Shown here: positions 1-64,000 of the stretch, piece after piece | Numbering within the stretch: the first letter of the stretch is position 1 | Layout: the number at the start of each line of letters is the position of its first letter | Source: an archaeon | GTDB lineage: Archaea > Nanobdellota > Nanobdellia > Woesearchaeales > JAADFO01 | Direction: 5' to 3' | Assembly (NCBI GenBank): GCA_043817075.1 | Contig: JBDRHG010000014.1 | Coordinates: 21,989-85,988 of the forward strand | DNA: 64,000 nt | Made by a program: the position numbers and the translations under genes | The notes under the pieces: generated by a model | Told to the model about the DNA's origin: nothing | Databases searched by the model: none | The model's input: the letters and a program-made list of their open reading frames with translations, nothing else

Positions 1-123
1 GGATTTCTTATCCCCGAACGGCTGGGTATAGGACATGATGCCGTAGATCATCACCCAGACAAGGATCATCGCGAATAGCGGTGAGAAATGTTCCAGGAAT
101 CCGACGTCGAGCGGGCTTGCCAT
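1..123 (-). CDS. membrane protein, N-terminal part only (runs off left edge); third member of a tandem paralog set
   Basis: Reverse-strand ATG at 123-121 gives MASPLDVGFLEHFSPLFAMILVWVMIYGIMSYTQPFGDKKS, open to the window edge. Same N-terminal layout (FLE.., one TM, then ..G.. basic patch) as 175-765 and 815-1372. Absent from the ORF track because no stop lies inside the window. Confidence 0.4.
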   Translation of the reverse strand, partial: MASPLDVGFLEHFSPLFAMILVWVMIYGIMSYTQPFGDKKS

Positions 124-174
124 TGGACAGGATACTATTCAGGAAAGGAAAAAATGAAAAAGGAAAGATGCGGC

Positions 175-765
175 CTATTTGCCGCCGGTGAACACCTTCT
201 TGAGGTCCCCCCATATCTGCATCGGCTTCTTCTCCTTCTTCTCCCCGGCTATGAAGCCCACCAGGGCACCGAAGACCAGCAGGATGATGATGACCGAGAT
301 GGTCTCTGCTCCTAGGAAATCTGCTGACAGCCAACGGATGTTCCACCAGTCAGACGCGTTGCCAAAGATGATGAAGATGATGGCTATAGATACGAAGGTA
401 ATCCACGAAGAGAGCGCCTGACCCAGCAGATGCACTTCGCCGCCGAACAGACCGATCAGCAACAAGAGCATCACTACGGCCACAATCACGATCGAGACCG
501 TCGGGATTGCCCGGTTCATGATCTCGATGGGATCCAGCTCAGGGCTGGGATACCAGTTGGTGACGTGAGGTATCACCACCATGAGGCCGATGATGACGGC
601 CAAGGCAAGGTTCATATTCCTTTTTTCCTCACCTAAGATCTTTGACTTCGCCATCACTGCATAGACGATTGTAAAGATCAAGAGGAAAGGTAACAATACT
701 TCGCGAACTCCCCACGCGTCAAGGGTAATCATAAACTGTTCGAGGTTCAGCAATTCCAATGCCAT
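175..765 (-). CDS. hypothetical polytopic membrane protein (paralog of 815-1372)
   Basis: 196-aa ORF with several hydrophobic spans and GGAGG about 8 nt upstream of the ATG. The N-terminus VREVLLPFLLIFTIVYAVMAKSKILGEE aligns with VYDVVLPFLLVFTIMFAILEKTKILGTE of the neighbouring gene. Confidence 0.7.
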   Translation of the reverse strand: MALELLNLEQFMITLDAWGVREVLLPFLLIFTIVYAVMAKSKILGEEKRNMNLALAVIIGLMVVIPHVTNWYPSPELDPIEIMNRAIPTVSIVIVAVVMLLLLIGLFGGEVHLLGQALSSWITFVSIAIIFIIFGNASDWWNIRWLSADFLGAETISVIIILLVFGALVGFIAGEKKEKKPMQIWGDLKKVFTGGK

Positions 766-814
766 TAAAAATCAGCCTCCGGTCACCTTTTTTTCTCTCA
801 TAAACGTATACGGT

Positions 815-1372
815 TTATTTATCTGCTTTCTTGCTAGGGGCCTTACGGTCCCGTACGATGAATGCCATGATAAGGACGATGAACAGCACCAGGATGATAG
901 ACTGGAACCACGGTGCTGTGTAGTTACGTGCGAACCAATCGCCTATATCGTCGAGCCAACCTATCGCATTGAACACGATGAGGAGTAGCGCGATGCCGAT
1001 TGCGCCGGTCAATGCCAATCTGAGACCTCCGCCGATGAACACTTCTTCCCCTTCCTTGTACATCGACCCCATGAGCAGCAGGAATAGCGTGATCATGATG
1101 AGGATGAGCACCGCATTGGCCACCGTGGAGTTGATGATGGCCACTAGCCTGGTGGACGCGATCACGAGGAAGGCGGAGACGAAAGCCATCATCGAATTGA
1201 GGTTTTTCTTGGTGTATTGGACGCCTTCGACCGTCTCTGTCCCGAGAATCTTGGTCTTCTCCAAGATGGCGAACATGATAGTGAAGACTAGCAGAAAAGG
1301 CAGAACTACATCATACACACCGACTTCCTCCAGGAAATGAACGACTCCCCGGAATGAACTCTCCTCGGACAT
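815..1372 (-). CDS. hypothetical polytopic membrane protein (paralog of 175-765)
   Basis: 185-aa ORF with multiple TM spans and a TTTATATAAT box about 25-30 nt upstream. Shares the N-terminal motif with the adjacent gene. Confidence 0.7.
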   Translation of the reverse strand: MSEESSFRGVVHFLEEVGVYDVVLPFLLVFTIMFAILEKTKILGTETVEGVQYTKKNLNSMMAFVSAFLVIASTRLVAIINSTVANAVLILIMITLFLLLMGSMYKEGEEVFIGGGLRLALTGAIGIALLLIVFNAIGWLDDIGDWFARNYTAPWFQSIILVLFIVLIMAFIVRDRKAPSKKADK

Positions 1373-1453
1373 CGCTTGATTCTGGGATTTGTGATTATAT
1401 AAAGGTTTCGTTTTTTAAAAAAATTTTTAAATGCCCTGCCCTCTGCATGAAAA

Positions 1454-2056
1454 ATGCCGCCATCCACACACCAGTCGGTGAACCGCCGAATTTTCACCGG
1501 TCTCCGGAAACAAGCCCAGGCGCATGATTCAGCCAGGGAGAAGGTCATCAAAGCGTCCCGAGACGTCATCCATCTCTCTAAGCAGATAATCTCTGCCGTG
1601 CATCGACGGGACATCCCAGCAGCCCAGAAGAAAGAGAAAGACATCCGCAAGGCAGTCAAGACGATGCGTGCGCAAGCGAAAGGCCCATTGGCATCACAAG
1701 GAGCGATGAAGGCAGCGCACCAAGAATACGTCGAAGCACTCCTCTACCTCCGTTACGTCACCGATGGCGATCTTGCCACCCCCCAGCAGCTCGACGTGGA
1801 ATTCGACTCATACCTGCTCGGACTCTGCGACCTCTCAGGCGAACTGGTCCGTCGCGCAGTCAACCAAGGCCTCGACGGCAATTATGAAGAGGTCTATGCC
1901 ACCCACCGATTCGTCACCGCCATATATAATGAACTCCTGCAGTTCGATTTCTACGGGGGAGAGCTCCGGAAGAAATTCGACAGCATTAAATGGGACCTCA
2001 AACGAATGGATGAGATGGTCTTCGCCCTCAAGGTCCGCGGCATGAGAGGCAAGTGA
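1454..2056 (+). CDS. translin-family protein
   Basis: YLLGLCDLSGELVRRAV and LRKKFDSIKWDLKRMDEMVFALKVRG match the conserved translin motifs as I remember them. A TTTTTAAAT box lies about 25 nt upstream. Confidence 0.6.
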   Translation: MPPSTHQSVNRRIFTGLRKQAQAHDSAREKVIKASRDVIHLSKQIISAVHRRDIPAAQKKEKDIRKAVKTMRAQAKGPLASQGAMKAAHQEYVEALLYLRYVTDGDLATPQQLDVEFDSYLLGLCDLSGELVRRAVNQGLDGNYEEVYATHRFVTAIYNELLQFDFYGGELRKKFDSIKWDLKRMDEMVFALKVRGMRGK

Positions 2057-2060
2057 TAGG

Positions 2061-2309
2061 ATGGTATCCGGCAGCATCGATCAGGAGAAAATCCAATCAG
2101 AGGCCAAAGCCATCATGGACGAGTTCTTGAAAGCCATTGAGAGTCTCGAATACAAAGAAGGTGACGGCCTGCTCAGACGGAAGCGACAGGTCCGGGAGCG
2201 GAATGACAAGGGAAGCACCCTTGAAGACAACGAGTTCCGGCAGAGATTCCTCTCTAATGCCCCGTCTCACGACACTGTCTACCTCCTCGCTGAGAAGAAG
2301 AAGTGGTAA
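2061..2309 (+). CDS. GatC-like small protein (Glu-tRNA(Gln) amidotransferase C-subunit family fold)
   Basis: 82 aa. The C-terminal RERNDK...RFLSNAPSHDTVYLLAEKKKW resembles the GatC R-x-D ... NAP ... tail. Starts 4 nt after the translin-like gene. Confidence 0.4.
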   Translation: MVSGSIDQEKIQSEAKAIMDEFLKAIESLEYKEGDGLLRRKRQVRERNDKGSTLEDNEFRQRFLSNAPSHDTVYLLAEKKKW

Positions 2310-2312
2310 CCG

Positions 2313-2867
2313 ATGGCCTCACGTAAAGCCTCCAGACCCAAAGCTCAGGAAGGACGCGTCGGAGAGAGCATGTTCATTCTGCGTCTCGTCCGATGGGGTG
2401 ACCTGTTCTCCCTCCTCAACGCGGCGTGCGGAATGCTCGCCATCATGCTCTCGATCGGACGCCGTCTCGACATCGCCGTCGGGCTGCTGCTCGCCGCAGT
2501 GTTCTTCGACGCGATCGACGGTAAGGTGGCACGGTGGACCGGACCCGGCGTCCTCGGCAAGCATCTCGACAGCCTCGCAGACATGGTCTCCTTCGGGGTG
2601 GCACCGGCGATATTCGCCTATTCACTTTACCCTATCGGTATCGCACCGGTCATCTATGTCATCTTCGTCATGGCCGGGGCGTTGCGTCTCGCCAGGTTCA
2701 ATGCGGCCGGTGGAGGCGGCGCTTTCGCAGGCATGCCCATCACGGCGAACGGCATCATCGTGCCCTTCCTCTACGTCGTGGGTTTCGATGCACATCTCCT
2801 GCCGTTCTTCTTCGTCATACTTTCCTTCCTCATGGTGGCCCATTTCAGATTGAAGAAGATCGTCTAG
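2313..2867 (+). CDS. CDP-alcohol phosphatidyltransferase, archaetidylserine synthase-like
   Basis: Carries the CDP-alcohol transferase motif DAIDGKVARWTGPGVLGKHLDSLADMVSFG (D-x2-DG-x2-AR...G-x3-D-x3-D) and multiple TM spans. Adjacent to carS. Confidence 0.75.
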   Translation: MASRKASRPKAQEGRVGESMFILRLVRWGDLFSLLNAACGMLAIMLSIGRRLDIAVGLLLAAVFFDAIDGKVARWTGPGVLGKHLDSLADMVSFGVAPAIFAYSLYPIGIAPVIYVIFVMAGALRLARFNAAGGGGAFAGMPITANGIIVPFLYVVGFDAHLLPFFFVILSFLMVAHFRLKKIV

Positions 2868-2937
2868 TACAAAAGATCTTACATGAAAAAAAAGAATTAG
2901 ATATAGGAAAAAGAAATAGGAAAAAGAGGTCTAAGAT

Positions 2938-3489
2938 ATGGATCTGCTGACGCTGATCATGGGAACATTATACCTGCTATTGCCAGGGGCCGTGGCCAAC
3001 ACGATGCCTATCCTGTTCAAGCATAGCCTCAAGATGCTCGCGCTACCGGTCGACGGCGGTGCGAGGCTCCTGGGTCACCGCGTGTTCGGCAGCCACAAGA
3101 CATGGCGAGGGATACTCGTCGGAGTTGCGGGGGGCACGTTGATGGCAGGCGTACAAGGGCTTCTTCACGGCCAAGGCACGTTGGTTTCCATATCGCTCGT
3201 CGACTACAGCGCCATGCCTGTGCTCATCTTCGGTTTCCTCTTCTCGATAGGTATCATGGTCGGTGACCTCGTGGAGAGCATGATCAAACGCCAAGTAGGT
3301 AAAAAACCGGGCCAGCGATGGTTCCCTTTCGACCAGATAGACAGCGCCATCGGTGGACTCATCTTCATCCTCCCCATGTATCAGCCGCCGGTGGCAGTCA
3401 TCATCACCGGACTCGTGCTGTCAATTATCCTACATGTCGGATTCCGCCATATCGGATATTATCTTGGCATCAATAAGAAGAGATGGTGA
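2938..3489 (+). CDS. carS: CDP-archaeol synthase (DUF46/CarS family)
   Basis: PVDGGARLLGHRVFGSHKTWRGILVG and GDLVESMIKRQVGKKPG...FDQIDS fit the CarS family pattern. Membrane protein of about 180 aa. Confidence 0.7.
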   Translation: MDLLTLIMGTLYLLLPGAVANTMPILFKHSLKMLALPVDGGARLLGHRVFGSHKTWRGILVGVAGGTLMAGVQGLLHGQGTLVSISLVDYSAMPVLIFGFLFSIGIMVGDLVESMIKRQVGKKPGQRWFPFDQIDSAIGGLIFILPMYQPPVAVIITGLVLSIILHVGFRHIGYYLGINKKRW

Positions 3490-3571
3490 CCAAGTGGTTC
3501 GAGGAAAGAAGAGCAAAGGGGAAAAAATCACAAAGGCGGTCGCCAGTCTTCGCTCAGCGAGGCAGAAGGTC

Positions 3572-4462
3572 ATGAAGATGGACAAGACCCTCGCACAGAA
3601 GGTATGTCGCTGGAGAAAAGGCATCAGGGAATGTTTGCCGCCGGAACGGCGTCTGGAGGGTGATAAGTATCCTGCCCTCGCCATCTCGACTGCCGAGGCA
3701 CACAACCGTAAATTCATGCAGGCAGCGGGTATGATTGTCGTCATCATCCTCTTCATCATCCCATTCTTCACTCCGCTCGGCGAAATGTTCTCGAATCCGC
3801 AAGGATTAAAGGCGCTTTTACTCTCATTCGGCCATCTTTCCTGGGCAGGCCTCGTGCTCCTCCAGTTCCTTCAGGTGGTCATATCTGTCATACCTGGACA
3901 GTTCATCAGCATCGCCGGGAGCTACGTGTTCGGATTCTGGATCGGCCTGCTGCTCAACCTCACCGGAGTGATGCTGGGATCCGTATTCGTGTTCAAGCTC
4001 GCGCGCCGCCACGGAAAGAGACTCGTGTTGACCTTTGTCGACCCGGAGGAACTTATCCACCTCAACGCATTCTTTGAGGAACGAGGCCTCATGGCGCTCG
4101 GCATGGCAAGGGTCGTGCCATTCTTCCCGAATGACGCGGTCAGTTTCGTCGCAGGCCTGACCAAGATACCGACCTGGAAATTCTTCCTCGTCACCCTCAT
4201 CGGATTCGTGCCGCAATTCGTGCTGCTCGCCATCTTCGGAGGACGCCTGGGTGAAGGCATGTTCGACACCTTCACATTGTCGATCGCGATCGCGCTCACC
4301 CTATTAGGGATGTTCTATTTCTTCCGCGGAACGCTGAAGAGGGTATTGCTCAAGGAGATCCGCGAATTGGAGCAGGACTTCACCAAATTGGAGAGGGAGA
4401 TCAGGAAACTCTTCTCACGGAGTCCTGATGATAGTCCGAAGCCTAGAAACAGCACCGGATGA
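3572..4462 (+). CDS. TVP38/TMEM64 (SNARE-associated, DedA-like) membrane protein
   Basis: VIPGQFISIAGSYVFGFWIGLLLNLTGVMLGSVFVFKLARRHGKRLV is typical of the family. The ORF-track start at 3353 overlaps carS, so I chose the first ATG after the carS stop (3572). The start is uncertain. Confidence 0.65.
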   Translation: MKMDKTLAQKVCRWRKGIRECLPPERRLEGDKYPALAISTAEAHNRKFMQAAGMIVVIILFIIPFFTPLGEMFSNPQGLKALLLSFGHLSWAGLVLLQFLQVVISVIPGQFISIAGSYVFGFWIGLLLNLTGVMLGSVFVFKLARRHGKRLVLTFVDPEELIHLNAFFEERGLMALGMARVVPFFPNDAVSFVAGLTKIPTWKFFLVTLIGFVPQFVLLAIFGGRLGEGMFDTFTLSIAIALTLLGMFYFFRGTLKRVLLKEIRELEQDFTKLEREIRKLFSRSPDDSPKPRNSTG

Positions 4463-4985
4463 CCACAGCGACCAGAACATACCATCGGATGCGAAGAGCG
4501 CGTCCGCAGACAGGCCAGAAACGTACGCTCTTTCTCATCCGTTCTCCTTTCACATGTCTTCCCGCCTCGAGACTGCCAAGGACCAGGCCTTGGCAGAAGA
4601 TCGCGCAGAGGATCAGGAGCAATGGCTCGACGCTCGGAGCGATGAGCATAGTCCCTGACAGTCCGACCATGACCAGATGACGCTGGAGGAAACCAGGCGT
4701 GACCAGGCCTTTAGCAGGACGTGGAGGAGGTGCAAGAAGCCTATCCTTGTTCTGGACGCCGTTTGCGATCGCCAAGAATGCGAAGATGGCGAGAAGGAGG
4801 GATGCGACGAGATTTCCGAGCAAAAGGAGAGCGAGCGCGACGGCGAGCGGGAGAGCCCAAGACACCAGCAGGAAGTGCTTCCGTCCCGACACCATCTCCT
4901 CAGGGCTCAGGAAGGCCAGCAGCACACCCACTCCCAGACCGAGGTATCCGATGACCCCTGCTCCGACGACGCTCCACCAATCCAT
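4443..4985 (-). CDS. hypothetical membrane protein
   Basis: Hydrophobic ORF. Start placed at MDWWSVVGAG (internal Met of the 212-aa track ORF) because the upstream part is not membrane-like. No recognisable family. Confidence 0.45.
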   Translation of the reverse strand: MDWWSVVGAGVIGYLGLGVGVLLAFLSPEEMVSGRKHFLLVSWALPLAVALALLLLGNLVASLLLAIFAFLAIANGVQNKDRLLAPPPRPAKGLVTPGFLQRHLVMVGLSGTMLIAPSVEPLLLILCAIFCQGLVLGSLEAGRHVKGERMRKSVRFWPVCGRALRIRWYVLVAVVIRCCF

Positions 4986-5234
4986 AGTGGTGCATGGAGA
5001 GCTTCTCTTAATAAAAGTAATGATATGCTGCAGGTGGACCACACGAAAAGAGAAAAAACATAATCTATTGTTCCACAACATCAGACCACAATAGCGATAG
5101 GTTTATATACATTGTTTCTTTCACGAACCTCGCCACAACAGGGCAAATCATATGTTCAATAGGGGTGGCAGTCCAAGTCCAGACATCCGATAATGATACC
5201 CCAGAAAAATATGAATCTTCCAGGTGATCGCACC

Positions 5235-6014
5235 ATGGCACGCACACTCAACATCAAAGACCTCTCCGTGAGCACAGGAGGCAAGAACATCATCAGCGGT
5301 CTCTCCCTCGATGTGGAACAAGGGACAGTCCACGCCATCATGGGCCCAAACGGTTCGGGCAAGAGCACGCTCTCGTTCTCAATCATGGGCCATCCAGCAT
5401 ACAATGTGGACAAGGGTCAGATCCTCCTCGATGGAGAAGACATCAGCGATATGCCTGCCGACAAGCGGTCGAAGGCCGGCCTCTTCCTCTCGTTCCAATA
5501 TCCGAGCGAGGTCCCTGGCGTGACGTTGGCCAATTTCCTGCGTACCGCCATCAATGCGAGAAGAGAGAAGAGCGACAAGATCCCGATCCCCGAGTTCAAG
5601 AGATTGCTCGACGAGAAGATGGCACTCCTCAAGATGGACATGCGTTTCGCGGCGCGTTCCCTCAACCAGGGATTCTCGGGCGGCGAGAAGAAACGGAGCG
5701 AGATCCTGCAGATGTCGATGCTCTCCCCGGGCTTTGCCATACTCGACGAGACGGATTCCGGATTGGACATCGATTCACTCAAGATCGTGGCCGAAGGCAT
5801 CAATTCTCTCCGAGGACCTGACATCGGCATCCTGCTCATCACCCATTACCAACGTATCCTCCACTACATCAAGCCAGATATGGTCCATGTCATGATGGGC
5901 GGCAGGATCGTCGAGTCCGGCGGGTACGAGCTGGCCGAACGCCTGGAGAAAGAAGGTTATGGTTGGCTCGAGAACCGAGCGGATGAAGCCGACCGTAAGG
6001 AAATAGAGAAATAA
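5235..6014 (+). CDS. sufC: Fe-S cluster assembly ATPase SufC
   Basis: Walker [14 protein letters not shown] signature FSGGEKKR, and [10 protein letters not shown]. Start set at [12 protein letters not shown]. Confidence 0.9.
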
Positions 6015-6033
6015 TCCTGCATGGGGCGAGAGC

Positions 6034-7434
6034 ATGGGCAAGGAAAAGACACCGGTCAAGGACTATTCGAAGTACGGATTCTCCAAGCCTGACCAGAGCG
6101 TGTTCTCCACCGGCACCGGAATCAATGCAGATGTAGTCACGCAGATATCCAGGATGAAGGAGGAGCCGGGTTGGATGCTTGACATCAGGCTCAAGGCGCT
6201 CGCGCTCTTCGAGAGCAAACCCATGCCATCCTGGGGAGTCGACCTCTCCGCCATCGAGTTCGACAAGATCACTTATTATACCAGACCCCTGGACAAACAG
6301 GCCGCCTCGTGGGAAGAGCTCCCTGACAACATCAAGGACACCTTCGACCGGCTCGGCATACCCGAGGCGGAAAGGAAATTCCTCGCAGGTGTCGGTGCGC
6401 AATACGACTCAGAAGTCATCTACCACAAGACCAGAGAGGACCTCGAGAAGAGAGGCGTCATCTTCCTCGACATGGACTCCGCTGTCAGGGAGCATCCTGA
6501 GATCGTCAAGAAATATTTCTCTTCCATCATCCCTGCCTCGGACAATAAGTTCGCCGCGCTCAACACCGCCGCGTGGAGCGGAGGCTCCTTCGTCTACGTG
6601 CCCAAAGACGTGAAGGTCGACATCCCCCTCCAGGCATATTTCCGTATCAATGCCCAAAGCATGGGCCAGTTCGAACGCACCCTCATCATCGCAGAACCCG
6701 GTTCGTTCGTCCATTACATCGAAGGATGCACGGCGCCGACGTACAGCGCCGACTCATTGCATGCCGCGGTCGTAGAGGTCATCGCGCAGGAGGATTCGCG
6801 CATCCGCTACACGACCATCCAGAACTGGTCAGACAACATCTACAACCTCGTCACCAAACGCGCGATCGCGAAGAAGAACGCGACCGTCGAATGGATAGAC
6901 GGCAACCTGGGAAGCAAGGTGACGATGAAATACCCCGCCGTGTTCCTCATGGGAGAGGGCGCGAGGGCAGAGGTGCTCTCCATAGCCTTCGCAGGCAAAG
7001 GACAGATCCTGGACGCTGGGGCGAAGGCCGTGCACATGGCTCCGAAGACGAGCTCAATCATCACCAATAAATCGATCAGCCTGCAAGGGGGTAAGACCAT
7101 CTACCGCGGTCTGCTCGGAGTGCGCAAAGGGGCCAAAGGGAGCAAGTCGACGGTCAACTGCGATGCGCTCATCCTCGATCCCGAGAGCTCATCGGACACC
7201 ATACCCTACATAGAGATCAAAGAACAGGACGTGTCCATAGGACACGAGGCCACGGTCGGCAAGGTCAGCGAGGAGCAGCTCTTCTACCTGATGAGCAGAG
7301 GCTTGTCCCAGGAGGAAGCCATGACGCTTATCGTCGCCGGTTTTATCGAACCGTTCGTCAAGGAGCTGCCGCTCGAATACGCCATCGAGCTCAACAGATT
7401 GATAGAATTGGAGATGGAGGGCTCGGTAGGGTAG
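6034..7434 (+). CDS. sufB: Fe-S cluster assembly scaffold SufB
   Basis: 466 aa with typical SufB blocks ([41 protein letters not shown]). Follows sufC. Confidence 0.9.
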
Positions 7435-7441
7435 AAACAAC

Positions 7442-8722
7442 ATGGCGCCAGAGAAGAGCATCGGACCAGAGAAGATCGGCAAGGAGATTGAGAAGAATAG
7501 TAAAGATACTGAAGAGAGCCCGAATGCGAGAAACGCATACGATATGCGAAAGGCCTTGGCCGCCCGCGCGAATGCTTTACCCGATCCGACCCCACGCGAC
7601 GAGTTGTGGCGCTACACCCGAATCGACAAGATCGACATCGACGGATTGATGGACACACCGGACGGGACGTTTCCCGCAGCAGAGCCGCAGACGCTCTCCA
7701 TCGAAGATAGCAAAAAAATCTGCTCTGCAGTCATCAATATCGGCAAGACCATCGATATCGCATGGCAATCAGCGGAATTCACAGAGGCAGGTATCAGCAT
7801 CGGTGGTGACGCATGCGAAGAGGTCGGATGGAGCCTCAAAGATAGCGACGATAAGATCGCGCTCCGCACCGTGACAGAGGCCTTCGTCACCCACACCGCC
7901 ACTGTCGCCCCTGATACCCGTCTGGATAAACCAATCCTGTTCATCATCGATCCTCGGGCGGGACCGTTGTCCGTCTCGCTCGACATCGGTCAGGACTCAG
8001 CCATCAGCATCATCGAGGACATCACAGCCAATCCCGGCTCATGCGGACTCGCCTATCATCAAGAGATCAGATGCGGGGACCGCGCGACAGTCGACGTGAG
8101 CGTCATCCAGGACCTGGCACCTGAAAACAGCGTCATGATATCTAAGGTCGCGCGGGCCGGCAAGGACAGCGTCGTCCGCTGGTTCGCAGCCAACATCGGC
8201 GGCGGGTTCTCTAGGATGTGGATCGACACCCTGTTCGAAGGGAAAGGCGGCGAAGGACGGGTAGCGGCGCTCACTATCGGAGACGGAGACCAACAAGGAT
8301 ACATCCTTACCAATGCAATACACAAAGCACCATCCACCACATGCACCATCGACCATCGCAGCGTGCTCGCAGGAAAGTCGAAGGGATTGTTCCGCGGCAA
8401 CATCGCCATCCGCAAGGGCGCCCAGGGCACATCATCATTCCTCACCGATCATGTCCTGAAGATCTCTCCTGACGCCAGCTCCGACAGCATCCCAGCGCTG
8501 GAGATAGACGCCAACGAGGTCATCGCATCCCATGCATCAACGACCGAGAGGCTCGATGACGAGTCGATGTTCTACCTCATGTCCCGCGGCATCCCTCGTG
8601 ACCATGCCGAGGAGCTCGTCGTGCAGGGATTCATGGAACCGGTCATCATGGCCGCGACACACCAGAAAGTGGCCGACCATGTCCGACAGCGGCTCAAGGA
8701 AAAGGTTTTTAACCGGCGCTAA
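7442..8722 (+). CDS. sufD: Fe-S cluster assembly protein SufD
   Basis: SufB/D-family C-terminal block (HASTTERLDDESMFYLMSRGIP). Lies between sufB and sufS. Confidence 0.85.
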   Translation: MAPEKSIGPEKIGKEIEKNSKDTEESPNARNAYDMRKALAARANALPDPTPRDELWRYTRIDKIDIDGLMDTPDGTFPAAEPQTLSIEDSKKICSAVINIGKTIDIAWQSAEFTEAGISIGGDACEEVGWSLKDSDDKIALRTVTEAFVTHTATVAPDTRLDKPILFIIDPRAGPLSVSLDIGQDSAISIIEDITANPGSCGLAYHQEIRCGDRATVDVSVIQDLAPENSVMISKVARAGKDSVVRWFAANIGGGFSRMWIDTLFEGKGGEGRVAALTIGDGDQQGYILTNAIHKAPSTTCTIDHRSVLAGKSKGLFRGNIAIRKGAQGTSSFLTDHVLKISPDASSDSIPALEIDANEVIASHASTTERLDDESMFYLMSRGIPRDHAEELVVQGFMEPVIMAATHQKVADHVRQRLKEKVFNRR

Positions 8723-8741
8723 TTGCACCCGGACAACCCCG

Positions 8742-9959
8742 ATGAACGTCAAGAGAATCCGAAAGGACTTCCCCATCCTCAACCAGCGAGTCAACAACAG
8801 ACCGCTGGTCTACCTGGACAATGCTGCCACGAGCCAGAAACCGCTCCATGTCCTCAACACGATCCGTTCTTTCTATAAGCGGCATAACGCCAATGTGCAC
8901 CGCGGCATCCACACCCTGAGCCAAGAGGCGACGGAGATGCACGAGGAAGCACGGGAGAAGACACGCCGATTCATCAATGCAGGATCGTTCTCTGAGATCG
9001 TCTTCACACGCAACGCCACCGAAGGGATCAACCTCGTCGCCCAGACCTTCGGACGCAGCATGCTCAAACGCGGTGACGAGATATTGGCGACCGCCATGGA
9101 GCACCATTCCAATATCGTGCCATGGCAGATGCTCGAACCCGCAGGCATCAAGGTCAAGTACGCCGGGCTCACCAAGGACGGAGAGCTCGACATCGACAGC
9201 GTCAACGAGATGATGGGCCCGAAGACCAAATTGCTCACCGTGACCGAAGCGTCGAATGTTCTCGCCACCATCAACGACACCAAAGAGCTCGCCAAACTCG
9301 CCCATGACAACGGCGCACGCATCTTGGTCGACGCATGCCAGAGCGTGCCCCATATGCCGGTCGACGTCCGCGACATGGACGTGGATTTCCTGGTGTTCTC
9401 CGGGCACAAGATGTGCGGCCCCACAGGGATCGGGACGCTCTACGGCAAGCGTGAGCTGTTGGATGAGATGCCACCGTTCCTAGGGGGAGGGGACATGATA
9501 CGGGAGGTCAGCCTGGAAAGGACGACCTACAACGACATCCCTTACAAGTTCGAGGCCGGGACGCCGAATATCGCTGGCGCGATCGGTCTGGGTGCTGCGA
9601 TAGATTACCTCAAAGACATCGGTATGGAGGACATCCGTATGCATACCGAGACTTTGATGAGACACGCACTCGATCGCATCGCCGACGAAGATGACGTAAC
9701 GGTCTACGGGCCAGCCGATCCCCGCAAGCGAAGCGGAGTCCTCTCATTCTCTCTCGGAGGAGTGCACCCCCACGATATAGCGACCATCCTCGACCGACAG
9801 GGGATCGCGATACGCTCAGGACATCATTGCGCACAACCGCTCATCCACCTTCTTGGCTTGGGAGCGGTGTCCAGGGCTTCGTTCTATCTCTACAACACCA
9901 AGGAAGAGGTGGACAAGCTCATCGAATCCTTCGGGAAAGTCAGGGGTGTGTTCGCATGA
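8742..9959 (+). CDS. sufS: cysteine desulfurase SufS (class V aminotransferase)
   Basis: VYLDNAATSQKP, the PLP-lysine region FSGHKMCGPTGIG, and the active-site loop RSGHHCAQP. Start set at MNVKRIRKDFPIL; the track ORF start at 8532 overlaps sufD. Confidence 0.9.
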   Translation: MNVKRIRKDFPILNQRVNNRPLVYLDNAATSQKPLHVLNTIRSFYKRHNANVHRGIHTLSQEATEMHEEAREKTRRFINAGSFSEIVFTRNATEGINLVAQTFGRSMLKRGDEILATAMEHHSNIVPWQMLEPAGIKVKYAGLTKDGELDIDSVNEMMGPKTKLLTVTEASNVLATINDTKELAKLAHDNGARILVDACQSVPHMPVDVRDMDVDFLVFSGHKMCGPTGIGTLYGKRELLDEMPPFLGGGDMIREVSLERTTYNDIPYKFEAGTPNIAGAIGLGAAIDYLKDIGMEDIRMHTETLMRHALDRIADEDDVTVYGPADPRKRSGVLSFSLGGVHPHDIATILDRQGIAIRSGHHCAQPLIHLLGLGAVSRASFYLYNTKEEVDKLIESFGKVRGVFA

Positions 9960-10396
9960 CCGACCCGCTCTACCGCGAGATGCTGTTGGACCATTACAAA
10001 CATCAGAAGAACAGAGGACGCCTGACCGACCCCGACGGCACTGCGCACGACGCCAATCCCATGTGTGGTGATGTGGTCGACGTCGACGTCAAGATCAAGG
10101 ACGGCAAGATTGTTGAGATCGGCTTCGACGGCCATGGCTGCGCCATATGCATGGCATCAGCGTCTTTGCTCAGCGAAAAGATCAAAGGCGGGAAAGTGGA
10201 AGACGTGATGGCAATCAATCAGGATGATGTGCTTGGACTTCTCGGCATCGAGACTCTAGGACCCGCCCGGATTAAATGCGCCATGCTCCCGGCAAAGACA
10301 ATGAAGCTAGCTTGTATCGATCATCTCACAAAGAGCCATGAAGAAAACAGCACCACCCAGATGGATGAGGGACTGGACAATCAGGATACATCATGA
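9956..10396 (+). CDS. sufU: SufU/IscU-type Fe-S scaffold or sulfur acceptor
   Basis: NPMCGDVV, GHGCAICMASAS and ARIKCAMLP carry the three conserved Cys regions. The ATGA start overlaps the sufS stop. Confidence 0.8.
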   Translation: MTDPLYREMLLDHYKHQKNRGRLTDPDGTAHDANPMCGDVVDVDVKIKDGKIVEIGFDGHGCAICMASASLLSEKIKGGKVEDVMAINQDDVLGLLGIETLGPARIKCAMLPAKTMKLACIDHLTKSHEENSTTQMDEGLDNQDTS

Positions 10397-10476
10397 GAAA
10401 CAACCCCTAGCAAGAGAAGAGTTCTGCCGATGATTTCAATTCATATATTTCAATTCATATGTTAGGCACCACAGTC

Positions 10477-12051
10477 CTAATCAGCAGGAATATTTTGCAC
10501 TGAGAATACAGAGAGGAGTTTCTCTACGACTTTCGCGCGCGCGATAGGATGGAATCTCATGCTGGCTGCGCGCGCATGACCTCCGCCTTCGATGCCTGCA
10601 TGAGGCAACGCTCCCTTCAATGAGACCATGATGGCATTGGCGTCGAAATCGAGCTGCTTCGAGAAACGGAAGGTGACGATATCATCTCCTAAACCTAGAG
10701 CGACCACCGGCATCCCAGTCTCATCCTCCACGGCGTCGCGGACCATGGACACCACCTTCGACGGTGTCGGAAAGTCTGAACGCGAGACCATGCCATAGCT
10801 ATCCAAGGTCACGAGGAGATAATTCTCCCGTTCTGCGACCGTCTCATATTCACGGGCATCGGCGAGCAGCTGTTCTTTGCGACGCGAGAGGCGTTTGAAG
10901 ATGCTCTCCACCAACCGATCCATGGCCTCGTCTCCAGGCGAGAGCAGACGGTCCATGTAGGTACGGCCTTCGATGAATTTCAGCGTATGCGTCTCGAAAT
11001 CAAGGACATCGGCACGCATCGCCAGATGCGCTTCGTCGATCTCGGCGGACGCGAGCTTGACGATCGCATCCCGCTCCTCGCCTTCACAACGGTCGGCGAT
11101 CGCGGCGACGGCGGCGATAAGGACAAGACCTTCTGTCTTGTCATTGATGAAGCGCGCGAGCTCTGCGCAGAGCATGCCTGCGGAGATCGATGAATCGCCT
11201 CCGACGAGATGAGGATTGATATGGACCTTGACGAAGCTGTCGGCCGCGACTTTACCTTCTACGAGTTCGCCAGGATCGTGATGGTCGAGCACGATGATGT
11301 CGCAATCGACCGCATGCACCTTCTCCAGAGCCGGCAGGTCCTCGTCTGTCGACCCGTTGTCAGTGACGATTACGAGCGGCCGTTTTGAGCCGAATCTCAC
11401 TTCGTCATCCAGCATGAAAGCCACATCTTTCGACGCATCCTCATAGCTGTAGAACGGAGTGCGGCTCGGGGAGCGTTTGTAGAGCCGGAAGCCAGCACCC
11501 TTGTCATCATGCTGGTCGCAGATCATCGGGATGACGGCACGTTCGATCGCGACCGCGGCGCAGTAACCATCAGCGTCACCATGGTGGCGGACGATGATGG
11601 GCCGTCGGTCCATGACGGCGGTACGTATCATCCTCGCAGCACCGGCGAAACGTTCGCGCATCTTCTCGAGGATGCCGGACTTAGTGAGGAAAGGAGGAGA
11701 GAAGGGCTCTGCCCGAGAGGCCTTTCTTTCCTTGACCGCTGACTCGAGCTGCTTGGCCTGGTCATCGCCGAGCTGTGCATACTCCTTGAGCTCGCCCTCG
11801 AGAGAATTGTTGTACTCACGCACCAAGAATGTCGCTGAGATCGCCATGCCCTTCGCAAGCTCAGGATGTGCACGGTCACCCGCCTTGCCTGAGAAGCTCT
11901 TTGCCTGGATGGTGCTGGTGGCGTCACTGAGCGTGAACACCGTCGGCCCTTTTGTCTGACGGATGCCGGTGATGAGACAGGACGCTGACACGGTCTTGCC
12001 CAAATCCTCCGAGGATATGCTTCCTAATCCCTTGACCTGAGGAGACTCCAT
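10477..12051 (-). CDS. RecJ-like DHH/DHHA1 phosphoesterase with N-terminal OB fold
   Basis: DHH-family motifs VRHHGDADGY, VTDNG, VLDHHDP, and DHHA1 GGGHARAAS. The N-terminal roughly 110 aa look OB-fold-like. Confidence 0.75.
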   Translation of the reverse strand: MESPQVKGLGSISSEDLGKTVSASCLITGIRQTKGPTVFTLSDATSTIQAKSFSGKAGDRAHPELAKGMAISATFLVREYNNSLEGELKEYAQLGDDQAKQLESAVKERKASRAEPFSPPFLTKSGILEKMRERFAGAARMIRTAVMDRRPIIVRHHGDADGYCAAVAIERAVIPMICDQHDDKGAGFRLYKRSPSRTPFYSYEDASKDVAFMLDDEVRFGSKRPLVIVTDNGSTDEDLPALEKVHAVDCDIIVLDHHDPGELVEGKVAADSFVKVHINPHLVGGDSSISAGMLCAELARFINDKTEGLVLIAAVAAIADRCEGEERDAIVKLASAEIDEAHLAMRADVLDFETHTLKFIEGRTYMDRLLSPGDEAMDRLVESIFKRLSRRKEQLLADAREYETVAERENYLLVTLDSYGMVSRSDFPTPSKVVSMVRDAVEDETGMPVVALGLGDDIVTFRFSKQLDFDANAIMVSLKGALPHAGIEGGGHARAASMRFHPIARAKVVEKLLSVFSVQNIPAD

Positions 12052-12057
12052 ACTTGA

Positions 12058-12507
12058 TCACCCCTCCAATGCGCTGATCTTACCGATGCGTCTAATATGG
12101 CGTTCGCCGTCGGCGACCGGTGTAGAGAGGAATAGCTTGGCCAACGAGACACCCTCATCTTCGTTGATGACACGCGCGCCCAGGCAGAGGACATTGGCGC
12201 CGTTGTGCTCGCGGGCGACTTTTGCGGTGTACTCATCATGGACCACTGCAGCCCTGATACCTTTGAGCTTGTTCGCCGCCATCGACATGCCTATGCCTGT
12301 TCCGCAGAACAGCATGCCGACAGATTCCGGGTCTGCTGCGACTGCGACGCCTACCTTCTCCGCGAAGTCAGGATAGTCACACGATTCCTCGCTGTCTGTG
12401 CCATGGTCGATGACAGTCAAGCCGTCCTGTTCAAGGGCGGTCTTGACTGACTCTTTCAATTTGAAAGCTGCGTGGTCGGATCCGATGTGGATAGTCTTGT
12501 TCGTCAT
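12058..12507 (-). CDS. rpiB: ribose-5-phosphate isomerase B
   Basis: IGSDHAAFKLKE, CGTGIGMSMAANK and the ARVI region match RpiB/LacAB. 149 aa. Confidence 0.85.
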   Translation of the reverse strand: MTNKTIHIGSDHAAFKLKESVKTALEQDGLTVIDHGTDSEESCDYPDFAEKVGVAVAADPESVGMLFCGTGIGMSMAANKLKGIRAAVVHDEYTAKVAREHNGANVLCLGARVINEDEGVSLAKLFLSTPVADGERHIRRIGKISALEG

Positions 12508-12614
12508 GATGCATCAACCTTCGCTTCTTGATTTATTTTCCCCAATAACAATAGGTCAATTTTATTGATACCGATATTGATATTTTGATATTCTTAGCCG
12601 AGGCCAATAGCTTC

Positions 12615-12887
12615 TCAATCGAAACGCCAGGCCGGATGGCCCCAGGCCAGGAGCAGATCGACGCCTAGAGCCTTGGTCTCGACCGGTACGTCACAGCTGC
12701 CATAACAGGAGCCTAGCCAGAGCAACACTTCGGCGTCAGTCTCCTTCTCGATGGCTGCCTGGATCTCTTCGGCCGCGGGTTTGAGCCCGTCGGGAAGCTG
12801 AATAAGCACTTTCTTGGCACCGGTGGACTTGATCTCATCCACGGCACGGCCTATCTCCAGGTCATACTGCAAGTCTGCTGCATGCAT
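12615..12887 (-). pseudogene. dph2: dph2 (2-(3-amino-3-carboxypropyl)histidine synthase) N-terminal fragment, about 90 aa only
   Basis: DLEIGRAVDEIKSTGAKKVLIQLPDGLKPAAEEI...CYGSCDV...LGVDLLLAWGHP matches the first ~85 residues of archaeal Dph2, including the first conserved Cys region. It stops at WRFD*. The following 107 nt are AT-rich promoter-like DNA in front of rpiB, with no continuation in any frame. Confidence 0.55.
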
Positions 12888-12993
12888 AGGATGAAGGAGT
12901 CTCCGGACATTATAAATAGCTTGCGAAACCAGAGATGGAAGGCAACCAGCATGCGACGAAACCCATAAAAACAACTGGATCTTCCCAGAAATC

Positions 12994-13323
12994 ATGACAT
13001 GGGAAGTGCTCATCGACATCATCATCTTCGTAGGATCAGCGATACCGCTCTATCTGGCGGCAAACTTCCTCGGAGGAAAAGCTAGCCTCCTCAAGACGCT
13101 TCTCGTCGCATTCGTCACCGGCATCATCGTCGGGTTCATCCGCAGCCAATTCCAGTTCTTCGGAGGCATCATCGCATTCTTCCTCCTCATCTGGATCTAT
13201 CACGAGATGTTCCGGATCACCTGGCTCAAATCGTTCTTCGTCTGGCTGCTCCAGTTCCTCATCGTGCTGATGTTCTACCTGATCCTGGCATTCTTCCGTC
13301 TAGGGACCAGTTTCATATCATGA
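12994..13323 (+). CDS. hypothetical small membrane protein
   Basis: 109 aa with 3-4 hydrophobic spans. No recognisable family. Confidence 0.5.
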   Translation: MTWEVLIDIIIFVGSAIPLYLAANFLGGKASLLKTLLVAFVTGIIVGFIRSQFQFFGGIIAFFLLIWIYHEMFRITWLKSFFVWLLQFLIVLMFYLILAFFRLGTSFIS

Positions 13324-13379
13324 GAATGCAGAGGGATAATTGGGATCCGAAGTAGGATATCAATAACATATCTACCGTC

Positions 13380-13802
13380 CTATTTGATTCGCTCGAGGAC
13401 GATAGCAGGACAAATACGGGTGACGCCCGGCAATTCCTCGACGCGCTTGACGAAGACCTGCAGGTCGGCGGATGACCCGAACCAGCATTCGATCATCAGC
13501 ATATGGTCGCCTGTAGTGGAGAAGATGCTGAGAGGCTCTTCCATCGCTTTGAGCTGCTCTATGGTCGGAATATAGGCTGACGGCTCTGCATCCAGGCCGA
13601 TGAGGGTCCGCATCGAATAGCCGAGCTTACGGGGATCGATCTCGGCTGAGTACCGGATGATGACCCCATCGTCCTCGAGTTTGTGCATGCGTTTGCGGAT
13701 CGCGGTCTCCGTGACGTCGAAATCGCGGGCGAGCTGGCTATACGAGGCTCTGCTATCCCGCATTAAGCGGCGTACCAACTCTAAGTCTGAAATCCGAACC
13801 AT
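13380..13802 (-). CDS. Lrp/AsnC family transcriptional regulator
   Basis: N-terminal HTH (SYSQLARDFDVTETAIRKRMHKLEDDGVI) plus a C-terminal RAM/AsnC_trans_reg-like domain. 140 aa. Confidence 0.85.
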   Translation of the reverse strand: MVRISDLELVRRLMRDSRASYSQLARDFDVTETAIRKRMHKLEDDGVIIRYSAEIDPRKLGYSMRTLIGLDAEPSAYIPTIEQLKAMEEPLSIFSTTGDHMLMIECWFGSSADLQVFVKRVEELPGVTRICPAIVLERIK

Positions 13803-13945
13803 AAAGTTTATATATCTGAACTAATTTATATTCTTTTCGGAAGAATAGAGGGGGATTCTGAACATAGTACGTCAAAGATGTGCTGTCCATTCTTGATCAG
13901 CCATCCGGCATCGACACTAATAAACATGTCAAGGAGGCAAAGAAA

Positions 13946-14509
13946 ATGGTTGCAATCGGAGAGAAAATTCCAGATATCGAATTCGAAGCATTTTATGAGA
14001 ATGACACCAAGAAGATGAAGCTGTCTGACTTCAAGGGCAAATGGCTCGTGCTCGCCTTCTATCCGGCAGATTTCACTTTCGTCTGCCCCACTGAGCTCGA
14101 AGAGCTCGCGGACATGTATGAAGAGTTCAAGAAGACCGGCACCGAGATCGTCAGCGTCAGCACCGACACCGTCTTCGTCCATAAGGCCTGGCATGACAAT
14201 TCCAAGGCCATCGGCAAGATCACGTATCCCATGGCAGCCGACCCCACAGGCAAGCTCTGCCGAGCGTTCGGGACCTATCTCGAGGACGAGGGCCTGTCCC
14301 TGAGGGGCACATTCATCATCGACCCTGACGGCGGCCTGATGGCCATGGATATCCATGACAATAGCATCGGCAGGAGCGGTGGAGAGATCCTTCGCAAGCT
14401 CCAGGCGTCGCAGTTCGTCAAGCAGCATAAGGGCGAGGTCTGTCCGGCGAGCTGGAAACCGGGCGGCAAGACCCTCAAACCGGGCCTCGACCTGGTCGGC
14501 AAGATCTAG
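13946..14509 (+). CDS. 2-Cys peroxiredoxin (AhpC/Prx1 type)
   Basis: Peroxidatic Cys motif DFTFVCPTE and resolving Cys EVCPASW. AAGGAGG lies 8 nt upstream of the chosen ATG. Confidence 0.9.
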   Translation: MVAIGEKIPDIEFEAFYENDTKKMKLSDFKGKWLVLAFYPADFTFVCPTELEELADMYEEFKKTGTEIVSVSTDTVFVHKAWHDNSKAIGKITYPMAADPTGKLCRAFGTYLEDEGLSLRGTFIIDPDGGLMAMDIHDNSIGRSGGEILRKLQASQFVKQHKGEVCPASWKPGGKTLKPGLDLVGKI

Positions 14510-14563
14510 ATCGGCATACACCTACGAAAACAAAGCTACCACTCAACCCACGAGGTGAAAGAT

Positions 14564-15169
14564 ATGGCACAATTAGAACCATTACCGTATGATTATGATG
14601 CGTTGGAACCGCATATCGACGAAGAGACTATGAGGATCCACCACGACAAACACCACCAAGCATACTTCGACAAGTATCTCGCTGCGATCGAGGGCCACCC
14701 TGAACTCAAGGACGCCGACGCAGCTGGGCTGCTCAAGGACCTCCCCAAGGTCCCCGAAGCCATCCGTGCCGCGGTCCGCAACAACGGCGGTGGCTACGTC
14801 AACCACGCCTTCTTCTGGAAGGTGCTCAAGAAGGATATCCCTTTCGAAGGCGTGGTGGCTGATGCGATCACCGAGCAGCTCGGAGGTCTCGAGAGTTTCA
14901 AGGAGAAGTTCTCAGCGGCCGCCGCAGGCCAGTTCGGAAGCGGATGGGCATGGCTCGTCGTCGACGGATCAGGAAAGCTAGAGATCATGTCCACGCCAAA
15001 TCAGGACACGCCGCTATCAGAAGGCAAGTCCCCGCTCATCGCGCTGGATGTCTGGGAGCATGCATATTATCTCAAATACCAGAACAAGAGACCAGCCTAT
15101 ATCGAAGCATTTTTTAATGTCATCGACTGGACCGAGGTAAACGAGCTCTTCGTCGAGGCGACGAAGTAG
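14564..15169 (+). CDS. sod: Fe/Mn superoxide dismutase
   Basis: LPYDYDALEPHI, HHDKHH, GSGWAWL and DVWEHAYY are canonical Fe/Mn-SOD motifs. Confidence 0.9.
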   Translation: MAQLEPLPYDYDALEPHIDEETMRIHHDKHHQAYFDKYLAAIEGHPELKDADAAGLLKDLPKVPEAIRAAVRNNGGGYVNHAFFWKVLKKDIPFEGVVADAITEQLGGLESFKEKFSAAAAGQFGSGWAWLVVDGSGKLEIMSTPNQDTPLSEGKSPLIALDVWEHAYYLKYQNKRPAYIEAFFNVIDWTEVNELFVEATK

Positions 15170-15214
15170 CCCATAGACCAATGTTATCGACGCTACTACG
15201 CGAGGTGGAATAAA

Positions 15215-15718
15215 ATGGCAGCCATAAGCAAGAAGATGGAAACAGCGATCAGTCAGCAGATCAATGCGGAGCTCTACTCATCATACATGTATCTCTCCAT
15301 GTCCGCATACTTCGAGGCAAACAACCTCAAAGGCATGGCTATGTGGATGCGTAAACAGGCAGAAGAAGAGGTCGCGCATGCGATGAAGTTCTTCGATTAT
15401 GTCTTCTCAAGAGGAGGGACAGCCGACGTCGGAAAGGCAATCGAGAAACCCCCGGTCAAATGGGCTTCACCTTTGGCCGTTTTCGAGGCGGGCTACAAGC
15501 ATGAGAAGCTTGTGACATCCTTGATTGACAAACTGGTCGATCTCGCCGTCAAGGAGAAGGACCATGCTTCGCAGTCATTCCTCAGATGGTATGTCGACGA
15601 GCAGGTCGAAGAGGAAGACAATGCGCTCTCCGTCATCGAGAGGATCAAGATGGTCAAGGGATCGTCCCAAGGCATGCTCCTTATCGACAAAGAGCTCGGA
15701 GCGCGCGGTGCGCAGTGA
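15215..15718 (+). CDS. ferritin (non-haem)
   Basis: INAELYSSYMYLSMSAYF ... EEEVAHAMKFFDY ... EQVEEE carry the ferroxidase-centre residues. 167 aa. Confidence 0.85.
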   Translation: MAAISKKMETAISQQINAELYSSYMYLSMSAYFEANNLKGMAMWMRKQAEEEVAHAMKFFDYVFSRGGTADVGKAIEKPPVKWASPLAVFEAGYKHEKLVTSLIDKLVDLAVKEKDHASQSFLRWYVDEQVEEEDNALSVIERIKMVKGSSQGMLLIDKELGARGAQ

Positions 15719-15760
15719 TTATTTCTTTTCTCTTTTCTTTATCTCTTTTTTTAAATCTGT
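15719..15760 (+). terminator. oligo-T tract after the ferritin gene
   Basis: TTATTTCTTTTCTCTTTTCTTTATCTCTTTTTTTAAAT follows directly after the stop. Archaeal termination typically uses T-runs. Confidence 0.45.
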
Positions 15761-15973
15761 CTGGACGAACTTTGTCTAACCCATGCACATAGGAGCCCTT
15801 CAGCGGTCCGATCCGCTGAGAAGAATCCGCTTCGACCGGAAAATAACACCCATCATTCTTTTTCCTTTTCGTCTTTCCTGATTATACGGACAGTTGGGGG
15901 ACTAGCCGGATCATTTCCGGTTGCGCCGAGATAAACCAGTTGTTATGATCCCGCCAACTCATTATTGGTTGTG

Positions 15974-17128
15974 ATGGGGCTCACGTCAAGGATATGGCAA
16001 TGGTGGCATCTCGCCACAGGAAAAGATTATCAAGTAACTGAGAGAAATCGCGCGATAGCCCACCGACTCATATCAGAGATGGGAACAGACGCGATAAAAC
16101 AGGATCGTCGATCCCAAAAGACTCTCAAGGAGCGCATCAATACATCCATCAGCGATACAGAAGCGGCTATCCAGCTCTACCAGCTCCATGACGATGGAAA
16201 CCAACTCGAACAGGACATCTCGCATATCAAGGAGCAGATAAAGGTCGCCACCAAGGATACAGGCATTCTCAGGAAGGGCATGATGATCCCTGAAGCGAGG
16301 TCCGAGCAGTATGCTGATCGTCTTGTGGAAACGATACTACCGACCATGGTCGCAAAGGATGTGGGCCGCATCCGATCGGGAGAGAGACAAGACAACCGAT
16401 CCACATATGATTCCTTTGTCGGTCAGCTCACCTACAAGCAGCAAGACAGACTCGATCGTGCAGAACGTATGGCCATGAACAACCTGCTGAGACCTGATCA
16501 GAAGAGGTTGGAGGAGATATTAAATGACTCGGATATATCCTCATCCGGTATCCGTCACCATGTCAAGTCCATGGCCTCGCAATATGTCGATGATATCGCG
16601 GTCCAGACAAACCTCCATCCGAACGATAAAGGCGACACGGACGCATACATCTCGCTTTTCAGAAACAACAATCCCCATCGCGGGGAGCTGCGAGCGCTGC
16701 TCAGATGGTATGACACCATCAAATGGTCGTCAGGTAAGGGAAACAAAAAGAAGACACAGTCCATCGCGGATTATGTGAGTGAGCTCACCAGCACCCGATC
16801 CCCTGAGAAGAGCAGAGGATCGCTCGGCATCACCATGTATCTCGATGCGATACATCAATACGTGGTCGAAGGCAGGATACCGCCGCGGATCGCCCGTCGG
16901 CGTCGTGCCTATGATGCGCTCACGACCATCTACTCCGGCATCAGTGGTCCGACCGTAGGCAATGGAGGATCCGGATTCGTCGATCGCGTGCGTAAAAGCG
17001 CTCCATGGACATATCTGGCCGATGCGTTAGGGAAGAAACGACAGGGAACCGAATTCTACAGGGGAACCGATCAATCAATGCTCAACCGCGGGAGAATCTT
17101 GGACTCTGTCCGCTTGAGATGCTCTTGA
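15974..17128 (+). CDS. hypothetical soluble protein (no recognisable domain)
   Basis: Long ORF with normal composition, no TM spans and no motif I can name. Its 3' end overlaps the convergent HTH gene by 58 nt. Confidence 0.4.
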   Translation: MGLTSRIWQWWHLATGKDYQVTERNRAIAHRLISEMGTDAIKQDRRSQKTLKERINTSISDTEAAIQLYQLHDDGNQLEQDISHIKEQIKVATKDTGILRKGMMIPEARSEQYADRLVETILPTMVAKDVGRIRSGERQDNRSTYDSFVGQLTYKQQDRLDRAERMAMNNLLRPDQKRLEEILNDSDISSSGIRHHVKSMASQYVDDIAVQTNLHPNDKGDTDAYISLFRNNNPHRGELRALLRWYDTIKWSSGKGNKKKTQSIADYVSELTSTRSPEKSRGSLGITMYLDAIHQYVVEGRIPPRIARRRRAYDALTTIYSGISGPTVGNGGSGFVDRVRKSAPWTYLADALGKKRQGTEFYRGTDQSMLNRGRILDSVRLRCS

Positions 17129-17730
17129 AATGTCGCGATCGAGACACCAGACATCTTCGCGAGATGTGCCAGATGGATCTTTTTGGGGATGTCATAGTAT
17201 CCAAGTTCGACAGCAAGTCCGAACGCCCGTTTCTGGCGCGCCGTCACATCCGGCATGATGGCAGGGAAGCAGATATTATTGAGGGAGACCTCCTTGAGCT
17301 GACCGATCTCGCAATGGTCATAGCCCTTGGCCGAAACATCCTCGATAAAAGAAGACAAGACGTCACGTGAGAAACTCGCCACCTCCCATCGCTCGAGTCC
17401 CATCTTGTCGACATAGATCGGCTTCGAGTAGAACATACGCGGATTGAAGAGACTGTAGGGGCTGCGCTCAGAGGTCTTTCCGACGAAGAAGATGGTGTCC
17501 TTGTCGATCTCTAGATCCGACACACGCCGATCGGCCTTGAGGTCTTCGAGGAAAGCCTTGACCGCATCAGCATCCCCTTCTAGTGTATGACGCTCAGAAG
17601 TACAACTCGTCCGTCCCTCCTGCCAATTCCCCAAGGTCATCAGATGGGAAACCACACCGAAGCGGCGGCAAAGCTCTGCGATGATCGAGTCATGCCGTAT
17701 CTTTATCTTGACAACCCACATCTCATGCAT
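17071..17730 (-). CDS. HTH_10 (bacterio-opsin-activator-type) DNA-binding protein
   Basis: The C-terminal LTARQKRAFGLAVELGYYDIPKKIHLAHLAKMSGVSIATFQEHLKRTESKIL matches the Bat-type HTH_10 domain. Confidence 0.6.
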   Translation of the reverse strand: MHEMWVVKIKIRHDSIIAELCRRFGVVSHLMTLGNWQEGRTSCTSERHTLEGDADAVKAFLEDLKADRRVSDLEIDKDTIFFVGKTSERSPYSLFNPRMFYSKPIYVDKMGLERWEVASFSRDVLSSFIEDVSAKGYDHCEIGQLKEVSLNNICFPAIMPDVTARQKRAFGLAVELGYYDIPKKIHLAHLAKMSGVSIATFQEHLKRTESKILPRLSID

Positions 17731-17814
17731 GCTATACCCGATCCCTATAAAAAAGTTGTTCTATGGGTGACTGTCCACCGAAAAGATTAATAACGTCAGA
17801 GCGTGCCACCAATC

Positions 17815-18432
17815 ATGCTGACTGTCGCGCAGATGCGGGAACTTGAGGATCTCTCAGAGCAGAATGGTGTCTCGAGGGCACAGCTCATGCAGAACGCGGG
17901 CAGAGCAGCAGCGGACATGATCAAGGAACGCTATCCCGATGCATCCTCCTCGGCCTTGGTGGTCAGCTACCATGGCAACAATGGAGGCGACGGGTTCGTG
18001 GTCGCGAGGCATCTCGGCGCAGATGTGCTGTTCTTGGGGGACGAGAACAAGCTCAAGCCAGAGGCCAGGTCGGCATGGGATGCACTCGACAAGCGACGGA
18101 TCATCTCCGACATGGAGAAAGTCACATGGGACCGATACGCCCTGCTCGTCGATTCACTGCTCGGCACCGGCACAGCAGGGCCCCTTCAAGGAGTTCTCGC
18201 AGCGGCTGTGCAACGCATGAATAACCATCCGGCTCCGATCATATCTCTTGATGTCCCGACCGGCGTCGATCCTGACGCAGGCGATTCTTCCGGCGACACG
18301 ATCAAGGCCGATCTCATCATCACATTCCATGATACCAAACCAGGCCTCGTAGCCTTCAAGAATATCTGCACCATAGTTGATATCGGCATCCCTGCAGAGG
18401 CGATAGCGCAATGGCAACTGAAACAACAGTGA
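17815..18432 (+). CDS. nnrE: NAD(P)H-hydrate epimerase (YjeF N-terminal domain)
   Basis: LMQNAGRAAA, GNNGGDGFVVARHL and LLGTGT match the YjeF_N domain. Confidence 0.8.
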   Translation: MLTVAQMRELEDLSEQNGVSRAQLMQNAGRAAADMIKERYPDASSSALVVSYHGNNGGDGFVVARHLGADVLFLGDENKLKPEARSAWDALDKRRIISDMEKVTWDRYALLVDSLLGTGTAGPLQGVLAAAVQRMNNHPAPIISLDVPTGVDPDAGDSSGDTIKADLIITFHDTKPGLVAFKNICTIVDIGIPAEAIAQWQLKQQ

Positions 18433-19256
18433 TAAGGATAACGAAACAGCTTGTCAAGAAGGCTCTGCCTCTCCGCGACAGAGGTGCGCATAAGGGTGAC
18501 TTCGGCCGCGTGCTCATCATAGGCGGTTCTGAGGACTACGCCGGTGCCCCCATCATGGCGGCGTTAGGCATCGCCGCGCTCCGCGGAGGAGCTGACCTCG
18601 TCACCCTTTCCTGTCCGTCCAAGGTGTCATGGGCAGCCAATGCCCTCATCCCCGACCTCATCACAGTGAAACTGTCTGGGAAGGTTATCGGACCGACCCA
18701 TCTCGACAGGCTCCGCAGGCTCGCAGCACGGAGCGATGTCATTCTCATCGGACCAGGCATGGGAAGACATCCCGGAGGGTCTCGAGTCGTCAGCGCGTTA
18801 CTCCGACTGCCGAAACGCAAGGTCGTGGATGCGGATGCTATAAAACTTGCGAGATTGCAAGACGCAAGAGAGACGCTATTCACTCCTCACCTTAAAGAGT
18901 ATGCACTCCTGCTCGAGCGAAGCGGACTATCCAGACAGGACATCCCCAGGAAGCTCGGCACCAATACGATCCTCCTCAAAGGGAAAGAAGACAGCATCCT
19001 CTCCTTGACCGAACAGGCGACGTGTAGAGGGGGAAGTCCGGGCATGACGAAAGGCGGCACAGGAGATGTGCTGGCAGGTCTCTGTGCAGGACTGCTCGCA
19101 AGCAACGATTCTTGTTCCCTGTTCCATGCGGCATGCGCCGCCTCCTATCTCAACAAGCGTGCGGGTGAGATGCTGGAGAACACACGCGGCCAAGGCATGT
19201 TGGCTTCAGAGCTGCCTGCAATGGTTGCAAGAATCATAAAGAAGGAATTTTCTTGA
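18411..19256 (+). CDS. nnrD: ADP-dependent NAD(P)H-hydrate dehydratase (YjeF C-terminal, carbohydrate kinase fold)
   Basis: HKGDFGRVLIIGGSEDYAGAP and GMTKGGTGDVLAG. Overlaps nnrE by 22 nt. Confidence 0.8.
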   Translation: MATETTVIRITKQLVKKALPLRDRGAHKGDFGRVLIIGGSEDYAGAPIMAALGIAALRGGADLVTLSCPSKVSWAANALIPDLITVKLSGKVIGPTHLDRLRRLAARSDVILIGPGMGRHPGGSRVVSALLRLPKRKVVDADAIKLARLQDARETLFTPHLKEYALLLERSGLSRQDIPRKLGTNTILLKGKEDSILSLTEQATCRGGSPGMTKGGTGDVLAGLCAGLLASNDSCSLFHAACAASYLNKRAGEMLENTRGQGMLASELPAMVARIIKKEFS

Positions 19257-19269
19257 TGGACTAAAGTCC

Positions 19270-20082
19270 CTAGCGTACACAAGCCTTTTTCATCTTTATG
19301 ATGAACGACTCAAGCGCTTTCTTGTCCGAGGACTGTTGTCCCATCAGATCGATGATTGCCGAACCGCAGATGACGCCGTCGGCTCCGGCTGCTGTCATGG
19401 ACTTGGCATGTTCAGGTTTGCTGATGCCAAAACCCACACAAAGAGGTAGGTCGGTCTTCTTCCGTAGCCCCGTAAGCATACCTGCTATACCGGCAGACAA
19501 CTCAGTCCGCGCACCTGTCACACCGACGGCGGACACTATATAGATGAAACCGGTCGTGCTGTCGATGATACTCGACAAGCGGCGAGGCGTGGTGAGTTCA
19601 GTGACGATGAAGACCGTGTCCAATCCATTCGCTTTTGCGGCAGCGACGAACGCATCGGCCTCTTCGACCGGCATGTCAGGGATGAGCACAGAATTGACGC
19701 CGGCAGACGCGCAATCTTCACAGAAAGCGTCGATACCGCGTTGGTAGACCAGATTTGCGTAGACGAGGAGGCCGATTGGCACATCAGTGAGCTCGCGGAT
19801 GTCCGTAATCATGGAGAAACAATCCGCAACAGTGATTCCCGCGTCCAATGCAGCGGTATCCGCATGTTGTATGGTCGGACCGTCTGCTATCGGATCCGAG
19901 AACGGAAACCCCAACTCCAGCATGTCGGCTCCTGAATCGATCATCCGTCTGATCATATCGATACTTCTCTTCCGATCAGGGAATCCCAGGACAGCGAAGG
20001 GCATGAACGCTGCGCGATCAGCAGAACGTGCGAAGCCATCAGCATAGGTCTGTCGACCAGATTCAGTTCCCATGCTGCACAC
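19270..20082 (-). CDS. trpA: tryptophan synthase alpha chain
   Basis: [18 protein letters not shown] and GFGISKPEH. Last gene of the trp operon. Confidence 0.9.
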
Positions 20083-21256
20083 CTCCTTTCTCTTTGATGT
20101 CCATGACCGTCGCTACATCCTTGTCTCCTCTCCCAGAGAGATTGATGAGCAATACATCATGGTCCTTTGCGATCTTCAGAGCATGTGCCACTGCGTGGGC
20201 CGACTCCAGAGCAGGGATGATCCCTTCTCTCTTCGATAGGGTGTGGAACGCATCAAGAGCCTCAGCATCTGTGATCGATACATAGCTGGCACGCCCGGCC
20301 TGACGGAGCGCTGAATGTTCGGGACCCACAGCAGGATAGTCGAGGCCTGCAGAGACGGAATGAGTCTCGAGGATCTGGCCGTCGGTGTCTTGGAGGACGA
20401 AGGTCTTGGTGCCATGGAGTATGCCGACCCTGCCCAATTTCTTGTCCCCGAACCTTGCGGCATGCTGACCAGAGGGTATCCCATGGCCGCCTGCTTCCAC
20501 GCCGATCAGGTCCACATCTCCATCATCAAGGAATGCACGGAATATGCCGATCGCATTGCTTCCGCCACCGACACAGGCGACGATCGCATCAGGCAACCTA
20601 CCCTCCTGTTCCAAGATCTGGGCACGGGCCTCAACGCCGATGACGGATTGGAAATGGGCCACGATCTCAGGGTATGGAGCTGGACCGAGCACACTTCCGA
20701 GAAGATAATGGGTGTCTTTGACGTTGGTGGCAAAATCACGCAGGGCCTGGTTGATCGCATCCTTCAATGTGCATGATCCGGTGGTGACCGGTATCACCTT
20801 TGCGCCCAGCAGTTCCATGCGAAAGACGTTCATCTTCTGTCGTTCTATGTCGACAGAGCCCATATAGATCTCACAGTCGAGACCGAGCTTCGCCGCAGCA
20901 GTGGCTGTGGCCACACCATGCTGGCCAGCGCCAGTCTCAGCGATGATGCGTCGCTTACCCATCCTCTTGGCGAGCAACGCCTGACCGAGCGCGTTGTTGA
21001 TCTTATGCGCGCCGGTATGCGCCAAGTCCTCCCGTTTGAGATATATCTTACAGCCGGTCTCGGATGAAAGATTAGGACAGTAAGTCAATGCTGTAGTCCT
21101 GCCGACAAAATTGGTGAGGAGGGATTTGAGCTCCTGCTGGAATGATGGATCGTTCTTGCTTTCCTCGAACGCCCGGTCCAATTCTTCCATCGCCGGCATG
21201 AGCAGCTCAGGCACGAACTGTCCGCCGAAATCCCCAAAATAAGTCGATTTTTTCAT
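20063..21256 (-). CDS. trpB: tryptophan synthase beta chain
   Basis: [16 protein letters not shown] (PLP lysine), GAGQHG and GGGSNAIG. Confidence 0.92.
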
Positions 21257-21265
21257 TTTGATGCC

Positions 21266-22729
21266 TCAGACCGTGATACGATGCGTCGATTTATTCGGCA
21301 TCACTTTCAGATCAGCTTTTTTGGTGCTGTCCAGGAAAGTCTCCATGAACTCATAGATAAGGTTTCCGTCTTTTATCCCTGGGGAAATTTCAAGGGATGA
21401 GCTCACATCCACACCATATGGACTGAGCGTCAACACCTCATGCACATTGTCTGCTGATATTCCGCCTGCGATCATGATCCTCTTTCCTGGATGATCATGA
21501 ATAGCTTCCTGTAATATACCAAGAGGGACACGTTTGCCTGTCCCGCCAAAGGATTCGGAGGAAAATGCATCGAGCAATATGATGTCGGCCGTACACGACG
21601 CGATCCGATCCAAGTCGCCCTGATCCCTTATCCTTAGCCCTTTAATGACAGGTAAGCCTAGCCGGTCTTTGATATCAGCGATGTATGCTTCATCCTCGTC
21701 TCCGTGGAGCTGCACCATATCAAGACCAACGACCTTGGCTGTTCCCACAACGGTCGAGATCTCCGCGTCCACAAACACGCCCACGGTACGGCATGAAGGA
21801 ACAGCTTTATTCACGCCATCGATGATGCCTATCGCTCTCTCGGGACTGATGTTCCTGGGAGATTTTGCTTCGAACACGAATCCCATCATATCCGCTCCGG
21901 CCTTGGCTGCACAGAGACCTGCGGTCAAATCGGCGATGCCACAGATTTTGACGCGTGGCGAAGATAGGGAACTCAGACGCTGTCCGATGTCATCAGCAGC
22001 CATGATGGTCGTGCCGATGAGGAAAGCACCCGCGGCATCCGATAATGAACAGATGTCAGAACGAGAGTTCATGCCTGATTCAGATACGATGATGATGCCT
22101 GAAGGAACGAGCTTGGCCATCCTCGAAGTGTGCTCTAGGTCGACCTCGAAGGTCCTCAGGTCCCTGTTGTTGATGCCGACGATTTTGGAATCGGCCTCGA
22201 TCGCCCTATCCAGATCCTGCGTGTCATGGACCTCGACCAGGGAATCCATGCCAAGGGAAGCGGCTAATGCTGAAAGTTCGGTGATCTCTTTCGAACTGAG
22301 AACAGATGCGATGAGCAATACCGCATCGGCGCCTGCATCCCGTGCCTCGTACACCTGATAAGGATCGATGATGAAATCTTTCCGTAGGATGGGCAAGGCG
22401 GTGACCGTCCTTGCTTGCCTGAGCATGTCGAGGGATCCAGAGAAGAAAGGCCCATCTGTCACGACCGAGACCGCATCCGCATAGAGGTCGTATATCGCTG
22501 CGACTTTGGCAGCATCGAGATCCTGACGGATCACACCTTTTGAGGGGGAAGCCTTCTTGATCTCGCAGATGATGGCCGGGCGAGGCCGAGCCAGAGCAGC
22601 AGAGAAGGAACGAGTGGACGGCCGAATAGATTGCCTGAAGCTCTCCAACGGACGCTCACGTTTGATCGACACGAGATCTTCCCGCTTACGCGAGATTATG
22701 CGGTCTAGGATGGGGATCTGTTCAGTCAT
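21266..22729 (-). CDS. trpC: bifunctional indole-3-glycerol-phosphate synthase / phosphoribosylanthranilate isomerase
   Basis: The N-terminal half is IGPS (ICEIKKASPSKG, LRKDFIID, GINNRDL). The C-terminal half is PRAI (VKICGI..., GADMMGFVF, LLDAFS...GGTG). Confidence 0.88.
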   Translation of the reverse strand: MTEQIPILDRIISRKREDLVSIKRERPLESFRQSIRPSTRSFSAALARPRPAIICEIKKASPSKGVIRQDLDAAKVAAIYDLYADAVSVVTDGPFFSGSLDMLRQARTVTALPILRKDFIIDPYQVYEARDAGADAVLLIASVLSSKEITELSALAASLGMDSLVEVHDTQDLDRAIEADSKIVGINNRDLRTFEVDLEHTSRMAKLVPSGIIIVSESGMNSRSDICSLSDAAGAFLIGTTIMAADDIGQRLSSLSSPRVKICGIADLTAGLCAAKAGADMMGFVFEAKSPRNISPERAIGIIDGVNKAVPSCRTVGVFVDAEISTVVGTAKVVGLDMVQLHGDEDEAYIADIKDRLGLPVIKGLRIRDQGDLDRIASCTADIILLDAFSSESFGGTGKRVPLGILQEAIHDHPGKRIMIAGGISADNVHEVLTLSPYGVDVSSSLEISPGIKDGNLIYEFMETFLDSTKKADLKVMPNKSTHRITV

Positions 22730-23819
22730 CTGACATCACCTTTTGGGCGAAATCCGACAGCCGCTCCAGAGTGTCTTTGGCCTTGCCGCTGGCGATTGAC
22801 TCACGAGCAAGTGTGATTCCGTCTTGAATTGAGCCGGCCTTGCCAGCGGCAGCGATAGCGAATCCGGCATTGAGCAGTACGATGTCTGTCTTAGGTCCTA
22901 CCTCACCATCAAGGATACGTCTGATGATAGCCGCATTATGATCAGGATCGCCGCCCTTGATATCATCCAGGCTCGCCCGACGCATGCCGAAGGTCTCAGG
23001 AGCGACAGTAGACGTGGTGACCGTTCTGCCGCGCACTTCGCTGACTATGGTCTCACCGTGGATGGCGACCTCATCGAGGCCGTCGCCATGGACCACATAT
23101 GCGTGGGTCGTTCCCAGCTTGGCCAAGACTTGTGCGAGTTTGCCGGTGAGATCAGGAGAGAACACACCGAGGAGCTGGCGAGAGCAGAAAGCAGGATTGA
23201 CGAGCGGCCCGAGCACGTTGAACACTGTCCTGATGCCGAGCTCCTTTCGAGGCATTGCCACATGTTTCATCGCCTTGTGGAAGGCGGGCGCGAACATGAA
23301 TCCGATGCCAACGGACTCGATGCAACTCCGCACCTGCTCGGGGCTCAAGTCGACCCGGACACCCAATGCCTCGAGGACGTCTGCGCTACCCGACCTACTC
23401 GACACAGATCGGTTCCCGTGTTTTGCGACCGTCACACCAGCCCCGGCCGCCACGATCGCGACCGCAGTCGAGATGTTGAACGTGCCGCTCGTATCACCAC
23501 CAGTACCGCAAGTGTCCAAGGCATGGGTATCGCTGACAGATATGCGTTCACACTTGGCCCGCATTGTCTCGCAGAATCCGGTGATCTCATCGACTGTCTC
23601 ACCTTTCATGCGGAGAGCGACGAGGAGTCCGGCGATCTGCGCTGGGGTCCCGTGGCCATCCATGATGGCAGACATCACATCCCTGGCCTGTCTCTGAGTG
23701 AGGTCATGACCTTCAACGACCATACGGATGCTATCCTTCAGCAACCCAGTCTGCTGCTCGTTTCCGATCCTTCCGTCTGAAGGACCTGAAGGACCTGAAG
23801 GACCTGAAGTCATCAACAA
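22722..23819 (-). CDS. trpD: anthranilate phosphoribosyltransferase
   Basis: DTCGTGGD, KHGNRSVSSRSGSADVLEALG and NPA motifs. Confidence 0.9.
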   Translation of the reverse strand: MLMTSGPSGPSGPSDGRIGNEQQTGLLKDSIRMVVEGHDLTQRQARDVMSAIMDGHGTPAQIAGLLVALRMKGETVDEITGFCETMRAKCERISVSDTHALDTCGTGGDTSGTFNISTAVAIVAAGAGVTVAKHGNRSVSSRSGSADVLEALGVRVDLSPEQVRSCIESVGIGFMFAPAFHKAMKHVAMPRKELGIRTVFNVLGPLVNPAFCSRQLLGVFSPDLTGKLAQVLAKLGTTHAYVVHGDGLDEVAIHGETIVSEVRGRTVTTSTVAPETFGMRRASLDDIKGGDPDHNAAIIRRILDGEVGPKTDIVLLNAGFAIAAAGKAGSIQDGITLARESIASGKAKDTLERLSDFAQKVMSDD

Positions 23820-24436
23820 TCACCTCCTGTCAGATTGTTCTGCACCGCATCAAGAAGATTCTGGATGATCCGTCCACCTTGCGTAGTCAGGATGCTCTCC
23901 GGATGGAACTGCACCCCTTCGACCAGCGTCTTGCAGGACGGATGTCTCAGAGCCATGACCGTCCCATCCTTGGCACGGGCGCTCACCTCCAGGCATTCAG
24001 GGATCACCGCACCGCAAAGGGAGTGATAACGTCCGACATGAAGAGGAAGCGGCAGACCGGTGAACAGAGTTTTTCCGTCATGGCCGATGGGCGATGCCTT
24101 GCCGTGCACGATCTCGTCTGCGCGCGCGACCTTCCCGCCGAAAGCCTCAATGATGGCTTGATGTCCGAGGCATACCCCGAATATCGGTATCCGGCTGGCG
24201 AATGCCTTGATGAGTTCTATGCATACACCTGCATCCGACGGAGTCGATGGACCAGGACTGATGATTATGAGAGAAGGATTGAACTCTGAGACCAACCGTC
24301 CTAACTCATCGAGTGTGATGGAGTTTCGTACCACATGCACCTCGCAACCGCGCTGCTCGAATTCGTTGACGAGATTATAGGTGAAGGAATCGAAGTTGTC
24401 GACCATGAGCACCGGAAGAGCCATCTTAGGGTTCAT
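23813..24436 (-). CDS. trpG: anthranilate synthase component II (glutamine amidotransferase)
   Basis: Triad region GVCLGHQ and FHPES. About 200 aa. Confidence 0.9.
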   Translation of the reverse strand: MNPKMALPVLMVDNFDSFTYNLVNEFEQRGCEVHVVRNSITLDELGRLVSEFNPSLIIISPGPSTPSDAGVCIELIKAFASRIPIFGVCLGHQAIIEAFGGKVARADEIVHGKASPIGHDGKTLFTGLPLPLHVGRYHSLCGAVIPECLEVSARAKDGTVMALRHPSCKTLVEGVQFHPESILTTQGGRIIQNLLDAVQNNLTGGDC

Positions 24437-26031
24437 CGTTCTTCACCTCCAAGAGCGGCGAGACATGCTTTGGCCTTATGCGCGGTCTCGGCGTATTCTA
24501 ATTCCGGTACTGAGTCGAATACGACCCCTGCACCTGCACGGATGAATGCTCTATTACCTCTGAGGACCACTGAACGGATGATGAGTGCCGAGTCCATGTC
24601 GCCGCTCGGTGTGAGGTATGCGACGGCCCCGCCATAATAACCCCGCTTGGACTTTTCATTGCGCCGGAGAAGGTCCATGGCCATGATCTTCGGCGCGCCG
24701 GTCACCGTACCCATGTTCATCACCGCGGTGTAGACATGGAGCGCGTCGAATCCCTTCCGTACCTTGCTTGAGACATTAGACACAAGATGTTGGACATGAG
24801 AATATTTCTCCACAATGAGCGGTTCGTCGCAGACCGTCGTCCCCGGCACCGAGACCTTGGCCAGGTCGTTCCTCGCGAGGTCGACGAGCATCATGTGCTC
24901 GGCCACCTCTTTCTTGTCTATCTTGAGCTCGGCCTCATAGCGGCTGTCGAGATCGATGTTGAGCTCGCCATCGATGAGCCCCCTCGGTCGGGTGCCGGCG
25001 ATCGGTCTGATCTCGGCTGTCTTCTCAGCGTCGCGGCCATCACCGTTCTTGCCTTGGACGCGCACCGCCATCTCAGGGGATGATCCGATGAGATGATGGT
25101 CGCCGTTGCAGAAGAAGAACATGTACGGTGAGGGGTTGAGCCGGGAGAGGCGGATATATGTTCTGAAAGGATCGTCGTCATAGTCTGCGATGATGGTGCG
25201 GGACGGCACGATCTGGAAGACATCGCCGGCCTTGACATGCTCACGCATGTTAGTGACCGTCTGGATGTATTCATCTTCAGTGGTGTCGGACCGCAGCTGA
25301 TCGGTCCCCGAAGATGCCGCAGGGAACGGTTTCAGGGACGATGGAACGCCCTGCTCCAACGCCTTCCTGTAGGGAACAAAAAGTCTTTCGCATTCCTCAG
25401 ACGAGCGAACGATGCCCCTCCCTGACAATGATGCGGCTATGATATGCATCTCGTCCTTCTTGTGGTCGACCACGAACAGGTTGTCGGCGAAATAGAACAC
25501 ATAATCGGGTGTGCCGATGATGTCCTCCGCACTAGGCGACAAGGTCTCGAATTGATCGATGAAATCATAGGAGAAGATGCCGAACAGCCCGCCGTAAGGG
25601 ATGGTCGGCTTTCCCTCCGGCTTGAACATGAACGCGATGCGTCGGAGGATCTCCGTATGATTGATCGAGGTCAGACGTTCCATCTCATCAGCATGATCCG
25701 CCAGGCTCCGCGAGACAAGACGTCCTTTGAGACTGTCCCCATCCATCCGAATATCATCGACGAAGGAAAGCTCTTCCTGGATGGGACCGAGAAGCTTGCT
25801 GCCAAGCGGAGTGAGGGCCTCGATGAAGAATCGATCCCCATTCCCGACGATGCGTAGGCAAGGAGCATGAGTGCCTATCGAGTGCTCGCCGTATTTCGGG
25901 ACGATGTCCTTCGACTCGAGCAGGAAATGGTACTCGCTCCCTTTGGTCAATGCGCGGTAATAGTCGTCGATGCTCACAGGTCGCTTGACTGTCTTGACGA
26001 TAGGACGTAAAGAGATAGGGGTATCAGGCAC
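24433..26031 (-). CDS. trpE: anthranilate synthase component I
   Basis: Chorismate-binding blocks SPEMAVRV, GTRPRG, GAPKIMAM and GGAVAY. Confidence 0.9.
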   Translation of the reverse strand: MPDTPISLRPIVKTVKRPVSIDDYYRALTKGSEYHFLLESKDIVPKYGEHSIGTHAPCLRIVGNGDRFFIEALTPLGSKLLGPIQEELSFVDDIRMDGDSLKGRLVSRSLADHADEMERLTSINHTEILRRIAFMFKPEGKPTIPYGGLFGIFSYDFIDQFETLSPSAEDIIGTPDYVFYFADNLFVVDHKKDEMHIIAASLSGRGIVRSSEECERLFVPYRKALEQGVPSSLKPFPAASSGTDQLRSDTTEDEYIQTVTNMREHVKAGDVFQIVPSRTIIADYDDDPFRTYIRLSRLNPSPYMFFFCNGDHHLIGSSPEMAVRVQGKNGDGRDAEKTAEIRPIAGTRPRGLIDGELNIDLDSRYEAELKIDKKEVAEHMMLVDLARNDLAKVSVPGTTVCDEPLIVEKYSHVQHLVSNVSSKVRKGFDALHVYTAVMNMGTVTGAPKIMAMDLLRRNEKSKRGYYGGAVAYLTPSGDMDSALIIRSVVLRGNRAFIRAGAGVVFDSVPELEYAETAHKAKACLAALGGEER

Positions 26032-26941
26032 TCCGAGCCACCTCCATCGGATGGCTGGAGAGATCAGCCGAAAGGGTGATCAAGGGCCGTAAGTCATCGA
26101 CGAGAGCGCTCATCTCCGGAATGTTGAGCTGCTGATCGGCATCGCTCAACGCGACTGAAGGATCAGGATGGCATTCGACCATGATGCCATCCCCGCCGAC
26201 CGCCAGGATGGCTTTCGACAATGGTCCGATGAGGGATTTGATGCCGGACGCATGGCTTGGATCCCCGATGACCGGCAGATGTGTGAGCTGCTTGAGCAAC
26301 GGGATCGCCGAGATGTCGAGGGTGTTTCTGGTGCGGGTCTCGAATGTGCGGATACCACGTTCGCAGAGGATGATGTTGGGATTGCCGTGTGCCGCGACAT
26401 ACTCTGCTGCATGCATGAATTCATCGATGGTGGAGGAGAATCCCCGTTTCAGCAGGATCGGATTGCTGACCTCGCCGACTTTCTTGAGAAGAGCGAAGTT
26501 CTGCATGTTGCGTGACCCGATCTGCAGGATGTCAGCATGCTCGGCCACGAAAACGACCTGCTCAGGCTCCATCACTTCAGTGACCGTGACCATACCTGTG
26601 GCGCGGCCGACCCGTTCAAGGATGAGGATGCCTTCCTGGCCAAGCCCCTGGAAAGAATACGGCGAGGTCCGAGGCTTGAATGCTCCTCCTCTGAGGAATG
26701 AGACGCCCATTCCCTTGAGGGCCTGGGCTGCTGAGAGCATCTGGGATTCGGATTCGATAGCGCAAGGGCCGCCGATGATGATCGGCAGATCGCCGCCGAC
26801 GGTATTCCCTTTGATTGTGATGATAGTGTCCTCGGAACGGGAATCCCGGCTGACTGCGAGCGTCGCTGGCTTGGTCATCGTCTTTTGGTTGGTCGCGGCC
26901 TTCTCGGCCGTTTTTTCGATGGTGATGGTTTTTTGGTTCAT
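26024..26941 (-). CDS. 3-deoxy-7-phosphoheptulonate (DAHP) synthase, class I-beta (KDO8PS-like)
   Basis: IIGGPCAIES, FLRGGAFKPRTSPYSFQGLG and GDPSHA are typical of the family. Overlaps the trpE start by 8 nt. Start set at the ATG 8 nt after GGAGG; the track start is a TTG. Confidence 0.8.
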   Translation of the reverse strand: MNQKTITIEKTAEKAATNQKTMTKPATLAVSRDSRSEDTIITIKGNTVGGDLPIIIGGPCAIESESQMLSAAQALKGMGVSFLRGGAFKPRTSPYSFQGLGQEGILILERVGRATGMVTVTEVMEPEQVVFVAEHADILQIGSRNMQNFALLKKVGEVSNPILLKRGFSSTIDEFMHAAEYVAAHGNPNIILCERGIRTFETRTRNTLDISAIPLLKQLTHLPVIGDPSHASGIKSLIGPLSKAILAVGGDGIMVECHPDPSVALSDADQQLNIPEMSALVDDLRPLITLSADLSSHPMEVARSA

Positions 26942-27093
26942 TGTGTATGCCTCCAAGGATCGGTGCAGCAGTTTTGTGGGGTTATGGGAACAAAGAGAGA
27001 ATGGATTGGCATCTACCGCCAGATTCCGTTAACAGAAAAAGGAGCGTTTGGGAAGATGTCTGCCGATGCCATGTGATGCTGCTACCATTCATC

Positions 27094-27105
27094 AGCATAT
27101 AAATA
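27094..27105. promoter_or_regulatory. A/T palindromic TATA-like box in the divergent aro-trp / ACT-regulator intergenic region
   Basis: GCATATAAATAT is the only strong TATA-like element between the two divergent genes. It lies about 50 nt upstream of the ATG at 27157 and about 150 nt upstream of the DAHP synthase ATG. Confidence 0.4.
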
Positions 27106-27156
27106 TTGTGTCATAAAATAGAAAGATTAATAAAAAACGTCACACATATCAGGCAT

Positions 27157-27798
27157 ATGTCACATATGAGTCAATCATTCCTCGCATTCCTACGTGCACA
27201 CCCCGAGGTGGAGAAATGCAGCGCCCTGGGACTCATCAACCGACGGTCGTTGGCGAGGCACCTCATCGACCGAGGCGTGGCCGACGCCAAACAGCTCGAC
27301 GCGGTCATCGCCATGCTCAGACGCCATGAGTTCTCATGCTCTGAGGTGGACGAGAAAGACGGCCTTCTGCTCGATAAAGCCAGGCTCCAGATGAAGGACC
27401 GCATCCTCATCCTGGATTTCGAGAAAGAGAGGGCATTGCTCGAGAAGCTTGAGGGCGTCATCAGCACCACCCGCTATGAGAAAGGCGATACGCTCAAGCT
27501 CGTGGTCGGCACCGGCTCCATCAAATTGTTCATCGACCAGGAGAAGGAGAAGACCCTGGCCAGCATCACGCGATCATTTTCCCCCCTGCATCGCGAAGAT
27601 GACATAACCGAGATATCCCTGCAATTCCCCGAGGATGCCCGAGTCTCCAAAGGCATCCTCGCAGGGATCACTCGGGAGCTAGCCATAAATGACATCGTGA
27701 TAAACGAATTCCTCACCGCGACACCCGAGCTTCTCCTCTACGTCAAGAAGGAATATGTGCTCAAGACGTATGAGGTGCTGCGGCGGATGCAGCAATAG
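27157..27798 (+). CDS. ACT-domain protein, putative amino-acid-metabolism regulator (COG2150-like)
   Basis: The C-terminal segment ITEISLQFPEDARVSKGILAGITRELAINDIVINEFLTATPELLLYV looks like an ACT fold. Divergent from the aro-trp operon. The start could be 27157 or 27166. Confidence 0.5.
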   Translation: MSHMSQSFLAFLRAHPEVEKCSALGLINRRSLARHLIDRGVADAKQLDAVIAMLRRHEFSCSEVDEKDGLLLDKARLQMKDRILILDFEKERALLEKLEGVISTTRYEKGDTLKLVVGTGSIKLFIDQEKEKTLASITRSFSPLHREDDITEISLQFPEDARVSKGILAGITRELAINDIVINEFLTATPELLLYVKKEYVLKTYEVLRRMQQ

Positions 27799-28798
27799 CA
27801 GCAATAGCAGCAATAGTCCCCGATGCTCCAGAAGAAGGTAACCAGACCACCAGATGCTCCCGATATACAGAGTACGCATCATAGTCATGGTATTGGTCGA
27901 CGAAATCTTTCTTGAACGAATCCATAATCCGACGAAACGCCCTGTCGCTCTCCACATGAATCTCGATGGTGAGGTCGTACCGCCCCAAGAGCTCGAGGGC
28001 GTAAAGACAGGTATTGGTCCGATCGAAGAATTCGATGATCGACGGGATCGTGCTCAAATTCTTCAAGCTGAAATTGAGCTGGATAAATTGCAGGCCCAAC
28101 TTGGAGAAGTTCGGCGACGATGTGTACGAAAGGATGATGCCGTCCTGCTCCAGTTTCTTGATCCTGTATTTGACGACCTGAGGATCGATGTCCACTCGTC
28201 TGCCGATTTCCACAAGACTCATCCTCGCATCCTTCGATAGCAATTGCATGATCTGCGAATCGACAGCATCGACAGAATAGCTCCCCAGCTCATCCTGATA
28301 ATATGAATGCATAGATGACTCACCCCGATGGAGGAATTTGAGATTCAGCCTATGCGTGGTGAGCACCGTATGGATAGCCTTGTCCAAGATATGCTCGCCG
28401 AATCGACCAGAGAAATCCTGCCAGAATTCCCGAAATTCCCGAGCGGATCGCACCATGATGAGGAACAACGCATCATAGGGGCCTTCGCAGCTCCCGAGGT
28501 AGGCGCAACCAGGATTCACCCGAAGGTATTCAATGATCCCTTTCTCGATCTCCGGCGTGGTGTGATGGAATTTGATGAAGGTCTTGTAATAATAGAAACC
28601 AAGTTTCGCAGTGTCGAACACAGTGTAGAAACCATTGATGTACCCCTGCTTCAACAGCCGGTTCAGACGATAATTGACCGTCTCTTTCGACGCCCTGACC
28701 TTCTTGCCGATGGCTGTGGCAGACATCCTGGCGTTGATATCCAGTTCATACATGATTTTTCTATCGAGGAGGTCCAAGACCATACTTGATAATAACAT
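27761..28798 (-). CDS. tandem-duplicated Lrp/AsnC-type regulator (two HTH + effector-domain modules in one chain)
   Basis: Two HTH_AsnC-like segments: LLDRKIMYELDINARMSATAIGKKVRASKETVNYRLNRLLKQG and DSQIMQLLSKDARMSLVEIGRRVDIDPQVVKYRIKKLEQDG. Each is followed by an alpha/beta effector-like module. Confidence 0.7.
   Translation of the reverse strand: MLLSSMVLDLLDRKIMYELDINARMSATAIGKKVRASKETVNYRLNRLLKQGYINGFYTVFDTAKLGFYYYKTFIKFHHTTPEIEKGIIEYLRVNPGCAYLGSCEGPYDALFLIMVRSAREFREFWQDFSGRFGEHILDKAIHTVLTTHRLNLKFLHRGESSMHSYYQDELGSYSVDAVDSQIMQLLSKDARMSLVEIGRRVDIDPQVVKYRIKKLEQDGIILSYTSSPNFSKLGLQFIQLNFSLKNLSTIPSIIEFFDRTNTCLYALELLGRYDLTIEIHVESDRAFRRIMDSFKKDFVDQYHDYDAYSVYREHLVVWLPSSGASGTIAAIAAIAASAAAPHTS
27789..27815. 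repeat. 3 x 9-bp perfect tandem repeat (GCAGCAATA)
   Basis: Read directly. It spans the stop codon of 27157-27798 and encodes IAAIAAIAA in the tail of the convergent gene 27761-28798. Confidence 0.9.
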
Positions 28799-28877
28799 AG
28801 AAATCCTATAAAAAATTATCGTTTTTCTAAAAAAATGTCTAGAAATATTAATAGCTAAGTAAAACTACCACTACATC

Positions 28878-29393
28878 ATGGCAAAAAAAATCAAGGTCTA
28901 TCTCAGCGCCCGCATATCCCAGGATGCCCATGCGTGGAACGAGAGGGTGTGCAGCCACCTCAAGCCGCCCCTCAGCGTTTTCATGCCGCAGCAACACAAC
29001 CCTTGGAATGTCGCCCATGAGACATTCCAGATCGGCGTATATCAGATGGACCTGGAGGCCATGGAGGAATCCCACATGAGTCTGCTGCTTCCGCCCTATG
29101 GTCGGGACTGCGCATGGGAAGTCGGCTGGTACGTGCATGCGGACAAGCCGCTGGCCGTCTTCGTCGACGACCAGACCAGATGGCTGCGGGACTGGATGGT
29201 CAAGGGCGGGCTGAATTACATCATCACGACCAACCAACGGACCTACCGACGGCTCATGAGAGATCCCATCCTGCAAATCAAGCAAGTGCTGTTCATTGAG
29301 CACCTCGACCAGCTCGGAGGGGTGCTCCAACGGATTTGCCACGACCATTACCACAAGAAGAAAAAGGATGGCACAAGGAGGAAGAGAAGATGA
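28878..29393 (+). CDS. nucleoside 2-deoxyribosyltransferase-like protein
   Basis: KVYLSARIS at the N-terminus and YGRDCAWEVGWYVHADKPLAVFV resemble the family pattern (Y-x-AG ... D-x-G-T-x-x-E-x-G-x-A ... KP). Lys/Arg-rich tail. Confidence 0.5.
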   Translation: MAKKIKVYLSARISQDAHAWNERVCSHLKPPLSVFMPQQHNPWNVAHETFQIGVYQMDLEAMEESHMSLLLPPYGRDCAWEVGWYVHADKPLAVFVDDQTRWLRDWMVKGGLNYIITTNQRTYRRLMRDPILQIKQVLFIEHLDQLGGVLQRICHDHYHKKKKDGTRRKRR

Positions 29394-30112
29394 GGAAAAG
29401 GATTCTCATGCTTATCATCGCCCTGCAGTTCGGGCAACTGCTGACCCAGGACCCGATGAGAGAAGTCCAGGCGAAGAACCCAGAGCTCGTCACCCGGACG
29501 ACGCTGGGAAGCCTCATCAATGGGATGGAAGGGTCTTATATCTCAGCAGAAACCCCGTTCTATATGTACAGGCTGGGCATCGTTGATTCGGTGGAGAGCG
29601 CCACGCTGGGACGATTTTCCTATGCCGCGCAGGCCACCGGCGCCCTGTCTCCGGAGCCCACGCTCTTCACGCATGCGAACAAGCAAGAACTCGCACTGTA
29701 CTGGGATGCGTTTAGTCTGGGTTTAACCTATCAGGAAGAAGGCACAGGCGTCGAGAGCACGCTCAAGATCGGAAGCGCCTCACTAGCACTGAAAGCTTCA
29801 CAAAAACAAGGACTGCTTGAGATCAAGCTCCTGACGGACAGAAATCCCTGGTTTCTCTACCTACGCGGTAGGGCAACACGCGCATGGGATGAAACAACGA
29901 ATCCCTCGCGCACTGTCAACGCCGGGGCGCTTCTCGCCTACAACCTTGATGGGTATTTCTTCATCCTCTACGCAGAGACGTCTTGTAACAGAACCTGGAC
30001 TGTTGCCCCTGAGTTTCAGTACCACACCCCGCATTGGATGCTGGGGGGATCGATACTCGTTGACCAGAGCCGGGAGGCTTGCCCCATATTGACTATCAGA
30101 TACAAACAATGA
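29390..30112 (+). CDS. secreted hypothetical protein, beta-strand-rich
   Basis: The start ATGA overlaps the upstream stop. Signal-peptide-like MRKRILMLIIALQFGQLL is followed by alternating hydrophobic/polar stretches. No family recognised. Confidence 0.45.
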   Translation: MRKRILMLIIALQFGQLLTQDPMREVQAKNPELVTRTTLGSLINGMEGSYISAETPFYMYRLGIVDSVESATLGRFSYAAQATGALSPEPTLFTHANKQELALYWDAFSLGLTYQEEGTGVESTLKIGSASLALKASQKQGLLEIKLLTDRNPWFLYLRGRATRAWDETTNPSRTVNAGALLAYNLDGYFFILYAETSCNRTWTVAPEFQYHTPHWMLGGSILVDQSREACPILTIRYKQ

Positions 30113-30134
30113 CCGGAGATGGAGAGGTGAGCAC

Positions 30135-31067
30135 ATGAAAACCATGATCTACAACCTGCGTCCCTACAGCTGGGGTGACGTCGCCATGATAGGGATCGCA
30201 GCATCGGCCGTTGCGAACGGTACGTTGCGGTTTGGGATTCGGGAAGGCGAAGCCATCGCCTGCCTGCTGGCGCTCTGGTGCTTCTACCAACTGGCGCTCG
30301 AGCAGGGGCACGGCTACCAGGTGCGGGGACCTGTCCCGCAATACGCTGCAGCGGGCTTTCTTCTCCTGTCAATCGGCACATGTCTGATTACAGCGATCAA
30401 GGCGCTCATCCCTCTCACCGTGACGGTCCTGCTCACCCTACTCTACCTGGAAAAGAACCGAAGTGCGTTCGGAGCCTTGGTCTCTCCCGTGGTGCGCGGA
30501 ACGATTCAGGCGGGGTTCGTGGTGACCGCATCCGCGTTAGTGGGATTACCCAACGCGGGGAGAGTGCTGGTACTGGCCAGCGCTGCGTGCGCCATGCTCA
30601 TAGCCCGCGCGCTCACCGGAGATATTCGGGACATGAGGCACAACAGGCAAGCCGGAAAGATCACGGTCCCGGTTCGCTTTGGATATCGGACGAGCGCGTT
30701 GCTCGCCGAGGCATCGCTGCTCTCCGCCTCCTCGCTCATTATTGGAATAGCGGGTTTCGTTCCAGCGATACCGCTCCTGCTCATCGCTGCCATGTTGCCT
30801 CTGCTGCCGAACGGTTACGTCGCGCATCAGCTCATGGTATTGACGACCATGTTCACGCTCGCGGCGGTCGCATGCTCATTCGATGGATGTGAGGGGTGGG
30901 TTGTCATGCTCTACGCAGGAGTGTTCCTCAACCAAGTATTCTATCCGGTCCTAGCCAGGAAGTCCAATCCCTGTTTCGTCCAACCCAATGAACTGTCTTT
31001 CATTATGTGGAGACATGATGCGTCCGCAAGGGCCAGGCGACACTATCAACGACGACTGGATCCCTGA
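30135..31067 (+). CDS. UbiA-superfamily prenyltransferase-like membrane protein (divergent)
   Basis: About 8 TM spans. LRPYSW near the N-terminus, and GDIRDMRHNRQAGKITVPVRFG fits the second Asp-rich UbiA motif (D-x2-D-x3-[DN]...G-x-x-[ST]). The first Asp-rich motif is not recognisable. Confidence 0.5.
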   Translation: MKTMIYNLRPYSWGDVAMIGIAASAVANGTLRFGIREGEAIACLLALWCFYQLALEQGHGYQVRGPVPQYAAAGFLLLSIGTCLITAIKALIPLTVTVLLTLLYLEKNRSAFGALVSPVVRGTIQAGFVVTASALVGLPNAGRVLVLASAACAMLIARALTGDIRDMRHNRQAGKITVPVRFGYRTSALLAEASLLSASSLIIGIAGFVPAIPLLLIAAMLPLLPNGYVAHQLMVLTTMFTLAAVACSFDGCEGWVVMLYAGVFLNQVFYPVLARKSNPCFVQPNELSFIMWRHDASARARRHYQRRLDP

Positions 31068-31113
31068 CAGATGACTGGCTCCGCGAAAGCCATCAAGCGA
31101 CACATTAATAAGG

Positions 31114-31629
31114 ATGTCTTCGCAGTTCATTACCATGACCCGTATCCGTAAGGCGACGGCGCAGGACATCCCTGTGCTCCTGACCCTGTGGGAAGAATTC
31201 ATGGACGACCATGATGGCATCGTGATTAAGTCTGATCCGATGACAAAAGCACAGGTCGCAAGAAAGCCTGACGCCACAAGCGCCATGAGACGCTTCTTCT
31301 CATCGATCATCAGGTCACCGAACGGTCTCGCCCTCGTGGTAGAGGATGACGACGGCATAGGCGGGTATCTCTTGGCCGATATCCGACCCAACATCCCGGT
31401 GTTCGCCATCAAGCGGATCTGTTACATCAGCGATCTCTATATCAGAAAACCCCTGCGCCGACAGAGATGGGCCACCAAGATGAAAGAGATGGCACTCTCT
31501 TGGATGAAGAAGAAGGGAGTCAAGTATGTCGCGATCGGCCTGCACTCCCAGAACAAGAAAGCGTATGCAATCTACAAGGCCTGGGGATTCTCCGACCACC
31601 ATATCGAGATGAGAAAGCAGCTCAAGTAG
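31114..31629 (+). CDS. GNAT family N-acetyltransferase
   Basis: IRKATAQDIPVL, and LYIRKPLRRQRWATKM (motif A-like R-x-x-G/W-x-A/T) followed by the AYAIYKAWGF tail. Confidence 0.65.
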   Translation: MSSQFITMTRIRKATAQDIPVLLTLWEEFMDDHDGIVIKSDPMTKAQVARKPDATSAMRRFFSSIIRSPNGLALVVEDDDGIGGYLLADIRPNIPVFAIKRICYISDLYIRKPLRRQRWATKMKEMALSWMKKKGVKYVAIGLHSQNKKAYAIYKAWGFSDHHIEMRKQLK

Positions 31630-31668
31630 ACCAGCATCAATACAACATATAGCTCGCTTCTTCGCGCG

Positions 31669-33777
31669 TCAATCCTTTGGCTCTCGCTCCACCGACGATA
31701 TCAGAAGCTCTGCAGCCTCACCATCCTTCTTGACAGAAGACGATACGATACGCAACGCATACCCGAAGAGCGGGGCATCGAGCACAAAAGTCTCGAACTC
31801 ACCACCTTCGCCTGCGACATTGATGCCGAGCTTATCGCGGAGACCCACCAGACGGCCGAGATGATCATTTGTCAACGGAACGCCGAGCCAGGACGCATCA
31901 AGCCCTTCGGCCGCGACCTTAGTCATGACGAAACGGTATCCTTCCCGTAAGAGCGCCCGCATCTCCTGCTCCTGGTCCATATGCCAGAGCGGCGAGAACA
32001 CCTTGAGGTTGAGCTCATCACAGATGCGTTCTATGCGGGTGCGTTGATAGTTGGAGAACAGAGCACCGGTCACCACACCCTGGATGCCATGGCGTCGTTT
32101 CGCCTCGAGCAAAGCGGCCCGAAGATCAGAGAGCTCCTGTTCTTTCTCACCTTTTGTCGCATGCGTCATCAACGGGATGCCCATAGCGTCGGCCTGCATC
32201 CCTGCGAGATCGACGGCGGGCGTGTGGAACATGAAAGAATCCTTGTTCTCACTCTTGACGGTGATGAGGCAACGTACGTCGTAGTTGAGACGTTTCTGAA
32301 TATGAAGGGCATAGACTGAATCTTTACCCGAAGAGAAGAGCACGCCCAGAGGGAGCTGAGGAATATCTGCGAGGGATGCGAGGTACGAAGATTTCGACTT
32401 GAAGCCTGCCTTCTTCGAACGGGTCTCGATGAGTTTGCTCATGCCGCTGCTGTATTGCGCTGCTGAACGCTTGGCAGCACTGAGGCCTTCGGGAAGGTCG
32501 AGGGCGACCGCCGCGTCCCGGAGCAGCTGTTTTGGGGCGACCCCCAACTTCTCTTTCGAGGGGATGGAGAACATATGAGAGACCAACGCATGGTCAAGAT
32601 AAGGTAGACGCAATTCTATATGGTGGGACATGGAGATGACATCATCCCGGTAGAGATCGCGTTCATAGATCCGTCGAAGATTGGATAGCGAATCTTCATT
32701 GACCGCAGGGTATACCCGCATCCGGCCATAGCCTGCGAAAAGGTCGTCTGCACCGAGACCTGAGTACATGACCTTTACATTGTCGCGTTTCGCGGCCTGG
32801 AGCGCAAAATGCAGCGTCGAGGCCACTTCGACCTTGACTGGGTCCTGGCTGCTGATGAGCCGCATGATCCCTGGAATCGCGCGGGCGAGCTGGGCCTCGC
32901 TCACCATGATGACCTTTAGAGGGATGCCGATCTTGGCTGCCGCCTCTTTGGCCTGCCTGACGACAGCCTCTTTTCCTTTGGTGGCCGTCAGATAGCCGGT
33001 GATGTCAGCCCCATGAGCGGTCAGCAGATGCGCAATGAGGCTTGAGTCCAGGCCACCCGAGAAAAGGACGCCCATCTTGCGACCGCTGATCCGCTTCTTT
33101 ACCGCGTCATCGAGGAGACCGGCGATGCGAAGGATATCTGTTGAGTGGTGGGACCCTATAGGAAGAGAAAAGAAAGGCAGCGAGTAGAAAGCGGTCTTGC
33201 CGGTCTGCTGGGAGAAGACCAACGCTTTTCGGGGATTGAGCTCTTCAGGCAGTTCGCCATGACCGATGAGAGGGGTACGCTCAGAGGAGAACCTAAGACC
33301 TTCTTTTCCAGCGCTGAACCACAGGGGCTTTACCCCGAGCCGGTCCCGAGCGAGGAGGACATATTGAAACTTCCGATGATAGACGAAGAAAGAGAACACA
33401 CCATCGAGCTTGGAAAGGAGCGTATCGATCACAGATGCCCGCACCTGTTCAGCCTTCACCGAGCTGAAGGCTTCGACACAGAGGCCTGCGAGGAGCTCTG
33501 CGTCGTTCTCTGCTTGGATGCCATGCCGCTTCGCCAGTCTTTCCCAATTATATATCTCGCAATTGGCACCGACCACGATATCATCACGGACGATGGGTTG
33601 CTGGACGTGGGAGACGATGGCATGCAAACAATGACCGAGATACGCGTCCCCGCCGACGAATGTGCCGCTGCCGTCGAGACCACGATGCTTCAGCGCCGCG
33701 AGGCCACGTTCTAGATCAGTCCGACCATCGGACCGTTCTACATTTCCACCATCCACAATGCCGAAGATGCCGCACAT
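31669..33777 (-). CDS. asparagine synthase (glutamine-hydrolysing) fused to a C-terminal Dph6-type (MJ0570/ATP_bind_4) PP-loop domain
   Basis: Start MCGIFGI provides the Ntn Cys2. First PP-loop is VLFSGGLDSS in the AsnB synthetase domain. The second module GVLFSSGKDSVYAL ... GALFSNYQRTRIERIC ... FSPLWH ... GEGGEFETFVLDAPLF is the diphthine-ammonia ligase type domain. Confidence 0.8.
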   Translation of the reverse strand: MCGIFGIVDGGNVERSDGRTDLERGLAALKHRGLDGSGTFVGGDAYLGHCLHAIVSHVQQPIVRDDIVVGANCEIYNWERLAKRHGIQAENDAELLAGLCVEAFSSVKAEQVRASVIDTLLSKLDGVFSFFVYHRKFQYVLLARDRLGVKPLWFSAGKEGLRFSSERTPLIGHGELPEELNPRKALVFSQQTGKTAFYSLPFFSLPIGSHHSTDILRIAGLLDDAVKKRISGRKMGVLFSGGLDSSLIAHLLTAHGADITGYLTATKGKEAVVRQAKEAAAKIGIPLKVIMVSEAQLARAIPGIMRLISSQDPVKVEVASTLHFALQAAKRDNVKVMYSGLGADDLFAGYGRMRVYPAVNEDSLSNLRRIYERDLYRDDVISMSHHIELRLPYLDHALVSHMFSIPSKEKLGVAPKQLLRDAAVALDLPEGLSAAKRSAAQYSSGMSKLIETRSKKAGFKSKSSYLASLADIPQLPLGVLFSSGKDSVYALHIQKRLNYDVRCLITVKSENKDSFMFHTPAVDLAGMQADAMGIPLMTHATKGEKEQELSDLRAALLEAKRRHGIQGVVTGALFSNYQRTRIERICDELNLKVFSPLWHMDQEQEMRALLREGYRFVMTKVAAEGLDASWLGVPLTNDHLGRLVGLRDKLGINVAGEGGEFETFVLDAPLFGYALRIVSSSVKKDGEAAELLISSVEREPKD

Positions 33778-33903
33778 CCCTTGTGCAGAGGTCCTGGAGT
33801 ATATAAAGGTTGCAGCACGGAGACCCAGGAGAATGATATCAGACCGGATGTCGGGGCAGGACCCAGGCAACATTTAAATAGGCCTCGTCCTCACCGACCA
33901 TTG

Positions 33904-36621
33904 ATGAAAAAAGAGGTTTATCGTCAACCCCTTGAGGTGGTGCTGTCCCAAGTAGGTGTGTCTCCAGAGACCGGGCTCTCCAAGGACGAGGCCAAACGAC
34001 GTCTCATCTCCCACGGACCGAACATCTCGGTCCAAGAACAGCCTGTCTCCGCATGGAAGATCCTTCTCCGTCAGTTCAAGAGCTTCATCATCTATGTGCT
34101 TCTCTTCGCGGCCATCGCGTCGTACGCAATCCGCAGCCATGAGGAATTCTATGTCATCGCCGGCATCATCGTCTTCATCATCATGCTCAGCTTCTTTGAG
34201 GAATACAAGGCGACAAAAGAGATGGAAGCGCTGAGGAAACTCACACCACGCACCGCGCGAGTCATCCGAGACGGTGCCGAAGAAGAGATCCAGATCCAGG
34301 AACTCGTTCCTGGCGACGTCCTGATTCTTCGCCGAGGGGATGTGGCATCGGCCGATTGCAGGGTGATCAGCTCCAACAATCTCGGCGTGGACGAGTCCAT
34401 ACTCACCGGAGAGTCCATGCCTGTCGTAAAAGAAGCCAAGGACATATCCCTCAAAAAACCTATCTCCGAACAGAAAAACATGGTGTTCTCAAGCACACAT
34501 ATCACGAACGGGAACGCCGCATGCCTGGTCGTCGTGACCGGTAAGGAGACCGAGATCGGCGGTATATCGAGCCTGGTCAGCGGAGTCCACAGCGAGACAA
34601 CACCTTTACAGAAGCGACTCGACCGGCTCAGTAAACAGTTCTCTGTCGGCGTGCTCCTCATCTGCACATTACTCTTCCTGTTCGGCATCATACGCGGGCA
34701 GAGCTGGGAATCCGTGCTGCTCCTGGCCGTCGCGGTCGCCGTCTCCGGCATTCCAGAGAGCCTGCCAGCAGTCATCGGCGTTGCGCTGGCCATCGGCATG
34801 AAACGCATGGCAAAACAGGGAGCCATCATCAAAAGGCTGCCAGCGGTCGAGACGCTGGGAACCTGCACAGTCATCTGCACGGACAAGACCGGGACACTGA
34901 CGCAGAACCGGATGGTCATCGAACGGATTTTCACCATAGATGATGAGATCAACGTGACAGGCTCCGGCTTGACGCCGAAAGGGCTCTTCATGCGCGAGAA
35001 GGAGATGGTCGATCCCAAGAAGCACCAATCGCTATCGAAGATCCTTGAGATCGGCACGCTGTGCAACAATGCATCGATCATCAAGAGGTCGAAAGAGTGG
35101 CATGTGGACGGCGAGTCCACTGAAGGGGCGCTCATCGTCATGGCAAAGAAGGCCGGCATCGAACGCAACACCATGCACGAAAAATTCCCTCGGCTGCATG
35201 AACACCCGTTCGATCCTGACCGCAAATGCATGAGCTCGGTACATAAGGTCAAGAACAAGGCCATCGTCTACGCCAAGGGCGCACCAGAGATGTTGCTGAA
35301 GAAATCCACACATTACCTCGACGGCGGGACCGTACGGAAACTGACACCCCTCATCGTAAATAAGATCATCAACAAGACAGATGAATTCGCGTCATCCGGC
35401 CGTCGCGTGCTTGGGCTCGCCTACAAAGAGCATAAAGGGAAGACGTATGAGCTGCGTCATGTGGAATCATCCTTGGTGTTCGCGGGATTGGTGTCGATGA
35501 GGGACCCGCCATCGGTGTCGGCGTTCTCCGCGGTACGCATGTGCAAAGAGGCAGGCATCAAACCGATCATGATCACTGGCGATAATGTCGCGACAGCCAA
35601 GGCCATCGCTGAAGAGCTCGGGATATGGGAAGAGGGCAATGCGGTGCTCACAGGAAACCAGCTAGACCGCCTGTCGGACCAACGGTTCACGCATATCATC
35701 GAGCACGTGACGGTGTACGCGCGCACGACGCCCAAGCATAAGCTTCGCATCGTCCAGGCATTGCAGACTGTGGGCCACATCGTGGCGATGACCGGAGACG
35801 GCGTCAATGACGCTCCCGCGCTCAAGAAGGCTGACATCGGTGTCGCCATGGGAAAGGACAGCACTGAGGTAGCAAAGGAAGCGGCGGAGATGGTGATCAT
35901 GGACAATAATTTCGCCACCATCGTGGCCGCGGTGCGCGAAGGCCGCACCATATTCGAGAACATCAGGAAATTCCTCTACTACCTCCTAGCAGGCAACTTC
36001 TCCGAGGTCATCCTCATCTTCATCGCCGCATTGCTCGGCATCGTGCCTCCGCTGACGCCCCTCATGATCCTCTTCATCAATCTCGTCACCAGCGACATCC
36101 CTGCAATAGGGTTATGCATGGAGAAACCAAAAGAGCACATCATGCAGGAGAAACCGAGGAATCCACGCGAAGGCATCATGACAGAATATCTCTTCCTCAA
36201 GATCGCTGGAGTGGTCCCGATCATGGTGCTCGGCGCCATCAGCCTGTATCTATGGGAATTGGTCATCGTCGGCGGAGATCTCGCACGTGCGCAGACATTG
36301 GCCTTCGTCGCCATCATCGTGTTCGAGCTCTTCCACGTGTTCAATGCAAAAAGTTTCACGAAATCCGCCTTCTCGAAGGACCTAGGGGCCAACCCATATA
36401 TCTTCGTCGGCGTCGGCATCTCGATAGCGGCCACATTGCTGACCGTGTATTGGAGGCCTCTCGGTGCGTTGTTCGGCACCGTGCCGCTCTCGCTCGTGGA
36501 ATGGCTTTTTGTCCTCTTCATCGGAAGCATCGTGCTCCTGATCGTCGAGGTAGAGAAGACCATGGTCGCCACTGAGATCAAGGAGAGGGATAAGATGGAG
36601 ATCTATCCGACAAGAGGCTGA
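33904..36621 (+). CDS. P-type cation-transporting ATPase (type II, Ca2+/cation family)
   Basis: TGES, phosphorylation site ICTDKTGTLTQN, MITGDN and TGDGVNDAPALKKADIG, with 10 TM-like spans. Start set at MKKEVYRQPLE with a TTTAAATA box about 25 nt upstream. Confidence 0.9.
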   Translation: MKKEVYRQPLEVVLSQVGVSPETGLSKDEAKRRLISHGPNISVQEQPVSAWKILLRQFKSFIIYVLLFAAIASYAIRSHEEFYVIAGIIVFIIMLSFFEEYKATKEMEALRKLTPRTARVIRDGAEEEIQIQELVPGDVLILRRGDVASADCRVISSNNLGVDESILTGESMPVVKEAKDISLKKPISEQKNMVFSSTHITNGNAACLVVVTGKETEIGGISSLVSGVHSETTPLQKRLDRLSKQFSVGVLLICTLLFLFGIIRGQSWESVLLLAVAVAVSGIPESLPAVIGVALAIGMKRMAKQGAIIKRLPAVETLGTCTVICTDKTGTLTQNRMVIERIFTIDDEINVTGSGLTPKGLFMREKEMVDPKKHQSLSKILEIGTLCNNASIIKRSKEWHVDGESTEGALIVMAKKAGIERNTMHEKFPRLHEHPFDPDRKCMSSVHKVKNKAIVYAKGAPEMLLKKSTHYLDGGTVRKLTPLIVNKIINKTDEFASSGRRVLGLAYKEHKGKTYELRHVESSLVFAGLVSMRDPPSVSAFSAVRMCKEAGIKPIMITGDNVATAKAIAEELGIWEEGNAVLTGNQLDRLSDQRFTHIIEHVTVYARTTPKHKLRIVQALQTVGHIVAMTGDGVNDAPALKKADIGVAMGKDSTEVAKEAAEMVIMDNNFATIVAAVREGRTIFENIRKFLYYLLAGNFSEVILIFIAALLGIVPPLTPLMILFINLVTSDIPAIGLCMEKPKEHIMQEKPRNPREGIMTEYLFLKIAGVVPIMVLGAISLYLWELVIVGGDLARAQTLAFVAIIVFELFHVFNAKSFTKSAFSKDLGANPYIFVGVGISIAATLLTVYWRPLGALFGTVPLSLVEWLFVLFIGSIVLLIVEVEKTMVATEIKERDKMEIYPTRG

Positions 36622-36719
36622 CGAACAGGCCATCACTGTGGGCCGATAAATATAAAAGGACCTAATAGGCGGCGAGAAGGAGAGAAGAAAAAAAGAGAAA
36701 GAAAAAAAAGAGGCATACT

Positions 36720-38441
36720 ATGGAGAACATATTCTTCGACATCGGTATCATCATCATCATAGCGACCATTGTAGGTTTCATCGCCCGATTGCTCAAGCAG
36801 CCGCTCATCCCTTCATACATCATCGCCGGTGTCATCATCGGACCTCTCGTGCTCAAGCTCATCGATGACGCTGCGACAATCACCATCCTCTCAGAGATCG
36901 GCATCGCCTTCCTCCTGTTCGTCGTCGGCATCGAGTTCAATTTCAAGAAACTCCGCGACACCGGCATGTACTCTTCAGTGGGAAGTCTCATACGTATGGC
37001 CTTTCTCTTCGGCCTGGGCTATTTCGTCGCGATATCGCTCGGTGTGTTCTCCTCGATAGAAGCTGTCTATCTCGGCCTCATGATCGTGTTCTCGTCCACC
37101 ATGGTCGTGGTCAAGCTACTCGCCGACAAGGATGAGCTTGATACCCTGCACGGACGCATCATCATCGGCGTGTTGCTCATGGAGGACCTCGTAGCCATCC
37201 TGGCAATGAGCGCATTGACCACCTTGGACAACTTCTCGGCCCTGTTCTTCATCGGCGCGTTGTTCAAAGGTCTGCTTCTCTTCGGCGCGACCATCGCATT
37301 GGGTCGCTGGGTTTTCCCCACCATCTTCAAGCTGGCGGCAAAGAGCACCGAGATACTCTTCTTATGCTCCCTCACCGTCTGTTTCCTGTTCACATTCGCC
37401 GCCTCATCGATGGGCTTCTCGATAACTGTGGGAGCATTCCTCGCCGGCCTATCGCTTGCCAACCTGCCGTACAACCTTGAGATCGTGTCCAGGGTCAAGC
37501 CACTACGCGACTTCTTCTCGACCATCTTCTTCGTTACACTAGGCATGGAGATCGTGGGTCTGTCGCTTGACCGAATCGCGATCCCCCTCCTCGTGTTCAC
37601 CCTCTTCGTAGTGGCGCTCAAGCCGCTGGCCGTGATGCTGCTCGCACGAATGTTCGGTTATGGCAGAAGGACCGCGTTCTTGACCGGCATCACATTGGCG
37701 CAGACCAGCGAGTTCGCGCTCATCATCGCCGCGCAAGGGCATATGCTCGGACATATCAGCAAAGACATTTTCGTGATGGCCGTCCTGCTCTCCACCGCGA
37801 CGCTCACCGTGACATCATATCTGATCAAATACGACAACAACCTCTACTTCCTCCTCGCAAAAAGGCTCCGCATACTCGACAAGATAGGGAGCGACAAGCA
37901 CACATTGGAATACATGCCCGAGAAGCAGGACTATGACGTCATCCTGGTCGGATATGACCGTATAGCGTATTCGATCTCTCTCAAGCTCCAGAAGATGAAC
38001 AAGAAATACCTCGTCATCGATTTCAATCCTGACCTTATCAGGCGCCTCATCCATGAGAAGATCCCGTGCATCTATGGCGATGTGGGAGACATCGAGATCC
38101 TCAACAGGCTCAATTTCAAGAAGGCCGAGATCGTCATAAGCACCGCGCCCGAGGTCCAGGACAACAAGCTGCTCATCAACAAGGTCAAACATACCAATCC
38201 CAACATCGCTGTGTTCGTCACCGCAAATCGCATCGACGAGGCATTGGAGATGTACGATTTCGGCGCTGATTACGTCATCCTCCCCCATTTCCTCGGAGGC
38301 GATCATGTCTCCATATTGCTTGAGGACGTGACTTCAGACATCAACAAGCTTCTCCAGAACAAAATCAGCCATATCGAAGAGCTACGCGAGAGGAAGAAAC
38401 GCGGACATGAGCACCCTCACAAGCTGACCCATCACACCTGA
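36720..38441 (+). CDS. CPA2 (Kef-type) monovalent cation:proton antiporter with C-terminal RCK/TrkA-N domain
   Basis: About 12 TM Na_H exchanger-like core followed by a Rossmann-like VILVGYDRIAYSI domain. Confidence 0.8.
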   Translation: MENIFFDIGIIIIIATIVGFIARLLKQPLIPSYIIAGVIIGPLVLKLIDDAATITILSEIGIAFLLFVVGIEFNFKKLRDTGMYSSVGSLIRMAFLFGLGYFVAISLGVFSSIEAVYLGLMIVFSSTMVVVKLLADKDELDTLHGRIIIGVLLMEDLVAILAMSALTTLDNFSALFFIGALFKGLLLFGATIALGRWVFPTIFKLAAKSTEILFLCSLTVCFLFTFAASSMGFSITVGAFLAGLSLANLPYNLEIVSRVKPLRDFFSTIFFVTLGMEIVGLSLDRIAIPLLVFTLFVVALKPLAVMLLARMFGYGRRTAFLTGITLAQTSEFALIIAAQGHMLGHISKDIFVMAVLLSTATLTVTSYLIKYDNNLYFLLAKRLRILDKIGSDKHTLEYMPEKQDYDVILVGYDRIAYSISLKLQKMNKKYLVIDFNPDLIRRLIHEKIPCIYGDVGDIEILNRLNFKKAEIVISTAPEVQDNKLLINKVKHTNPNIAVFVTANRIDEALEMYDFGADYVILPHFLGGDHVSILLEDVTSDINKLLQNKISHIEELRERKKRGHEHPHKLTHHT

Positions 38442-38474
38442 GGATTCAAACCGCTTCCGATATTCTGACCAGGA

Positions 38475-39173
38475 CTATAGTCCCAGGTTTCTTGCCACCA
38501 TGATGATATCACGGACAGATATCTGACCATCGACGTCAACGTCTACGTCGGCCTCGAAGTCCTGACGTCCGAAATTACGGGCCACCAGGATGATGTCTTT
38601 GATCGTCACCCTGCCATCCCTATCAACGTCAAGACCGTCAGGTTCGTCATCGCCGCCGTCACTGCCGGCGTCGAAATCCCCGATGGCGATCGCCCAATCA
38701 TAGGTGTGCGGCGCCTTGAATTCGATGATGCCCGAAGGATCGTCGCCTCCGCAGTTCGTCCGCGTACCGTCGCAGTCCCAATCGTACCAGGCATTGTTGA
38801 AACCACCGATATGGACGCCGTTGAAACCCTTGCCGACATTGTTATCGATCCAGGTGTTGAACTCGTCCTGGCTGACAGGATCCTGACCCAGGGAGATGCC
38901 CGGCATCATCACCCACGCCGGGATGATGGGCCTTTCCCAGCCTCGGACCCAAAAATGCTTGCCTTTAGCAGTGAGAAGACCCATGGCGTCAGGATTAGGG
39001 CTGCAGATGACTGTTCCTGTGAGACCGTCGAGGTCGTTGTCGGCCGAGGTCGTCGTGAAGGTGTGAATGCCTTCTTCGGTGCACATGTAGCGGAGCTTCC
39101 ATGTCGTGCCTCCGTCGTAGAACAGATAAGGTGCGCGGTCGTCCGAGAAGGCCGCTCTCGCATCCAGCCCCAT
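38475..39173 (-). CDS. dockerin-containing protein lacking its signal peptide (5'-truncated relative to the fragment at 39212-39385)
   Basis: Two dockerin type-I repeats at the C-terminus (DVDRDGRVTIKDIILVARNFG and DVDVDGQISVRDIIMVARNLG). The N-terminus starts abruptly in an Ig-like region (YLFYDGGTTWKLRYMCTEEGIHTF) with no secretion signal. Confidence 0.6.
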   Translation of the reverse strand: MGLDARAAFSDDRAPYLFYDGGTTWKLRYMCTEEGIHTFTTTSADNDLDGLTGTVICSPNPDAMGLLTAKGKHFWVRGWERPIIPAWVMMPGISLGQDPVSQDEFNTWIDNNVGKGFNGVHIGGFNNAWYDWDCDGTRTNCGGDDPSGIIEFKAPHTYDWAIAIGDFDAGSDGGDDEPDGLDVDRDGRVTIKDIILVARNFGRQDFEADVDVDVDGQISVRDIIMVARNLGL

Positions 39174-39211
39174 CAGAAGTTATTTATATAGTGGATTCGT
39201 CTCAATACCCC

Positions 39212-39385
39212 ATGAGAAAAAGAGGTCCGCTCTGTGCAGTCATACTGGTTTTCGTGGCTCTTTTCGCTTCTACTGTCATGGCAGGGCCCAATGACAAGTC
39301 CACCACTATATGGTATCCATATGCCGAATGGTCGTTCTCCAATCCCTCCTGGGATGGAAATCTGTTCGATCTGACTATCCGCTGA
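39212..39385 (+). pseudogene. orphan signal-peptide fragment (57 aa), head-to-head with the dockerin gene
   Basis: MRKRGPLCAVILVFVALFASTVMAG is a signal peptide. It is followed by PNDKSTTIWYPYAEWSFSNPSWDGNLFDLTIR and a stop. A TTATTTATATAG box lies about 25 nt upstream. Confidence 0.4.
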
Positions 39386-39433
39386 GCATTGTAGCACGAA
39401 AGCCTTTTATAAAGAGTCCCGTCATCTACGGCG

Positions 39434-39727
39434 ATGATTGACCTAAATGAGCTGCGCAAGCGCGCCAGGGGACTGTCTCCGCTCGTCCAGATCGGTAAAC
39501 GCGGGATGACCGATTCCATGGCAAAAGAGATCAGACGCCAGCTCCAGTCGAAGAAGATCATCAAGGTCCGTATCCTCAAGAGTGCGGTGTCGGAACAGCC
39601 GAAATCCGTGCTGATCCAGGATATCGTCGTCCGATGCGAGGCCGTCCTCGTCGACCAGATCGGCCTCACACTCATTCTGCTGAAAAACAGCAAAGAAGTC
39701 AAGCCAAAGAGCAAGGATAAACAGTAA
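39434..39727 (+). CDS. YhbY/CRM-domain RNA-binding protein
   Basis: LVQIGKRGMTDSMAKEIRRQLQSKKIIKVRIL fits the CRS1_YhbY pattern (iGk.G.t..v..ei...L..hel.Kv.). Confidence 0.7.
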   Translation: MIDLNELRKRARGLSPLVQIGKRGMTDSMAKEIRRQLQSKKIIKVRILKSAVSEQPKSVLIQDIVVRCEAVLVDQIGLTLILLKNSKEVKPKSKDKQ

Positions 39728-39761
39728 GGTTTAAATATCGTCGTGGCAAGATTATCTCGGG

Positions 39762-41231
39762 ATGGTTTCTGGACAGCTCCTCGACGAGTTCGGCTTCACA
39801 GAGGAAGAAAGAGAATCAGGTATGTTCCACAAAGGGACATGGAACTTCGAGAAGACCGGCTTTCCGAAGCCGGACCGGTCTTGGCGTGTCATGCTCGAAG
39901 CATTCGGCCAGTCGATAGAAGAGCCGTATTTCTGGATGCTCAACCATATCCGTCAGACAGTGGGTTATAGTGAGATCGACAAGATCACCGACTTGTTCGC
40001 AGCAGCAGAGCAGAGCTCGTTCTTCGGGGCTGCGCAGTCCCGCCTAGGTATCCAACAGGACAAGGTGAGCCAGTTCCTGGCCACGGTCGGGAAGATGATC
40101 AAAGAGCTCTTCCAGCTCGTGCGGGAGCTCCGCATCATAGATGAGAGGCTAGGTTATTACGCGGACAGCTGGTCGGACAGCAAGAGCAGGGAATCTGCCG
40201 AGATCACACTCAAAGGCATATGGATCGACCTCGTCGAGCAGGGCGCCAAGAACCCTGCGTCTGTCTACGGCATGGCGCGAGAACTGCAGTTCGTCACCCT
40301 GCCAGACCTGTTCTTCTCCATCCATCCCCGGAATGCGGAACAGGTCGACGAATTCGTCAATAGGCTCGACGAATTCAACCGGAAGGTCCGCGAAGTCCTC
40401 AAACGCAAGCTCCGTTCGTTCATCGAGTGGAAACATGCCACGAACAAGGAGCTCAACACCCGACGGACATTCACCATCAAGTATCTCCGGCAGCACTACG
40501 ACATCATCCAGATGTACATGAACTGGGTCAAGCCATATCTCCATAATATCCAACGCCTGCAGATGGCTGAACGGAGCGGCAGCCCCGACCTGGTCAATGC
40601 ATTCGAAGGTGCTCTCGTCGAGATCGAACTGCTGGCCAAGAAACTGCCCATGAAGACGGACCTCGACAGTGAACCGCACCGCAACACCTCGGTGTACTCG
40701 GTGATGCTGGTCAATTTCAATTTCCGCACCCGTCCCCAGATGAGCTTCCAACAGGAAGGTTACCACAAAGGACCCATCCATGTCGGCAGACTGGATATGG
40801 ATATCCGCACCTATGCCTGGGACGGAGAGAAGATCGAGAAATACAAGAAGATGAAAGAGAAAGAGACGTTCGAACTCATGATGCACGTCGATGAGTCGGT
40901 ACGGACCGCGATGGACTCGATGGGTGAAGAGATGCTGAAATATCTCGAAGAGGCTGGCGAGGAGATGAAGAAGAAGGACGAGCCTGAGAAGAAGAAACCG
41001 AAAGGGTCCAGCGCATTGGAGCCCTTCATCGGCGTCGTCAAGGGATTCGGAGACCTTCTCGGTCCGCTCGCAGGCATGACCAGCAGCGCGGTGAAGGGAA
41101 AAAAGGTCTCGGGCAAGCAGAAATACAAGCTCGCCTACGAGAGCAAGGTGGCCGCGAGCGAAGCCAAGTCCAACGCCTTCATCCTATATCATTTCTTCAA
41201 GAAGGACCGTGGAATGCTGGAGTGGGGATGA
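39762..41231 (+). CDS. hypothetical 489-aa soluble protein with Lys-rich, amphipathic C-terminal tail
   Basis: Long ORF with normal composition. No NTPase or other motif I recognise. First gene of a tightly packed co-directional set. Confidence 0.6.
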   Translation: MVSGQLLDEFGFTEEERESGMFHKGTWNFEKTGFPKPDRSWRVMLEAFGQSIEEPYFWMLNHIRQTVGYSEIDKITDLFAAAEQSSFFGAAQSRLGIQQDKVSQFLATVGKMIKELFQLVRELRIIDERLGYYADSWSDSKSRESAEITLKGIWIDLVEQGAKNPASVYGMARELQFVTLPDLFFSIHPRNAEQVDEFVNRLDEFNRKVREVLKRKLRSFIEWKHATNKELNTRRTFTIKYLRQHYDIIQMYMNWVKPYLHNIQRLQMAERSGSPDLVNAFEGALVEIELLAKKLPMKTDLDSEPHRNTSVYSVMLVNFNFRTRPQMSFQQEGYHKGPIHVGRLDMDIRTYAWDGEKIEKYKKMKEKETFELMMHVDESVRTAMDSMGEEMLKYLEEAGEEMKKKDEPEKKKPKGSSALEPFIGVVKGFGDLLGPLAGMTSSAVKGKKVSGKQKYKLAYESKVAASEAKSNAFILYHFFKKDRGMLEWG

Positions 41232-41692
41232 TGGTAACACGCAAGGACCTCGAGGACCTGCCATTGGCCGAACGCATCTCTAAACTCCGCGATATGGAGA
41301 AGAAAGCGGAAAAAGAGATCGCTGAGGCAAAGCAATTACGGAGCGAGATCGAGGAAGAGATCGCCAGAGAACGGACGATCGAAGGCATCGAGGTCCCAAG
41401 ATCAGAGCCGGTCGATGTCGCAAAACTCTTCTTCTCGAGCGAAGGCCTCGAGGCAAAAGCGGTGCTTGAACAGGAGGCTGACAAGGATTTCCAGGCCGAA
41501 TACCTCAGCGTACTGGAGGGCGGAGAGTTGTCAGCGCCCGACGACCTCTATGTGACATCGGTCATCAACATCATCGACAAGCTCGATGACCTGCTCGACG
41601 GGATCAAATACCATCTACCGCAGGACAAGATGAGCGGCGCCACTGCGTCGGCGTCGGTAGCGGACCGCATCAGACGATACACAAGAGGATAG
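41228..41692 (+). CDS. hypothetical acidic coiled-coil protein
   Basis: The start ATGA overlaps the upstream stop. Heptad-like charged N-terminal half (KLRDMEKKAEKEIAEAKQLRSEIEEEIARE). Confidence 0.55.
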   Translation: MMVTRKDLEDLPLAERISKLRDMEKKAEKEIAEAKQLRSEIEEEIARERTIEGIEVPRSEPVDVAKLFFSSEGLEAKAVLEQEADKDFQAEYLSVLEGGELSAPDDLYVTSVINIIDKLDDLLDGIKYHLPQDKMSGATASASVADRIRRYTRG

Positions 41693-41713
41693 GCCAAGAA
41701 GACCGCAGGGACG

Positions 41714-42022
41714 ATGATGGCGGATCAGGACGGCATGAATGAGGCATTCAATCCTATTGGACTTGTCTATGGGCTCGCGTTCTGGGTCGGATTCATCATC
41801 TGCTTCATATCTCTACTGTTCTTCAGCCTCCATGCCGCCGCGGGGATCGTCGCGTGGCTTGCCGGCGCTGCGTTGATAGTGTTCTCGGCCAGCACGACCC
41901 TCAAACAGGTCAGGGAAGGCGGCCAAGGGGCGTTTCCCATCCTGAATCTCATACTCAAGATATTCTTCATGCTACTGGCGCTCGGCATCTTCGTGATCGG
42001 GCTCATGTCTTCGATTTCATGA
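41714..42022 (+). CDS. hypothetical small membrane protein (3 TM)
   Basis: 102 aa with three clear hydrophobic spans. Confidence 0.55.
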   Translation: MMADQDGMNEAFNPIGLVYGLAFWVGFIICFISLLFFSLHAAAGIVAWLAGAALIVFSASTTLKQVREGGQGAFPILNLILKIFFMLLALGIFVIGLMSSIS

Positions 42023-42088
42023 AGGGTCATCAACAGGATCCATCAGCGTCGGTAACATTTATATATCAGAGACACGGGAGAAAGACCC

Positions 42089-44329
42089 ATGGAATTCAAC
42101 AACGGACCATCGCTATATCATTCACGTGTGGATTCCTGGCCTAGCGCGCCTCTCGGCGTCGAGGAGCCCCCATTGCCACGGCAGGATTGGGAGGCTGGAG
42201 ACAATTCCGACAAGCTGTCTGTCAAGGATATCGGCATGAGCGTGCCTTTCGGCATCGCGGCCGGAAATGTCCAGGGGGTCGAAGCCAAGATCCGCTCAGG
42301 TGCAGGACATCTCGAGCTGCAATTCCCCGGCGCAGGCGGAGGCAACCGCCAGAGCCAAGTCCCAGGGATGTATGGCAAGGAACAGCGCCAGGCATTGCGC
42401 GAGATGAGCAAGGTCAATGATGTCGCATTCACCACCCACGCATCATTCTCGGTGATGGGCGTCACCGGCGCGGACCAGCAGGGGAACATGAATCTCTCCC
42501 AAGGCAAGCAGTCGTACGACGAGATCGTCCGCGCTATCGACTTCGCCAAGGACGTAGCCGACGGCGGCTCGGTCACGGTGCATGTGGGCGAGTTCGAACG
42601 ACCGCTGACGCATATCTATCCCGACGGCGTCATGATGGACGACAAAGGCGACCTCACCAGGAACTACTCCCGGGAACCCAAGACAGGTCGGCTGCAATTC
42701 CAGAAGCATCCCTTCGAAGCCCAGAAGGCCCAGTTCGGCCTCGTCGATGATAGGACTGGTCAGACATTCACAACAGTCCAGCTCGATCGTACCGTGGCAC
42801 AGCCCATTTGGCGCAAGGCCGACAAAGATTACACCGACATGATGGGACGGACAGTCAAGACCGGCGACTATATCGACTATGAGGAGAATCTTATCGACGA
42901 TCCCTACGCCATCAAATTCGAGATGGGCGATGAGGACAAGTTCGATGGCGCCCGGGTGCCTGAGATCAACGAACAGACCGGCCGCTTCGAGACCGAGATG
43001 AAATCGCTCGAGGACTTCGAACGAGAGGCAAAAGAGTACAACGACTATTTCCGTAGGGTACAAGGCCGCGATCCTACGCCGTACGAGCGCATGACCGGAA
43101 AAGAGATGTATATGAAGTCGACGCTGTGGACGCGGGCGGGGTACGCCTACGGATGGGCGCTCAATTTCTCATCAGACGTGCCCGAGCTCAAGACGAAATT
43201 GTCCAAACTCCACGAGCTCCGCGAATACTATAAGGAACTGGACGAAAATATCCCACAGGATGAGAAATGGAAGATTGTCAGACAGTCAGCGAAATACCGC
43301 ACCCACTGGCACGACCTCGTCCCTCCCGAATCCAAGAACCCTATGGAGCTCATCGACCAGGACATCGACGAGACCAGGAAGAGGCTCGAATACGCCTGGC
43401 AGTCAGGAAACACGCAGGAGCTTGAGGCCATCGACCAGTTCGAGACCATGCGTCATCTCAAGACGCCGGAGAAGTACTTCGAGAAGTACGGGACGGATTT
43501 CTACGCCATGGCAGGGATCAAGGCGGCAGATGCGAGCCAGAAGACAAAAAAGCCGGTGACGGTCACTTTGGAGCACATCTTCCCCGAACGATTCGGAGGT
43601 CATCCGCAAGAGCTCAAGTGGATCATCAACAAAGCGCGCGACCGCATGGTCGAGATGATGACGAGCCCAAAGATCGACGGTCATGTGTCCGAGGGACAAT
43701 GGTTCAAACAGGAAGGACAGGAGAACCGGGAATACGGCCCCTTCCTGCAAGGACAGAATCCGTATTTCCGTCAAGGCATGAGCAGGGAAGAGGCCAGGAA
43801 ACTGGCTGAACAGTCCATCAAGGCCACGATCGACACCGGCCACCTCAACATGTGGCGGAAATATTATGTCGACGACCCCAACAAGAGCGTCGACGAGAAC
43901 GAGAAACAATTCAATAGCTGGATGGTCGGGCAGATGGAGGATTTGGCCAAAGACGGCCTCATCGGCAACGTGCATCTCTCCGACAACTTCGGCTTCCATG
44001 ATACCCATCTCGCCCCAGGACAAGGGAATGCACCTGTCCGGGAAATCGTCAAGGCAATCAAGAAACACGGGTATAACGAACGTATCATCGTCGAGCCGGG
44101 GGCGGACGCCACGACCGGCAACTCTGACTTCCATGGATTGATGAAGACCTGGGAGCATTTCGGGGCCACCAACTACATGGGCCATTTCCCCGGTGTCGGA
44201 GCGCCGCCGCCTCAGTTCGCTGACGTTCACTACGGTTACTTCGGCCGGAGCTATCCGCCGAATTTCGTCTTCGGGGCTTATGCGCCGAGCAACGACTGGA
44301 CGCTATGGAGCGGCGTCCAGATGGAATGA
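42089..44329 (+). CDS. xylose-isomerase-like TIM-barrel (AP_endonuc_2 fold) protein with ~330-aa insertion
   Basis: The family strand motifs appear in order: GHLELQF, THASF, VTVHVGE, then after a long helical insertion VTLEH, IDTGHLNMW, VHLSDNFG..DTHL..GQG and IIVEPG. Confidence 0.6.
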   Translation: MEFNNGPSLYHSRVDSWPSAPLGVEEPPLPRQDWEAGDNSDKLSVKDIGMSVPFGIAAGNVQGVEAKIRSGAGHLELQFPGAGGGNRQSQVPGMYGKEQRQALREMSKVNDVAFTTHASFSVMGVTGADQQGNMNLSQGKQSYDEIVRAIDFAKDVADGGSVTVHVGEFERPLTHIYPDGVMMDDKGDLTRNYSREPKTGRLQFQKHPFEAQKAQFGLVDDRTGQTFTTVQLDRTVAQPIWRKADKDYTDMMGRTVKTGDYIDYEENLIDDPYAIKFEMGDEDKFDGARVPEINEQTGRFETEMKSLEDFEREAKEYNDYFRRVQGRDPTPYERMTGKEMYMKSTLWTRAGYAYGWALNFSSDVPELKTKLSKLHELREYYKELDENIPQDEKWKIVRQSAKYRTHWHDLVPPESKNPMELIDQDIDETRKRLEYAWQSGNTQELEAIDQFETMRHLKTPEKYFEKYGTDFYAMAGIKAADASQKTKKPVTVTLEHIFPERFGGHPQELKWIINKARDRMVEMMTSPKIDGHVSEGQWFKQEGQENREYGPFLQGQNPYFRQGMSREEARKLAEQSIKATIDTGHLNMWRKYYVDDPNKSVDENEKQFNSWMVGQMEDLAKDGLIGNVHLSDNFGFHDTHLAPGQGNAPVREIVKAIKKHGYNERIIVEPGADATTGNSDFHGLMKTWEHFGATNYMGHFPGVGAPPPQFADVHYGYFGRSYPPNFVFGAYAPSNDWTLWSGVQME

Positions 44330-44345
44330 TCACACAGGTGAAAAC

Positions 44346-45485
44346 ATGGGACATGTCGAATGGGAAAAGATAATTGACGTGAAGTATGTCGATGCGGGTT
44401 TTGATTTGGTAAACAATGATGGTCAGAAAGGAGTTAGATTCTCTTGGTCGCCTACTGGCCGAATCCAAACAGTTTTCCCCGGCATCATCATCACGGGAAG
44501 AGTGAAGAGCCACCTCTTTTCCTTGGTGGAGAATAAGATTTGTCATTGGTTCCCGATCGAAATTTGTCCGGAATTAAGATTGATCTCAGTGGAAGCCAAG
44601 AAAGCGGGTGCGGTCGCAATCATCAAAGATATTGAGTATCGAAAGAAGAGTGGCTACTACAAGAAACACGGTATCTTCCCTTTCCACATTGAGCTGAAGA
44701 GCTTCCTCCATGGCCATGTTGAAGAACCGAAATTCACCAAACAAATCAAGAAACTTCTGGTCGATAAAAACCTCATGGATGCGCAAGGAGCGCATGAGAT
44801 CCTCCACATCATGGGACGGCTTTTTGATGCACGGAAAGGACTGGATAGCAATCAAAACAGCGACCTCAGTCCAGTCAAGGAAAAACTCAGACTGTTGCTC
44901 GATACGTTTTCCGGGTACTATGACAGGCGGTATGGTTCGCCATTGAGGAAAAAATTCAATGGTCTGAAACACACGCTCTATCAGATTCAGCATATCTCCA
45001 CAAAAACTCCAAGTGAGACCGTTCATTATGTCATGGGTAAGTTCACCCTTCTGATGCACGAGTTCATTGATGAATGTTCACATGCAGGAGAGTATTGGGA
45101 TGAAGTGGCGAAATTCTGTGAACAATTCATTTCGTCGAGGGGAGCGGTCGCAATAAAGGCTACGTTCCCTCATTCCAGTTATAGGAACAGTATTCGCAAT
45201 GCAGAAAGGATTGGGAACGGCGAAATCACCTCTGAACCTTTCAAGCTGGAGATCCCAGATCCAGCGCATGCGAACGGTGATGAACTCAAACAATACTACA
45301 ACAAGGCCATCCCCGTCATCCAACAATATTTTAGGGAGAACCAGTACTTTCAATTATCAGGCAGGAAAGGGACTTATATCTTCCAGATGACGTCGCTGGG
45401 CTGCAAACTCGATGGTACCCTGCTGCAGCCAACAACATACGACACGATGGATATCGATATCCCGGAGAGAACTGATCTTAAGTAA
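44346..45485 (+). CDS. hypothetical protein, compositionally AT-shifted orphan
   Basis: 379-aa ORF from MGHVEWEKI; the track start at 44193 overlaps the previous gene. Visibly more A/T-rich than the flanks. No recognisable domain. Confidence 0.5.
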   Translation: MGHVEWEKIIDVKYVDAGFDLVNNDGQKGVRFSWSPTGRIQTVFPGIIITGRVKSHLFSLVENKICHWFPIEICPELRLISVEAKKAGAVAIIKDIEYRKKSGYYKKHGIFPFHIELKSFLHGHVEEPKFTKQIKKLLVDKNLMDAQGAHEILHIMGRLFDARKGLDSNQNSDLSPVKEKLRLLLDTFSGYYDRRYGSPLRKKFNGLKHTLYQIQHISTKTPSETVHYVMGKFTLLMHEFIDECSHAGEYWDEVAKFCEQFISSRGAVAIKATFPHSSYRNSIRNAERIGNGEITSEPFKLEIPDPAHANGDELKQYYNKAIPVIQQYFRENQYFQLSGRKGTYIFQMTSLGCKLDGTLLQPTTYDTMDIDIPERTDLK

Positions 45486-46104
45486 GCTCGAGATGCACAC
45501 TGTTCCCGTCCAGCCTCTTCCGCAGCTCCACTTCTGACACCACTTCCATGATGTCATCGTCGTGACGCGATCGGTCCGCGTGGATGATGGCGACGTCGAT
45601 GCCATCGATCTTGCCGGGATAGAGCGAGGCGCCCCCGAACGTGCGCCCTTCGAGCTTGAACGCATCGACCCTGATCGGCTTCCTTCCGGCCAGCAGCCGT
45701 TTGAACTCTTTGACATCGACCTTGACGTTGAGCGTGCCAGGAAAAGGAGAATAGCCCAATACGTCCTTGATCCGTGTCGCGTATCGCTGGATGTACCATG
45801 CTGCCTCGCCTATACCGATGACGGCCTTTCCTTTGATGTTGTCCGGCGCGGTGAACACTCCAGAGAGCCGCCGATGAGCGACCTGCAGCATGCTCAGTCC
45901 TTTTTCGGTCAGGGACACATCGACACCCTGATAGGACGGGTCGCGGGATATGAGACCCTTCCCCTCCAATTCTTTGAGAATACGTGATGCGCTCTGTTGG
46001 GATATTTTCAACTCTCCAGCGAGGGAGATCGTTGATAGCCTGGCACTAGAGAAGGCGGCGCCTTTTTCAGCCAATACAAGGAGGAACATTAATGTGTCGA
46101 CCAT
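45478..46104 (-). CDS. ribK: CTP-dependent riboflavin kinase with N-terminal winged-HTH (RbkR-like)
   Basis: N-terminal HTH (ISQQSASRILKELEGKGLI) plus a MJ0056-type kinase core (FPGTLNVKV, GGASLYPGKI, HADRSRH). Confidence 0.7.
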   Translation of the reverse strand: MVDTLMFLLVLAEKGAAFSSARLSTISLAGELKISQQSASRILKELEGKGLISRDPSYQGVDVSLTEKGLSMLQVAHRRLSGVFTAPDNIKGKAVIGIGEAAWYIQRYATRIKDVLGYSPFPGTLNVKVDVKEFKRLLAGRKPIRVDAFKLEGRTFGGASLYPGKIDGIDVAIIHADRSRHDDDIMEVVSEVELRKRLDGNSVHLELT

Positions 46105-46143
46105 AGCTACAAGGAAATGCGTAGCGCCTTAAAAAAGTTATGG

Positions 46144-47595
46144 TCAACGGAAGGGGAAGAACAGGCGCCGGAGCACCACGAGGACCGGGAAGACCTCGAG
46201 TCTACCTAATATCATATTGAGGATGAGGATGATCTTTGCCAAAGCGGGCAGGGCAGCCACACTGGTGGTGGAAAGGCCGACCGTCGAGAGGGATGATGCT
46301 GAGAGGAAGACCGCATCCTTAACCTCGAGCCCGCCTAGCAAGAAGATGAACGTGGAGAGGAAAAGGAATATCATGAAGGTCACACCGAATGCCTGCACGA
46401 GAAGCAGCTCTTCCTCCTCCAATACGTCTTTCTTGATCCGGATAGGAGTGACTGCAGACGACGGACGAGAGATCTTCTTGAGCACCCAGCTGACACCCGT
46501 CAGAGAGATGATGAAACGATAGATTTTGAGGCCGCCGGCGGTCGAACCGATCGAACCTCCTATGATCATGAAAATCACCATCAGGAACAAAGGGATCAGC
46601 GGATACGCTGCGATGTCGACATAGGAGAAACCAGTGGTGGTAAACGCCGAGATGAAATGGAAAAGCAGCTCCCAGAACTTAGGGTAAAAGATCGTCGCTA
46701 TGATGAGACCGATGGACAGCAAGGAGAACATGAACTGCAGCTCGACATTGGAGGCCAACGTCTTCCAGCGCCCACGGAGCATGTCGTTGTGCGCAACGAA
46801 TGAGATGCTGCCGAGCAACATGAGCACGCAGAGGATGGTGAGCACGACAGGAGAGTCGTAGAAGAAATATTGCATGGAGAAACCACCGGTCGAGATGGAC
46901 ACAAAAGACATGCCTAATGCGTCAAGGAACGGCAATCCCGCCAAGAGAAGCGCGATAACACCAATGAGCGTATAGAATGAATAGATGCAGAGGAGAGTGA
47001 GAGCGGTACGCTCGATAGTGGGGGCGATCCTCTCGGTGTGACCTTGTGAGCGGTAGAGCGAGGACAGCGTCGATATGCTCCGTTCTTGCACTTCAGGACG
47101 GTCCTGACCGCTCCGCCATTTCGTGAGCAGAAAGACGAAGAGGATGACGATGCCAAGGCCTCCAATCCACTGTGTCATGGCGCGCCATACGAGAAGGCTC
47201 TCAGGAAGGAAATCGATGTTCGGGAGGATGGAAAGGCCAGTGGTCGTATACCCTGAGACCGATTCGAGCAAGGCATCAAGGAGACGCTGTGAGAAGGGTC
47301 CGCTCAGATAGGGCATATAAGAGATGCTGCTGATGAACGAGAGCAGCACGAAGAAGATGACGGTGAGCAGGATCGACTCGAAAAATGTCAGCGGCCCTTT
47401 CTCCTGAGGCCGTTCTGTGATCTTCGAGAAAAGGCCTACGAGGAGGCAGAGGCATCCGATGACGATCGAGAGAAACATCACCACCAGGAAAGGCGCGATC
47501 GCCTCACCGAGAGTTATTGCGACAGCGACAGGAATCAGACGGAATACCGTGGATATGAGCAGAAGGTACCCGAGGTAGGTCACGACCCGATTCAT
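46144..47595 (-). CDS. trkH: Trk-type K+ transporter membrane subunit
   Basis: 483 aa with many TM spans and repeated selectivity-filter-like segments (TTTGLS, ISTGGFS, TTTGFS, LSTVGLS). Confidence 0.8.
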   Translation of the reverse strand: MNRVVTYLGYLLLISTVFRLIPVAVAITLGEAIAPFLVVMFLSIVIGCLCLLVGLFSKITERPQEKGPLTFFESILLTVIFFVLLSFISSISYMPYLSGPFSQRLLDALLESVSGYTTTGLSILPNIDFLPESLLVWRAMTQWIGGLGIVILFVFLLTKWRSGQDRPEVQERSISTLSSLYRSQGHTERIAPTIERTALTLLCIYSFYTLIGVIALLLAGLPFLDALGMSFVSISTGGFSMQYFFYDSPVVLTILCVLMLLGSISFVAHNDMLRGRWKTLASNVELQFMFSLLSIGLIIATIFYPKFWELLFHFISAFTTTGFSYVDIAAYPLIPLFLMVIFMIIGGSIGSTAGGLKIYRFIISLTGVSWVLKKISRPSSAVTPIRIKKDVLEEEELLLVQAFGVTFMIFLFLSTFIFLLGGLEVKDAVFLSASSLSTVGLSTTSVAALPALAKIILILNMILGRLEVFPVLVVLRRLFFPFR

Positions 47596-47599
47596 TTTT

Positions 47600-48244
47600 T
47601 CAGGAGCCTGCGATCAGTTTTCTCAATTTATCGACGTGACCGCTCTTGGCGAGCACGATGAGGACATCTCCTTTCTCCAACGTCGTGCTTGACTCGGGGA
47701 TGATCAGGTCACCGTTGCGATAGATGGTGCCGATCACGGCATCCTTGATGATGGCTGGTTTACCGATGAGCTTGCTGTCCTCATCTAAAGTGATCTCAAA
47801 GACTTGGATATTACCACTGCCAAGCGTCGCGATGACGCGTTCGCCGGTGGACGACAACAGTTGTCGCAGACGGGTCACCGTGATGCCCACTACAGGAACC
47901 AGATCAGTCACTTTCAGTTTGGTGAAAAGCTCCTCGTTCTCTGGATTGTTGACACGCGCCACGACCTTGGTGATCTCAAGGCTTTTTGCGATCTCGCAGA
48001 CCATCAGATTGGTCTTGTCGTCATTGGTAACCGCTGCGACGGCATCAGCCTTCTCTATCCCGGCGTCCTTGAGGATCTGCATCTGCGTGGCGTCGCCGTG
48101 GATGATCAAGGCATCAGTTGAATTCGACAGCTCTTTGGCATGAGCCTCATCGGACTCGATGAGACTGACGATATGCTTCTCTGAGGAGAGCATGTTGGCG
48201 AATGCCTTTCCGACCTCTCCTCCTCCGATGACGATGATTCGCAT
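47600..48244 (-). CDS. trkA: Trk system NAD-binding subunit
   Basis: MRIIVIGGGEVGKAF Rossmann motif plus a TrkA-C domain. Lies 4 nt upstream of trkH. Confidence 0.85.
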   Translation of the reverse strand: MRIIVIGGGEVGKAFANMLSSEKHIVSLIESDEAHAKELSNSTDALIIHGDATQMQILKDAGIEKADAVAAVTNDDKTNLMVCEIAKSLEITKVVARVNNPENEELFTKLKVTDLVPVVGITVTRLRQLLSSTGERVIATLGSGNIQVFEITLDEDSKLIGKPAIIKDAVIGTIYRNGDLIIPESSTTLEKGDVLIVLAKSGHVDKLRKLIAGS

Positions 48245-48324
48245 GATGATGACCTCGTATTCTGAAATCTTACAGCTAGCGCTTGCATATAAAGCTTGCG
48301 CACGGCTTTATAATAAACAAGAAA

Positions 48325-48677
48325 AAAAGGGTTTCTCGGGCCTAAGCAACTCCGTTGCTTTAGGGCCCCGGGAAAAACAGAAAAAAACAGAAAAGTAGGA
48401 CTACCATAACAATTCTTTCGCCAATTGGAAGCGAAATACGTTTCGCCTACGGCTCAAGCGTACAAAATAAAGAAAAGTAGGACTACCATAACAATTCTCT
48501 CGCCAATTGGAAGCGAAATACGTTTCGCCTACGGCTCAAGCGTACAAAATAAAGAAAAGTAGGACTACCGTGATTCTCACCGGCTTTTTAACAAACCCGA
48601 AGAAACCCTGTTTCTTGGGCCCAAGCAACTCCGTTGCTTTAGGGCCCCGGGAAAAACAGGAAAAAAAGAGAGAAAAG
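48325..48677. repeat. composite repeat block 3' of tRNA-Pro: GGGCC-hairpin module, two perfect-tandem 82-bp units, third partial unit plus second hairpin module
   Basis: 82-bp units at 48391-48472 and 48473-48554 differ at one base. Each starts AAAAGTAGGACTACC, mimicking the tRNA 3' end AAAAGTGGGGCTACC at 48673. The hairpin module GGGCC[CT]AAGCAACTCCGTTGCTTTAGGGCCCC occurs at 48338-48369 and 48617-48649. Confidence 0.85.
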
Positions 48678-48793
48678 TGGGGCTACCGTGATTTGAACAC
48701 GGGTCGCCAGCTGTCCGTCTCATCGTGGCCGCCTAGCGGCGGCATCTCGACGAACCCCGAGCTGGAGTGATAGCCAAGCTACACTATAGCCCC
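48678..48793 (-). tRNA. tRNA-Pro-like gene with ~42-nt intron in the anticodon loop (anticodon read as GGG; loop UCGGGGA)
   Basis: Acceptor GGGGCUA/UAGCCCC, T arm CCGUG-UUCAAAU-CACGG, anticodon stem CCAGC/GCUGG. The insert, about 48713-48754, folds into a relaxed bulge-helix-bulge. Isotype and exact splice sites were hand-derived, and C at position 33 is unusual. Confidence 0.7.
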
Positions 48794-48937
48794 GTAAGTG
48801 CACGGTGAAAGAGACCCTATTTAAAAGCTTTATGGCAGGGCGAGACGATGACTGCGAGCAGAATTGGAGCCTTGGACAGGTAAATATATATATGCAGATT
48901 ACCAGGAAGTGACCAAGAAGGTCGGAGGCTGATATTC

Positions 48938-50536
48938 ATGAGGAAAAGAGGTCTAGCGAAAACGTGGAAATGGTTCATCGGCGCCGTGATCGCGGCGGTC
49001 ATCATCATGGTGATCTTAGGAACAATAGGGATACTGTTCTTCAAATTCACTGAAAAAAGTAGCGGAAGGCTTCTCTCAGATTCCGGGATGTACTCAAAGA
49101 ATGATATGATGACAGAAGGATTCTACGGCGGCATGCCTCCGCCGGGAATGGAGCCTCCCAACGACGAACCGTATGATACCACTTTCTTCGAGAACTACGG
49201 CGTCAATCCATTCATCGCGACCGAGGATGAGGCCTTCTCGACCTTCGGCATGGATGTCGACACCGCAGCGTACACCATCGTGCGACGCTGGATCGAGGAC
49301 GGAAACATGCCTGACAAGGACTCGGTCCGTACAGAAGAGTTCATCAACTATTTCGAACAGGATTACCCTACGCCTGACGATACCTTCGACATCAATCTCG
49401 AGGGAGCAGAATCGCACTTCGGCCAGCCCAACTATCACCTTTTGCGGGTCGGCATCAAGGCAAGAGAGGTATCGTTCGCCGACAGGAAACCAGCGAATAT
49501 GGTCTTCGTGGTCGATGTTTCTGGCTCGATGGATAGAGAAGACCGCCTCGAGGCGGTCAAGAAGAGCCTCAGGATGTTGGCCGATCAGCTCAAACCCGAC
49601 GACAAGATTGGACTGGTCATCTACGGAAGCACCGGCAAGAAGATCTCTGACCTGACCTCCGACAAGAACAGCATCATGAATGCCATCGAAGAGCTCGTGT
49701 CCGGCGGTTCGACCAATGCCGAGCAAGGCTTGACCATCGCATATGACATGATGAGGGAAGGCTTCGAGCCTGGTAAGATCAATCGCGTCATCCTCTGCAG
49801 CGATGGCGTGGCCAATGTCGGCCGCACCGGAGCGGACTCCATCCTCACCCAGATCAAGAAAGATGCTGATAAAGGGATCACATTGACCTCGCTCGGATTC
49901 GGCATGGGCAATTACAACGACGTCATGATGGAGAAGCTCGCCAACCACGGCGATGGTAACTACTATTACATCGACACCGACGAGGAGGCCCAACGTCTCT
50001 TCTCTGACGGGGCAACCAGCATGCTGCAGGTCGTGGCATCGGACGCCAAGATCCAGGTCGAATTCAACCCGGATACGGTCGACCGCTTCCGCTTGCTCGG
50101 CTATGAGAACCGGCGCTTGGAGAAAAAGGATTTCGAGGACGACACAGTAGATGCAGGCGAAGTGGGTGCTGGCCAGACCGTGACCGCACTCTACGAATTA
50201 CGCATCAAGGACGACGCGGTCAATGATGCCAGCCAGAAGATCGCGGACGTGCACGTCAGGTACCTCGATATCGACACCAAGGAGATCAAGCAGCAGGAGA
50301 CATCGGTGAATGTAGGTGATATGGCAAGTCCTTTCGACAGCGCTAGCGGCCGGTTCCGGTTCACCGCTGCGGTGGCCGAGTTCGCCGAGATCCTCAAAGA
50401 GAGCTACTGGGCCAAAGACAGCACGCTCGAGGATGTGCTCGGTGTCGCGCAGGACGCGATCAAGGACATTGATAAGGACGACAAGGACACGGAGTTCGTC
50501 ACGCTCGTCAAGAAGGCGATGAAGATAGAGGATTGA
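48938..50536 (+). CDS. von Willebrand factor type A domain protein, N-terminal membrane anchor
   Basis: TM at the N-terminus and the MIDAS motif VFVVDVSGSM in a vWA domain. The C-terminal region resembles bacterial YfbK-type proteins. Confidence 0.8.
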   Translation: MRKRGLAKTWKWFIGAVIAAVIIMVILGTIGILFFKFTEKSSGRLLSDSGMYSKNDMMTEGFYGGMPPPGMEPPNDEPYDTTFFENYGVNPFIATEDEAFSTFGMDVDTAAYTIVRRWIEDGNMPDKDSVRTEEFINYFEQDYPTPDDTFDINLEGAESHFGQPNYHLLRVGIKAREVSFADRKPANMVFVVDVSGSMDREDRLEAVKKSLRMLADQLKPDDKIGLVIYGSTGKKISDLTSDKNSIMNAIEELVSGGSTNAEQGLTIAYDMMREGFEPGKINRVILCSDGVANVGRTGADSILTQIKKDADKGITLTSLGFGMGNYNDVMMEKLANHGDGNYYYIDTDEEAQRLFSDGATSMLQVVASDAKIQVEFNPDTVDRFRLLGYENRRLEKKDFEDDTVDAGEVGAGQTVTALYELRIKDDAVNDASQKIADVHVRYLDIDTKEIKQQETSVNVGDMASPFDSASGRFRFTAAVAEFAEILKESYWAKDSTLEDVLGVAQDAIKDIDKDDKDTEFVTLVKKAMKIED

Positions 50537-50570
50537 TTATTTCTTTTATTTTTTATTTCATCTCTCTTAG

Positions 50571-50793
50571 GAAGAAAAGAAAATGGGGCGACCAGGACAA
50601 TTCTTTCGCCAATTGGAACCGATGTACGTTTCACCTAACGGCTCAAGCGTACAAAAAAAAAGCGACCGTGATGCCCACTGGCTTTTTAGCAAACCCGAAG
50701 AAACTATGTTTCTTGGGCCCAAGCAACTCCGTTGCTTTGGGAACCCGGAAAAAACAAAACTTAGCAAAACCACCACACATGAAGAAAAGAAAA
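50571..50793. repeat. copy of the tRNA-associated repeat element, bounded by a 28-bp duplication of the tRNA-Phe 3' end
   Basis: GAAGAAAAGAAAATGGGGCGACC[A/G]GGA occurs at 50571-50598 and again at 50781-50808, where it is the real tRNA 3' end. Between them are the same modules as at 48473-48660. Confidence 0.85.
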
Positions 50794-50924
50794 TGGGGCG
50801 ACCGGGATTTGAACCCGGGACACCTAGATATCTGATAATCATAGGCCCGCAGGCCCATTCATATCCAGGCAGTGACGCCGTGGCATCTTCAGTCTAGTGC
50901 TCTCCCAGACTGAGCTACCGCCCC
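50794..50924 (-). tRNA. tRNA-Phe(GAA) with 57-nt intron at 37/38
   Basis: GGGGCGG-UA-GCUC..GAGC-A-CUAGA-CUGAAGA ... UCUAG-GUGUC-CCGGG-UUCAAAU-CCCGG-UCGCCCC-A. The intron is about 50830-50886. CUGA (positions 32-35) pairs with UCAG in the intron, flanked by 3-nt bulges AGA and AUA (BHB). Confidence 0.85.
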
Positions 50925-50977
50925 AATTCCATGAGGAACAGAGTTCCTCGGGTGCCAGCAATTCATTGCTGAGCACT

Positions 50978-51025
50978 TTCGCCAATTGGAAGCGAAGTGG
51001 GTTTCGCTACGCTCAAGCCCACGAT
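50978..51025. repeat. third, diverged copy of the TTCGCCAATTGG... module, on the 5' side of tRNA-Phe
   Basis: TTCGCCAATTGGAAGCGAAGTGGGTTTCGCTACGCTCAAGCCCAC aligns with 48417-48466 and 50605-50655. Confidence 0.75.
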
Positions 51026-51076
51026 ATATAAAGGATGGCTGGACAGAAGTCCAGATCCATTTAAAAAGATGCCGGT

Positions 51077-51442
51077 CTATTCGACCTCTTCCTCTACATT
51101 TTCAGGCTCTTCAGGAGCCTCGGCAGGTGCAGAGTCTCCAGATGCCGAACCGACCACTTCCAACGTACCATAACGTCCCGCTGACAGCTGCAATTTGCCC
51201 TGCCAGTCGTTCACATAACCATTGGTGATCTTGAGCCGGTCGCCGACATTGACCTTTTCGATCTCTTCATTCCAAAGCGTGAGATCCATCTCGCCAGTCT
51301 CGTCCTTGACCTTCGCGGTGCAAACTTTGCCCGGATTCCCGAATTTCTGGAACTCTCGTGGCTCACTCTTCTCCACGACATCGACTTCAACTTCCACTTT
51401 ACCCTGTTTGGGCTGCAAATCCTTAATAGCCAATACATCCAC
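51077..51442 (-). CDS. OB-fold single-stranded DNA-binding protein (short SSB/RPA-like) with acidic tail
   Basis: 121 aa. The OB-like core (GKVCTAKVKDETGEMDLTLWNEE...GDRLKITNGYV) is followed by an acidic tail APEEPENVEEEVE. Confidence 0.55.
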   Translation of the reverse strand: MDVLAIKDLQPKQGKVEVEVDVVEKSEPREFQKFGNPGKVCTAKVKDETGEMDLTLWNEEIEKVNVGDRLKITNGYVNDWQGKLQLSAGRYGTLEVVGSASGDSAPAEAPEEPENVEEEVE

Positions 51443-51456
51443 CTCCTAGTTCACAA

Positions 51457-52923
51457 TTACTCGGTCCATTCCCGCAGTTTCGCGGGAAGATCATCGATCT
51501 TGATACGCTCCTGTTCTGTCGTGTCCCTGTTCCGTACTGTGACGGACCCATCCTCCAAAGTATCGAAGTCCACGGTGACGCAGAACGGAATACCTGATTC
51601 ATCGGCACGGGCATAGCGGCGCCCGATGCTTCCGGATCGATCGTACATGGCAGGCAGGACCGCCTGCACTTTTTCGAAGATTTCCCTGGCCTTCTCGTCC
51701 AGCTTATTGACCAGAGGGAGCACCGCGGCCTTGACCGGCGCGATGCGAGGATGGAGACGCAACACGACATTACCGCGCTCCTTGTCATCATCATAGGCGT
51801 CGTACATGAACGACAAGAATGCACGTTCGATCCCTTGGGAGGGTTCGGCCGCACAGTAGGGGACGACCTTCTGCTTCGTCTCCTCGTCGAACACAGAAAG
51901 ATCGACCTTGGACTCCTTGATATGCTGAGAAAGATCGAATTGGCCACGGTCGGCGTTGCCATGGATCTCCTTCCAGCCGAAGGGGAACTTGTACTCTATA
52001 TCGACGCAGGCCGACGCGTAATGGGCGAGCTCGTCCTTGAGATGTTCCCGGAGCCTGAGATGCTCGGGCTTGATGCCGAGATCGAGGAAGAATCGATAGA
52101 ACGCGGCGACCCAGTAGGCGTGCCAAGCGGTCTTGAAGATCTTGCTCTCGACCAGACCAGCTATCGTCGATCTACCGTGGTCGGACTTGTTCTCCTGATC
52201 CTTGGCCGTGAGCACGTTGACCTCCAGATCCTTGATCCCGTCATAGAGCGGGCAATCCTGGAGGCGGTCGGGATGAGCGAAGAACTCGATCTCGAACTGC
52301 TCGAATTCGCGTGAACGGAAGAGGAAGTCACGCGGAGATATCTCGTTTCGGAAGGCCTTGCCTACCTGCGCGATGCCGAAAGGTAATTTCTTACGAGAAG
52401 AGTCGAGGACCTGCTTGAAGTCAGAGAAGATGAGCTGCGCTGTCTCGGGTCGGAGGTAGGCCTCATTGGCGTCGCCCTTGGACGGCCCGACATTGGTCGT
52501 GAACATAAGGTTGAAGTCCTGGATGTCTTCCTTGATGTCGGCGAGCTTGTTCTCGCGGATGATTTTGATCATCTCTTCACGGCTCATACCGTCGGTCTTG
52601 ATATCGAGCTTGTCCTCGATCAGATGGTCTGCACGGACCTTCTCCTTGCCTTTACCGACCTCGATGAGCGCGTCAGAGAAGGATGCTGCATGGCCGGACG
52701 CAACCCAGACCCGAGGATGACTGATGATAGCGCCATCTATACCGACGACGAACTCATTGGACTGGACAAATCGTTGCCAGAGCTCACGTTTGATGGCATT
52801 CTTGACCTCCACACCCAACGGACCGAAGTCGAAGAAGCCTGCGAGACCGTTATATATCTCGCTGGTGCGGTAGACGAAGCCCTTCTTCTTGCAGAAGGAG
52901 GCCATCTCATCGATGGAAATCAT
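51457..52923 (-). CDS. glyS: glycine--tRNA ligase (archaeal/eukaryal alpha2 type)
   Basis: FFDFGPLGVE, LRPETAQ, and the class II motif 2 GKAFRNEISPR. Start set at MISIDEMASFCKKKGF. Confidence 0.85.
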   Translation of the reverse strand: MISIDEMASFCKKKGFVYRTSEIYNGLAGFFDFGPLGVEVKNAIKRELWQRFVQSNEFVVGIDGAIISHPRVWVASGHAASFSDALIEVGKGKEKVRADHLIEDKLDIKTDGMSREEMIKIIRENKLADIKEDIQDFNLMFTTNVGPSKGDANEAYLRPETAQLIFSDFKQVLDSSRKKLPFGIAQVGKAFRNEISPRDFLFRSREFEQFEIEFFAHPDRLQDCPLYDGIKDLEVNVLTAKDQENKSDHGRSTIAGLVESKIFKTAWHAYWVAAFYRFFLDLGIKPEHLRLREHLKDELAHYASACVDIEYKFPFGWKEIHGNADRGQFDLSQHIKESKVDLSVFDEETKQKVVPYCAAEPSQGIERAFLSFMYDAYDDDKERGNVVLRLHPRIAPVKAAVLPLVNKLDEKAREIFEKVQAVLPAMYDRSGSIGRRYARADESGIPFCVTVDFDTLEDGSVTVRNRDTTEQERIKIDDLPAKLREWTE

Positions 52924-53006
52924 GGTGTAAGAGGTGTTTCCCGGGCATTTATTAATGTATTGGTAGACTAATCGAAATGCTGCCGGACCGGTCAGGTAAC
53001 CGGTCT

Positions 53007-54224
53007 TTAAGCCTGCAGCCACGCCACCTGGTCCTTGTCGAGGTCGAGCTCAAGCGCCATGGCCGCTGAAGAGGTCTTGTCATGACGGAAGATATACTGT
53101 AGGAACGGGACGGTCGCGCTGACGGCCTCGCGCTGGGAAGTGTGAGTATGCGAGGCGACGACAGCTCCGATGGTTTTCCGCCTGGCATTCTTCTGGTTGG
53201 CTATCCATATCTTGAGAAGCCGTCCGGTGCGTTGGTATGTTACCTGCGCAGGATTCTTCTCGTCCTTTGCCAGCGCCACACCTACGCTTGAAAGCGCGCT
53301 CACGTAGACGAGGAATCGCCAATGCTGCCAGCGACGGATCCGGCCACGGAACACGTCAGCCGAAGATAGCGAACGATATGCTCGGTCTAGATCGGCCGGA
53401 GAGGAATATTCTCTCGGTATGTTCCAGTCCATCCAGAGGATGGCCTCATCGAGGTCGATCTCAAGATTGAGGAATGCGTCTCTCGCGATCTCTGCCTTGG
53501 TGGTCTTGAACACCCGCACCAATGCATGGGTAATCTCAGCCTCCCGGTCCCTGGTCGATATCGAATCGATAGCTTCCTTGTCGAGGCTGCCGTTGGCCGA
53601 GACAGCGCTCTGAAGATCATTGATAGCCGCACGTGCGTCGCCGCCGCATCTCCGCGCCACGGTCTTCAGCGACATCTCCTCATAGGATATCTTCTCTCCA
53701 TCGCAGATCCGTTTGAGGATGGCAAAGACGTCGAGGTATCCCATGGGGGAGAACTCGATGGATTCGGCCTTCTTCTTTAAGGCCTTGAATTTGGGATCGT
53801 CGATCGCATTGGTGGTCATGATGATTGGATGAAGCGTAGTATCGAGGAGCGCGGCCAATGCGGGGATGCCGCCCCGGTCCTTCTGTCCAGAAAGTCCGTC
53901 GATCTCATCGACCAGGATGACTTTACCTTTAGCGAACAGGGATGCCTGGCCTGCGGCGGAACCGACGATGGATTGTATCCCTTCCTTGTTACGGAAGTCA
54001 GAAGCGTTGACCTCCATCACCTCAAGGTCCATATCGTTCGCGAGAGCGTGGACGGCGGCGCTCTTGCCGGTCCCGGTCGGTCCCACGAGCACCGCGGCTC
54101 GGACTGACCTCTGCTTATACGTCGCGAGCAAGCTCTTGAGCTGGCGCATCGCGTTGTCCTGGCCAATGATCTCCGAAGCGGTCTTAGGCCGGTACTGCTC
54201 TGTCCAGGGGACTGCTGTTGCCAT
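53007..54224 (-). CDS. rfcL: replication factor C large subunit
   Basis: PWTEQYRPKT, Walker A GPTGTGKS and Walker B ILVDEIDGL. Start set at MATAVPW. Confidence 0.85.
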   Translation of the reverse strand: MATAVPWTEQYRPKTASEIIGQDNAMRQLKSLLATYKQRSVRAAVLVGPTGTGKSAAVHALANDMDLEVMEVNASDFRNKEGIQSIVGSAAGQASLFAKGKVILVDEIDGLSGQKDRGGIPALAALLDTTLHPIIMTTNAIDDPKFKALKKKAESIEFSPMGYLDVFAILKRICDGEKISYEEMSLKTVARRCGGDARAAINDLQSAVSANGSLDKEAIDSISTRDREAEITHALVRVFKTTKAEIARDAFLNLEIDLDEAILWMDWNIPREYSSPADLDRAYRSLSSADVFRGRIRRWQHWRFLVYVSALSSVGVALAKDEKNPAQVTYQRTGRLLKIWIANQKNARRKTIGAVVASHTHTSQREAVSATVPFLQYIFRHDKTSSAAMALELDLDKDQVAWLQA

Positions 54225-54329
54225 GAGAATCTCAGGAATCGGGAACGTGAGCGCTGGTATAAAAGGTTTGTGCAGGGATGTCCAGTGGCATAGCAACGTT
54301 TTAAATAGGGGGGATCCACCCATCCGTGC

Positions 54330-54842
54330 ATGGCAGCGGACGGAATCTGGACACCGATCTTCGTCGCGGCGATCTTCATTCTCCCTGCATGGATCGCCAA
54401 CCTCTCATTCACTTTGGTTGGAGTCGTAGTCAAGCGGTTCGGACTGTGGGACGCCCCTCTCGACAAGGGATTAAAGCTTTGGGACGGAAGGCCATTGCTC
54501 GGCACGCATGTGACCATATGGGGTCTTGTCGACAGCTTCATCGCCGGTACAGTCGTAGGCGTTATGCAGGGCAGGCCTATGGCAGGTTTTCTCATGGGCA
54601 TCGGTGCCTATGCAGGGAATGCGCTCGGCAGTTTCCTCAAGAGACGGGTCGCGATGAAGGAAGGGAGATTCTTCCCCGTGCTCGACCATATCGACTATCT
54701 GATAGGTGCCATACCTCTGGCCATGCTGATCGAGCCAGCCTCCATGATGACCATCGCCTTGGCGATCGCGCTCACCCTGGTATTGCACCCGCTGGCATGC
54801 GTTGTCGGCTATCTGCTCAAGTTCAAGAGTGAACCGTTGTGA
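54330..54842 (+). CDS. second CarS-family (DUF46, CDP-archaeol synthase-like) membrane protein
   Basis: DAPLDKGLKLWDGRPLLGTHVTIWGLV and GNALGSFLKRRVAMKEG...LDHIDY align with the motifs of carS at 2938-3489. Confidence 0.65.
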   Translation: MAADGIWTPIFVAAIFILPAWIANLSFTLVGVVVKRFGLWDAPLDKGLKLWDGRPLLGTHVTIWGLVDSFIAGTVVGVMQGRPMAGFLMGIGAYAGNALGSFLKRRVAMKEGRFFPVLDHIDYLIGAIPLAMLIEPASMMTIALAIALTLVLHPLACVVGYLLKFKSEPL

Positions 54843-56338
54843 GAAAAAAGAGGAAGAGCAAGACATCCACTGAGGGCGCGTCAGCCAATCGGCCACTGCG
54901 CGCGTATATCATCACCTCGATCATCATGGCGACCCTCATCGCGATCGCGTACTGGTCGTTCCCTGCCAGGATGGCCATGAAGTTCTTCTCCAGCATCCTC
55001 GCACCGGCCGCATCTTTCGCCAAACTGTACATGCTGCTGGCGTTCGTGATGATATCATGCTTGGTGCTCATCTTGGGATGGCGGCCCAGCAAGAGACTCG
55101 GGACGAGGGCCGCTTGGACGATGCTCTTTGCGATAGCAGGTGTGTCCGCCCTCGGGATGATATCCCATGTCTGGCTCGTCCAAGAGATGGACATCCCCTT
55201 TTTCGATTATTCCTACATGGTCCGCGAAGGCGAAGGGACCTCGACATCGTTCAATCATATACATACGCTCAAGCCCATAATACAATACATAGGATGGCTT
55301 GTCCCGGGAGGGCTCGGTGAGACCTATGACCACGGCATCGGAGCGGATGGTCTGATTCCGACGTGGATTATCGCGCCTACAGCCATCCTCTACCTGATGA
55401 TTATCCTCAGTTATATCATCGTCCTCCTCGCAAGGGAAGAGTCATGGAGGAAGGAAGGACTCCTGCACAGGATTCCGCTCCTGATTATCGTGGCGTTCAT
55501 GGTCACCAAATCTCTCATCGACGGTGGGATATTTACGTATGAGTCGCTCATAGGCATACCTATCCTAGCATGGCTCAGCTTCGCGAGGACTCCTCGTCTC
55601 GGTTGGAAAAAGGCCACGATAAGCGCGCTCATACTCTTCGTCTATTCGAGCGCCATCGTCGCTCTCATCAGCAAGTTCGTATTCCCTGTCGATTTACCGA
55701 TCAAGATCCTTTATTTCATCGCACCGGGCGCATCCCTGATCGGCCTGGTCGCGTTCATGTATTGGTTCCCTCATGCAATCGCGAAGAAAAGGACCGCCAG
55801 CATGGTGTTCTCGTTCGTGTTCATTGTATTGGTGCTCTTGATGACCCTTCAAGGATTGAAGATGTATCACGATATCACCTTCCTTTTCCGTGACGTCTCT
55901 GCTGGTCAGACAGTCCGTATGGTCAGCGACCATGAGATCGAAGGCATGACCGCGATCTATGATGATGACATCAAGTATTTGTATGAGACGACCATGACAA
56001 AGGACATCACACGCGGAGAGTTGGTGGACCACTACCGCCTCAATCCCTCCAGGTATCCTGTCGACGTGATCGGGGAGGATTGCGTAAGAGATTCGGTGAA
56101 GAGGGTGGGCTTGTCGATCCGTATCGTGGAGGCGAGTGAAGATGTGAAACGAGGCGTCCTCGGTCCGTCACCCAATGAACAGTTCCTCAACGTGACATAT
56201 TTTGAATTTTGCGATCCAGCCATATGCGATCATTACCTGATTGTCGAGAGACACGGCTGTCTCCCTGCGGAAAAGCATATCCTTGGAAGTTTCCTATCCG
56301 CGATCGGCTACAAACAGTACATCATGATCAGTTCGTAG
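54839..56338 (+). CDS. hypothetical polytopic membrane protein with C-terminal soluble Cys-containing domain (paralog A)
   Basis: The GTGA start overlaps the stop of the carS-like gene. About 9-10 TM spans. Shares motifs with the next gene: HIH[TS]LKPII, TYDHG, KSLIDGG[IL]FTYE, GPSPNE. Confidence 0.65.
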   Translation: MRKKRKSKTSTEGASANRPLRAYIITSIIMATLIAIAYWSFPARMAMKFFSSILAPAASFAKLYMLLAFVMISCLVLILGWRPSKRLGTRAAWTMLFAIAGVSALGMISHVWLVQEMDIPFFDYSYMVREGEGTSTSFNHIHTLKPIIQYIGWLVPGGLGETYDHGIGADGLIPTWIIAPTAILYLMIILSYIIVLLAREESWRKEGLLHRIPLLIIVAFMVTKSLIDGGIFTYESLIGIPILAWLSFARTPRLGWKKATISALILFVYSSAIVALISKFVFPVDLPIKILYFIAPGASLIGLVAFMYWFPHAIAKKRTASMVFSFVFIVLVLLMTLQGLKMYHDITFLFRDVSAGQTVRMVSDHEIEGMTAIYDDDIKYLYETTMTKDITRGELVDHYRLNPSRYPVDVIGEDCVRDSVKRVGLSIRIVEASEDVKRGVLGPSPNEQFLNVTYFEFCDPAICDHYLIVERHGCLPAEKHILGSFLSAIGYKQYIMISS

Positions 56339-56350
56339 GTCTTAGACAAG

Positions 56351-57823
56351 ATGAGAAAATCAAAACATCCCCATCAACAATACCTCATCACCATCGGCGT
56401 GATGATCGCGCTCATGGTGTTGGCCGCGTCCTCTTTGCCTATCGCGATGGCGCTCAAATTCCTCACGTCGATCTTCGCGCCTGCTTTCTCTTTCGTCAAG
56501 GCCTATATGCTGTGTGGATTCATCGCATTATCCTGTGCCGTACTGCTGATCAACTGGAGACCGAGTCCGAAGCTCGTACGCCGGGCCAATATAAAATTCC
56601 TAGTGATGATCGGCTCCGTGCTCTTGCTGGGCATCGCATCGCATATCGCTGTCGTGTCCACGTTGGACCTCCCGGCGTTCTCCCATCTCGACGTGGTCAA
56701 GGATGGCCACATATCGTCGTCGAAGATAAACCACATCCACTCCCTCAAACCCATCATCCATCTCCTCGGATCAATCATGCCCGGCGGGCTATCTGACACC
56801 TATGACCATGGGGGACCTTTCGTCGGCCTCGTGCCAAATGTGATCATCATCCCTGCAGCGCTGTTTTTCGTGGTCGCTTTCCTCGCATACTTCCTGGTGC
56901 TCATGGCAAAGGAGAAGATGTGGAAGAAGGAGGGTCGACTGTATCTCTTGCCGTTGTTCATCATCGTATCGTTCACCGTGCTCAAGTCGCTGATCGACGG
57001 TGGACTGTTCACCTATGAGATGCTCCTCGGCGGGCCCATCCTTGTCTGGCTCACCCTATCCAGAAAACCGGTGATGCGATGGCGTAAGACTGCCGCTTGG
57101 ACTGCGGGAGTGCTCCTCGGAGCCATGATCATCGATGCCATCATCAGCGAGTTGATCTACCCTGTCGATGTCCCGAGCAAGCTCTACTATTTCGTGGCTC
57201 CCGGTATTGTGCTGATGGCGTCATTCCTCGCCATCTACCTCATTCCACGGTTCACTGCGGAGCACAAGCGGATAGGATTGATAATCACACCAATCATCTA
57301 TATCTTGATCCTCATCGTGACCATACAAGGGATGTCAACATTCTATGAGATCAAGTTCCTGACAAGGGAGATACCTGGAGGCTCCAACATCAGGTTCGTC
57401 ACCGACCTGCCTGTAGACGGATTGACAAAGGTTTATCAGGATGGAACCAGATATGTATATGACACAAAGTTGGATAGCGGATACCGCTTTTCCGATCTCA
57501 TCCAGCGTTACGACCTGAACCCTTCATGGTATCCAATCGATATCGTCGATGTGGATTGCGGATCAGAGGACACAAACCAGTTCATCATGAAACTTCATAT
57601 CATCAAGGCTACGGATTCGGCGATGAAAGGAAAACCCGGACCATCACCAAATGAGGACTATATCTGGATTCACAAGATTACAGGATGCGAAGAGAAAGGG
57701 TGCGACCAAGAACTCACGCTGCAATCGAAGGGTTGCACGTCTTCCCCACGTAACATGATGGCAAGCTTCCTGACCTATGTCGGTTACGATTGGTTCGTCA
57801 TCCTCGACACAGGCATCAAGTGA
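56351..57823 (+). CDS. hypothetical polytopic membrane protein with C-terminal soluble Cys-containing domain (paralog B)
   Basis: Lies 12 nt after paralog A. Collinear similarity over the full length, including the motifs listed for paralog A. Confidence 0.65.
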   Translation: MRKSKHPHQQYLITIGVMIALMVLAASSLPIAMALKFLTSIFAPAFSFVKAYMLCGFIALSCAVLLINWRPSPKLVRRANIKFLVMIGSVLLLGIASHIAVVSTLDLPAFSHLDVVKDGHISSSKINHIHSLKPIIHLLGSIMPGGLSDTYDHGGPFVGLVPNVIIIPAALFFVVAFLAYFLVLMAKEKMWKKEGRLYLLPLFIIVSFTVLKSLIDGGLFTYEMLLGGPILVWLTLSRKPVMRWRKTAAWTAGVLLGAMIIDAIISELIYPVDVPSKLYYFVAPGIVLMASFLAIYLIPRFTAEHKRIGLIITPIIYILILIVTIQGMSTFYEIKFLTREIPGGSNIRFVTDLPVDGLTKVYQDGTRYVYDTKLDSGYRFSDLIQRYDLNPSWYPIDIVDVDCGSEDTNQFIMKLHIIKATDSAMKGKPGPSPNEDYIWIHKITGCEEKGCDQELTLQSKGCTSSPRNMMASFLTYVGYDWFVILDTGIK

Positions 57824-59267
57824 CCCGTCGGACTTCCATGACGTCGACGTCCTCCTTGACCGGAGAGATGTCAGAAACCGCGACGATGAGGTCGCCCCTG
57901 CGAAGCAGGCCTTTCTCTTTCAAGAGTTTCATGGCGTCCTCTGTCATCTCCTCGATGGTGTTCTCGTAGTTGGAGACGAAGGGTGTGACGCCCCAGATGA
58001 CAGCTGATTTCCTGCGGACGCCTTCATCAGGGACAAAGGAGTAGATCGGCGCGGTGGGCCGGTTTTTGGATACGAGACGGGACAGCTTTCCGGTATTGGT
58101 GAACACCAGGATGGCCTTGGCGCAGAGGCTCTCGGCGCTGATGCATGCATCCCTCGTGATCTCGTGCTTGACGCTCTTGACCTTGCCGTTCGTCTCGAGG
58201 TTCGGGACGGTCTCCCGCTCGACACGCAAGGCGATTCGCACCATGGTCTCGACCGAGGCGATCGGATATTTCCCTTTCGTGGTCTCGGCCGATAGCATGA
58301 GGCAGTCGGCGCCTTCGAACACCGCATTGGCCACGTCGGTGACCTCCGCCCTAGTGGGGCGGGGATGATGCACCATGGACTCGAGGAGATGGGTGGCGAC
58401 GATGACTGGCTTGGCATGCTTGATGCATTTCTTGGTGATGCTGCGCTGCACGATCGGGACGTCTTCGAGGGGGATTTCCACACCGAGGTCGCCGCGGGCG
58501 ATCATGATGCCGCTCGATGCCTCGATGATCTCATTGATGTTCTTGATGCCTTCAATATCCTCGATCTTCGATATGATGCGGGCATGCGCCTTTCTCTCCT
58601 TGAGGTGTTTGCGTAGCTGCACGACATCATCCTTGCTGCGCACGAAAGACATGGCGATGAAATCGACATCATGCTTGATGCCGAAATCGACATCGACGAG
58701 GTCCTTCTTGGTCAACGTCGGGGTGTTGATGTGGACGCCCGGGAGGTTGATGGCCTTACGGGAACCCAGCACGCCAGCGTTCTCCACACGGCAGGTGATC
58801 TGGTTGTTCGAGATGTCGGTGATCTCCGCACGGATGAGACCGTCGTCGATGAGTATGAAATCTCCGACCTTAACATCGTGGATGAGGTTCTCGTAATTGA
58901 CACTGGTCTGTATGACGCCTTCTCCCCCGATCTCTTTAGCCGACCCGACGCTGATGCGCAGCTTATCGCCCTCTTTGAGGTTGACATCCTCGGTTATCTT
59001 GCTGGTGCGGATCTCAGAACCTTGGGTATCAAGAAGGATTGCGATATTGCTGTCCTTCTCCTCGTTGATCTTGCGGACATTGTCGATGATCTCTTTGGCG
59101 GACTTGTGGGTCGCATGGGACATGTTGATGCGCACAACGCTCATCCCTGCGGCGGCCAGTTTCTCCAGCTGTTCTTTCGAACTGGTCACAGGTCCTATAG
59201 TCGCGATGATCTTCGTCTTCCGGGAAGGTTTGTCGGATGGCATTGTGGCATTGTTCATGGGGGACAC
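57816..59267 (-). CDS. pyk: pyruvate kinase
   Basis: [36 protein letters not shown] and [12 protein letters not shown]. Confidence 0.9.
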
Positions 59268-59541
59268 CTCGAGAATGATCGATGCGCGCAGCTCACAGGA
59301 TAAGCAGAATGACGACGGCCTTTACGGCCTTGATGGCTGCTGCGCGCGGCATGTGAAGAGTGATGCAACTCCCATATAAAAAGGTTTGTGCAATCATCCT
59401 ATTAGAGTAGTGAAATAGGTGGTTTCAAAAGGGACATTACTCACCTTTATGTCGCATTATGGATTTAAAGTACATAAGATATAAATATGGCTGCAAGTTC
59501 CATAACAAGTAGTCCCTAATGGTAACTTAGAGGTGAAGCTC

Positions 59542-59886
59542 ATGAAAAACAAAAACCATCGATGTCCAGTTGAGGCCACACTCTCTGTGATCGGCGGCAA
59601 ATGGAAGACAGTCATACTCTGGCATCTACAAGACAAGACCCTGCGTTTCGGCGAACTCAAGAGGCTCATCCCCGGCATCTCACAGAAAATGTTGACGCAA
59701 CAGCTGCGTGAGATGGAAGCGGACCTCCTAATCAACCGTAAAGTATATCCTCAGGTCCCTCCGAAAGTCGAGTACTCCCTGGCGATCCATGGCAAGAGCC
59801 TCAAACCCATCCTCGACGTGATGTCTGATTGGGGCAAGAAGCACATGGAGAAGGTCGGCGAATCCGTACCGGAAGAGAATTGCTGA
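59542..59886 (+). CDS. HxlR family transcriptional regulator
   Basis: [22 protein letters not shown]...[25 protein letters not shown]...[15 protein letters not shown]. Confidence 0.85.
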
Positions 59887-59930
59887 CTCCGGTCGACCGA
59901 AGCCATCTTTTTCTTCTCTTCCTGTTTCAA

Positions 59931-59950
59931 TGAGCTGTTAGGTTAACGTC
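59931..59950. repeat. left terminal inverted repeat
   Basis: TGAGCTGTTAGGTTAACGTC, preceded by the target duplication TGTTTCAA. Confidence 0.8.
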
Positions 59951-60017
59951 ATCTTCTACCGATTTATTTTCAATAATATTTTTATAGTCGGGCCCCGTAC
60001 TCGAATTCGGAACTCAG

Positions 60018-60692
60018 ATGAAAGCCGACGAATTTCGGAAAAATGTACTTGTGGTATTGCCAAAACAGTACCGTCTCCTCTTGGGATGCTATTTAAAGAA
60101 TCCTCAGGCTTCGTACAAAGAGATTATCAATGATACTGGCATGAGTGCAGCTATCATTGCACATGCGAAGCATGATTGCATGAACTTGGGGTTCATGACA
60201 AATGGGTCGGGATGTAATGTCACGCCCACAGGTAATTTATTTTTAAAGTTACAATCTGACTCAAAAGAGGAGTGGGAGGCACTTCATGATAATGCACTCA
60301 AGATAGACTTGTTCCGAGAATTACATAGTGGTCTTGGCTCTAAGCCTAAGCGACATGAAATCTTCGGTGTCTTGAGGGCTAAAGCTCCAGAAAATTATGC
60401 AAAACGAATCATTCAACGAATTGTGAGACGATATTATCAGTATGTTATAGGTATAAAAGTCATGCCTAAGGGCCGCTCATTAAAACCTAACGAGATAGGG
60501 AATCAAACGACCATCAACATTGTCAAGTGGACAAATGATTGTGATGTATGGAGTTTTCTCGTTAAGAAATATCATCTATCAGGAGATGAACTCAAGCACA
60601 TCATTGAAGCATTTCCAAAGTTGGCAAAGAAGGAAATTGATGAAGAGATGCTTAATGAGCATATAAAAAAAAAATATGGGGAGCTGGTGTAG
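60018..60692 (+). CDS. hypothetical protein (possible N-terminal wHTH), transposon cargo
   Basis: 224-aa AT-rich ORF. No recognisable catalytic motif. The last 15 nt overlap the 5' end of tRNA-Thr. Confidence 0.5.
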   Translation: MKADEFRKNVLVVLPKQYRLLLGCYLKNPQASYKEIINDTGMSAAIIAHAKHDCMNLGFMTNGSGCNVTPTGNLFLKLQSDSKEEWEALHDNALKIDLFRELHSGLGSKPKRHEIFGVLRAKAPENYAKRIIQRIVRRYYQYVIGIKVMPKGRSLKPNEIGNQTTINIVKWTNDCDVWSFLVKKYHLSGDELKHIIEAFPKLAKKEIDEEMLNEHIKKKYGELV

Positions 60693-60748
60693 TGATAGCA
60701 TCCCGGCCTTGTGAGCCGGTGATCCGGGATCAAATCCCGGGCTCCCCA
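60678..60748 (+). tRNA. tRNA-Thr(UGU), atypical D and T loops
   Basis: GGGGAGC/GCUCCCC acceptor, anticodon arm CCGGC-CUUGUGA-GCCGG, T arm CCGGG-AUCAAAU-CCCGG. The D loop AGUGAUA lacks the usual GG, and position 54 is A. Confidence 0.75.
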
Positions 60749-60754
60749 TTTTTT

Positions 60755-60828
60755 GGGCTGGTCGTCTAATCTGGAAAGGACAGGTACCTACTGAGTGTCG
60801 AATCCGGGTTCAAATCCCGGCCAGCCCA
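60755..60828 (+). tRNA. type-I tRNA with anticodon ACU (Arg-UCU-like body)
   Basis: GGGCUGG/CCAGCCC acceptor, D arm GUCU-AAUCUGGAAA-GGAC, anticodon arm GGUAC-CUACUGA-GUGUC, 4-nt variable loop, T arm CCGGG-UUCAAAU-CCCGG. Followed by a TTTTTT run. Confidence 0.7.
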
Positions 60829-60998
60829 CCGTTTTTTAATATAAAATGCCAGTGACAGTGGAACCCAGATAAATGCCTAAGAAGCATTTAGTGGCTGTCA
60901 CCAACAAAAACATGTACGATAACTTAGTTTATATAGAATGGGTATAATTTGTAACGAATTGGTATAATATCTAATGTTTTGATATTTGAACTGTATTT

Positions 60999-61160
60999 TT
61001 AGTCTTTCTCAATGATGAGTTTCTCATCATGAATTTCTGCTTCGAGTTCTTGTCCTGTTTTCCACCCTAACTTCTCTATGAGTTTGTTTGGTATGACAAT
61101 CCAGTGTTTCTGGTATGCTTTGCCTTTGTATTCGCTGTGTTTTTGGCTTTGGAGCTTCAT
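60999..61160 (-). CDS. AbrB/SpoVT-type (swapped-hairpin) small DNA-binding protein, 53 aa
   Basis: Hand translation: MKLQSQKHSEYKGKAYQKHWIVIPNKLIEKLGWKTGQELEAEIHDEKLIIEKD*. The segment IVIPNKLIEKLGWKTGQELEAEI..EKLII fits the AbrB-domain pattern. Below the ORF-track length cutoff. Confidence 0.6.
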   Translation of the reverse strand: MKLQSQKHSEYKGKAYQKHWIVIPNKLIEKLGWKTGQELEAEIHDEKLIIEKD

Positions 61161-61165
61161 AATGT

Positions 61166-61270
61166 CTTTGGGTACCTTATTCCTTTAAATAGTTTTTGGT
61201 ACCCGAAACTATGTTTTAGGTACACAATATTTGGGTACCAAAATACTTATATAGTTTATTGGGTACCCAA
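61166..61270. promoter_or_regulatory. array of five GGTAC[CA] palindrome-centred motifs between the divergent AbrB-like and transposase genes
   Basis: TTTGGGTACCTTA (61171), TTTTGGTACCCGAAA (61198), TTTAGGTACACAA (61219), TTTGGGTACCAAAA (61234), TATTGGGTACCCAAA (61262). All lie within about 100 bp, and the last ends 8 nt before the transposase ATG. Confidence 0.55.
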
Positions 61271-61275
61271 ACTGT

Positions 61276-62184
61276 ATGAGTCAGCAAATAAGATGTATCC
61301 ACTGCAAAGCCACCAACTACACCAAGAAAGGCTTTCGCAAGACCGAGAACCGAGGAAAAATCCAGAAATACCAATGTACAGAGTGTGGTCAGTACTTCAC
61401 CAATGATGAAGGTTTCTACCGTATGCGAAACTGCGAGAAGATTGTCACGATGAGCGTTGATATGTACCTATCAAATCTGTCCTCTCGTAAGATGAGGAAT
61501 CAGTTAAAGCGACATATGGATACGAAGATAAGTCACGTCTCCGTCCTTGATTGGGTGCGTAAATACGTTCTGAAAGTCCAGCACTACATTGAGAAGTTCA
61601 CGCCGAAACTGTCCGGTAAGTTCTATGTGGACGAAACGGATATTCCGAGGGGTTGCAACACGAAAAAGAAGGGCGGTGACAAGTTCTGGTGTTGCGTCGA
61701 TTGGGAAACCAGATACATCAACGCCACCATGTACAGTCCGAAGAATCAAAGCGTAGCGGAAGCCACGAGGTTTCTTAAAAAGACTGTTAAGCATGGTAAA
61801 CCGAAATTCATCCAGACTGATGCGGCAAAGTTTTACCCTAAAGCCATGAGACGATGTTTCTCCACGAACACAACTAAGGGATTCACTATTGGCGGAGAGA
61901 AGCGAATAGGTGTTGAACACCGTATTAACAACGTCAGCAAGACCAAGAAGCATAACGTAAGAATAGAAACTGTGTTCTCAAAGATTAAAGATCGTGTGGA
62001 TGACTTCCGAGGAATCAAAGCCCTATGGAGTGCCCCAATACTTCTCGCAGGAATAGTCTTGCAACATAACTTTATCGAGGCCCACACCACGACAGGAGCA
62101 ATACCTTCAGAACTCGCAGGAATAGGTTATCAAACAGGAGAAAACAGATGGTTGGAACTTATTAGAGTTTCCGCTTATTCTTAA
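61276..62184 (+). CDS. DDE transposase with N-terminal zinc ribbon (IS6/IS240-like)
   Basis: Zinc ribbon CIHCKATNY...YQCTECGQYF. DDE candidates are FYVDETDI, FIQTDAAKFYPKA and NVRIETVFSKIKDR, with a LQHNFIEAH tail. The pattern is that of DDE_Tnp_IS240 as I recall it. Confidence 0.7.
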   Translation: MSQQIRCIHCKATNYTKKGFRKTENRGKIQKYQCTECGQYFTNDEGFYRMRNCEKIVTMSVDMYLSNLSSRKMRNQLKRHMDTKISHVSVLDWVRKYVLKVQHYIEKFTPKLSGKFYVDETDIPRGCNTKKKGGDKFWCCVDWETRYINATMYSPKNQSVAEATRFLKKTVKHGKPKFIQTDAAKFYPKAMRRCFSTNTTKGFTIGGEKRIGVEHRINNVSKTKKHNVRIETVFSKIKDRVDDFRGIKALWSAPILLAGIVLQHNFIEAHTTTGAIPSELAGIGYQTGENRWLELIRVSAYS

Positions 62185-62698
62185 TTTTTTTAGCGAGAAT
62201 AATGGATTTTCTCGCATTAAAAATTATGTGAACAATCATAAACAACAACGTCGATAACGCAATTATACTTAGAACAAGTATCACCAATGAGAATGATGCA
62301 AAAGAAAAACTAATTGAAAAATACACAGAAACGGCCAGATTAAAAATCATCAGATAAATAAAAAAAGTTTTGCAAAGAAATGGAAATGCCTTCGCTTTAC
62401 TCAGCCGATTAATCAAAGTTTTATCGGAAGTACTAATATTTCCACCATCCTTAAAACCATAAGAAATGATTAAATCATCACGAATTTTAATGTAAATGAT
62501 CGACACAAGGATAGACACAAATAATAAAATTCCATATGACAAAGAAGGCCACTTATTCGATAGAATCCACCCATACACAAATATCGGAGCATACACCCCA
62601 ATACCTCTAACAATCTTCTCAAAGTTAAGCAAATCAAGTATATCCATAGCTAACGCCAATACATATACATCGACCATATTTAAAGATTTGTTCTCCAT
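62162..62698 (-). CDS. hypothetical membrane protein, transposon cargo
   Basis: 178-aa very AT-rich ORF with 4-5 TM spans. Its 3' end overlaps the transposase 3' end by 23 nt. Confidence 0.5.
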   Translation of the reverse strand: MENKSLNMVDVYVLALAMDILDLLNFEKIVRGIGVYAPIFVYGWILSNKWPSLSYGILLFVSILVSIIYIKIRDDLIISYGFKDGGNISTSDKTLINRLSKAKAFPFLCKTFFIYLMIFNLAVSVYFSISFSFASFSLVILVLSIIALSTLLFMIVHIIFNARKSIILAKKIKNKRKL

Positions 62699-62734
62699 TC
62701 ACCAAAAACTATTACAATAAACGCCATCTCAGGT

Positions 62735-62754
62735 GACGTTTACTTAACAGCTCA
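62735..62754. repeat. right terminal inverted repeat
   Basis: GACGTTTACTTAACAGCTCA, followed by the target duplication TGTTTCAA. Confidence 0.8.
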
Positions 62755-62819
62755 TGTTTCAATAACCTTTAAATACCCTCTCCTGTTATCGTCCTCGCTA
62801 TGGCGCCGCAAAAAGAGAT

Positions 62820-64000
62820 GCCCAAAAGGTATGATCCGCTAGAGGCAGAACCACGCTGGCAGAAGCGATGGGAAGAAGAAGGGACATACCGATTCGATCC
62901 CGAATCCGACAAGCCAATATTCTCTATAGATACTCCCCCGCCGACGGTATCTGGCAAGATGCATATAGGCCATGCATTCTCATATTCACACCATGATTTC
63001 ATCGCGCGCTACAAGCGCATGCAGGGCCATAACCTGTTCTTCCCATTCGGCACCGACGACAACGGTCTGCCTACCGAGCGTCTCATCGAGAAGATGAAGA
63101 AGGTCCAAGCGAGCAAGATGGACCGAGAGGAGTTCCGCTCGTTGTGCGAAGACACATTGGAGAAGGAACTGCGGCCCAAATACATCGCGGACTGGAAGCG
63201 AATCGGCATGAGCGCGGATTGGTCGATATTCTACACCACGATCAGCAATCATTCCAGGACCATCTCGCAAAGGATGTTCCTCGAGCTTGCCAAGAAGGAA
63301 CGCGTCATCAGGAAATTCTCCCCGATCACCTTCTGCCCACACTGCAAGACCGCAATCGCCCAAGTCGAGATGGAAGACCAAGAGAAATCCACGACCCTCA
63401 ATTACATCAGAGGGAAGATGGATGGCGGAGACTTCATCATCTATGCAACGACGAGGCCCGAGCTCCATCCCGCCTGCATCGGCATATCGCTAAATCAGGA
63501 AGGCGACTATGTCCGGGTCAAACGCCCCGATGGGCAACATTGGATCATCGCCAAGGACGCCGTCGAGAAGATGCAGGACGAGTTCCCGATGGAGATCGTC
63601 AGCGAGATGAAAGGCAGCGAGCTCGTCGGCAAGTCCGTGGAGATCGCCTACGCCGCAAACCCGATCAGGATCAGCCACGACCAGTCGGCGGACACCGCAT
63701 ACGGGACCGGCATCGTCTACTATTGCTCGTACGGCGGACTCGATTGCGTAGAATGGCTCGACCGGCATCCCGACATTGAACCCATCCACATCATGGACCT
63801 CTCGGGGACGTACACCGCACCCAACAAGTATGCAGGGATGACCTCTGATGAAGCGCGGAAAGCGGTGTTAGAGGACCTCGAGAAAGACGGCCACCTCGTC
63901 AAGAAAGAGCAGCACAAGCACAGCACCAATGTGCATGAACGCTGCGGCACCCCGGTGGAGTATGTCGCACTCAAGCAATGGTTCATCAAGTATCTGGATC
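62820..64000 (+). CDS. valS: valine--tRNA ligase, N-terminal ~393 aa (runs off right edge)
   Basis: Hand translation from the ATG at 62820: MAPQKEMPKRYDPLEAEPRWQKRWEEEGTYRF...IDTPPPTVSGKMHIGHAFSYSHHDFIARYKRMQG...FPFGTDDNGLPTE. Has the class I HIGH motif and a ValRS-type N-terminus. Absent from the ORF track because there is no stop in the window. Confidence 0.8.

Follow-up and report, generated by a model that had tools for sequence, protein, structure and literature searches.

Archaea and eukaryotes share the conserved diphthamide modification of EF-2, and its last step is carried out by Dph6, which converts diphthine, ATP, and NH3 into diphthamide, AMP, and PPi. To our knowledge, the only reconstitution of this amidation used the yeast enzyme with free ammonium.

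The closest described relatives of the protein studied here are the AsnB(GAT-II + Asn_Synthase_B_C)-DUF71 fusions of Methanohalophilus mahii, Methanosalsum zhilinae, and 'Ca. Nanosalinarum J07AB56' (de Crécy-Lagard et al. 2012, Biol Direct 7:32; PMC3541065), for which the same supply of NH3 from glutamine to diphthine amidation that we favor below was already proposed (PMC3541065). The Dph6 proteins of Pyrococcus furiosus, PF0828 (PDB 3RJZ/3RK0/3RK1), and of P. horikoshii, PH1257 (2D13), are stand-alone single domains of about 220 aa. Yeast Dph6 (YLR143W) consists of DUF71 and two C-terminal RidA/YjgF-like domains (PMC3585130; PMC3541065), which have been proposed to release NH3 (PMC3541065); eukaryotes additionally need Dph7, and the amidation activity has been demonstrated for the yeast enzyme only. 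On the amidotransferase side, E. coli AsnB (1CT9) and human ASNS (6GQ3/8SUE) combine an Ntn glutaminase with a PP-loop synthetase domain. In human ASNS, the lining of the ammonia tunnel includes Leu-415 of the tunnel motif and Glu-364, the counterpart of Glu348 in E. coli (PMC11615228).

The window analyzed here, a stretch of 64,000 nucleotides of archaeal DNA, encodes a 702-aa protein that is an archaeal fusion of a glutaminase and an AsnB-like module with Dph6 and an ordinary member of this known enzyme type. Our study indicates that it is probably the archaeon's Dph6 in a long form, a glutamine-using diphthamide synthetase fused to an AsnB-derived amidotransferase module. It has the same domain order as the 2012 fusions (GAT-II, Asn_synthase PP-loop, DUF71) in one polypeptide, and it can be aligned from end to end, at 38-44% identity, with full-length Methanolobus, Methanohalophilus, and Nanosalina homologs. 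In contrast to those fusions, it comes from a DPANN (Woesearchaeota-like) member, and its glutaminase is fully intact, whereas Methanohalophilus sp. RSK, whose genus is among those of the 2012 paper, has a glutaminase with an unrecognizable N-terminal half. Its C-terminal 225 residues resemble the Pyrococcus proteins, with an SGGKDS-type PP-loop and EGGEFET common to both, but it adds about 475 N-terminal residues that hold the glutaminase and a second PP-loop domain. Like yeast Dph6, it joins the catalytic domain to a potential ammonia-delivering module, although the yeast module differs in kind and sits at the opposite end. The two-domain fold of AsnB and ASNS is matched with TM-scores of 0.75-0.80, and Cys1, R30, N74, E76, D98, the PP-loop, D384, R387, and the E-x-R-x-P-F-L-D tunnel motif of AsnB are all represented; in contrast, Arg49 and Glu348 are both replaced by Leu, about 100 C-terminal aa are absent, and the T-T-I-R loop of the E. 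coli and human enzymes reads V-K-V-(G/E).

In an initial sequence-only reading of this DNA, the architecture was not known from the literature, and a common, already annotated architecture was named as an outcome that would refute the observation. The fusion is indeed of this kind: it was published in 2012 (PMC3541065), is found in hundreds of species, and is widely annotated, and more than 500 species-level genomes encode relatives; many of the 120 best matches already bear the name 'diphthine--ammonia ligase' (NCBI). Our literature search found no paper after 2012 on the AsnB-DUF71 fusion.

Gene organization and start site

The features of the locus, all on the minus strand (the initial reading gave no strand), are as follows.

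31669..33777, minus strand: long-form Dph6 gene, 702 codons plus stop, in the order GAT-II, AsnB-like PP-loop, Dph6 (open reading frame, Pfam, NCBIfam, homologs)
33800..33807, minus strand: TATA box TTTATATA, about 26 nt upstream of the ATG at 33777 (sequence read directly; putative promoter)
33178..33777, minus strand: class-II (Ntn) glutaminase domain, residues 1-200 (Pfam, residue mapping, family conservation)
32413..33135, minus strand: AsnB-like PP-loop module, here called ASNC, residues ~215-455 (Pfam, NCBIfam, residue mapping)
32353..32412, minus strand: linker, residues ~456-475, ...KKAGFKSKSSYLASLADIPQLP (homolog comparison, AlphaFold2)
31672..32352, minus strand: Dph6 (diphthine--ammonia ligase, DUF71/MJ0570) domain, residues 476-702 (TIGR03679, PDB matches, Foldseek)

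From the furthest in-frame ATG, the open reading frame spans 31669..33873 (734 aa); from MCGIFG, it spans 31669..33777 (702 aa plus stop). We place the start at 33777 because a TATA box lies upstream of it, the homologs begin with MCG (at least 90% of them), and an Ntn glutaminase requires an N-terminal Cys. The in-frame ATG at 33873 lies beyond the TATA box, whose distance of about 26 nt from the ATG at 33777 suggests a leaderless or short-leader transcript.

The presence of glutaminase, AsnB-like, and Dph6 modules in a single chain, as claimed in the initial reading, is confirmed: the translation contains all the motifs that it quoted (MCGIFG, SGGLDS, SSGKDS, NYQRTRIERIC, PLWH, and GEGGEFETFV), and Pfam and NCBIfam agree. 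Pfam assigns GATase_7 and GATase_6 to residues 35-170, Asn_synthase to residues 218-360 plus a second stretch (E = 1e-38), and Diphthami_syn_2 (PF01902) to residues 479-693 (E = 1.2e-58). The best database match to the 702-aa protein does not exceed 52% identity, and the best 120 homologs range from 41 to 52%.

The Dph6 domain and the diphthamide pathway

The assignment of the third part to Dph6 (MJ0570; EC 6.3.1.14) was likewise upheld. The domain scores 273.6 bits against TIGR03679 (Dph6_archaeal; curated cut-off 197.3) and 198.7 bits against PF01902 (cut-off 23.2), PDB entries 3rjz and 2d13 match it with E = 1e-53, and a Foldseek comparison of the AlphaFold2 model with 3rk1 gives a TM-score of 0.95-0.96 and an rmsd of 1.2 Å. 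Its PP-loop SSGKDS (residues 482-487, 32317-32334) and the EGGEFE motif (residues 657-662, 31792-31809) are both invariant in the family.

In the genome search, the fusion protein was the only PF01902 homolog, so that the check for a separate dph6 returned none. Many archaea, cultured strains of Methanolobus and Methanohalophilus among them, have no Dph6 other than the long form; examples are Methanolobus bombayensis, Methanohalophilus sp. RSK, Nanosalina VS9-1, and a Micrarchaeota MAG. EF-2 (1048.8 bits) and Dph5 (299.3 bits) are also encoded in the genome. Dph2 is represented by an N-terminal fragment (12615-13025 of the window), and searches of the 90%-complete assembly with profiles and the sequences of five relatives did not find its C-terminal half. 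Dph2 is split in relatives.

The glutaminase domain

Catalytic and binding residues were mapped onto E. coli AsnB and the two AsnBs of the same genome, and their conservation was scored in the 120 best homologs. GATase_7 scores 59.4 bits in the 702-aa protein (cut-off 25). The nucleophile Cys2 directly follows the initial Met (33772-33774), and R32, N72-C-E74, and D92 are present, while H49-C-L-H52 (33622-33633) stands in place of the canonical H-x-R-L. The equivalents of Cys1, R30, N74, E76, and D98 (E. coli AsnB numbering) are kept in 98-100% of the 120 three-domain homologs, with N72, E74, and D92 at 99-100%, a level of conservation which indicates that the glutaminase is under selection.

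The exception is AsnB Arg49, the canonical Arg that binds the alpha-carboxylate of glutamine. Its equivalent is Leu51 here and Leu in 119 of the 120 homologs, and the adjoining position is variable; in neither alignment register do these homologs have a conserved Arg at this site, which leaves the glutamine-binding set Arg49/Asn74/Glu76/Asp98 incomplete. The missing Arg makes the identity of the amide donor and its binding mode uncertain.

Proposed function

In the mechanism that we favor, the N-terminal Ntn glutaminase would hydrolyze an amide donor, most likely glutamine, through Cys1. The released ammonia would pass through an AsnB-type inter-domain tunnel to the AsnB-like PP-loop domain, which appears to make no asparagine as it lacks the acidic residue (AsnB Glu348) for beta-aspartyl-AMP, and would be relayed from there to the docked Dph6 active site, where the diphthine carboxylate of EF-2 would be adenylated and amidated. 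It is plausible that the fused amidotransferase supplies glutamine-derived ammonia to Dph6. The data establish the identities of the domains, the states of their residues, the distribution of the fusion, and its status as the only Dph6, whereas the use of glutamine, the channeling, and the relay through the middle domain are inferred.

This supply does not seem to be the whole explanation. In many relatives that retain ASNC plus Dph6, the glutaminase is absent or degenerate; judging from the sequences compared, it has repeatedly been lost or has decayed, whereas Dph6 has kept the AsnB-like PP-loop at its side, be it fused, adjacent, or separate. As the glutaminase is dispensable in these relatives, channeled ammonia cannot be the sole reason for the association with Dph6. 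The ATP-binding loop of ASNC is intact and the module accompanies Dph6 even without the glutaminase; we therefore regard the AsnB-like domain as a probable genuine partner of Dph6 (a scaffold, a relay, or an ATP-dependent co-catalyst) and not as a mere remnant. A pure relay role does not account for an intact second PP-loop.

Association of the AsnB-like module with Dph6

The fusion is common in small DPANN archaea and in some methanogens, and it was found in 35 of the 101 genomes of the same class and in 23 of 41 Methanosarcinaceae. Dph6 occurs together with a separate ASNC-only gene in 38 of the 101 class genomes, and seven hold glutaminase-less ASNC-Dph6 fusions. The view that Dph6 normally stands alone, expressed in the initial reading, is therefore only partly true: at least 85 of the 101 class genomes pair it with an AsnB-like PP-loop module, and about 11 of these 101 high-quality genomes have Dph6 but no ASNC that could be detected. 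The two genes also occur as overlapping GAT-ASNC and Dph6 pairs (eight Methanosarcinaceae) and as ASNC and Dph6 neighbors in DPANN genomes, with both adjacent and divergent arrangements. In other genomes, ASNC and Dph6 are unlinked and stand alone, which completes a Rosetta-stone pattern. It is important to consider that Dph6 is present in all 101 class genomes sampled, so co-occurrence is weak evidence, and the evidence for linkage comes from fusion and adjacency. Besides the residue states and the predicted structure described below, our survey adds to the 2012 description that Dph6 is constantly accompanied by the AsnB-like PP-loop rather than by the glutaminase.

This pattern raises the alternative that the AsnB-like domain is itself catalytic and performs a second, putative ATP-dependent amidation or adenylation that would be coupled to the reaction of Dph6 and could act, for instance, on EF-2 or some other component of translation. 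The conserved unit would then be ASNC plus Dph6, with the glutaminase as an optional add-on to ASNC; ammonia would come from the glutaminase, or be free where this domain has been lost, and the Dph6 domain would use free ammonia like stand-alone Dph6. Several observations are in line with such a role: the PP-loop SGGxDS, D374, R377, and D378 are invariant even in glutaminase-less and ASNC-only proteins, and the latter form a derived clade in the tree (support 100) that kept the module after losing the glutaminase. The separate ASNC-only genes, the glutaminase-less fusions, and the adjacent or divergent gene pairs point in the same direction, and the reviewer L. Aravind had remarked that the AsnB tunnel terminates in its cognate PP-loop site (PMC3541065). 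However, diphthamide has only one amide, no second ATP-dependent step of the pathway is known, and the Glu348 equivalent of the module is hydrophobic. Moreover, the genomes with Dph6 and no detectable ASNC, the universality of Dph6 in the class, which deprives co-occurrence of much meaning, and the solved structures of Pyrococcus PF0828 and PH1257, single-domain Dph6 homologs without a fused ASNC, all argue against it, and we consider a catalytic AsnB-like domain rather unlikely.

It is possible, although we put this forward tentatively, that in DPANN archaea and Methanosarcinaceae the module of this family (group-A ASNC) belongs to the diphthamide-amidation machinery as a previously unrecognized second component, the ASNC and Dph6 pair being fused, operonic, or separate. 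The glutaminase may in that case be an optional add-on that was lost or inactivated several times. If true, this would answer the question posed in 2012 on the purpose of the second PP-loop, and archaeal diphthamide synthesis would not always be a three-enzyme pathway.

The AsnB-like module and asparagine synthesis

In the initial reading, the middle part was taken as an AsnB synthetase domain. Its AsnB-like nature and its PP-loop SGGLDS (residues 240-245, 33043-33060), which is invariant (S, G, D, and S) in all 120 homologs, stand; its function as a synthetase does not. The motif SGEG of AsnB is substituted by SGLG (32752-32763), which places Leu341 at the position of Glu348, and across the 120 homologs this position is L, V, S, or I and acidic in none. 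In AsnB, the acidic Glu348 sits where the tunnel opens into the synthetase site, and mutagenesis indicates that it is required for beta-aspartyl-AMP formation. The genome encodes two full-length canonical AsnBs elsewhere, both with Asp at the Glu348 position and the Arg49 equivalent retained. In addition, the protein misses the cut-offs of both AsnB equivalogs of NCBIfam (TIGR01536 / PRK09431, EC 6.3.5.4: TIGR01536, 220.3 against 267.1; NF006949, 185.1 against 499). Since the Glu348 equivalent is lost and these cut-offs are missed, the AsnB-like part is, as far as its residues tell, no asparagine synthetase, and the protein would not be a functional asparagine synthase fusion. ASNC retains D374, R377, and E388-L-R390-x-P-x-L-D and lacks about 100 C-terminal aa of AsnB; conservation of the E-x-R in E-L-R-x-P-F-L-D is confined to proteins with a glutaminase, which speaks for the proposed tunnel.

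These data bear on the wording finally adopted by de Crécy-Lagard et al. 2012 (PMC3541065), a bifunctional enzyme in which one glutaminase feeds both a genuine asparagine synthetase domain, for free Asn, and Dph6. The GAT plus Asn_synthase architecture with its AsnB-like PP-loop (Foldseek TM-score of 0.80 to 1ct9) and the retained D384 and R387 equivalents would agree with it. So would the mutual exclusivity, between Methanosarcinaceae genomes, of the group-A module and a sister group-B AsnB-like protein, which would suit a housekeeping role borne by either. Nevertheless, beyond the residue states, the missed cut-offs, and the two canonical AsnBs already in the genome, very small genomes (0.6-1 Mb) of DPANN archaea still keep the module, and two complete relatives retain it while having GatB and no AsnRS, which implies that their Asn is made on tRNA. 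For these reasons, we judge the bifunctional enzyme improbable and retain the reading of a long-form Dph6 with an AsnB-derived amidotransferase module.

The group-B 'asparagine synthase-related proteins' (GAT-ASNC of about 450 aa, in Methanoperedens and Methanosarcina-size genomes) form the sister clade of the query module and also lack the Arg49 and Glu348 equivalents (motifs NVLLK and SGQG). Unlike group A, they are neither joined to Dph6 nor next to it in any of the loci examined; a Dph6 link was considered for them and rejected, as their neighborhoods show a conserved proC-like gene and no dph genes. A search of the literature on methanogen AsnB homologs yielded nothing useful.

Two further points were considered. 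DUF7411 (PF24167) / PRK14561 gave weak matches to the middle domain, at the level of the PP-loop only, and is not its true family; ASNC-only proteins are plain PF00733 members without a curated family of their own. The loss of the T-T-I-R loop was downgraded as a marker against Asn synthesis, since in the alignment the canonical long-form AsnBs of the genome are also without the motif. The AsnB residue numbers used here are off by one relative to the chain numbering of 1CT9.

The linker and the integrity of the fusion

Stand-alone ASNC-only proteins stop at the linker, and separate Dph6 genes start there. The initial reading had named a frameshift or assembly error near 32400-32500 as a possible reason to split the gene, and some relatives do have an ASNC or GAT-ASNC gene separate from Dph6 with an overlap of a few codons that a one-base error could fuse; such an artefact is extremely improbable here, because the junction (residues ~455-476, window ~32350-32415) runs on without a break, and in register, in the 120 best homologs, the nearest relatives and a same-genus genome (a 758-aa ORF) are likewise fused, and the linker is modeled at pLDDT >90. 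All of these 120 homologs are full-length and share the architecture, the junction is also continuous and in register in about 59 of the 79 fetched loci, and the two nearest fused relatives cluster with the query in the trees of both Dph6 (support 99) and ASNC (support 94). AlphaFold2 (pLDDT 94.5, pTM 0.92) predicts that the three domains form a rigid body in which the Dph6 domain is docked and not loosely tethered.

Composition of the fusion gene

Our analysis confirmed the sequence-only reading that one reading frame joins a class-II glutaminase (GAT), an AsnB-like PP-loop module (ASNC) and Dph6; Pfam recovered all three, and every motif quoted for the protein was found in the translation. 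The features are as follows:

31669..33873, or 31669..33777 from the MCGIFG ATG (702 aa), minus strand: fusion ORF, a single unbroken reading frame
residues 35-170: GATase_7 and GATase_6 (Pfam)
residues 218-360 and a second stretch: Asn_synthase (Pfam)
residues 479-693: Diphthami_syn_2 (PF01902; Pfam, E = 1.2e-58)
33800-33807: TATA-like box TTTATATA (sequence), ~26 nt upstream of the 33777 ATG
~33873-33880: TATA-like box TATTTAAA (sequence)

The TATA-like box upstream of 33777, the MCG start common to the aligned fusion homologs and the fact that an Ntn glutaminase requires Cys at position 1 indicate that the 702-aa reading is the right one. The two boxes lie, one per direction, in a short divergent intergenic region (33778-33905) between the fusion gene and a P-type ATPase gene. 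The gene's other neighbours encode GNAT, UbiA-like and Kef-type antiporter proteins, and no link to the diphthamide pathway was found among its neighbours in the window.

Against NCBIfam profiles, the C-terminal part scored 273.6 bits with TIGR03679, the archaeal Dph6 equivalog (curated cut-off 197.3), and the N-terminal two-thirds fell under both AsnB equivalog cut-offs (220.3 vs 267.1; 185.1 vs 499). Given the AlphaFold2 values obtained with a 120-sequence alignment (pLDDT 94.5, pTM 0.92, linker >90), the three domains are predicted to form one rigid body. Foldseek matched domains 1-2 to AsnB/ASNS (TM-score 0.75-0.80) and domain 3 to PF0828/PH1257 (TM-score 0.95, rmsd 1.2 Å); neither Foldseek nor sequence searches found a solved structure covering all three.

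Conserved residues and proposed function

Residues were mapped against E. coli AsnB (1CT9), whose numbering is used here, and against the pair of canonical AsnBs encoded by the fusion's own genome (G000). The glutaminase equivalents of Cys1, R30, N74, E76 and D98 are retained and are 98-100% conserved among 120 homologs. Arg49, which as part of the H-x-R-L motif binds the carboxylate of glutamine, has a Leu counterpart (H-x-L-H) in 119 of the 120; the adjoining position varies, so neither register has a conserved Arg. The middle domain has an invariant PP-loop, SGGxDS, and retains D384, R387 and E-x-R-x-P-F-L-D; at the Glu348 position all 120 homologs have one of L, V, S and I, and the canonical AsnBs of G000 have Asp. 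The corresponding human Glu-364, together with Leu-415 (within E-L-R-V-P-F-L-D), lines the ammonia tunnel beside the synthetase site (PMC11615228). Where E. coli and human AsnB have a T-T-I-R loop, the fusion has V-K-V-(G/E), a difference to which we give little weight because long-form canonical AsnBs also lack the loop in the alignment. The Dph6 motifs SxGKDS and EGGE(F/Y)E are invariant.

We consider it reasonably probable that the fusion is the organism's long-form diphthamide synthetase. Its domain identities, residue states and distribution are direct results of the analysis; beyond these, we infer that it uses glutamine and channels ammonia: the glutaminase would release ammonia into an AsnB-type tunnel, the ammonia would enter a remodelled PP-loop domain that makes no Asn, and it would then reach the docked Dph6 site.

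Architectural variation and the constant partner of Dph6

Module-specific HMMs, built and run on 79 loci, distinguished five forms:

form 1: GAT-ASNC-Dph6, the majority of loci
form 2: three-domain with degenerate glutaminase (Cys1 lost in the ANME-1/Halobacteria clade; N-terminal half unrecognisable in Methanohalophilus sp. RSK)
form 3: ASNC-Dph6 without glutaminase, 7 loci
form 4: stand-alone GAT-ASNC
form 5: divergent ASNC / Dph6 gene pair; also Dph6 alone

Every form with ASNC has an intact ASNC PP-loop. Within E-x-R-x-P-F-L-D, the E and R are kept only where the glutaminase is present, which is consistent with their taking part in the tunnel or in coupling.

Table. Module combinations in 101 high-quality genomes from the class to which G000 belongs (number of genomes)
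Three-domain fusion: 35
ASNC-Dph6: 7
Dph6 and separate ASNC-only gene (~290-320 aa): 38
Dph6 and separate GAT-ASNC gene: 3
ASNC match, Dph6 absent among matches listed: 2
Dph6 the sole kind among matches listed: 16

Among the 16 genomes of the last row, 11 appear to have Dph6 alone, since they have one match in total; five have further matches beyond those listed. From this tally, therefore, Dph6 is accompanied by a glutaminase in ~38% of the class genomes, whereas an AsnB-like PP-loop accompanies it in at least 85%. The ASNC-only proteins (198-326 bits against a purpose-built ASNC profile) end at a shared K-x-x-Y-L linker, and no curated family specific to them was found; in several genomes the ASNC and Dph6 genes are adjacent, overlapping or divergent. 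Among 41 Methanosarcinaceae, 23 carry the fusion, 8 an overlapping GAT-ASNC/Dph6 gene pair, and ~10, with genomes of Methanosarcina size, a stand-alone Dph6 with an unlinked AsnB-like protein of the sister family described below (group B).

The same architecture, an AsnB domain (COG0367; GAT-II plus Asn_Synthase_B_C PP-loop) N-terminal to DUF71, was described by de Crécy-Lagard et al. (2012, Biol Direct 7:32; PMC3541065) in Methanohalophilus mahii, Methanosalsum zhilinae and 'Ca. Nanosalinarum', with the proposal that NH3 comes from glutamine hydrolysis. Their reviewer L. Aravind observed that the model leaves unsaid which PP-loop domain takes the ammonia and what the AsnB-like PP-loop itself does (PMC3541065); our literature search found no paper after 2012 on this question of two PP-loops. 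What our survey adds is that the constant partner of Dph6 is the AsnB-like PP-loop and not the glutaminase. The main alternative, in which the middle PP-loop would catalyse an unknown step of its own linked to Dph6 and would be served by the glutaminase in place of Dph6, is in our view possible but unlikely.

In the Dph6-domain tree all fusions form one clade (99*), within which glutaminase-less forms are scattered, and well-supported branches force at least four losses. Canonical AsnB, group B and the Dph6-linked modules (group A) come out as distinct groups in the ASNC tree, with ASNC-only proteins as a derived clade (100*). Because the backbone of this tree is weakly supported, fusions and fissions can be put in order only tentatively. 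Group B is a large family of ~450-535-aa AsnB-like proteins from Methanoperedens- and Methanosarcina-type genomes (loci L108-L113, L122-L126), likewise without Arg49 and Glu348 equivalents (motifs NVLLK, SGQG). A proC-like gene adjoins it in the Methanoperedens-type loci examined (L108-L113), and within Methanosarcinaceae it occurs only where the group-A module is absent.

Genome context

The check for separate copies found no second PF01902 homolog in the G000 assembly (1.52 Mb, 26 contigs, 89.9% complete), and two canonical full-length AsnBs (638 and 633 aa) on another contig, C4. The fusion is also the sole Dph6 in four of five further fusion genomes checked. A bifunctional protein that includes an Asn synthetase is improbable: the Glu348 equivalent is gone, AsnB scores are sub-threshold and G000 already has its two AsnBs. 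Moreover, the module is kept in two complete relatives, G029 (fusion) and G038 (ASNC-only plus Dph6), which lack AsnRS and have GatB, so that Asn is made on tRNA. G000 itself encodes AsnRS and GatB outside the window (C11:3167-4462 and C18:558-1934, each above cut-off), which with its AsnBs gives redundant routes to Asn/Asn-tRNA in a 1.5-Mb genome.

Archaea are not known to possess diphthamide-pathway proteins other than Dph2, Dph5 and Dph6. G000 encodes EF-2 (1048.8 bits) as well as Dph5 (299.3 bits), and the window contains a Dph2 fragment:

12615-13025, minus strand: Dph2 N-terminal fragment ORF, 136 aa, matching only the first ~60 positions of Dph2 profiles

In DPANN relatives Dph2 comes in two pieces, an NTD (~95 aa) and a CTD (~230 aa), and this ORF is the N-terminal half of such a protein; split Dph2 has been published for DPANN (PMC6143161). 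Both our trees and the split Dph2 are consistent with a genome of DPANN/Woesearchaeota type. The CTD was not found anywhere in the G000 assembly, even with five relatives' CTDs as probes; the same-genus genome G011 has it, and in G000 it may lie in the missing 10%. In two DPANN genomes (L114:9027-11267, L116:8294-10554), genes for a Pyr_redox_2 flavoprotein (321 aa), the C-terminal half of Dph2 and a 179-aa DnaJ-domain protein are clustered, and a stand-alone GAT-ASNC gene of group A lies ~2-3 kb upstream of the cluster. The J-protein and reductase next to Dph2 are reminiscent of eukaryotic Dph4 and the Cbr1/Dph3 electron supply.

Spread of the architecture

The best 120 hits in a collection of 5.8 billion proteins are all 640-750 aa long (41-52% identity) and repeat the Pfam composition of the query; their coverage of it is 91-100%, and all except two reach 96-100%. 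The suspicion of a frameshift or assembly artefact is thus hardly credible: the junction (residues ~455-476, window ~32350-32415) aligns in register across the 120 homologs, and the proteins of G011 and of the nearest tree neighbours (L012, L013) are likewise fused.

The architecture, which the sequence-only reading did not know from the literature, is common and already annotated, an outcome which that reading had named as refuting it. In addition to the 2012 description, many such proteins from Woesearchaeota, Nanoarchaeota, Diapherotrites and Methanolobus bear the public name 'diphthine--ammonia ligase', and relatives turned up in more than 500 genomes, a lower bound, when each species was represented by one genome. 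Among the matches listed these include Woesearchaeota, Nanoarchaeota, Iainarchaeota, Micrarchaeota, Altiarchaeota, Nanohaloarchaea, Methanosarcinaceae, ANME-1 and Halobacteria MAGs. The glutamine-ammonia interpretation is plausible, but it has been in print since 2012.

Archaeal-type Dph6/fusion genes also occur on contigs labelled as Acidobacteriota and Peregrinibacteria MAGs (L032, DATGWN010000068.1; L087, CAMTXJ010000008.1); their sequences nest within DPANN, and the contigs are probably mis-binned. Many TPA labels of 'uncultured Methanosarcinales' also look unreliable.

Follow-up and report, generated by a model that had tools for sequence, protein, structure and literature searches.

The described proteins closest to the enzyme reported here are TIM barrels of the AP_endonuc_2 (PF01261) superfamily. 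They include Endonuclease IV (E. coli Nfo; archaeal PfuAPE, PF0258) and the PF01261 epimerases, such as D-tagatose 3-epimerase and UlaE. A further group of TIM-barrel enzymes, the MNIO enzymes, has a similar His/Asp/Glu multinuclear site and requires a partner protein. By profile, the closest solved relative is MJ1311 of Methanocaldococcus jannaschii (E 1.7e-7), whose structure (PDB 3WQO) was deposited as a 'D-tagatose 3-epimerase-like protein', and which is listed as a predicted Endo IV homologue of this organism (Kiyonari et al. 2009, PMC2770678).

Here we describe a member of this superfamily that is encoded within a conserved gene module. The ORF listing of the window (the whole 64,000-nt stretch of archaeal DNA that was analysed) contains four co-directional genes, g1 to g4, spanning 39762-44329 on the plus strand (Table 1). 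Sequence inspection confirmed the layout given by the sequence-only reading, namely the gene lengths, an ATGA overlap joining the g1 stop to the g2 start, and gaps of 21 nt between g2 and g3 and 66 nt between g3 and g4. The proposed four-gene unit held only in part. The conserved unit consists of g1, g2 and g4, which are co-conserved, and g3 lies outside it.

Table 1. Features of the g1-g4 locus (positions are those of the window)
Feature	Position	Strand	Description
YhbY/CRM-domain RNA-binding protein	39434..39727	+	PF01985, E 6e-17; usual neighbour upstream of the module
Archaeal TATA box TTTAAATA	39730..39737	+	32 nt before the g1 ATG
g1	39762..41231	+	489 aa
g2	41228..41692	+	154 aa; ATG at 41228, alternative GTG at 41222
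g3	41714..42022	+	102 aa; between g2 and g4
Archaeal TATA box TTTATATA	42058..42065	+	31 nt before the g4 ATG
g4	42089..44329	+	746 aa
g4 N-terminal part	42089..42604	+	disordered leader 1-45; strands beta1-beta4; H117 (THASF), H165 (VHVGE)
g4 insertion	42605..43555	+	residues ~173-489; beta-rich subdomain and helical bundle, in the beta4-to-alpha4 loop
g4 C-terminal barrel half	43556..44170	+	beta5-beta8; E495, D582/H585 (DTGH), H629 (HLSDN), D638/H640, E669 (VEPG)
g4 tail and stop	44171..44329	+	residues 695-746; aromatic/Gly/Pro-rich, conserved, Glu always last

The g1-g2-g4 module is uncharacterised. It is vertically inherited and near-universal in the class Nanoarchaeia (Woesearchaeales, Pacearchaeales and relatives), and almost all of the tiny symbiotic Nanoarchaeota (archaea of Woesearchaeota type) retain it. 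In an order-level sample of 41 genomes, approximately one per genus, g4 was found in 40 and g1 in 38. Two of the three g1-negative genomes (G001 and G040) have g2 or g4 at a contig end, and the third (G030) lacks g1, g2, g4 and the orthologue of the adjacent nucleotidyltransferase (NTase) gene together. At the class level, g1 was detected in 175/201 genomes and g4 in 173/201. The three genes are adjacent at all 13 loci examined, and two gene orders, g1-g2-g4 and g1-g4-g2, occur across relatives. Of 61 GTDB loci that extend far enough downstream, 49 have g4 after g1 on the same strand; in the other 12, the 8 kb after g1 contain no g4. Moreover, g4 lies beside g1 on the same strand, with at most two ORFs between them, at 18 of the 20 loci from distant class members. 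Because g1, g2 and g4 are co-conserved and clustered in other genomes, they form a dedicated module and not part of a standard metabolic pathway; the sequence-only reading had likewise not seen a metabolic pathway here. Unrelated housekeeping genes also keep their order in these small genomes, and thus adjacency alone overstates the functional link; in relatives, the conserved genes nearby include Kef, YhbY, NFACT-R, TYW3 and ribosomal proteins. A small YhbY-like ORF precedes g1 in many relatives, making the YhbY/CRM gene a habitual upstream neighbour and only a candidate member of the module.

g3 is a one-genome orphan that is unrelated to the conserved module. Its strongly hydrophobic windows are consistent with the three TM segments ascribed to it, and it is single-copy in its own genome. 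It had been taken for the membrane-anchoring member of a complex, but it has no match among 40 relatives and is the sole member of its own family among 5.8 billion proteins. In the sister species, from the same genus, the g2-g4 interval is just ~114 nt, which leaves no room for g3. The window contains 16 copies of the TATA pattern TTTAWATA where 0.69 would be expected, and 7 of them are followed, 25-32 nt further on, by the start of an ORF of >=60 aa. Since these strongly over-represented TATA boxes stand 31-32 nt before both g1 and g4, the single transcript thought to start after yhbY is doubtful. The box before g4 is a likely internal promoter, and g1 and g4 appear to be separately promoted.

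The assignment of g4 to a split xylose-isomerase-like/AP-endonuclease-2 barrel was upheld. The Pfam AP_endonuc_2 model matches residues 565-671 with 46.8 bits (curated cut-off 31.1) and scores above cut-off in 49/49 aligned g4 members. Moreover, the motifs HLELQF (75-80), THASF (116-120), VHVGE (164-168), LEH (494-496), DTGHLNMW (582-589), VHLSDN (628-633) and VEPG (668-671) are on or just past barrel strands in the AF2 model. Within this superfamily, sequence comparison places g4 in the Endonuclease IV/MJ1311 branch, not in the sugar-epimerase branch. MJ1311 shares with g4 the H-x-x-D-N...D-x-H-L-x-x-G-x-G-N segment and the next strand, and is among its top Foldseek matches; unlike g4, it is an uninterrupted barrel (deposited chain 293 residues) that lacks an insertion, a conserved C-terminal tail and g1/g2 partners. 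Endonuclease IV belongs to the same barrel superfamily and has equivalent metal ligands, whereas g4 carries an insertion of ~317 aa on the catalytic face and is acidic overall (pI 5.4, net charge -26, with an acidic insertion too).

The metal ligands of E. coli Nfo were checked on its sequence (H69, H109, E145, D179, H182, H216, D229, H231 and E261). In the hhalign comparison, H117, H165, D582, H585, H629, D638 and H640 of g4 pair with Nfo ligands, and E495 and E669 terminate strands beta5 and beta8 in the AF2 model. The order-level g4 alignment shows no variation at any of the nine ligand equivalents, and among 18 distant class members seven of these positions still do not vary. Across the class, the third-site pair is either D..H or H..E, both of which are able to bind metal. 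The profile-profile match of g4 to Nfo is weak (hhalign E 0.15), and g4 falls short of the Nfo model in profile search. A separate uninterrupted ORF of ~260-300 aa matching this model was found in 124/201 genomes (8 above cut-off). Since relatives often have such an Nfo-like ORF, g4 is not simply the AP endonuclease of the lineage.

The sequence-only reading had also placed a helical insertion of roughly 330 aa between strands 3 and 4. The insertion is real, but it spans ~317 aa, is beta-rich at ~180-305 before a helical bundle at 307-483, and falls between beta4 and beta5 once the first barrel strand (residues 48-54 in the AF2 model) is counted. Its pLDDT is ~90 across most of its length, none of the 49 members has a Pfam match within it, and its length varies from 170 to 347 aa in g4 homologues across the class. 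The insertion exits immediately after ligand H165 and re-enters shortly before ligand E495, and therefore lies over the active-site face. The C-terminal tail is predicted to be disordered (pLDDT <50) and is nearly invariant in the order, with E746 invariant; we presume that it is a docking peptide.

No family in Pfam, NCBIfam, PADLOC or PHROG matched g1, g2 or g3, in line with the earlier statement that the first three genes belong to no nameable family. For g1, sequence searches of Pfam and PDB were also without match, and its model had no Foldseek match at E <1e-3 in PDB or BFVD. The g1 protein is very conserved. In its model, residues 14-81 make up an N-terminal beta/alpha part and 284-354 a second beta part; of the two long helices, one covers 86-137 and the other 207-267, and the tip at 146-186 is highly conserved. 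Helix 207-267 has a net charge of +11, and g2 as a whole has a net charge of -12. The class-wide invariant residues of g1 are mainly aromatic or hydrophobic, and none is catalytic-looking. Its tail is basic and disordered, with conserved PF (421-422) and KK (480-481). Earlier described as Lys-rich and amphipathic, this tail (residues 407-489, net charge +8) is indeed rich in Lys, but its amphipathicity is weak (top 18-residue hydrophobic moment 0.45, at 416-433). A hydropathy scan found no TM-grade window in g1 or g4. Contrary to the earlier impression, g1 is not tail-anchored; its tail is basic with a borderline amphipathic stretch. None of the analyses pointed to membrane association. g1 is probably a scaffold, and we presume a scaffold or targeting role. 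g2 is acidic, as had been noted (pI 4.65), and is a fast-evolving helical/coiled-coil protein that retains its place in the module.

An NTase gene follows g4 in 17/20 distant loci and 8/13 closer ones. It matches PF18765 and PF01909 above cut-off and resembles the kanamycin-nucleotidyltransferase-like minimal NTase (+HEPN-like) proteins. In the source genome, the NTase orthologue (50% identity) is on another contig.

We tentatively propose, at a little under even chances, that g1, g2 and g4 form a complex with three-metal phosphodiesterase activity towards the ends of nucleic acids, with g4 as the catalytic subunit, g1 as the scaffold and g2 as the adaptor. The proposal builds on what was directly observed, namely conservation, linkage, barrel family, ligand invariance and insertion topology. 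From these we infer that the proteins form a complex, that it acts by hydrolysis and that its substrate is a nucleic acid. As the catalytic subunit, g4 would be an Endonuclease IV/MJ1311-branch (beta/alpha)8 barrel whose centre holds three metals, or at least two, and its insertion over the active site would most likely select or clamp the substrate. With its long helical stalk, strongly basic helix and very conserved tip, g1 would serve as a non-enzymatic scaffold/targeting subunit, and g2 would be an acidic, fast-evolving helical adaptor that is translationally coupled to g1. The complex would hydrolyse a phosphodiester or phosphomonoester group carried by a polymer. The likeliest target would be a nucleic-acid site or 3' end that is damaged or blocked, and a 3'-OH would be left. 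The Pol-beta-superfamily NTase encoded beside g4 in most lineages could extend the resulting end. Against this proposal, g4 and its insertion are acidic and thus not as expected for a DNA- or RNA-binding surface. The weak g4-Nfo match (E 0.15), the separate Nfo-like ORFs of many relatives, the 12 of 61 loci with g4 away from g1, the location of the NTase orthologue on another contig and the apparently separate promoters of g1 and g4 also speak against it.

Alternatively, g4 might be a soluble metabolic sugar or sugar-phosphate isomerase/epimerase (e.g. in sugar or nucleotide-sugar salvage), with g1 and g2 as unrelated neighbours or regulators. Its homologues bear the database name 'sugar phosphate isomerase/epimerase'; the PF01261 epimerases share its TIM barrel and core E-D-H-E ligands, which form part of the g4 ligand set; and g4 weakly matches fructoselysine 3-epimerase, psicose epimerase and D-tagatose 3-epimerase in sequence or fold. 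The acidity of g4 likewise resembles that of many metabolic enzymes. We nevertheless regard this as distinctly improbable, given that NCBIfam epimerase models give g4 12-25 bits versus cut-offs of 300-353, and that no order member in the alignment departs from H117/H165 or D638-x-H640, the counterparts of the residues binding metals 1 and 3 in Endo IV. In the D-tagatose epimerases, QNR replaces DTH of the D-x-H loop in the alignment, and ketose 3- and sugar-phosphate epimerases are not known to have the two His ligands of the N-terminal half. PF01261 epimerases have no insertion; one of ~317 aa, together with a conserved docking-type tail, would be unusual in a small-molecule isomerase, and these DPANN archaea have minimal sugar metabolism. 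A membrane-associated complex, as a variant of the sequence-only reading, is quite unlikely, with TM segments absent from g1, g2 and g4, and the sole membrane protein, g3, an orphan. In such a complex, g1 would bind the membrane by its basic tail and PF..V.KGFG..L, and g4, as a phosphodiesterase with a trinuclear metal site, would act on the head groups of phospholipids and thereby remodel host-scavenged lipids. DPANN archaea rely on host lipids, phospholipase C also has trinuclear zinc sites, and the g1 tail (net +8, class-wide PF and KK motifs) includes a segment that is borderline surface-seeking (mean hydrophobicity 0.43, moment 0.45). g1 also has Foldseek matches to lipid-binding folds (Cyt toxins, START, PYL; probability <=0.25), but these are far below significance, and the loci compared show no lipid gene that regularly accompanies the module.

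It is also unlikely that g1 and g4 have independent functions, form no complex and are neighbours through inherited gene order alone. The Kef, YhbY, NFACT-R, TYW3 and ribosomal protein genes do stay in the same string, g4 is away from g1 in 12/61 loci, and each of the two has its own TATA box. However, the trio persists although g2 may lie between g1 and g4 or after g4, a permutation that simple inheritance of order does not predict, and adjacency holds in distant class members despite different flanking genes. The start/stop coupling of g1 and g2 argues in the same direction, as do the conserved disordered terminal peptides of both g1 and g4, which are typical of docking motifs. Class genomes without detectable g1 and those without detectable g4 overlap little, as independence would have it, but this may stem from detection limits. 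Finally, g4 could be an MNIO (DUF692/MbnB)-type oxidative multinuclear-iron enzyme that modifies a protein or peptide, perhaps g2 or one of the conserved tails, with g1 as recognition partner, as MbnC is for MbnB. A weak Foldseek match to the MbnABC chain 7fc0_E (E 0.14), the small co-encoded protein and the conserved terminal peptides would fit such an enzyme. This seems highly improbable: DUF692 matches none of the g4 members, even with E values up to 1 allowed, g2 is fast-evolving and has no Cys, and the closest relatives of g4 are MJ1311 and Endo IV, not MbnB.

The genes g1 (a 489-aa fold-orphan protein), g2 (a 154-aa acidic helical protein) and g4 (a 746-aa split TIM-barrel enzyme) very probably constitute a vertically inherited, near-universal module of the Nanoarchaeia, wherein g4 is an enzyme that combines a multinuclear metal site of the Endonuclease IV (Endo IV) type with a large insertion covering its active site, and g3, a 102-aa ORF with about three transmembrane segments, lies outside. 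The ORF listing and the sequence bear out the four co-directional ORFs with an overlap or short spacers that the sequence-only reading had described at 39762-44329: the ATG of g2 overlaps the TGA of g1 in an ATGA, and spacers of 21 nt and 66 nt separate g2 from g3 and g3 from g4, respectively. The upstream flank of g1 is a YhbY/CRM gene (PF01985), and g4 is followed by an AT-shifted orphan ORF and then a convergent CTP-dependent riboflavin kinase gene.

Features of the locus (window positions) and of the g1 and g4 proteins (residues)
Feature	Position	Strand	Details
g1	39762-41231	+	489 aa; ORF listing
g2	41228-41692	+	154 aa; ORF listing
g3	41714-42022	+	102 aa; ORF listing
g4	42089-44329	+	746 aa; ORF listing
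TTTAWATA sites (named copies)	33873, 39730, 42058, 54300		window; motif search
g4 barrel strands	48-54, 74-78, 113-117, 160-165, 490-495, 577-582, 625-631, 666-669		AF2 model
g4 counterpart of Nfo H69	H117		hhalign
g4 counterpart of Nfo H109	H165		hhalign
g4 counterpart of Nfo D179	D582		hhalign
g4 counterpart of Nfo H182	H585		hhalign
g4 counterpart of Nfo H216	H629		hhalign
g4 counterpart of Nfo D229	D638		hhalign
g4 counterpart of Nfo H231	H640		hhalign
g1 beta/alpha base	14-81 and 284-354		model
g1 long helices	86-137, 207-267		50-60 residues each; model; second net +11
g1 most conserved segment	146-186		short helices between the two long ones
g1 tail			basic, disordered; class-wide conserved PF and KK

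Names carried by homologues assign the window's genome to the Woesearchaeota/Nanoarchaeota. Conservation was assessed at two depths. The order-level sample comprised 40 relatives, about one per genus, together with the window's genome; g4 was present in 40 of these 41 genomes and g1 in 38, and in two of the three g1-less genomes g2 or g4 sits at a contig end. g2 was detected in 14/41, invariably beside g1 or g4. In the class-level sample (201 genomes), g1 was found in 175 and g4 in 173. More broadly, 528 relatives of g1 occur among 1.84 billion cluster representatives, and a scan of GTDB species genomes returned 318 loci, of which all 80 retained bear DPANN-type record titles; the titles reading "uncultured Methanosarcinales" among them look like pipeline labels. 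The third g1-less genome, G030, which is of the same order and 94% complete, was observed to have none of g1, g2, g4 and the g4-adjacent nucleotidyltransferase (NTase) orthologue detectable and to keep a ~617-aa NTase paralogue, which is found in other genomes too; this reflects either joint loss or a single missing or unassembled contig block.

The three genes also travel together. They are contiguous in 13/13 loci (12 closer relatives and the window), and among the 61 GTDB loci whose sequence runs on for 3.2 kb or more past g1, 49 have g4 downstream of it on the same strand. In the other 12 loci g4 is elsewhere; therefore, the linkage is strong, not obligatory. Two gene orders were seen: g1-g2-g4, as in the window, and one in which g4 comes next to g1, 2-300 nt away, with a clear homologue of g2 beyond it. 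In 20 distant loci of the class, the order runs from a Kef gene through a small YhbY-like ORF, g1, a 165-220-aa charged protein and g4 (517-715 aa) to a ~270-aa NTase, which directly follows g4 in 17 of the 20; the NTase orthologue of the window's genome is on a different contig.

g3 behaves differently. The sequence-only reading had proposed neighbourhood conservation across archaea as a check on all four genes; g1, g2 and g4 cluster in relatives, but g3 is absent from them. In the order sample g3 had no homologue and matched the window's genome alone (1/41); a search of 5.8 billion proteins left it the sole member of its family, its own genome holds a single copy of it, and the sister species has only ~114 nt between g2 and g4. 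On these grounds g3 is a genome-specific orphan and no subunit of anything conserved. The single copy also led us to reject the idea that g3 is a repeat or part of a mobile element.

A single transcript of the four genes had likewise been proposed, and the promoter motifs speak against it. We counted 16 copies of the archaeal TATA pattern TTTAWATA in the window where 0.69 would be expected (a ~23-fold excess), and seven of them are placed 25-32 nt upstream of the point where an ORF of 60 aa or more starts, a spacing that suggests leaderless or very short-leader mRNAs. One such box, TTTATATA, stands 31 nt before the ATG of g4 and another 32 nt before g1. Since TATA boxes precede both genes, the likely transcription units, as judged from motifs, are g1-g2(-g3) and g4.

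The barrel assignment of g4 proved sound in a profile comparison: PF01261 (AP_endonuc_2) matched residues 565-671 with 46.8 bits, above the gathering threshold of 31.1, over profile positions 137-230 of 249, and it matched 49/49 aligned g4 homologues (best E 2e-20). The AF2 model of g4 (pLDDT 74.9, pTM 0.76) has eight barrel strands and is predicted to build them from both halves of the chain, with four strands up to residue 165 and four from residue 490 on. Foldseek with this model retrieved 3wqo, UlaE and AsfvAP, all weakly (E at least 0.01). The large insertion foreseen in the barrel is present (~317 aa, ~173-489), but it is not purely helical and lies between beta4 and beta5 rather than between strands 3 and 4. 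Its beta-rich part (~180-305) precedes a helical bundle (307-483), and AF2 models each with a pLDDT near 90. In this model the insertion begins just past beta4 and its helix 460-483 runs into beta5, which, read by general (beta/alpha)8 topology, would place it in a beta-to-alpha loop on the catalytic face. Pfam yielded no family for the insertion across the 49 members, and whole-chain Foldseek matched the barrel and not the insertion; across relatives, this extra domain spans 170-350 residues. The C-terminal 52 residues of g4 are predicted to be disordered yet are almost invariant, with Glu always last, and we read this tail as a docking peptide.

The closest solved protein to g4 is MJ1311 (3WQO; profile E 1.7e-7), which is listed as the M. 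jannaschii protein predicted to be homologous to Endo IV in a study that also established an archaeal Endo IV with 13.5% identity to E. coli Endonuclease IV (Nfo) as a genuine AP endonuclease (Kiyonari et al. 2009, PMC2770678). We verified the Nfo ligands H69, H109, E145, D179, H182, H216, D229, H231 and E261 on the E. coli sequence and used a barrel-only hhalign alignment for the pairing with g4. E495 and E669 were assigned by strand-end position, since they lie at the ends of beta5 and beta8, as do Nfo E145 and E261. The hhalign E-value is weak (0.15), and the ligand pairing therefore corresponds at the level of motifs. The 49 order-level g4 sequences show no variation at any of the nine positions, and H117, H165, E495, D582, H585, H629 and E669 remain invariant in 18 distant class members. 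At the 638/640 pair, these 18 sequences (from loci L108-L127) were observed to have D..H in nine, H..E in six and a mixture in three. The swap from D/H to H/E preserves two metal-binding side chains, and the co-variation of the pair suggests that both side chains act together.

Several rival readings of g4 and its neighbours were weighed against this placement. A sugar isomerase is what the epimerase names in databases imply; however, sugar epimerases have QNR where g4 has DTH, and the epimerase models compared (NCBIfam NF007360 and NF051856; D-tagatose 3-epimerase) scored 24.6, 13.7 and 12.3 bits against equivalog cut-offs of 305, 300 and 353. On both counts g4 falls on the side of Endo IV and MJ1311 rather than that of the epimerases. 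An oxidase of the MNIO type was a further rival; DUF692 (MNIO/MbnB-like) was absent among the families matched by the 49 g4 members at E up to 1. A lipid or membrane enzyme was another, a variant of the earlier view of the locus as a membrane-associated complex. The last rival was mere synteny; that the trio stays together while its order is permuted speaks more strongly for a functional link than simple synteny would.

Kinship with Endo IV does not make g4 an Nfo orthologue. Endonuclease IV is a compact, uninterrupted barrel of ~280 aa, whereas g4 has 746 aa with the ~317-aa insertion. A search of the whole of the window's genome with TIGR00587 (Nfo; cut-off 129.65 bits) at E up to 0.01 came back empty, g4 is acidic (net -26), and most relatives have a separate, short Endo IV-like protein; for these reasons we conclude that g4 is not an Nfo orthologue. 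An uninterrupted ORF of ~260-300 aa matching the Nfo model was observed in 124/201 class genomes, eight of them above the cut-off (examples are G120:C10:28558-29175 and G050:C1:71392-71949), and in N. equitans the Endo IV-like NEQ368 is abundantly expressed. The window's own assembly (1.52 Mb, 89.9% complete) holds no Nfo, ExoIII-family protein or further PF01261 member. That g4 is the sole AP endonuclease of the lineage was nevertheless rejected as a general explanation, because of the separate Nfo-like ORFs and the abundance of NEQ368. Replacement of RNase P by the module was rejected as well, since the window's genome has an RNase P RNA (111.8 bits).

g1 was said to belong to no nameable family, and every search agreed. 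It had no Pfam family and no PDB sequence match in profile searches, and Foldseek of its model (pLDDT 75.9) against PDB and BFVD gave nothing at E < 1e-3; the best matches were EnvC, EmrA, Cyt toxins, STAT and levivirus maturation proteins, with TM-scores of at most 0.26. Sub-threshold Pfam matches (e.g. DivIVA, E 0.018 or worse) were dismissed as coiled-coil noise. A PIP-box-like C-terminus (..GML.W) has neither the Gln nor the second aromatic residue and is not claimed. Across the order g1 is 50-65% identical, with long invariant stretches, and its class-wide invariant residues are mostly aromatic or hydrophobic, a composition that suits a scaffold more than an enzyme. g2 and its counterparts are fast-evolving helical proteins of charged, low-complexity sequence; the acidic g2 (net -12) could pair with the basic helix of g1.

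How these parts might work together is a more tentative matter. Taken jointly, we put at slightly less than an even chance a mechanism wherein g1, g2 and g4 would assemble into one complex and g4 would act as a hydrolytic phosphoesterase, with the insertion of g4 and g1 selecting the substrate; this would be a nucleic-acid lesion or 3' end, and the neighbouring NTase could extend the product. A broader proposal, which we consider rather unlikely, is that g1-g2-g4, usually with the adjacent NTase, would be a core machine for nucleic-acid processing, hitherto undescribed and peculiar to Nanoarchaeota, in which an Endo IV-type three-metal nuclease has gained a new substrate through its insertion and a fold-orphan partner, serving housekeeping DNA/RNA end repair or maturation that different proteins perform in other archaea. 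Genomes of the Nanoarchaeota (Woese-, Pace- and Nanoarchaeota-type DPANN) measure 0.5-1.5 Mb and have little dispensable content, and the module is kept in nearly every one sampled; it is therefore likely central to symbiont life. g1 resembles nothing known, and g4 pairs a DNA-repair-type metal site with an extra domain. The module proteins are soluble and of tractable size, which opens the question to bench work. A full-text literature search and targeted look-ups, within the text they reached, found no published description of the g1-g2-g4 module.

A defence or phage origin was rejected, as PADLOC gave 0 matches and PHROG no meaningful one. Non-coding RNA searches at E up to 0.1 gave nothing in the region save one chance lncRNA match. 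The AT-shifted ORF directly after g4 (~370 aa, 44376-45485, + strand) has a GC content of 0.45-0.46 against 0.54-0.58 in its neighbours, matches nothing in Pfam, NCBIfam, PADLOC or PHROG, and fills the slot held by the NTase gene in most relatives. A gene of cluster c5 (~180 aa), absent from the window, lies a few genes downstream of g4 or g2 in 23/81 loci (L030-L107); its size and position correspond to those of a small methyltransferase of the DOT1-like class I type (PF08123, E 3e-7) at the related locus L013. On the other side of the module, a dockerin-domain gene (PF00404, E 7e-6; 38475-39173, - strand) stands between a Kef-type antiporter gene (36720-38441) and yhbY; Kef and YhbY are adjacent in many relatives, and the dockerin gene appears to have been inserted locally into a gene string that is conserved elsewhere.

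Follow-up and report, generated by a model that had tools for sequence, protein, structure and literature searches.

Element E, a short structured module that recurs behind tRNA and protein-coding genes of Woesearchaeota-type DPANN archaea and is probably mobile

The stretch of archaeal DNA analyzed here (64,000 nucleotides in full; hereafter, the window) contains several copies of a structured, non-coding module of ~55-75 nt, which we denote element E and which is widespread and common in the genomes of Woesearchaeota-type DPANN archaea. We consider it probable that E is a non-autonomous mobile element that creates long, variable target duplications of gene ends, rather than a tRNA-specific att scar. 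Judging from Rfam and the searchable literature, the E family is undescribed, and it fits no described class of mobile elements or RNA families.

Repeats downstream of tRNA-Pro(GGG) and tRNA-Phe(GAA)

The tRNA-Pro(GGG) gene of the window was missed by default ARAGORN and at the Rfam gathering threshold but was recovered with aragorn -i. A reading of this locus made from the sequence only had described, downstream of this gene, three successive segments that mimic the 3' end of the tRNA, and this description holds in full: the segments start with AAAAGTAGGACTACC at 48391, 48473 and 48555, compared with AAAAGTGGGGCTACC at 48673 in the tRNA; the first two are 82-bp tandem units (48391-48472 and 48473-48554) that differ at one base; and the third runs on into CCGGTGAGAATCACGG, a degraded version of the genuine T arm CCGTGTTCAAATCACGG. 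Each 82-bp unit consists of a 54-nt element E followed by TTAT-GGTAGTCCTAC-T-run (Table 1). The X3 segment is a 107-nt, ~85% identical duplicate of the tRNA-Pro acceptor 3' strand, the trailer and a second module that we denote module A (alignment score 121). Compared to the native tRNA, the copies in the array carry C>T changes only, two in X1 and four in X2/X3, and all of these still permit G·U pairing. Taken by itself, the tandem repeat (period 82, 2.3 copies, 97% matches according to TRF) might suggest that two tRNA loci had simply undergone local tandem duplication or slippage during replication, involving neither a family nor mobility; the chances of this explanation are practically nil, and it is already refuted by the recurrence of the same core and the same junction rule at ~50 unrelated loci in many genomes.

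Table 1. Features of the two tRNA loci in the window (coordinates are those of the window)
Feature	Position	Strand	Remarks
tRNA-Pro(GGG), 42-nt intron	48677-48793	-	aragorn -i; native target copy (X0) in its 3' part
T-rich tRNA-Pro trailer, then module A copy 1	48582-48676	-	module A itself at 48596-48651
X1	48546-48581	-	degenerate T arm GGTGAGAATCACGG, acceptor 3' strand TAGTCCTA, discriminator, T-run
Element E copy B1	48492-48545	-	P1 hairpin GUACG..CGUAU, then UCGCUUCCAAUUGGCGAGAGAAUUG; covariance model 40.7 bits
X2 (target-duplication copy)	48464-48491	-	TTAT GGTAGTCCTAC TTTTCTTTATTTT
Element E copy B2	48410-48463	-	covariance model 44.9 bits
X3 and partial module A copy 2	48303-48409	-	far end adjoins trkA promoter region
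tRNA-Phe(GAA), 57-nt intron	50793-50925	-	Rfam 53 bits; aragorn -i
Composite insertion 3' of tRNA-Phe	50598-50780	-	leader, module A, fossil T-arm-like segment, element E
Module A in tRNA-Phe composite	50694-50748	-	
Fossil T-arm-like segment in tRNA-Phe composite	50653-50681	-	
Element E in tRNA-Phe composite	50598-50652	-	covariance model 38.1 bits
X' at tRNA-Phe	50571-50597	-	TCCTGGTCGCCCCATTTTCTTTTCTTC; copies T-stem 3' strand, acceptor 3' strand and trailer
Fourth E copy, 5' leader of tRNA-Phe	50924-51032	-	covariance model 41.3 bits

The recurrence of the same modules at tRNA-Phe(GAA) had been pointed out in the sequence-only reading as well. Here they end in a copy of the 3' end and trailer of tRNA-Phe, in which 26 of the 27 positions are identical to the native sequence (50781-50807). 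That reading had overlooked the fourth copy of E (P1 and core at 50976-51022), which lies directly upstream of tRNA-Phe. In this leader, a TATA-like TTTATATA (51025-51032) is located upstream of P1 and the core, two extra hairpins are set in before GAAUUG, and GAAUUG itself adjoins position +1 of the tRNA; the leader has a minimum free energy of -35.8 kcal/mol (z = -3.0). The cores of the two modules occur in the window four and three times, respectively, against an expectation of zero (100 shuffles).

Module A is confined to the window, with three copies there and none at the other loci examined. It consists of a stable three-way junction of two hairpins, AAGCAAC/GUUGCUU (enclosed by GGGCCC/GGGCCC) and AAGAAAC/UUUCUU, with UUUGUUAAAAAGCC as the tail; the segment that contains copy 1 (48582-48676) folds with a minimum free energy of -35.3 kcal/mol (z = -2.9). 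The hairpins in the tRNA-Phe leader resemble those of module A and differ from them by compensatory changes (AAGCAAC/GUUGCUU vs CAGCAAU/AUUGCUG and AAGAAAC/GUUUCUU vs GAGGAAC/GUUCCUC). We regard module A as lineage-specific and as probably co-mobilized with E, and its three copies are compatible either with a lineage-specific accessory domain of E or with a co-mobilized native tRNA-trailer structure. A SNORD88-like match on the opposite strand of module A was dismissed given its score of 22 bits against a gathering score of 46.

Structure of element E

E comprises a hairpin, P1, which covaries and carries a tandem G·A motif at its apex, and the near-invariant sequence UCGCUUCCAAUUGGCGAAAGAAUUG. 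The apex of P1 is a mini-stem of 2-3 bp flanked by conserved G-A/G-A; the resulting internal loop, with the tandem G-A/G-A around the covarying stem, includes a bulge of 1-3 nt, with asymmetry on both strands. The P1 stem differs in sequence among E subfamilies through compensatory changes: among 25 distinct copies, double-sided compensatory changes are found in six of the seven pairs of P1, with 96.6% of the cells paired, and in both pairs of the apical mini-stem. This level of covariation was reached in none of 500 shuffles, nor did slid registers come close. The conserved G-A/G-A purines are strand-specific; the counts of G·U vs A·C in P1 are uninformative on the strand because the stems are almost all Watson-Crick.

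The core UCGCUUCCAAUUGGCGAAAGAAUUG can form a hairpin UCGC/GCGA and an alternative or pseudoknotted helix CCAAUU/AAUUG(G). One variant of E has ACGC..GCGU in place of AAUU..AAUU, and other variants carry two extra hairpins in either of the pseudoknot loops (L022, L027, L049 and the tRNA-Phe leader of the window; L-numbers denote loci). The termini of the element, 5' GU(A/G).. and ..GAAUUG 3', are not complementary to each other, and inverted flanks are seen in one composite subfamily only. The pairings and core motifs required for a bulge-helix-bulge intron, a hammerhead or an HDV-like ribozyme were absent on inspection of the sequence, and these candidates were discarded.

Distribution of the family

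A search of a species-representative genome collection with the 20-mer TCGSTTCCAATTGGCGARAG yielded 14 archaeal loci, along with two chance matches in bacteria, and a 21-mer of the core matched 41 metagenomic loci, ~39 of which are real. Altogether, there are ~50 further distinct copies of E beyond the window, in Woesearchaeota-type MAGs and metagenomes, and the covariance model R1 built for the family finds ~65 copies at E-values below 1e-6, four of these in the window. In one sample, the abundance amounts to ~10 copies per genome of roughly 1 Mb. The hosts are Woesearchaeota-type DPANN archaea; the 'Methanosarcinales' title of one E-bearing MAG is doubtful because its proteins are 88-95% identical to those of Woesearchaeota. 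The best named matches of the GlyRS encoded in the window are in DPANN, Woesearchaeota and Nanoarchaeota, at 57-66% identity.

Neither module core had a match among viral contigs, and phage and plasmid collections contained no match for E. The comparison of window positions 48000-51400 with Rfam 15, up to an E-value of 10, returned nothing relevant besides tRNA-Phe; at the gathering level, no Rfam family matched in 70 kb of related loci; and full-text literature searches turned up no description of E.

The segment behind E copies the end of the upstream gene

In about two-thirds of the E copies, a segment that starts 0-5 nt after GAATTG (hereafter, X') duplicates the end of the gene located upstream of the element (X). 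The duplicated segment is 16-107 nt long, or ~6 nt at one ORF start (L056); on its right side, it reaches the oligo-T of tRNA trailers or extends past it, or else ends 0-14 nt beyond stop codons. About a third of the copies have no detectable duplicate, and some of these lie within a larger composite flanked by inverted repeats. The upstream gene is co-oriented with E in 27 of the 33 scored cases, and in three of the six exceptions, a co-oriented tRNA gene lies in between.

The targets include tRNAs of at least 12 identities, among them Leu(GAG), Leu(CAA), Leu(TAA), Val(CAC), Gln(TTG), Pro(TGG), Arg(TCT), Ser(GCT) and Thr(GGT), in addition to Pro(GGG) and Phe(GAA) in the window. The expectation that the tRNA-like segments match their local tRNA was borne out at every tRNA-associated locus examined. 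Furthermore, copies of E behind protein-coding genes are about as numerous as those behind tRNA genes, with at least 15 such targets, among them the genes for SBDS, TldD, an EamA transporter and an NDP-sugar pyrophosphorylase. Here, X' consists of the last 5-23 codons and the stop codon and encodes the same C-terminal peptide as the gene itself, for example, SETVKIERI*, KYHHVCHH*, AKQVGIHQKGEYVIKVR* and HKQFSQVPAGCDPDKLGCSNAYS*. Since X' copies whatever gene end is upstream, the association with tRNA noted in the sequence-only reading is a special case: if the gene in front of E encodes a tRNA, X' is bound to resemble a mimic of the tRNA 3' end. The earlier proposal of a miniature element that targets tRNA 3' ends thus survives in part, in that E is miniature, non-autonomous and multi-copy, but the specificity for tRNA does not stand, given the copies behind protein-coding genes. 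For the other suggestion made then, a functional 3'-trailer RNA, nothing that was tested favors a tRNA-related function, and the mimicry appears as a by-product of target duplication.

These observations bear directly on the possibility that the repeats are attL/attR scars, left as larger tyrosine-integrase elements repeatedly entered and left tRNA genes, with E as a conserved attP arm; the sequence-only reading had likewise named serial tRNA 3' ends as a signature of such events before turning to a miniature element. Some features of the repeats do resemble att sites. They start in or beside the T loop, as in class II tRNA integration sublocations; E subfamilies bear constant T-arm-like extensions (GAATTGGTGAGAAGC; GGTTCACATC; GGTTCTGTATCC) before different tRNAs; and X3 at tRNA-Pro seems to combine a fossil tRNA end with a native one, so that this locus can alternatively be read as the product of recombination between an element-borne fossil tRNA end and the native one. 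Nevertheless, there is no shared core sequence among the targeted tRNA and protein-coding genes, the length of the repeats is not constant, merely 55-190 non-coding nt separate them, and neither an integrase or another recurrent gene in the 408 kb of flanks examined nor a match in the viral, phage and plasmid collections accompanies them. We therefore regard the att-scar explanation as very improbable and largely refuted.

Evidence of mobility

One line of evidence for the mobility of E comes from empty sites. Relatives of the NTP-transferase (NDP-sugar pyrophosphorylase) gene of locus L016, with 83-95% identity (L060/L061 and L067, 95%; L068/L069, 90%; L070, 88%; L066, 83%), lack E and have a single gene end, and model R1 finds no copy in these loci. 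Moreover, at one and the same gene end, L016 and L029/L055 harbor distinct subfamilies of E, with duplications that start at different points (6 vs 10 codons), which implies independent insertions. At six loci (L022, L029, L042, L051, L041 and L015), X and X' are exactly the same, and by this identity these are apparent recent insertions. In L041, the boundary of the duplication lies inside the last codon, such that the gene now ends in ..AIS*, with the stop codon coming from the E leader, and X' keeps the native ..AII*; in L027, where the boundary also falls within the end of the ORF, the stop codon is likewise provided by the 5' leader of E.

Other details of the junctions are of interest with respect to how E inserts and amplifies. 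In L051, L025 and L005, the stretch of the gene located 5' of X shares microhomology with the GAAUUG end of E, the longest being AAGAATTG in L051. Tandem E-X' arrays are present at the tRNA-Pro locus of the window and in L015/L023, L024 and L055. In the last of these, there is a third, E-less partial copy that is set off by 'TG' (..GTTTAG-TG-TGGAATGATATTGTATGA, then the next gene) and may be an excision footprint; a TRF scan for E-less duplications of this kind recovered low-complexity repeats only.

No protein family recurs beside E in an all-vs-all comparison of the ORFs in 408 kb of flanks, where syntenic housekeeping genes only were found, and neither an integrase nor a reverse transcriptase is encoded in the flanks (8-14 kb per host contig) or among the scanned ORFs of the window. 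It is because no protein is linked to it in cis that we consider E non-autonomous. The scanned ORFs of the window are housekeeping genes, except for one IS6-type transposase 10 kb away.

E also persists at orthologous sites (L003/L047 and L001/L011), and 25 nt of it are invariant even among hosts that are very divergent; these two facts would also fit an RNA that benefits the host. Such a host-used module might be a 3'-end stabilizer, a terminator, a binding site for an L7Ae-type RNP or an intervening sequence that is removed from either the RNA or the DNA, with X and X' both being functional ends. In keeping with this idea, E is unchanged between L003 and L047, the flanks of which have diverged by ~10%, the strand-specific purines go along with the sense orientation, X' is under apparent coding constraint, and one copy of E is the leader of tRNA-Phe behind a TATA box. 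On the other hand, close relatives do well with empty sites, and independent recent insertions together with tandem amplification amount to the behavior of a selfish element. With no 3-nt bulge in most subfamilies, the internal loop of P1 does not appear to be a canonical K-turn, and judging from the sequence, the variable X and the constant E have no complementarity that would make a bulge-helix-bulge or another splice structure. A role as a host RNA therefore appears quite unlikely to us.

Differences between the two copies of the gene end

The two copies of the gene end, X and X', differ at 60 positions across 13 protein-gene loci, and 54 of these differences are synonymous (including stop-to-stop changes), with 49 at third codon positions and the remaining 6 non-synonymous. 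The orthologous loci L003 and L047 have the X'-specific codons in common, and seven synonymous changes are all that separates their two X' copies. This bias is not what the neutral decay of a duplicate predicts, and it counts against a plain mobile-element account. Several solutions to this puzzle can be considered. Possibly, the differences are alleles imported by homologous recombination with related strains, in tracts that end in the conserved E; or X' might still be under coding selection, via frequent precise X/X' excision or removal of X-S-E; or else, X' might have to go on matching the gene, as demanded by a guide model.

Under the guide model, E is a guide-RNA scaffold and X' is the guide, and an effector encoded in trans recognizes the matching gene end for homing or regulation. 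The layout of the loci is suggestive in this regard, with a structured scaffold, a fixed junction and then a variable sequence identical to a nearby target, as are the tandem scaffold-'spacer' arrays and the fact that X' tracks the gene even in synonymous variation. The targets are 3' ends of conserved genes and of tRNAs, and these are also targeted by CAST homing guides. The length of the guide would range from ~6 to 107 nt, however, and a third of the copies have no matching target; recent X' copies equal the local X, and their start points differ by subfamily at the same gene, as expected of a duplication; an intact target beside its own guide implies self-targeting; and no effector gene is linked. 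On this evidence, the guide model strikes us as decidedly improbable. The differences between X and X' cluster at both edges of the repeat, as opposed to one seed-like end. Involvement of a diversity-generating retroelement (DGR) was rejected: the spectrum of mismatches is not adenine-specific, and there is no reverse transcriptase beside the loci. In tRNA-derived copies of X', T-loop changes were noticed (A58>C in L040 and L045; GA>TGT in L033 and L036); these are suggestive of a reverse-transcriptase signature at m1A58 but may be fossils because they co-vary with the E subfamily.

How might E insert?

Under the preferred interpretation of E as a non-autonomous mobile element, the element would go in, in the sense orientation, just behind a tRNA or protein-coding gene, and the insertion would duplicate ~6 to 107 bp of the target, such that the upstream copy X would keep the gene intact and the downstream copy X' would abut the precise 3' end of E (GAAUUG). 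Subsequent re-insertion, or unequal recombination of one duplicate with the other, could produce the tandem E-X' arrays (the tRNA-Pro locus, L015, L024 and L055). At tRNA-Phe, module A, the fossil tRNA end and E would have moved jointly, as a composite, from a tRNA-Pro-like site.

The existence of the family, its covariation, the duplication rule, the co-orientation, the filled and empty sites and the independent insertions are all documented in the sequences, and the enzymology is inferred from them. The route of insertion might be either RNA-templated, through template switching or a process akin to target-primed reverse transcription (TPRT), or a DNA insertion at staggered nicks by a trans-acting enzyme that recognizes the folded element. 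What points to these two routes is the combination of a precise 3' junction with a ragged 5' junction (0-14 extra nt), the variable duplications, the occasional GAAUUG microhomology and the co-orientation with the upstream gene. In a more specific and tentative version, which we view as unlikely but worth spelling out, E is the RNA of an archaeal copy-and-paste system; lacking a promoter of its own, this RNA would be carried along by read-through transcription and converted back into DNA where transcription units have their 3' ends. Target-primed or template-switching synthesis would in this case also copy the end of the host gene, and the E-X' chimeras would be the signature of the process. 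As a variant of this scheme, the scaffold might turn the duplicated gene end into a self-programmed guide.

Comparison with known systems

The characters of E are reminiscent of several unrelated systems, none of which provides a full match. Integrative elements that target tRNA genes duplicate the 3' portion of the tRNA in direct orientation, often from the T loop, and leave the gene intact, as is the case for E, and integrative elements that target the 3' ends of protein-coding genes follow the same repeat logic. E differs from the tRNA-targeting elements in that it lacks both an integrase and cargo, hits dozens of unrelated targets without a common core, and has variable repeats and a conserved, structured body of 55-75 nt. 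Insertions of mobile ORFs and homing endonucleases in organelles bring along a replacement 3' end for the host gene; as with E, the gene end is then present twice, the functional copy upstream and the displaced one downstream, with mainly synonymous differences between them. These insertions, however, encode their own endonuclease, whereas E encodes nothing.

The resemblance to SINEs and non-LTR retroelements that employ TPRT (R2, SINEs mobilized by L1) includes non-autonomy, variable duplications, the precise 3' and ragged 5' junctions, occasional 3' microhomology, the sense co-orientation with probable co-transcription with the host gene, composite copies that look like 5' transductions, and tandem arrays. 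In contrast to SINEs, E is archaeal, its duplications reach up to 107 bp, and it ends in GAAUUG joined to X', with no A-rich or simple-repeat tail. For E, RNA mediation is a conjecture.

Like TnpB/IscB omega-RNAs and the homing crRNAs of CAST, E places a structured scaffold directly before a variable segment that matches a target, and in many cases what is targeted is a tRNA gene or the 3' end of a conserved gene. The differences are that the match of E lies immediately upstream, in cis, through duplication, that its length is not fixed and that there is no linked nuclease or transposase; besides, the scaffold is far shorter than omega-RNAs and has no Rfam match. As to a derivative of IS200/IS605 or a TnpB omega-RNA, the layout of scaffold and flank is the only feature that fits, given the presence of a target duplication and the lack of an adjacent ORF. 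Unlike the differing spacers of CRISPR or TIGR-type arrays, the 'spacers' in the E arrays duplicate each other as well as the upstream gene end.

Finally, with MITEs, REP/BIME, Correia and RPE elements, and the IS200/IS605-derived PATEs, E shares the small size, the lack of coding capacity, the multiple copies, the capacity to form hairpins and the location mostly just after genes. Unlike MITEs, E has neither terminal inverted repeats nor a short target duplication of fixed length; REPs and PATEs do not duplicate their targets, in contrast to the long gene-end duplications and the sense orientation of E.

Implications

DPANN archaea have tiny, gene-dense genomes, and to our knowledge, almost no mobile elements have been characterized in them. 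Because E duplicates the gene end at its landing site, it can enter such genomes and leave the genes intact, and it thereby accounts for partial tRNA genes and pseudo-C-termini that would otherwise be misread as att sites, tRNA fragments or pseudogenes. Together with the covariance model R1, E adds a new, strongly conserved structured-RNA motif that is absent from Rfam. The anatomy of its junctions, with the long variable duplications, the precise 3' end and the sense orientation, hints at an insertion mechanism that has not been described in prokaryotes, and if the copy-and-paste interpretation is true, E would be the first SINE-like retroposon of prokaryotes. Furthermore, the excess of synonymous differences between the copies of the gene end could reveal either very high recombination in populations of these archaea or a function for the displaced copy, and the family is abundant enough for both population-genomic and biochemical study.

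Composite repeats and stray gene-end copies

Some copies of E, the structured non-coding mobile element, belong to a larger composite repeat that extends ~200 nt around each of them and in which E is enclosed by inverted flanks, GTCAGGGGGACCCATTGCA ... TGCAATGGGGTATTATTG (L002, L013, L020, L028, L032 and L059, all loci from Woesearchaeota-type MAGs or metagenomes). These copies lack the gene-end duplication, that is, the repetition of the end of the upstream co-oriented gene directly 3' of E. The composite repeat, for which there is no match in Rfam, may be a carrier of the MITE type or, alternatively, a structured RNA of larger size. In L055, the tandem E array at the end of an NDP-sugar pyrophosphorylase gene (reverse strand, ~290-330 nt from the locus start), an additional copy of the last codons lies 3' of the array without an E of its own, set off by 'TG' (GTTTAG-TG-TGGAATGATATTGTATGA) and directly followed by the next gene; this copy may be an excision footprint.

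Among the tRNA-type duplicates, those that include the T loop (L040, L045, L033/L044 and L036/L012) differ from the respective gene at positions 57-58, the change being A58>C or GA>TGT. Positions 57-58 are the m1A/m1I modification site of tRNAs, and the differences could be a signature of reverse transcription or a fossil of the subfamily.

The short motif GGGATTCAAAAGCAnTAAGGCGA is found repeatedly in intergenic spacers of Woesearchaeota (L016, L019, L032, L059 and the E-less relative L060); it may represent a further dispersed repeat or else a promoter or leader motif. The 26-nt direct repeat of the window is unrelated to E.

Genomic setting and affinity of the host

Neither default ARAGORN nor Rfam at the gathering threshold called the tRNA-Pro(GGG) of the window. 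No copy of E was found in the region of the tRNA pair and the IS6/IS240-type transposase.

Features of the window
Feature	Position	Strand	Remarks
26-nt direct repeat	3206-3231 + 3341-3366		81% identity, 135-nt spacing; in or beside an ORF
suf Fe-S operon	5193-9959		
Tryptophan-biosynthesis operon + DAHP synthase	20063-26941		
tRNA-Pro(GGG)	48677-48793	-	long anticodon-loop intron, 42 nt
VWA/YfbK-type protein gene	48938-50536	+	between tRNA-Pro and tRNA-Phe loci
tRNA-Phe(GAA)	50793-50925	-	long anticodon-loop intron, 57 nt
Pyruvate kinase	57816-59258		
Neighbouring tRNA pair, Thr(TGT) + second tRNA	within 60677-62184		second tRNA Ser(ACT) per ARAGORN
IS6/IS240-type DDE transposase ORF	61276-62184		after the tRNA pair

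The MAG in GenBank entry CAYLMH01, the source of L002, L003, L007, L013 and L016, is titled 'uncultured Methanosarcinales'; Woesearchaeota MAGs encode proteins with 88-95% identity to the NDP-sugar pyrophosphorylase of this MAG, and the taxonomic label seems to be wrong. As for the contig under study, GlyRS places it closest to DPANN/Woesearchaeota (57-66% identity). The biosynthetic capacity encoded in the window (suf, the tryptophan operon with DAHP synthase, pyruvate kinase) exceeds that usual for DPANN archaea. Since the best named homologues of the VWA/YfbK-type protein are bacterial (Chloroflexi and similar, 50-72% identity), its gene was probably acquired horizontally by an otherwise DPANN-like chromosome.

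Follow-up and report, generated by a model that had tools for sequence, protein, structure and literature searches.

Fragments of tRNA genes are known to lie beside integrated elements in archaea (PMC3293823). The tRNA-targeting elements of the tyrosine-integrase type (SSV-, pNOB8-type) leave the tRNA gene intact and are accompanied by a repeat that runs from the T-loop region through the tRNA 3' end, and the same is seen at the tRNA-Phe(GAA) gene described here. The insert behind this gene and the family to which it belongs differ from the tyrosine-integrase elements in having no integrase, no cargo and inserts of only 60-190 nt, and in being bracketed by site-specific repeats of unrelated sequence. 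These repeats are 10-80 nt long and are found also at tRNA 5' ends, at the ends of protein genes and at an rRNA tail.

Bacterial restriction-modification genes provide a second point of comparison, since some of them show "insertion with long target duplication", a phenomenon that likewise has no established mechanism (Nobusato et al. 2000; Furuta, Abe and Kobayashi 2010, PMC2853133). The direct duplications around such inserts are long and variable and often cover the 3' end of a gene, and no transposase or integrase is present (PMC2853133). The tRNA-Phe insert has a duplication, an empty site in the related genome G001 and no mobility gene, as in that description; its 27-nt duplication falls slightly below the 30-bp cut-off used in PMC2853133, and the class is a descriptive one rather than a mechanism. 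The restriction-modification cassettes are kilobase-sized, bacterial and without a shared end sequence, whereas the inserts described here carry a conserved 58-nt structured module at one end, are polar in their arrangement and reside in DPANN hosts.

Casposons are archaeal elements driven by Cas1, some of which are located at tRNA 3' ends, with a target duplication of 14-15 bp. They extend over kilobases and possess cas1, terminal inverted repeats and a duplication of fixed length; in contrast, the tRNA-Phe insert is an ORF-less stretch of 183 bp without inverted repeats, and its duplication measures 27 nt. Transposed bulge-helix-bulge tRNA introns of Thermoproteales were reportedly described by Fujishima and colleagues in 2010. 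As in those introns, related short sequences are found here at several positions in different tRNA genes; unlike them, the module described here can lie outside the tRNA, together with a duplicated gene end, and we know of no target duplications or protein-gene targets in the intron-transposition picture. At tRNA-Phe the module is situated 130-190 nt behind the tRNA, which is not the place of an archaeal bulge-helix-bulge tRNA intron. MITEs and SINEs are likewise short, non-coding, multi-copy and structured, and SINEs resemble the present family in that the 3' end is precise while the 5' end and the length of the duplications vary. Identity with MITEs was rejected because there are neither terminal inverted repeats nor a short fixed duplication (the range is 10-80 nt), and identity with SINEs was rejected on finding no link to reverse transcriptase and no constant A-tail.

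The insert behind tRNA-Phe and its bracketing repeat

The host is an uncultured Woesearchaeota (DPANN) archaeon, represented by an archaeal MAG of 1.52 Mb in 26 contigs that is 90% complete. The window, by which we mean the whole stretch of 64,000 nt that was analyzed, lies on contig C14. A direct repeat of 28 bp had been reported at tRNA-Phe in the initial annotation. The direct repeat is real, but its length is 27 nt, bases 50598 and 50808 being different. Its two copies (GAAGAAAAGAAAATGGGGCGACCAGGA distal to the tRNA and GAAGAAAAGAAAATGGGGCGACCGGGA proximal to it) are identical at 26/27 positions, and a search of the window allowing up to 3 mismatches returned these two matches only, with 0 expected from 100 shuffles. 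The proximal copy does hold the true 3' end of tRNA-Phe, as had been claimed, and consists of the last 14 nt of the tRNA and 13 nt of trailer.

Between the two copies, directly behind tRNA-Phe, lies a non-coding insert of 183 bp (50598-50780). The alignment proposed as a check on its collinearity with the stack behind tRNA-Pro was run and bore the claim out: 50598-50780 aligns to 48491-48680 with a mean column identity of 84% and two indels, of 9 and about 18 nt. Each of the parts that had been listed for the insert is present, namely the TTCGCCAATTGG module, a degraded T-arm piece and the CTTTTTAGCAAACCCGAAG...GGGCCCAAGCAAC hairpins. We also agree that the repeat is too long for an ordinary transposase duplication, that it brackets inserted DNA and that it includes the tRNA 3' end. 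The genes neighboring the insert encode TrkA, TrkH, a vWA protein, an OB-fold protein and a class II aminoacyl-tRNA synthetase. ARAGORN at default settings overlooked both tRNA genes of the window, tRNA-Pro and tRNA-Phe, because they contain introns of 42 and 57 nt, respectively. Rfam at gathering thresholds detected tRNA-Phe and not tRNA-Pro.

Reading along the minus strand, tRNA-Phe and its 13-nt trailer are followed by a filler, module B, a fossil T-arm piece, a run of nine T, module A and the orphan copy of the tRNA-Phe end, beyond which the original downstream flank resumes (Table 1). The orphan copy stands directly after module A, whose 3' end (..GAAUUG) abuts it. In this copy of module A, hairpin H1 reads GUACG CUUGAG..GUGAAAC GUAC, and the pseudoknot formed by helices H2 and H3 is partly decayed. 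T-rich spacers resembling the nine-T run precede most copies of module A. The fossil piece mixes Pro-like with Phe-like bases, a mixture that comes down to three bases. No ORF was found in the 183-bp insert, and its ends show no terminal inverted repeats, the only hairpins being internal. A search of the genome for the source of the 24-nt filler found none.

Table 1. Features of the tRNA-Phe and tRNA-Pro loci and further copies of module A in this genome. Positions are those of the window unless a contig is named; R1 is the covariance model of module A.
Feature	Position	Strand	Description
Second module A, GUGGG/CCCAC subfamily	50968-51023	-	R1, 70.7 bits; upstream of tRNA-Phe
tRNA-Phe(GAA)	50794-50924	-	Rfam RF00005, 53 bits; ARAGORN with introns; 57-60-nt intron after position 37
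Proximal repeat copy	50781-50807	-	functional tRNA-Phe 3' end 50794-50807 and present trailer 50781-50793
Filler, 24 nt	50757-50780	-	no second copy in genome
Module B	50682-50756	-	two hairpins: AAGAAAC..GUUUCUU and GGGCCCAAGCAAC..GUUGCUUUGGG
Fossil tRNA T-arm/acceptor piece	50662-50681	-	GCGACCGTGATGCCCACTGG on + strand; homologous to 48562-48590 in tRNA-Pro stack
Run of nine T (A on + strand)	50653-50661	-	directly 5' of module A
Module A	50595-50653	-	R1, 72.9 bits, E 5.5e-18 (whole genome); same sense as tRNA-Phe
Orphan (distal) tRNA-Phe end	50571-50597	-	trailer 50571-50583 and last 14 tRNA nt 50584-50597; one mismatch
tRNA-Pro(GGG)	48677-48793	-	ARAGORN with introns allowed; 42-nt intron
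tRNA-Pro paralogue, donor-type stack	48407-48676	-	two tandem units of orphan end and module A, fossil T-arm piece, module B, trailer
tRNA-Pro module A copies	48407-48464, 48489-48546	-	R1
Module A behind tRNA-Arg(GCG)	C26:7960-8181		tRNA, trailer, module, orphan own 3' end
Module A at tRNA-Val(CAC)	C7:40035-40300		one in front (fused to tRNA 5' end), one behind

This genome has three copies of module B, all of them at tRNA-Pro or tRNA-Phe, and a search of 150 other genomes of the order (E 0.001) found no further copy, apart from one borderline match of 30 nt. Because it is confined to two loci here and missing from those 150 genomes, module B was rejected as a separate mobile family. At tRNA-Pro it belongs to the native downstream region and is itself duplicated there. 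The junctions between fossil piece and module B and between module A and the T-run are identical at tRNA-Pro and tRNA-Phe, and module A of tRNA-Phe is closest to the tRNA-Pro copies (86-88%). The bracket around the tRNA-Phe insert is Phe-specific in both copies, trailer included, and young (26/27), and the fossil piece inside the insert is strongly diverged. We read module B as donor flank that was carried along. Judging from these sequence comparisons, the simplest reading is that a unit extending from a tRNA-Pro-type trailer to the exact 3' end of module A would have been copied behind tRNA-Phe, in which case about 125 nt (T-run, fossil T-arm piece and module B) would be donor flank copied together with module A.

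Fold, copies and distribution of module A

Module A comprises about 58 nt in the sense of tRNA-Phe and is made up of a hairpin of about 12 bp (H1) followed by two interleaved helices, H2 and H3, which together constitute an H-type pseudoknot. H1 contains a 5-bp outer stem, a bulged C, two U-A pairs, a tandem G-A/A-G, an inner stem of 2-3 bp and a small loop; the internal loop, CUUGAG...CGAAAC, is almost invariant among the copies. The covariance model R1 was built from seven copies and includes H1 and H2 only. In the R1 alignment of 51 matches, standard pairs occupy 90.7% of the cells and two-sided changes are seen at 17/20 pairs, values that were reached in 0/500 shuffles; slid controls gave 34-49%. 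H3, which is outside the model, is paired in 88% of the cells and shows two-sided changes at 5/5 pairs, one such exchange being A-U in 14 copies against G-C in 8. The fold of module A is thus under selection. The strand in the sense of the module is weakly favored by the counts of G-U against A-C (16 to 9), and the G-A tandem is present on this strand only; the copies located in tRNA introns, on the other hand, are all antisense. The tRNA-Phe copy has a weakened H2 and an unremarkable thermodynamic fold, with z-scores of -0.7 for the tRNA strand and -2.4 for its complement.

Rfam searches at gathering thresholds and with E up to 1 matched only tRNA, the other matches being far below the thresholds and off the module. 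The CUUGAG..CGAAAC loop has a hammerhead-like look; a hammerhead reading was dismissed, since the arms on either side form pairs with one another and covary. A reading of the hairpin as a bulge-helix-bulge or a classical k-turn was likewise discarded, the loop geometry being, by eye, a misfit.

Seven copies of module A are recognizable in this genome. Two are found behind tRNA-Pro, one behind and one in front of tRNA-Phe, and the others at tRNA-Arg and tRNA-Val. The orphan 3' ends that follow the modules at tRNA-Arg and tRNA-Val are duplicates of 24 and 28 nt, respectively. The copy in front of tRNA-Phe is located between that gene and a TATA-like sequence, TTTATATAT (51024-51032), and would be part of the 5' leader; no flanking repeat was found around it (best score only 7). 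Weak R1 matches (18-23 bits) were also observed at or near three contig ends (C7:57379-57589, C10:50968-51034 and C22:32-98), and these may represent another repeat, one that breaks the assembly.

Of 151 genomes sampled from the same order, 49 contain the module according to searches with R1, and the number of copies in a single genome reaches 13. When the hairpin pattern was compared with species-representative genomes, at least 118 stretches matched. Among the 80 that were listed, about half belong to MAGs assigned to Candidatus Woesearchaeota, Nanoarchaeota or Nanobdellota. The hairpin matches include the complete genome GW2011_AR15, and some carry the label Methanosarcinales; at least one of the latter is identical with a contig from a genome of this order. 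Bacterial matches form a minority, in about the number estimated for chance, and viral contigs gave six matches, to the hairpin alone. Our search of the literature found no description of the module. Module A belongs to a widespread and apparently undescribed family of small folded elements whose copies duplicate the ends of genes.

Other repeats were noted in the course of these searches. Genome G059 contains a second multi-copy repeat of about 110 nt (CTGCGTTTCAAAT...TTCTTTGTCTTG...) at loci L043, L100, L101, L104 and L099. This repeat, possibly an IS end or the end of a repeated gene, has module A at its end in four loci. Other small hairpin modules, such as GATAAGGGTGAAACCCTTATGTG and AAGTGCGGCGTGAAGCCGCAC, recur near tRNA genes (L013, L048, L056 and others), which suggests a wider set of mini-modules.

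Flanking repeats, polarity and empty sites

Flanking repeats were evaluated in 130 nt on each side of 61 copies, using as controls left and right flanks paired across different genomes. A direct repeat scoring above the 99th percentile of the controls was found around 31 of the 61 copies, copies in related genomes being non-independent observations. An independent set of 35 copies from named MAGs showed similar behavior. Across the family the repeats range from 10 to 80 nt and are unrelated in sequence from one site to another. The gene ends that are repeated include tRNA 3' ends with trailer, tRNA 5' ends with leader, the starts and stops of protein genes and a 23S rRNA trailer. Examples from protein genes are the first 19 nt of a phosphoesterase-like gene and the last 20-40 nt of several genes, stop codon included. 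In the 23S rRNA case (L171:2600-2830, minus strand) the module is just behind the 3' end of the gene and is accompanied by a perfect 71-nt repeat of the rRNA trailer, apparently the mark of a very recent insertion.

The arrangement of repeat and module has a consistent polarity. The right repeat begins 0-6 nt past the 3' end of the module, and a variable spacer of 0-125 nt, often T-rich, separates the left repeat from the module 5' end. A tRNA lies 5' of the module in 34 copies, 16 of them with the tRNA 3' end facing the module and 18 with the 5' end; a tRNA lies 3' of the module in 7 copies, none of which (0/7) has a repeat. Wherever a repeat-bearing copy was inspected, the complete gene stood on the 5' side of the module and the orphan fragment adjoined the module 3' end. 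The repeats mostly reach 15-18 nt into the tRNA and therefore begin in the T-loop or the D-arm. Bracketed inserts measure 60-190 nt, and no cargo was found between the repeats in the copies examined. Tandem arrays of repeat plus module are common, as at the tRNA-Pro locus of this genome and at L042, L046, L098, L107 and L110. Copies adjoining tRNAs number 46/94, a lower bound given that many tRNAs with introns escape ARAGORN. In G059, one young subfamily (83-98% identical) is found at sense-oriented 3' ends only, and the copies at 5' ends belong to other subfamilies.

Seven copies are located inside tRNA genes, four of which are tRNA-Gly(CCC), where they make up most of the intervening sequence; all of these genes are antisense to the module, and a repeat is present in 0/7. 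In relatives of the present genome the module accounts for the greater part of introns in tRNA-Gly(CCC), Thr, Pro and Leu genes, and also of a T-loop insert, the latter (L050) containing the module without any duplication. An anticodon-loop intron of tRNA-Gly(CCC) with an antisense module is shared by at least four genomes (L015 of G001, L037, L051 and L151) and may be an old, vertically kept home of the module family.

The initial annotation had proposed to look for the insert at orthologous tRNA-Phe loci. Genome G001, of the same genus, retains the order aminoacyl-tRNA synthetase, OB-fold protein and tRNA-Phe, with the two proteins 68% and 63% identical and the tRNA 85% identical. It has no module on either side of tRNA-Phe, that is, neither in the 198 nt available downstream nor in the upstream spacer. 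Nine further tRNA-Phe loci of the order similarly have no module. In G059 a young copy lies behind a tRNA; in the two remaining genomes of this genus the corresponding tRNA runs straight into its trailer, without module or second tRNA end, and the trailer of the orphan copy in G059 resembles the native one. Empty and filled sites thus exist at the level of the genus, not of the strain. A search of metagenome contigs for the exact tRNA-Phe pattern found no match. Relatives of the vWA protein in metagenomes were at most 58% identical (about 50% among the full-length matches) and had no adjoining tRNA and no module. Look-ups of the exact protein sequences of the OB-fold protein, the vWA protein and the neighbor of the 23S-tail copy returned no record.

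How the module may move

On balance, we take the 27-nt repeat to be a target duplication that arose when a 183-bp composite was inserted, with the module of about 58 nt as its active part. The active part would be the structured module A, and the last 27 nt of the target would have been duplicated during insertion behind tRNA-Phe.

As to how copies spread, we tentatively propose a copy-and-paste process that uses host recombination or replication template switching, an idea drawn from the layout of the copies. The donor unit would consist of a T-rich trailer, the module and the first bases of the tRNA fragment. The ends of such a unit would resemble the T-loop and trailer (or the leader and D-arm) of any other tRNA gene, in permuted order. 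Pairing of these ends with a new tRNA end, by "ends-in" recombination or a template switch, would insert the unit, and because the paired ends are permuted the stretch between them would be duplicated. Neither an integrase nor a reverse transcriptase would be required. Copying by host recombination would account for the polarity, for the precise 3' junction and for repeats that start in conserved tRNA loops, and it would also cover the T-rich spacers and the donor flank that is carried along. The restriction of the young G059 subfamily to one kind of target end fits it as well. Two observations stand against it: the strong conservation of the fold and of the internal loop needs another reason, and some targets are protein genes without tRNA-like homology.

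A broader statement of host-driven copying, which we offer as possible rather than probable, is that module A may be a selfish unit, a folded RNA or DNA of about 58 nt without an enzyme of its own. By means of tRNA-end features and of host recombination or repair, it would insert copies of itself into gene ends, be they of tRNA, rRNA or protein genes. Each landing would leave behind a duplicated gene end or, within a tRNA loop, a new tRNA intron.

Since host recombination leaves both the conservation of the fold and the protein targets unexplained, a trans-acting enzyme is a serious rival, albeit one that we think rather unlikely. The module would then be a non-autonomous element moved by a putative nuclease, transposase or recombinase acting in trans, and the repeat would be the target duplication of a staggered cut. 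Such an enzyme would recognize the hairpin loop, join the module 3' end to a tRNA loop or gene end and cut the other strand 10-80 nt away. A conserved internal loop and a covarying pseudoknot are to be expected of an end that binds a protein, and the precise 3' junction, the strict polarity and the clustering of repeat starts 15-18 nt inside tRNA ends are also in keeping with an enzyme. However, no candidate gene adjoins any of the copies looked at, and the length of the repeat varies five-fold within one young subfamily of a single genome, unlike the product of any known transposase. The variable spacers and the donor flank on the 5' side of the module likewise speak against it.

Movement through RNA appears highly unlikely. 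Here, a trailer or read-through transcript ending at the module would be reverse transcribed at a nick in a gene end, in a SINE-like, target-primed manner, and this would suit the variable-length duplications, the precise 3' end and the variable 5' extension with its donor flank. The A-rich stretches seen on the opposite strand beside many copies could be cited in the same sense, but these A/T runs are not constant and are mostly tRNA trailers. Moreover, this genome has no reverse transcriptase detectable as RVT_1 (PF00078). A reverse transcriptase was found in 7/49 genomes with the module as opposed to 26/102 without it, and in neither G059 (13 copies) nor G110 (100% complete), both of which are rich in copies.

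The initial annotation had interpreted the repeat as an attL/attR pair left by integrase-type recombination. On this account a tyrosine-integrase element, a virus or plasmid, would have entered tRNA-Phe and later been deleted to 183 bp, and the repeat does start at the T-loop, cover the tRNA 3' end and continue into the trailer, an extent seen with many tRNA-integrating elements. The interpretation did not hold up when the other copies were considered, and we see very little chance that it is correct. Elsewhere the module is bracketed by repeats of unrelated sequence, 10-80 nt long, derived from tRNA 5' ends, protein gene ends and the rRNA tail, and therefore no single att core explains them. 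No integrase or other recombinase is located in or near the insert, the single match to PF00589 (tyrosine recombinase) in the genome being on another contig (C26:1861-2322). Bracketed inserts are all under about 190 nt, and in the viral contigs all six matches were to the hairpin only.

Least probable of all is that nothing moved and that a local duplication, or gene conversion with the tRNA-Pro locus as donor, produced the insert by way of similar T-arms. In favor of this, the two loci lie on the same strand at a distance of 2.1 kb, can be aligned collinearly for about 270 nt (84%) and are the only places where module B is found. Against it, each of the 27-nt copies is specific to Phe, down to the 13 nt of trailer, an outcome that a tRNA-Pro donor would not give, and the same architecture is met again on other contigs of this genome, at tRNA-Arg and tRNA-Val, as well as in dozens of further genomes.

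It has long been asked how tRNA genes of archaea acquire introns, become split and give off fragments, and the usual suspects are integrase-bearing viruses and plasmids. Within one order, the module described here is seen inside tRNA introns, in front of tRNA genes and, accompanied by a duplicated gene end, downstream of tRNA, rRNA and protein genes. The question is testable, since there are both young copies and sites that are empty. The modules, together with the introns in which they sit, also cause standard tRNA finders to miss genes in DPANN genomes. The preferred reading, insertion of a composite with module A as its active part, points to a kind of long-target-duplication insertion that needs no transposase, integrase or reverse transcriptase. 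If module A is indeed a selfish unit that copies itself into gene ends, then archaeal tRNA introns and fragments of tRNA genes would have a working source in it.
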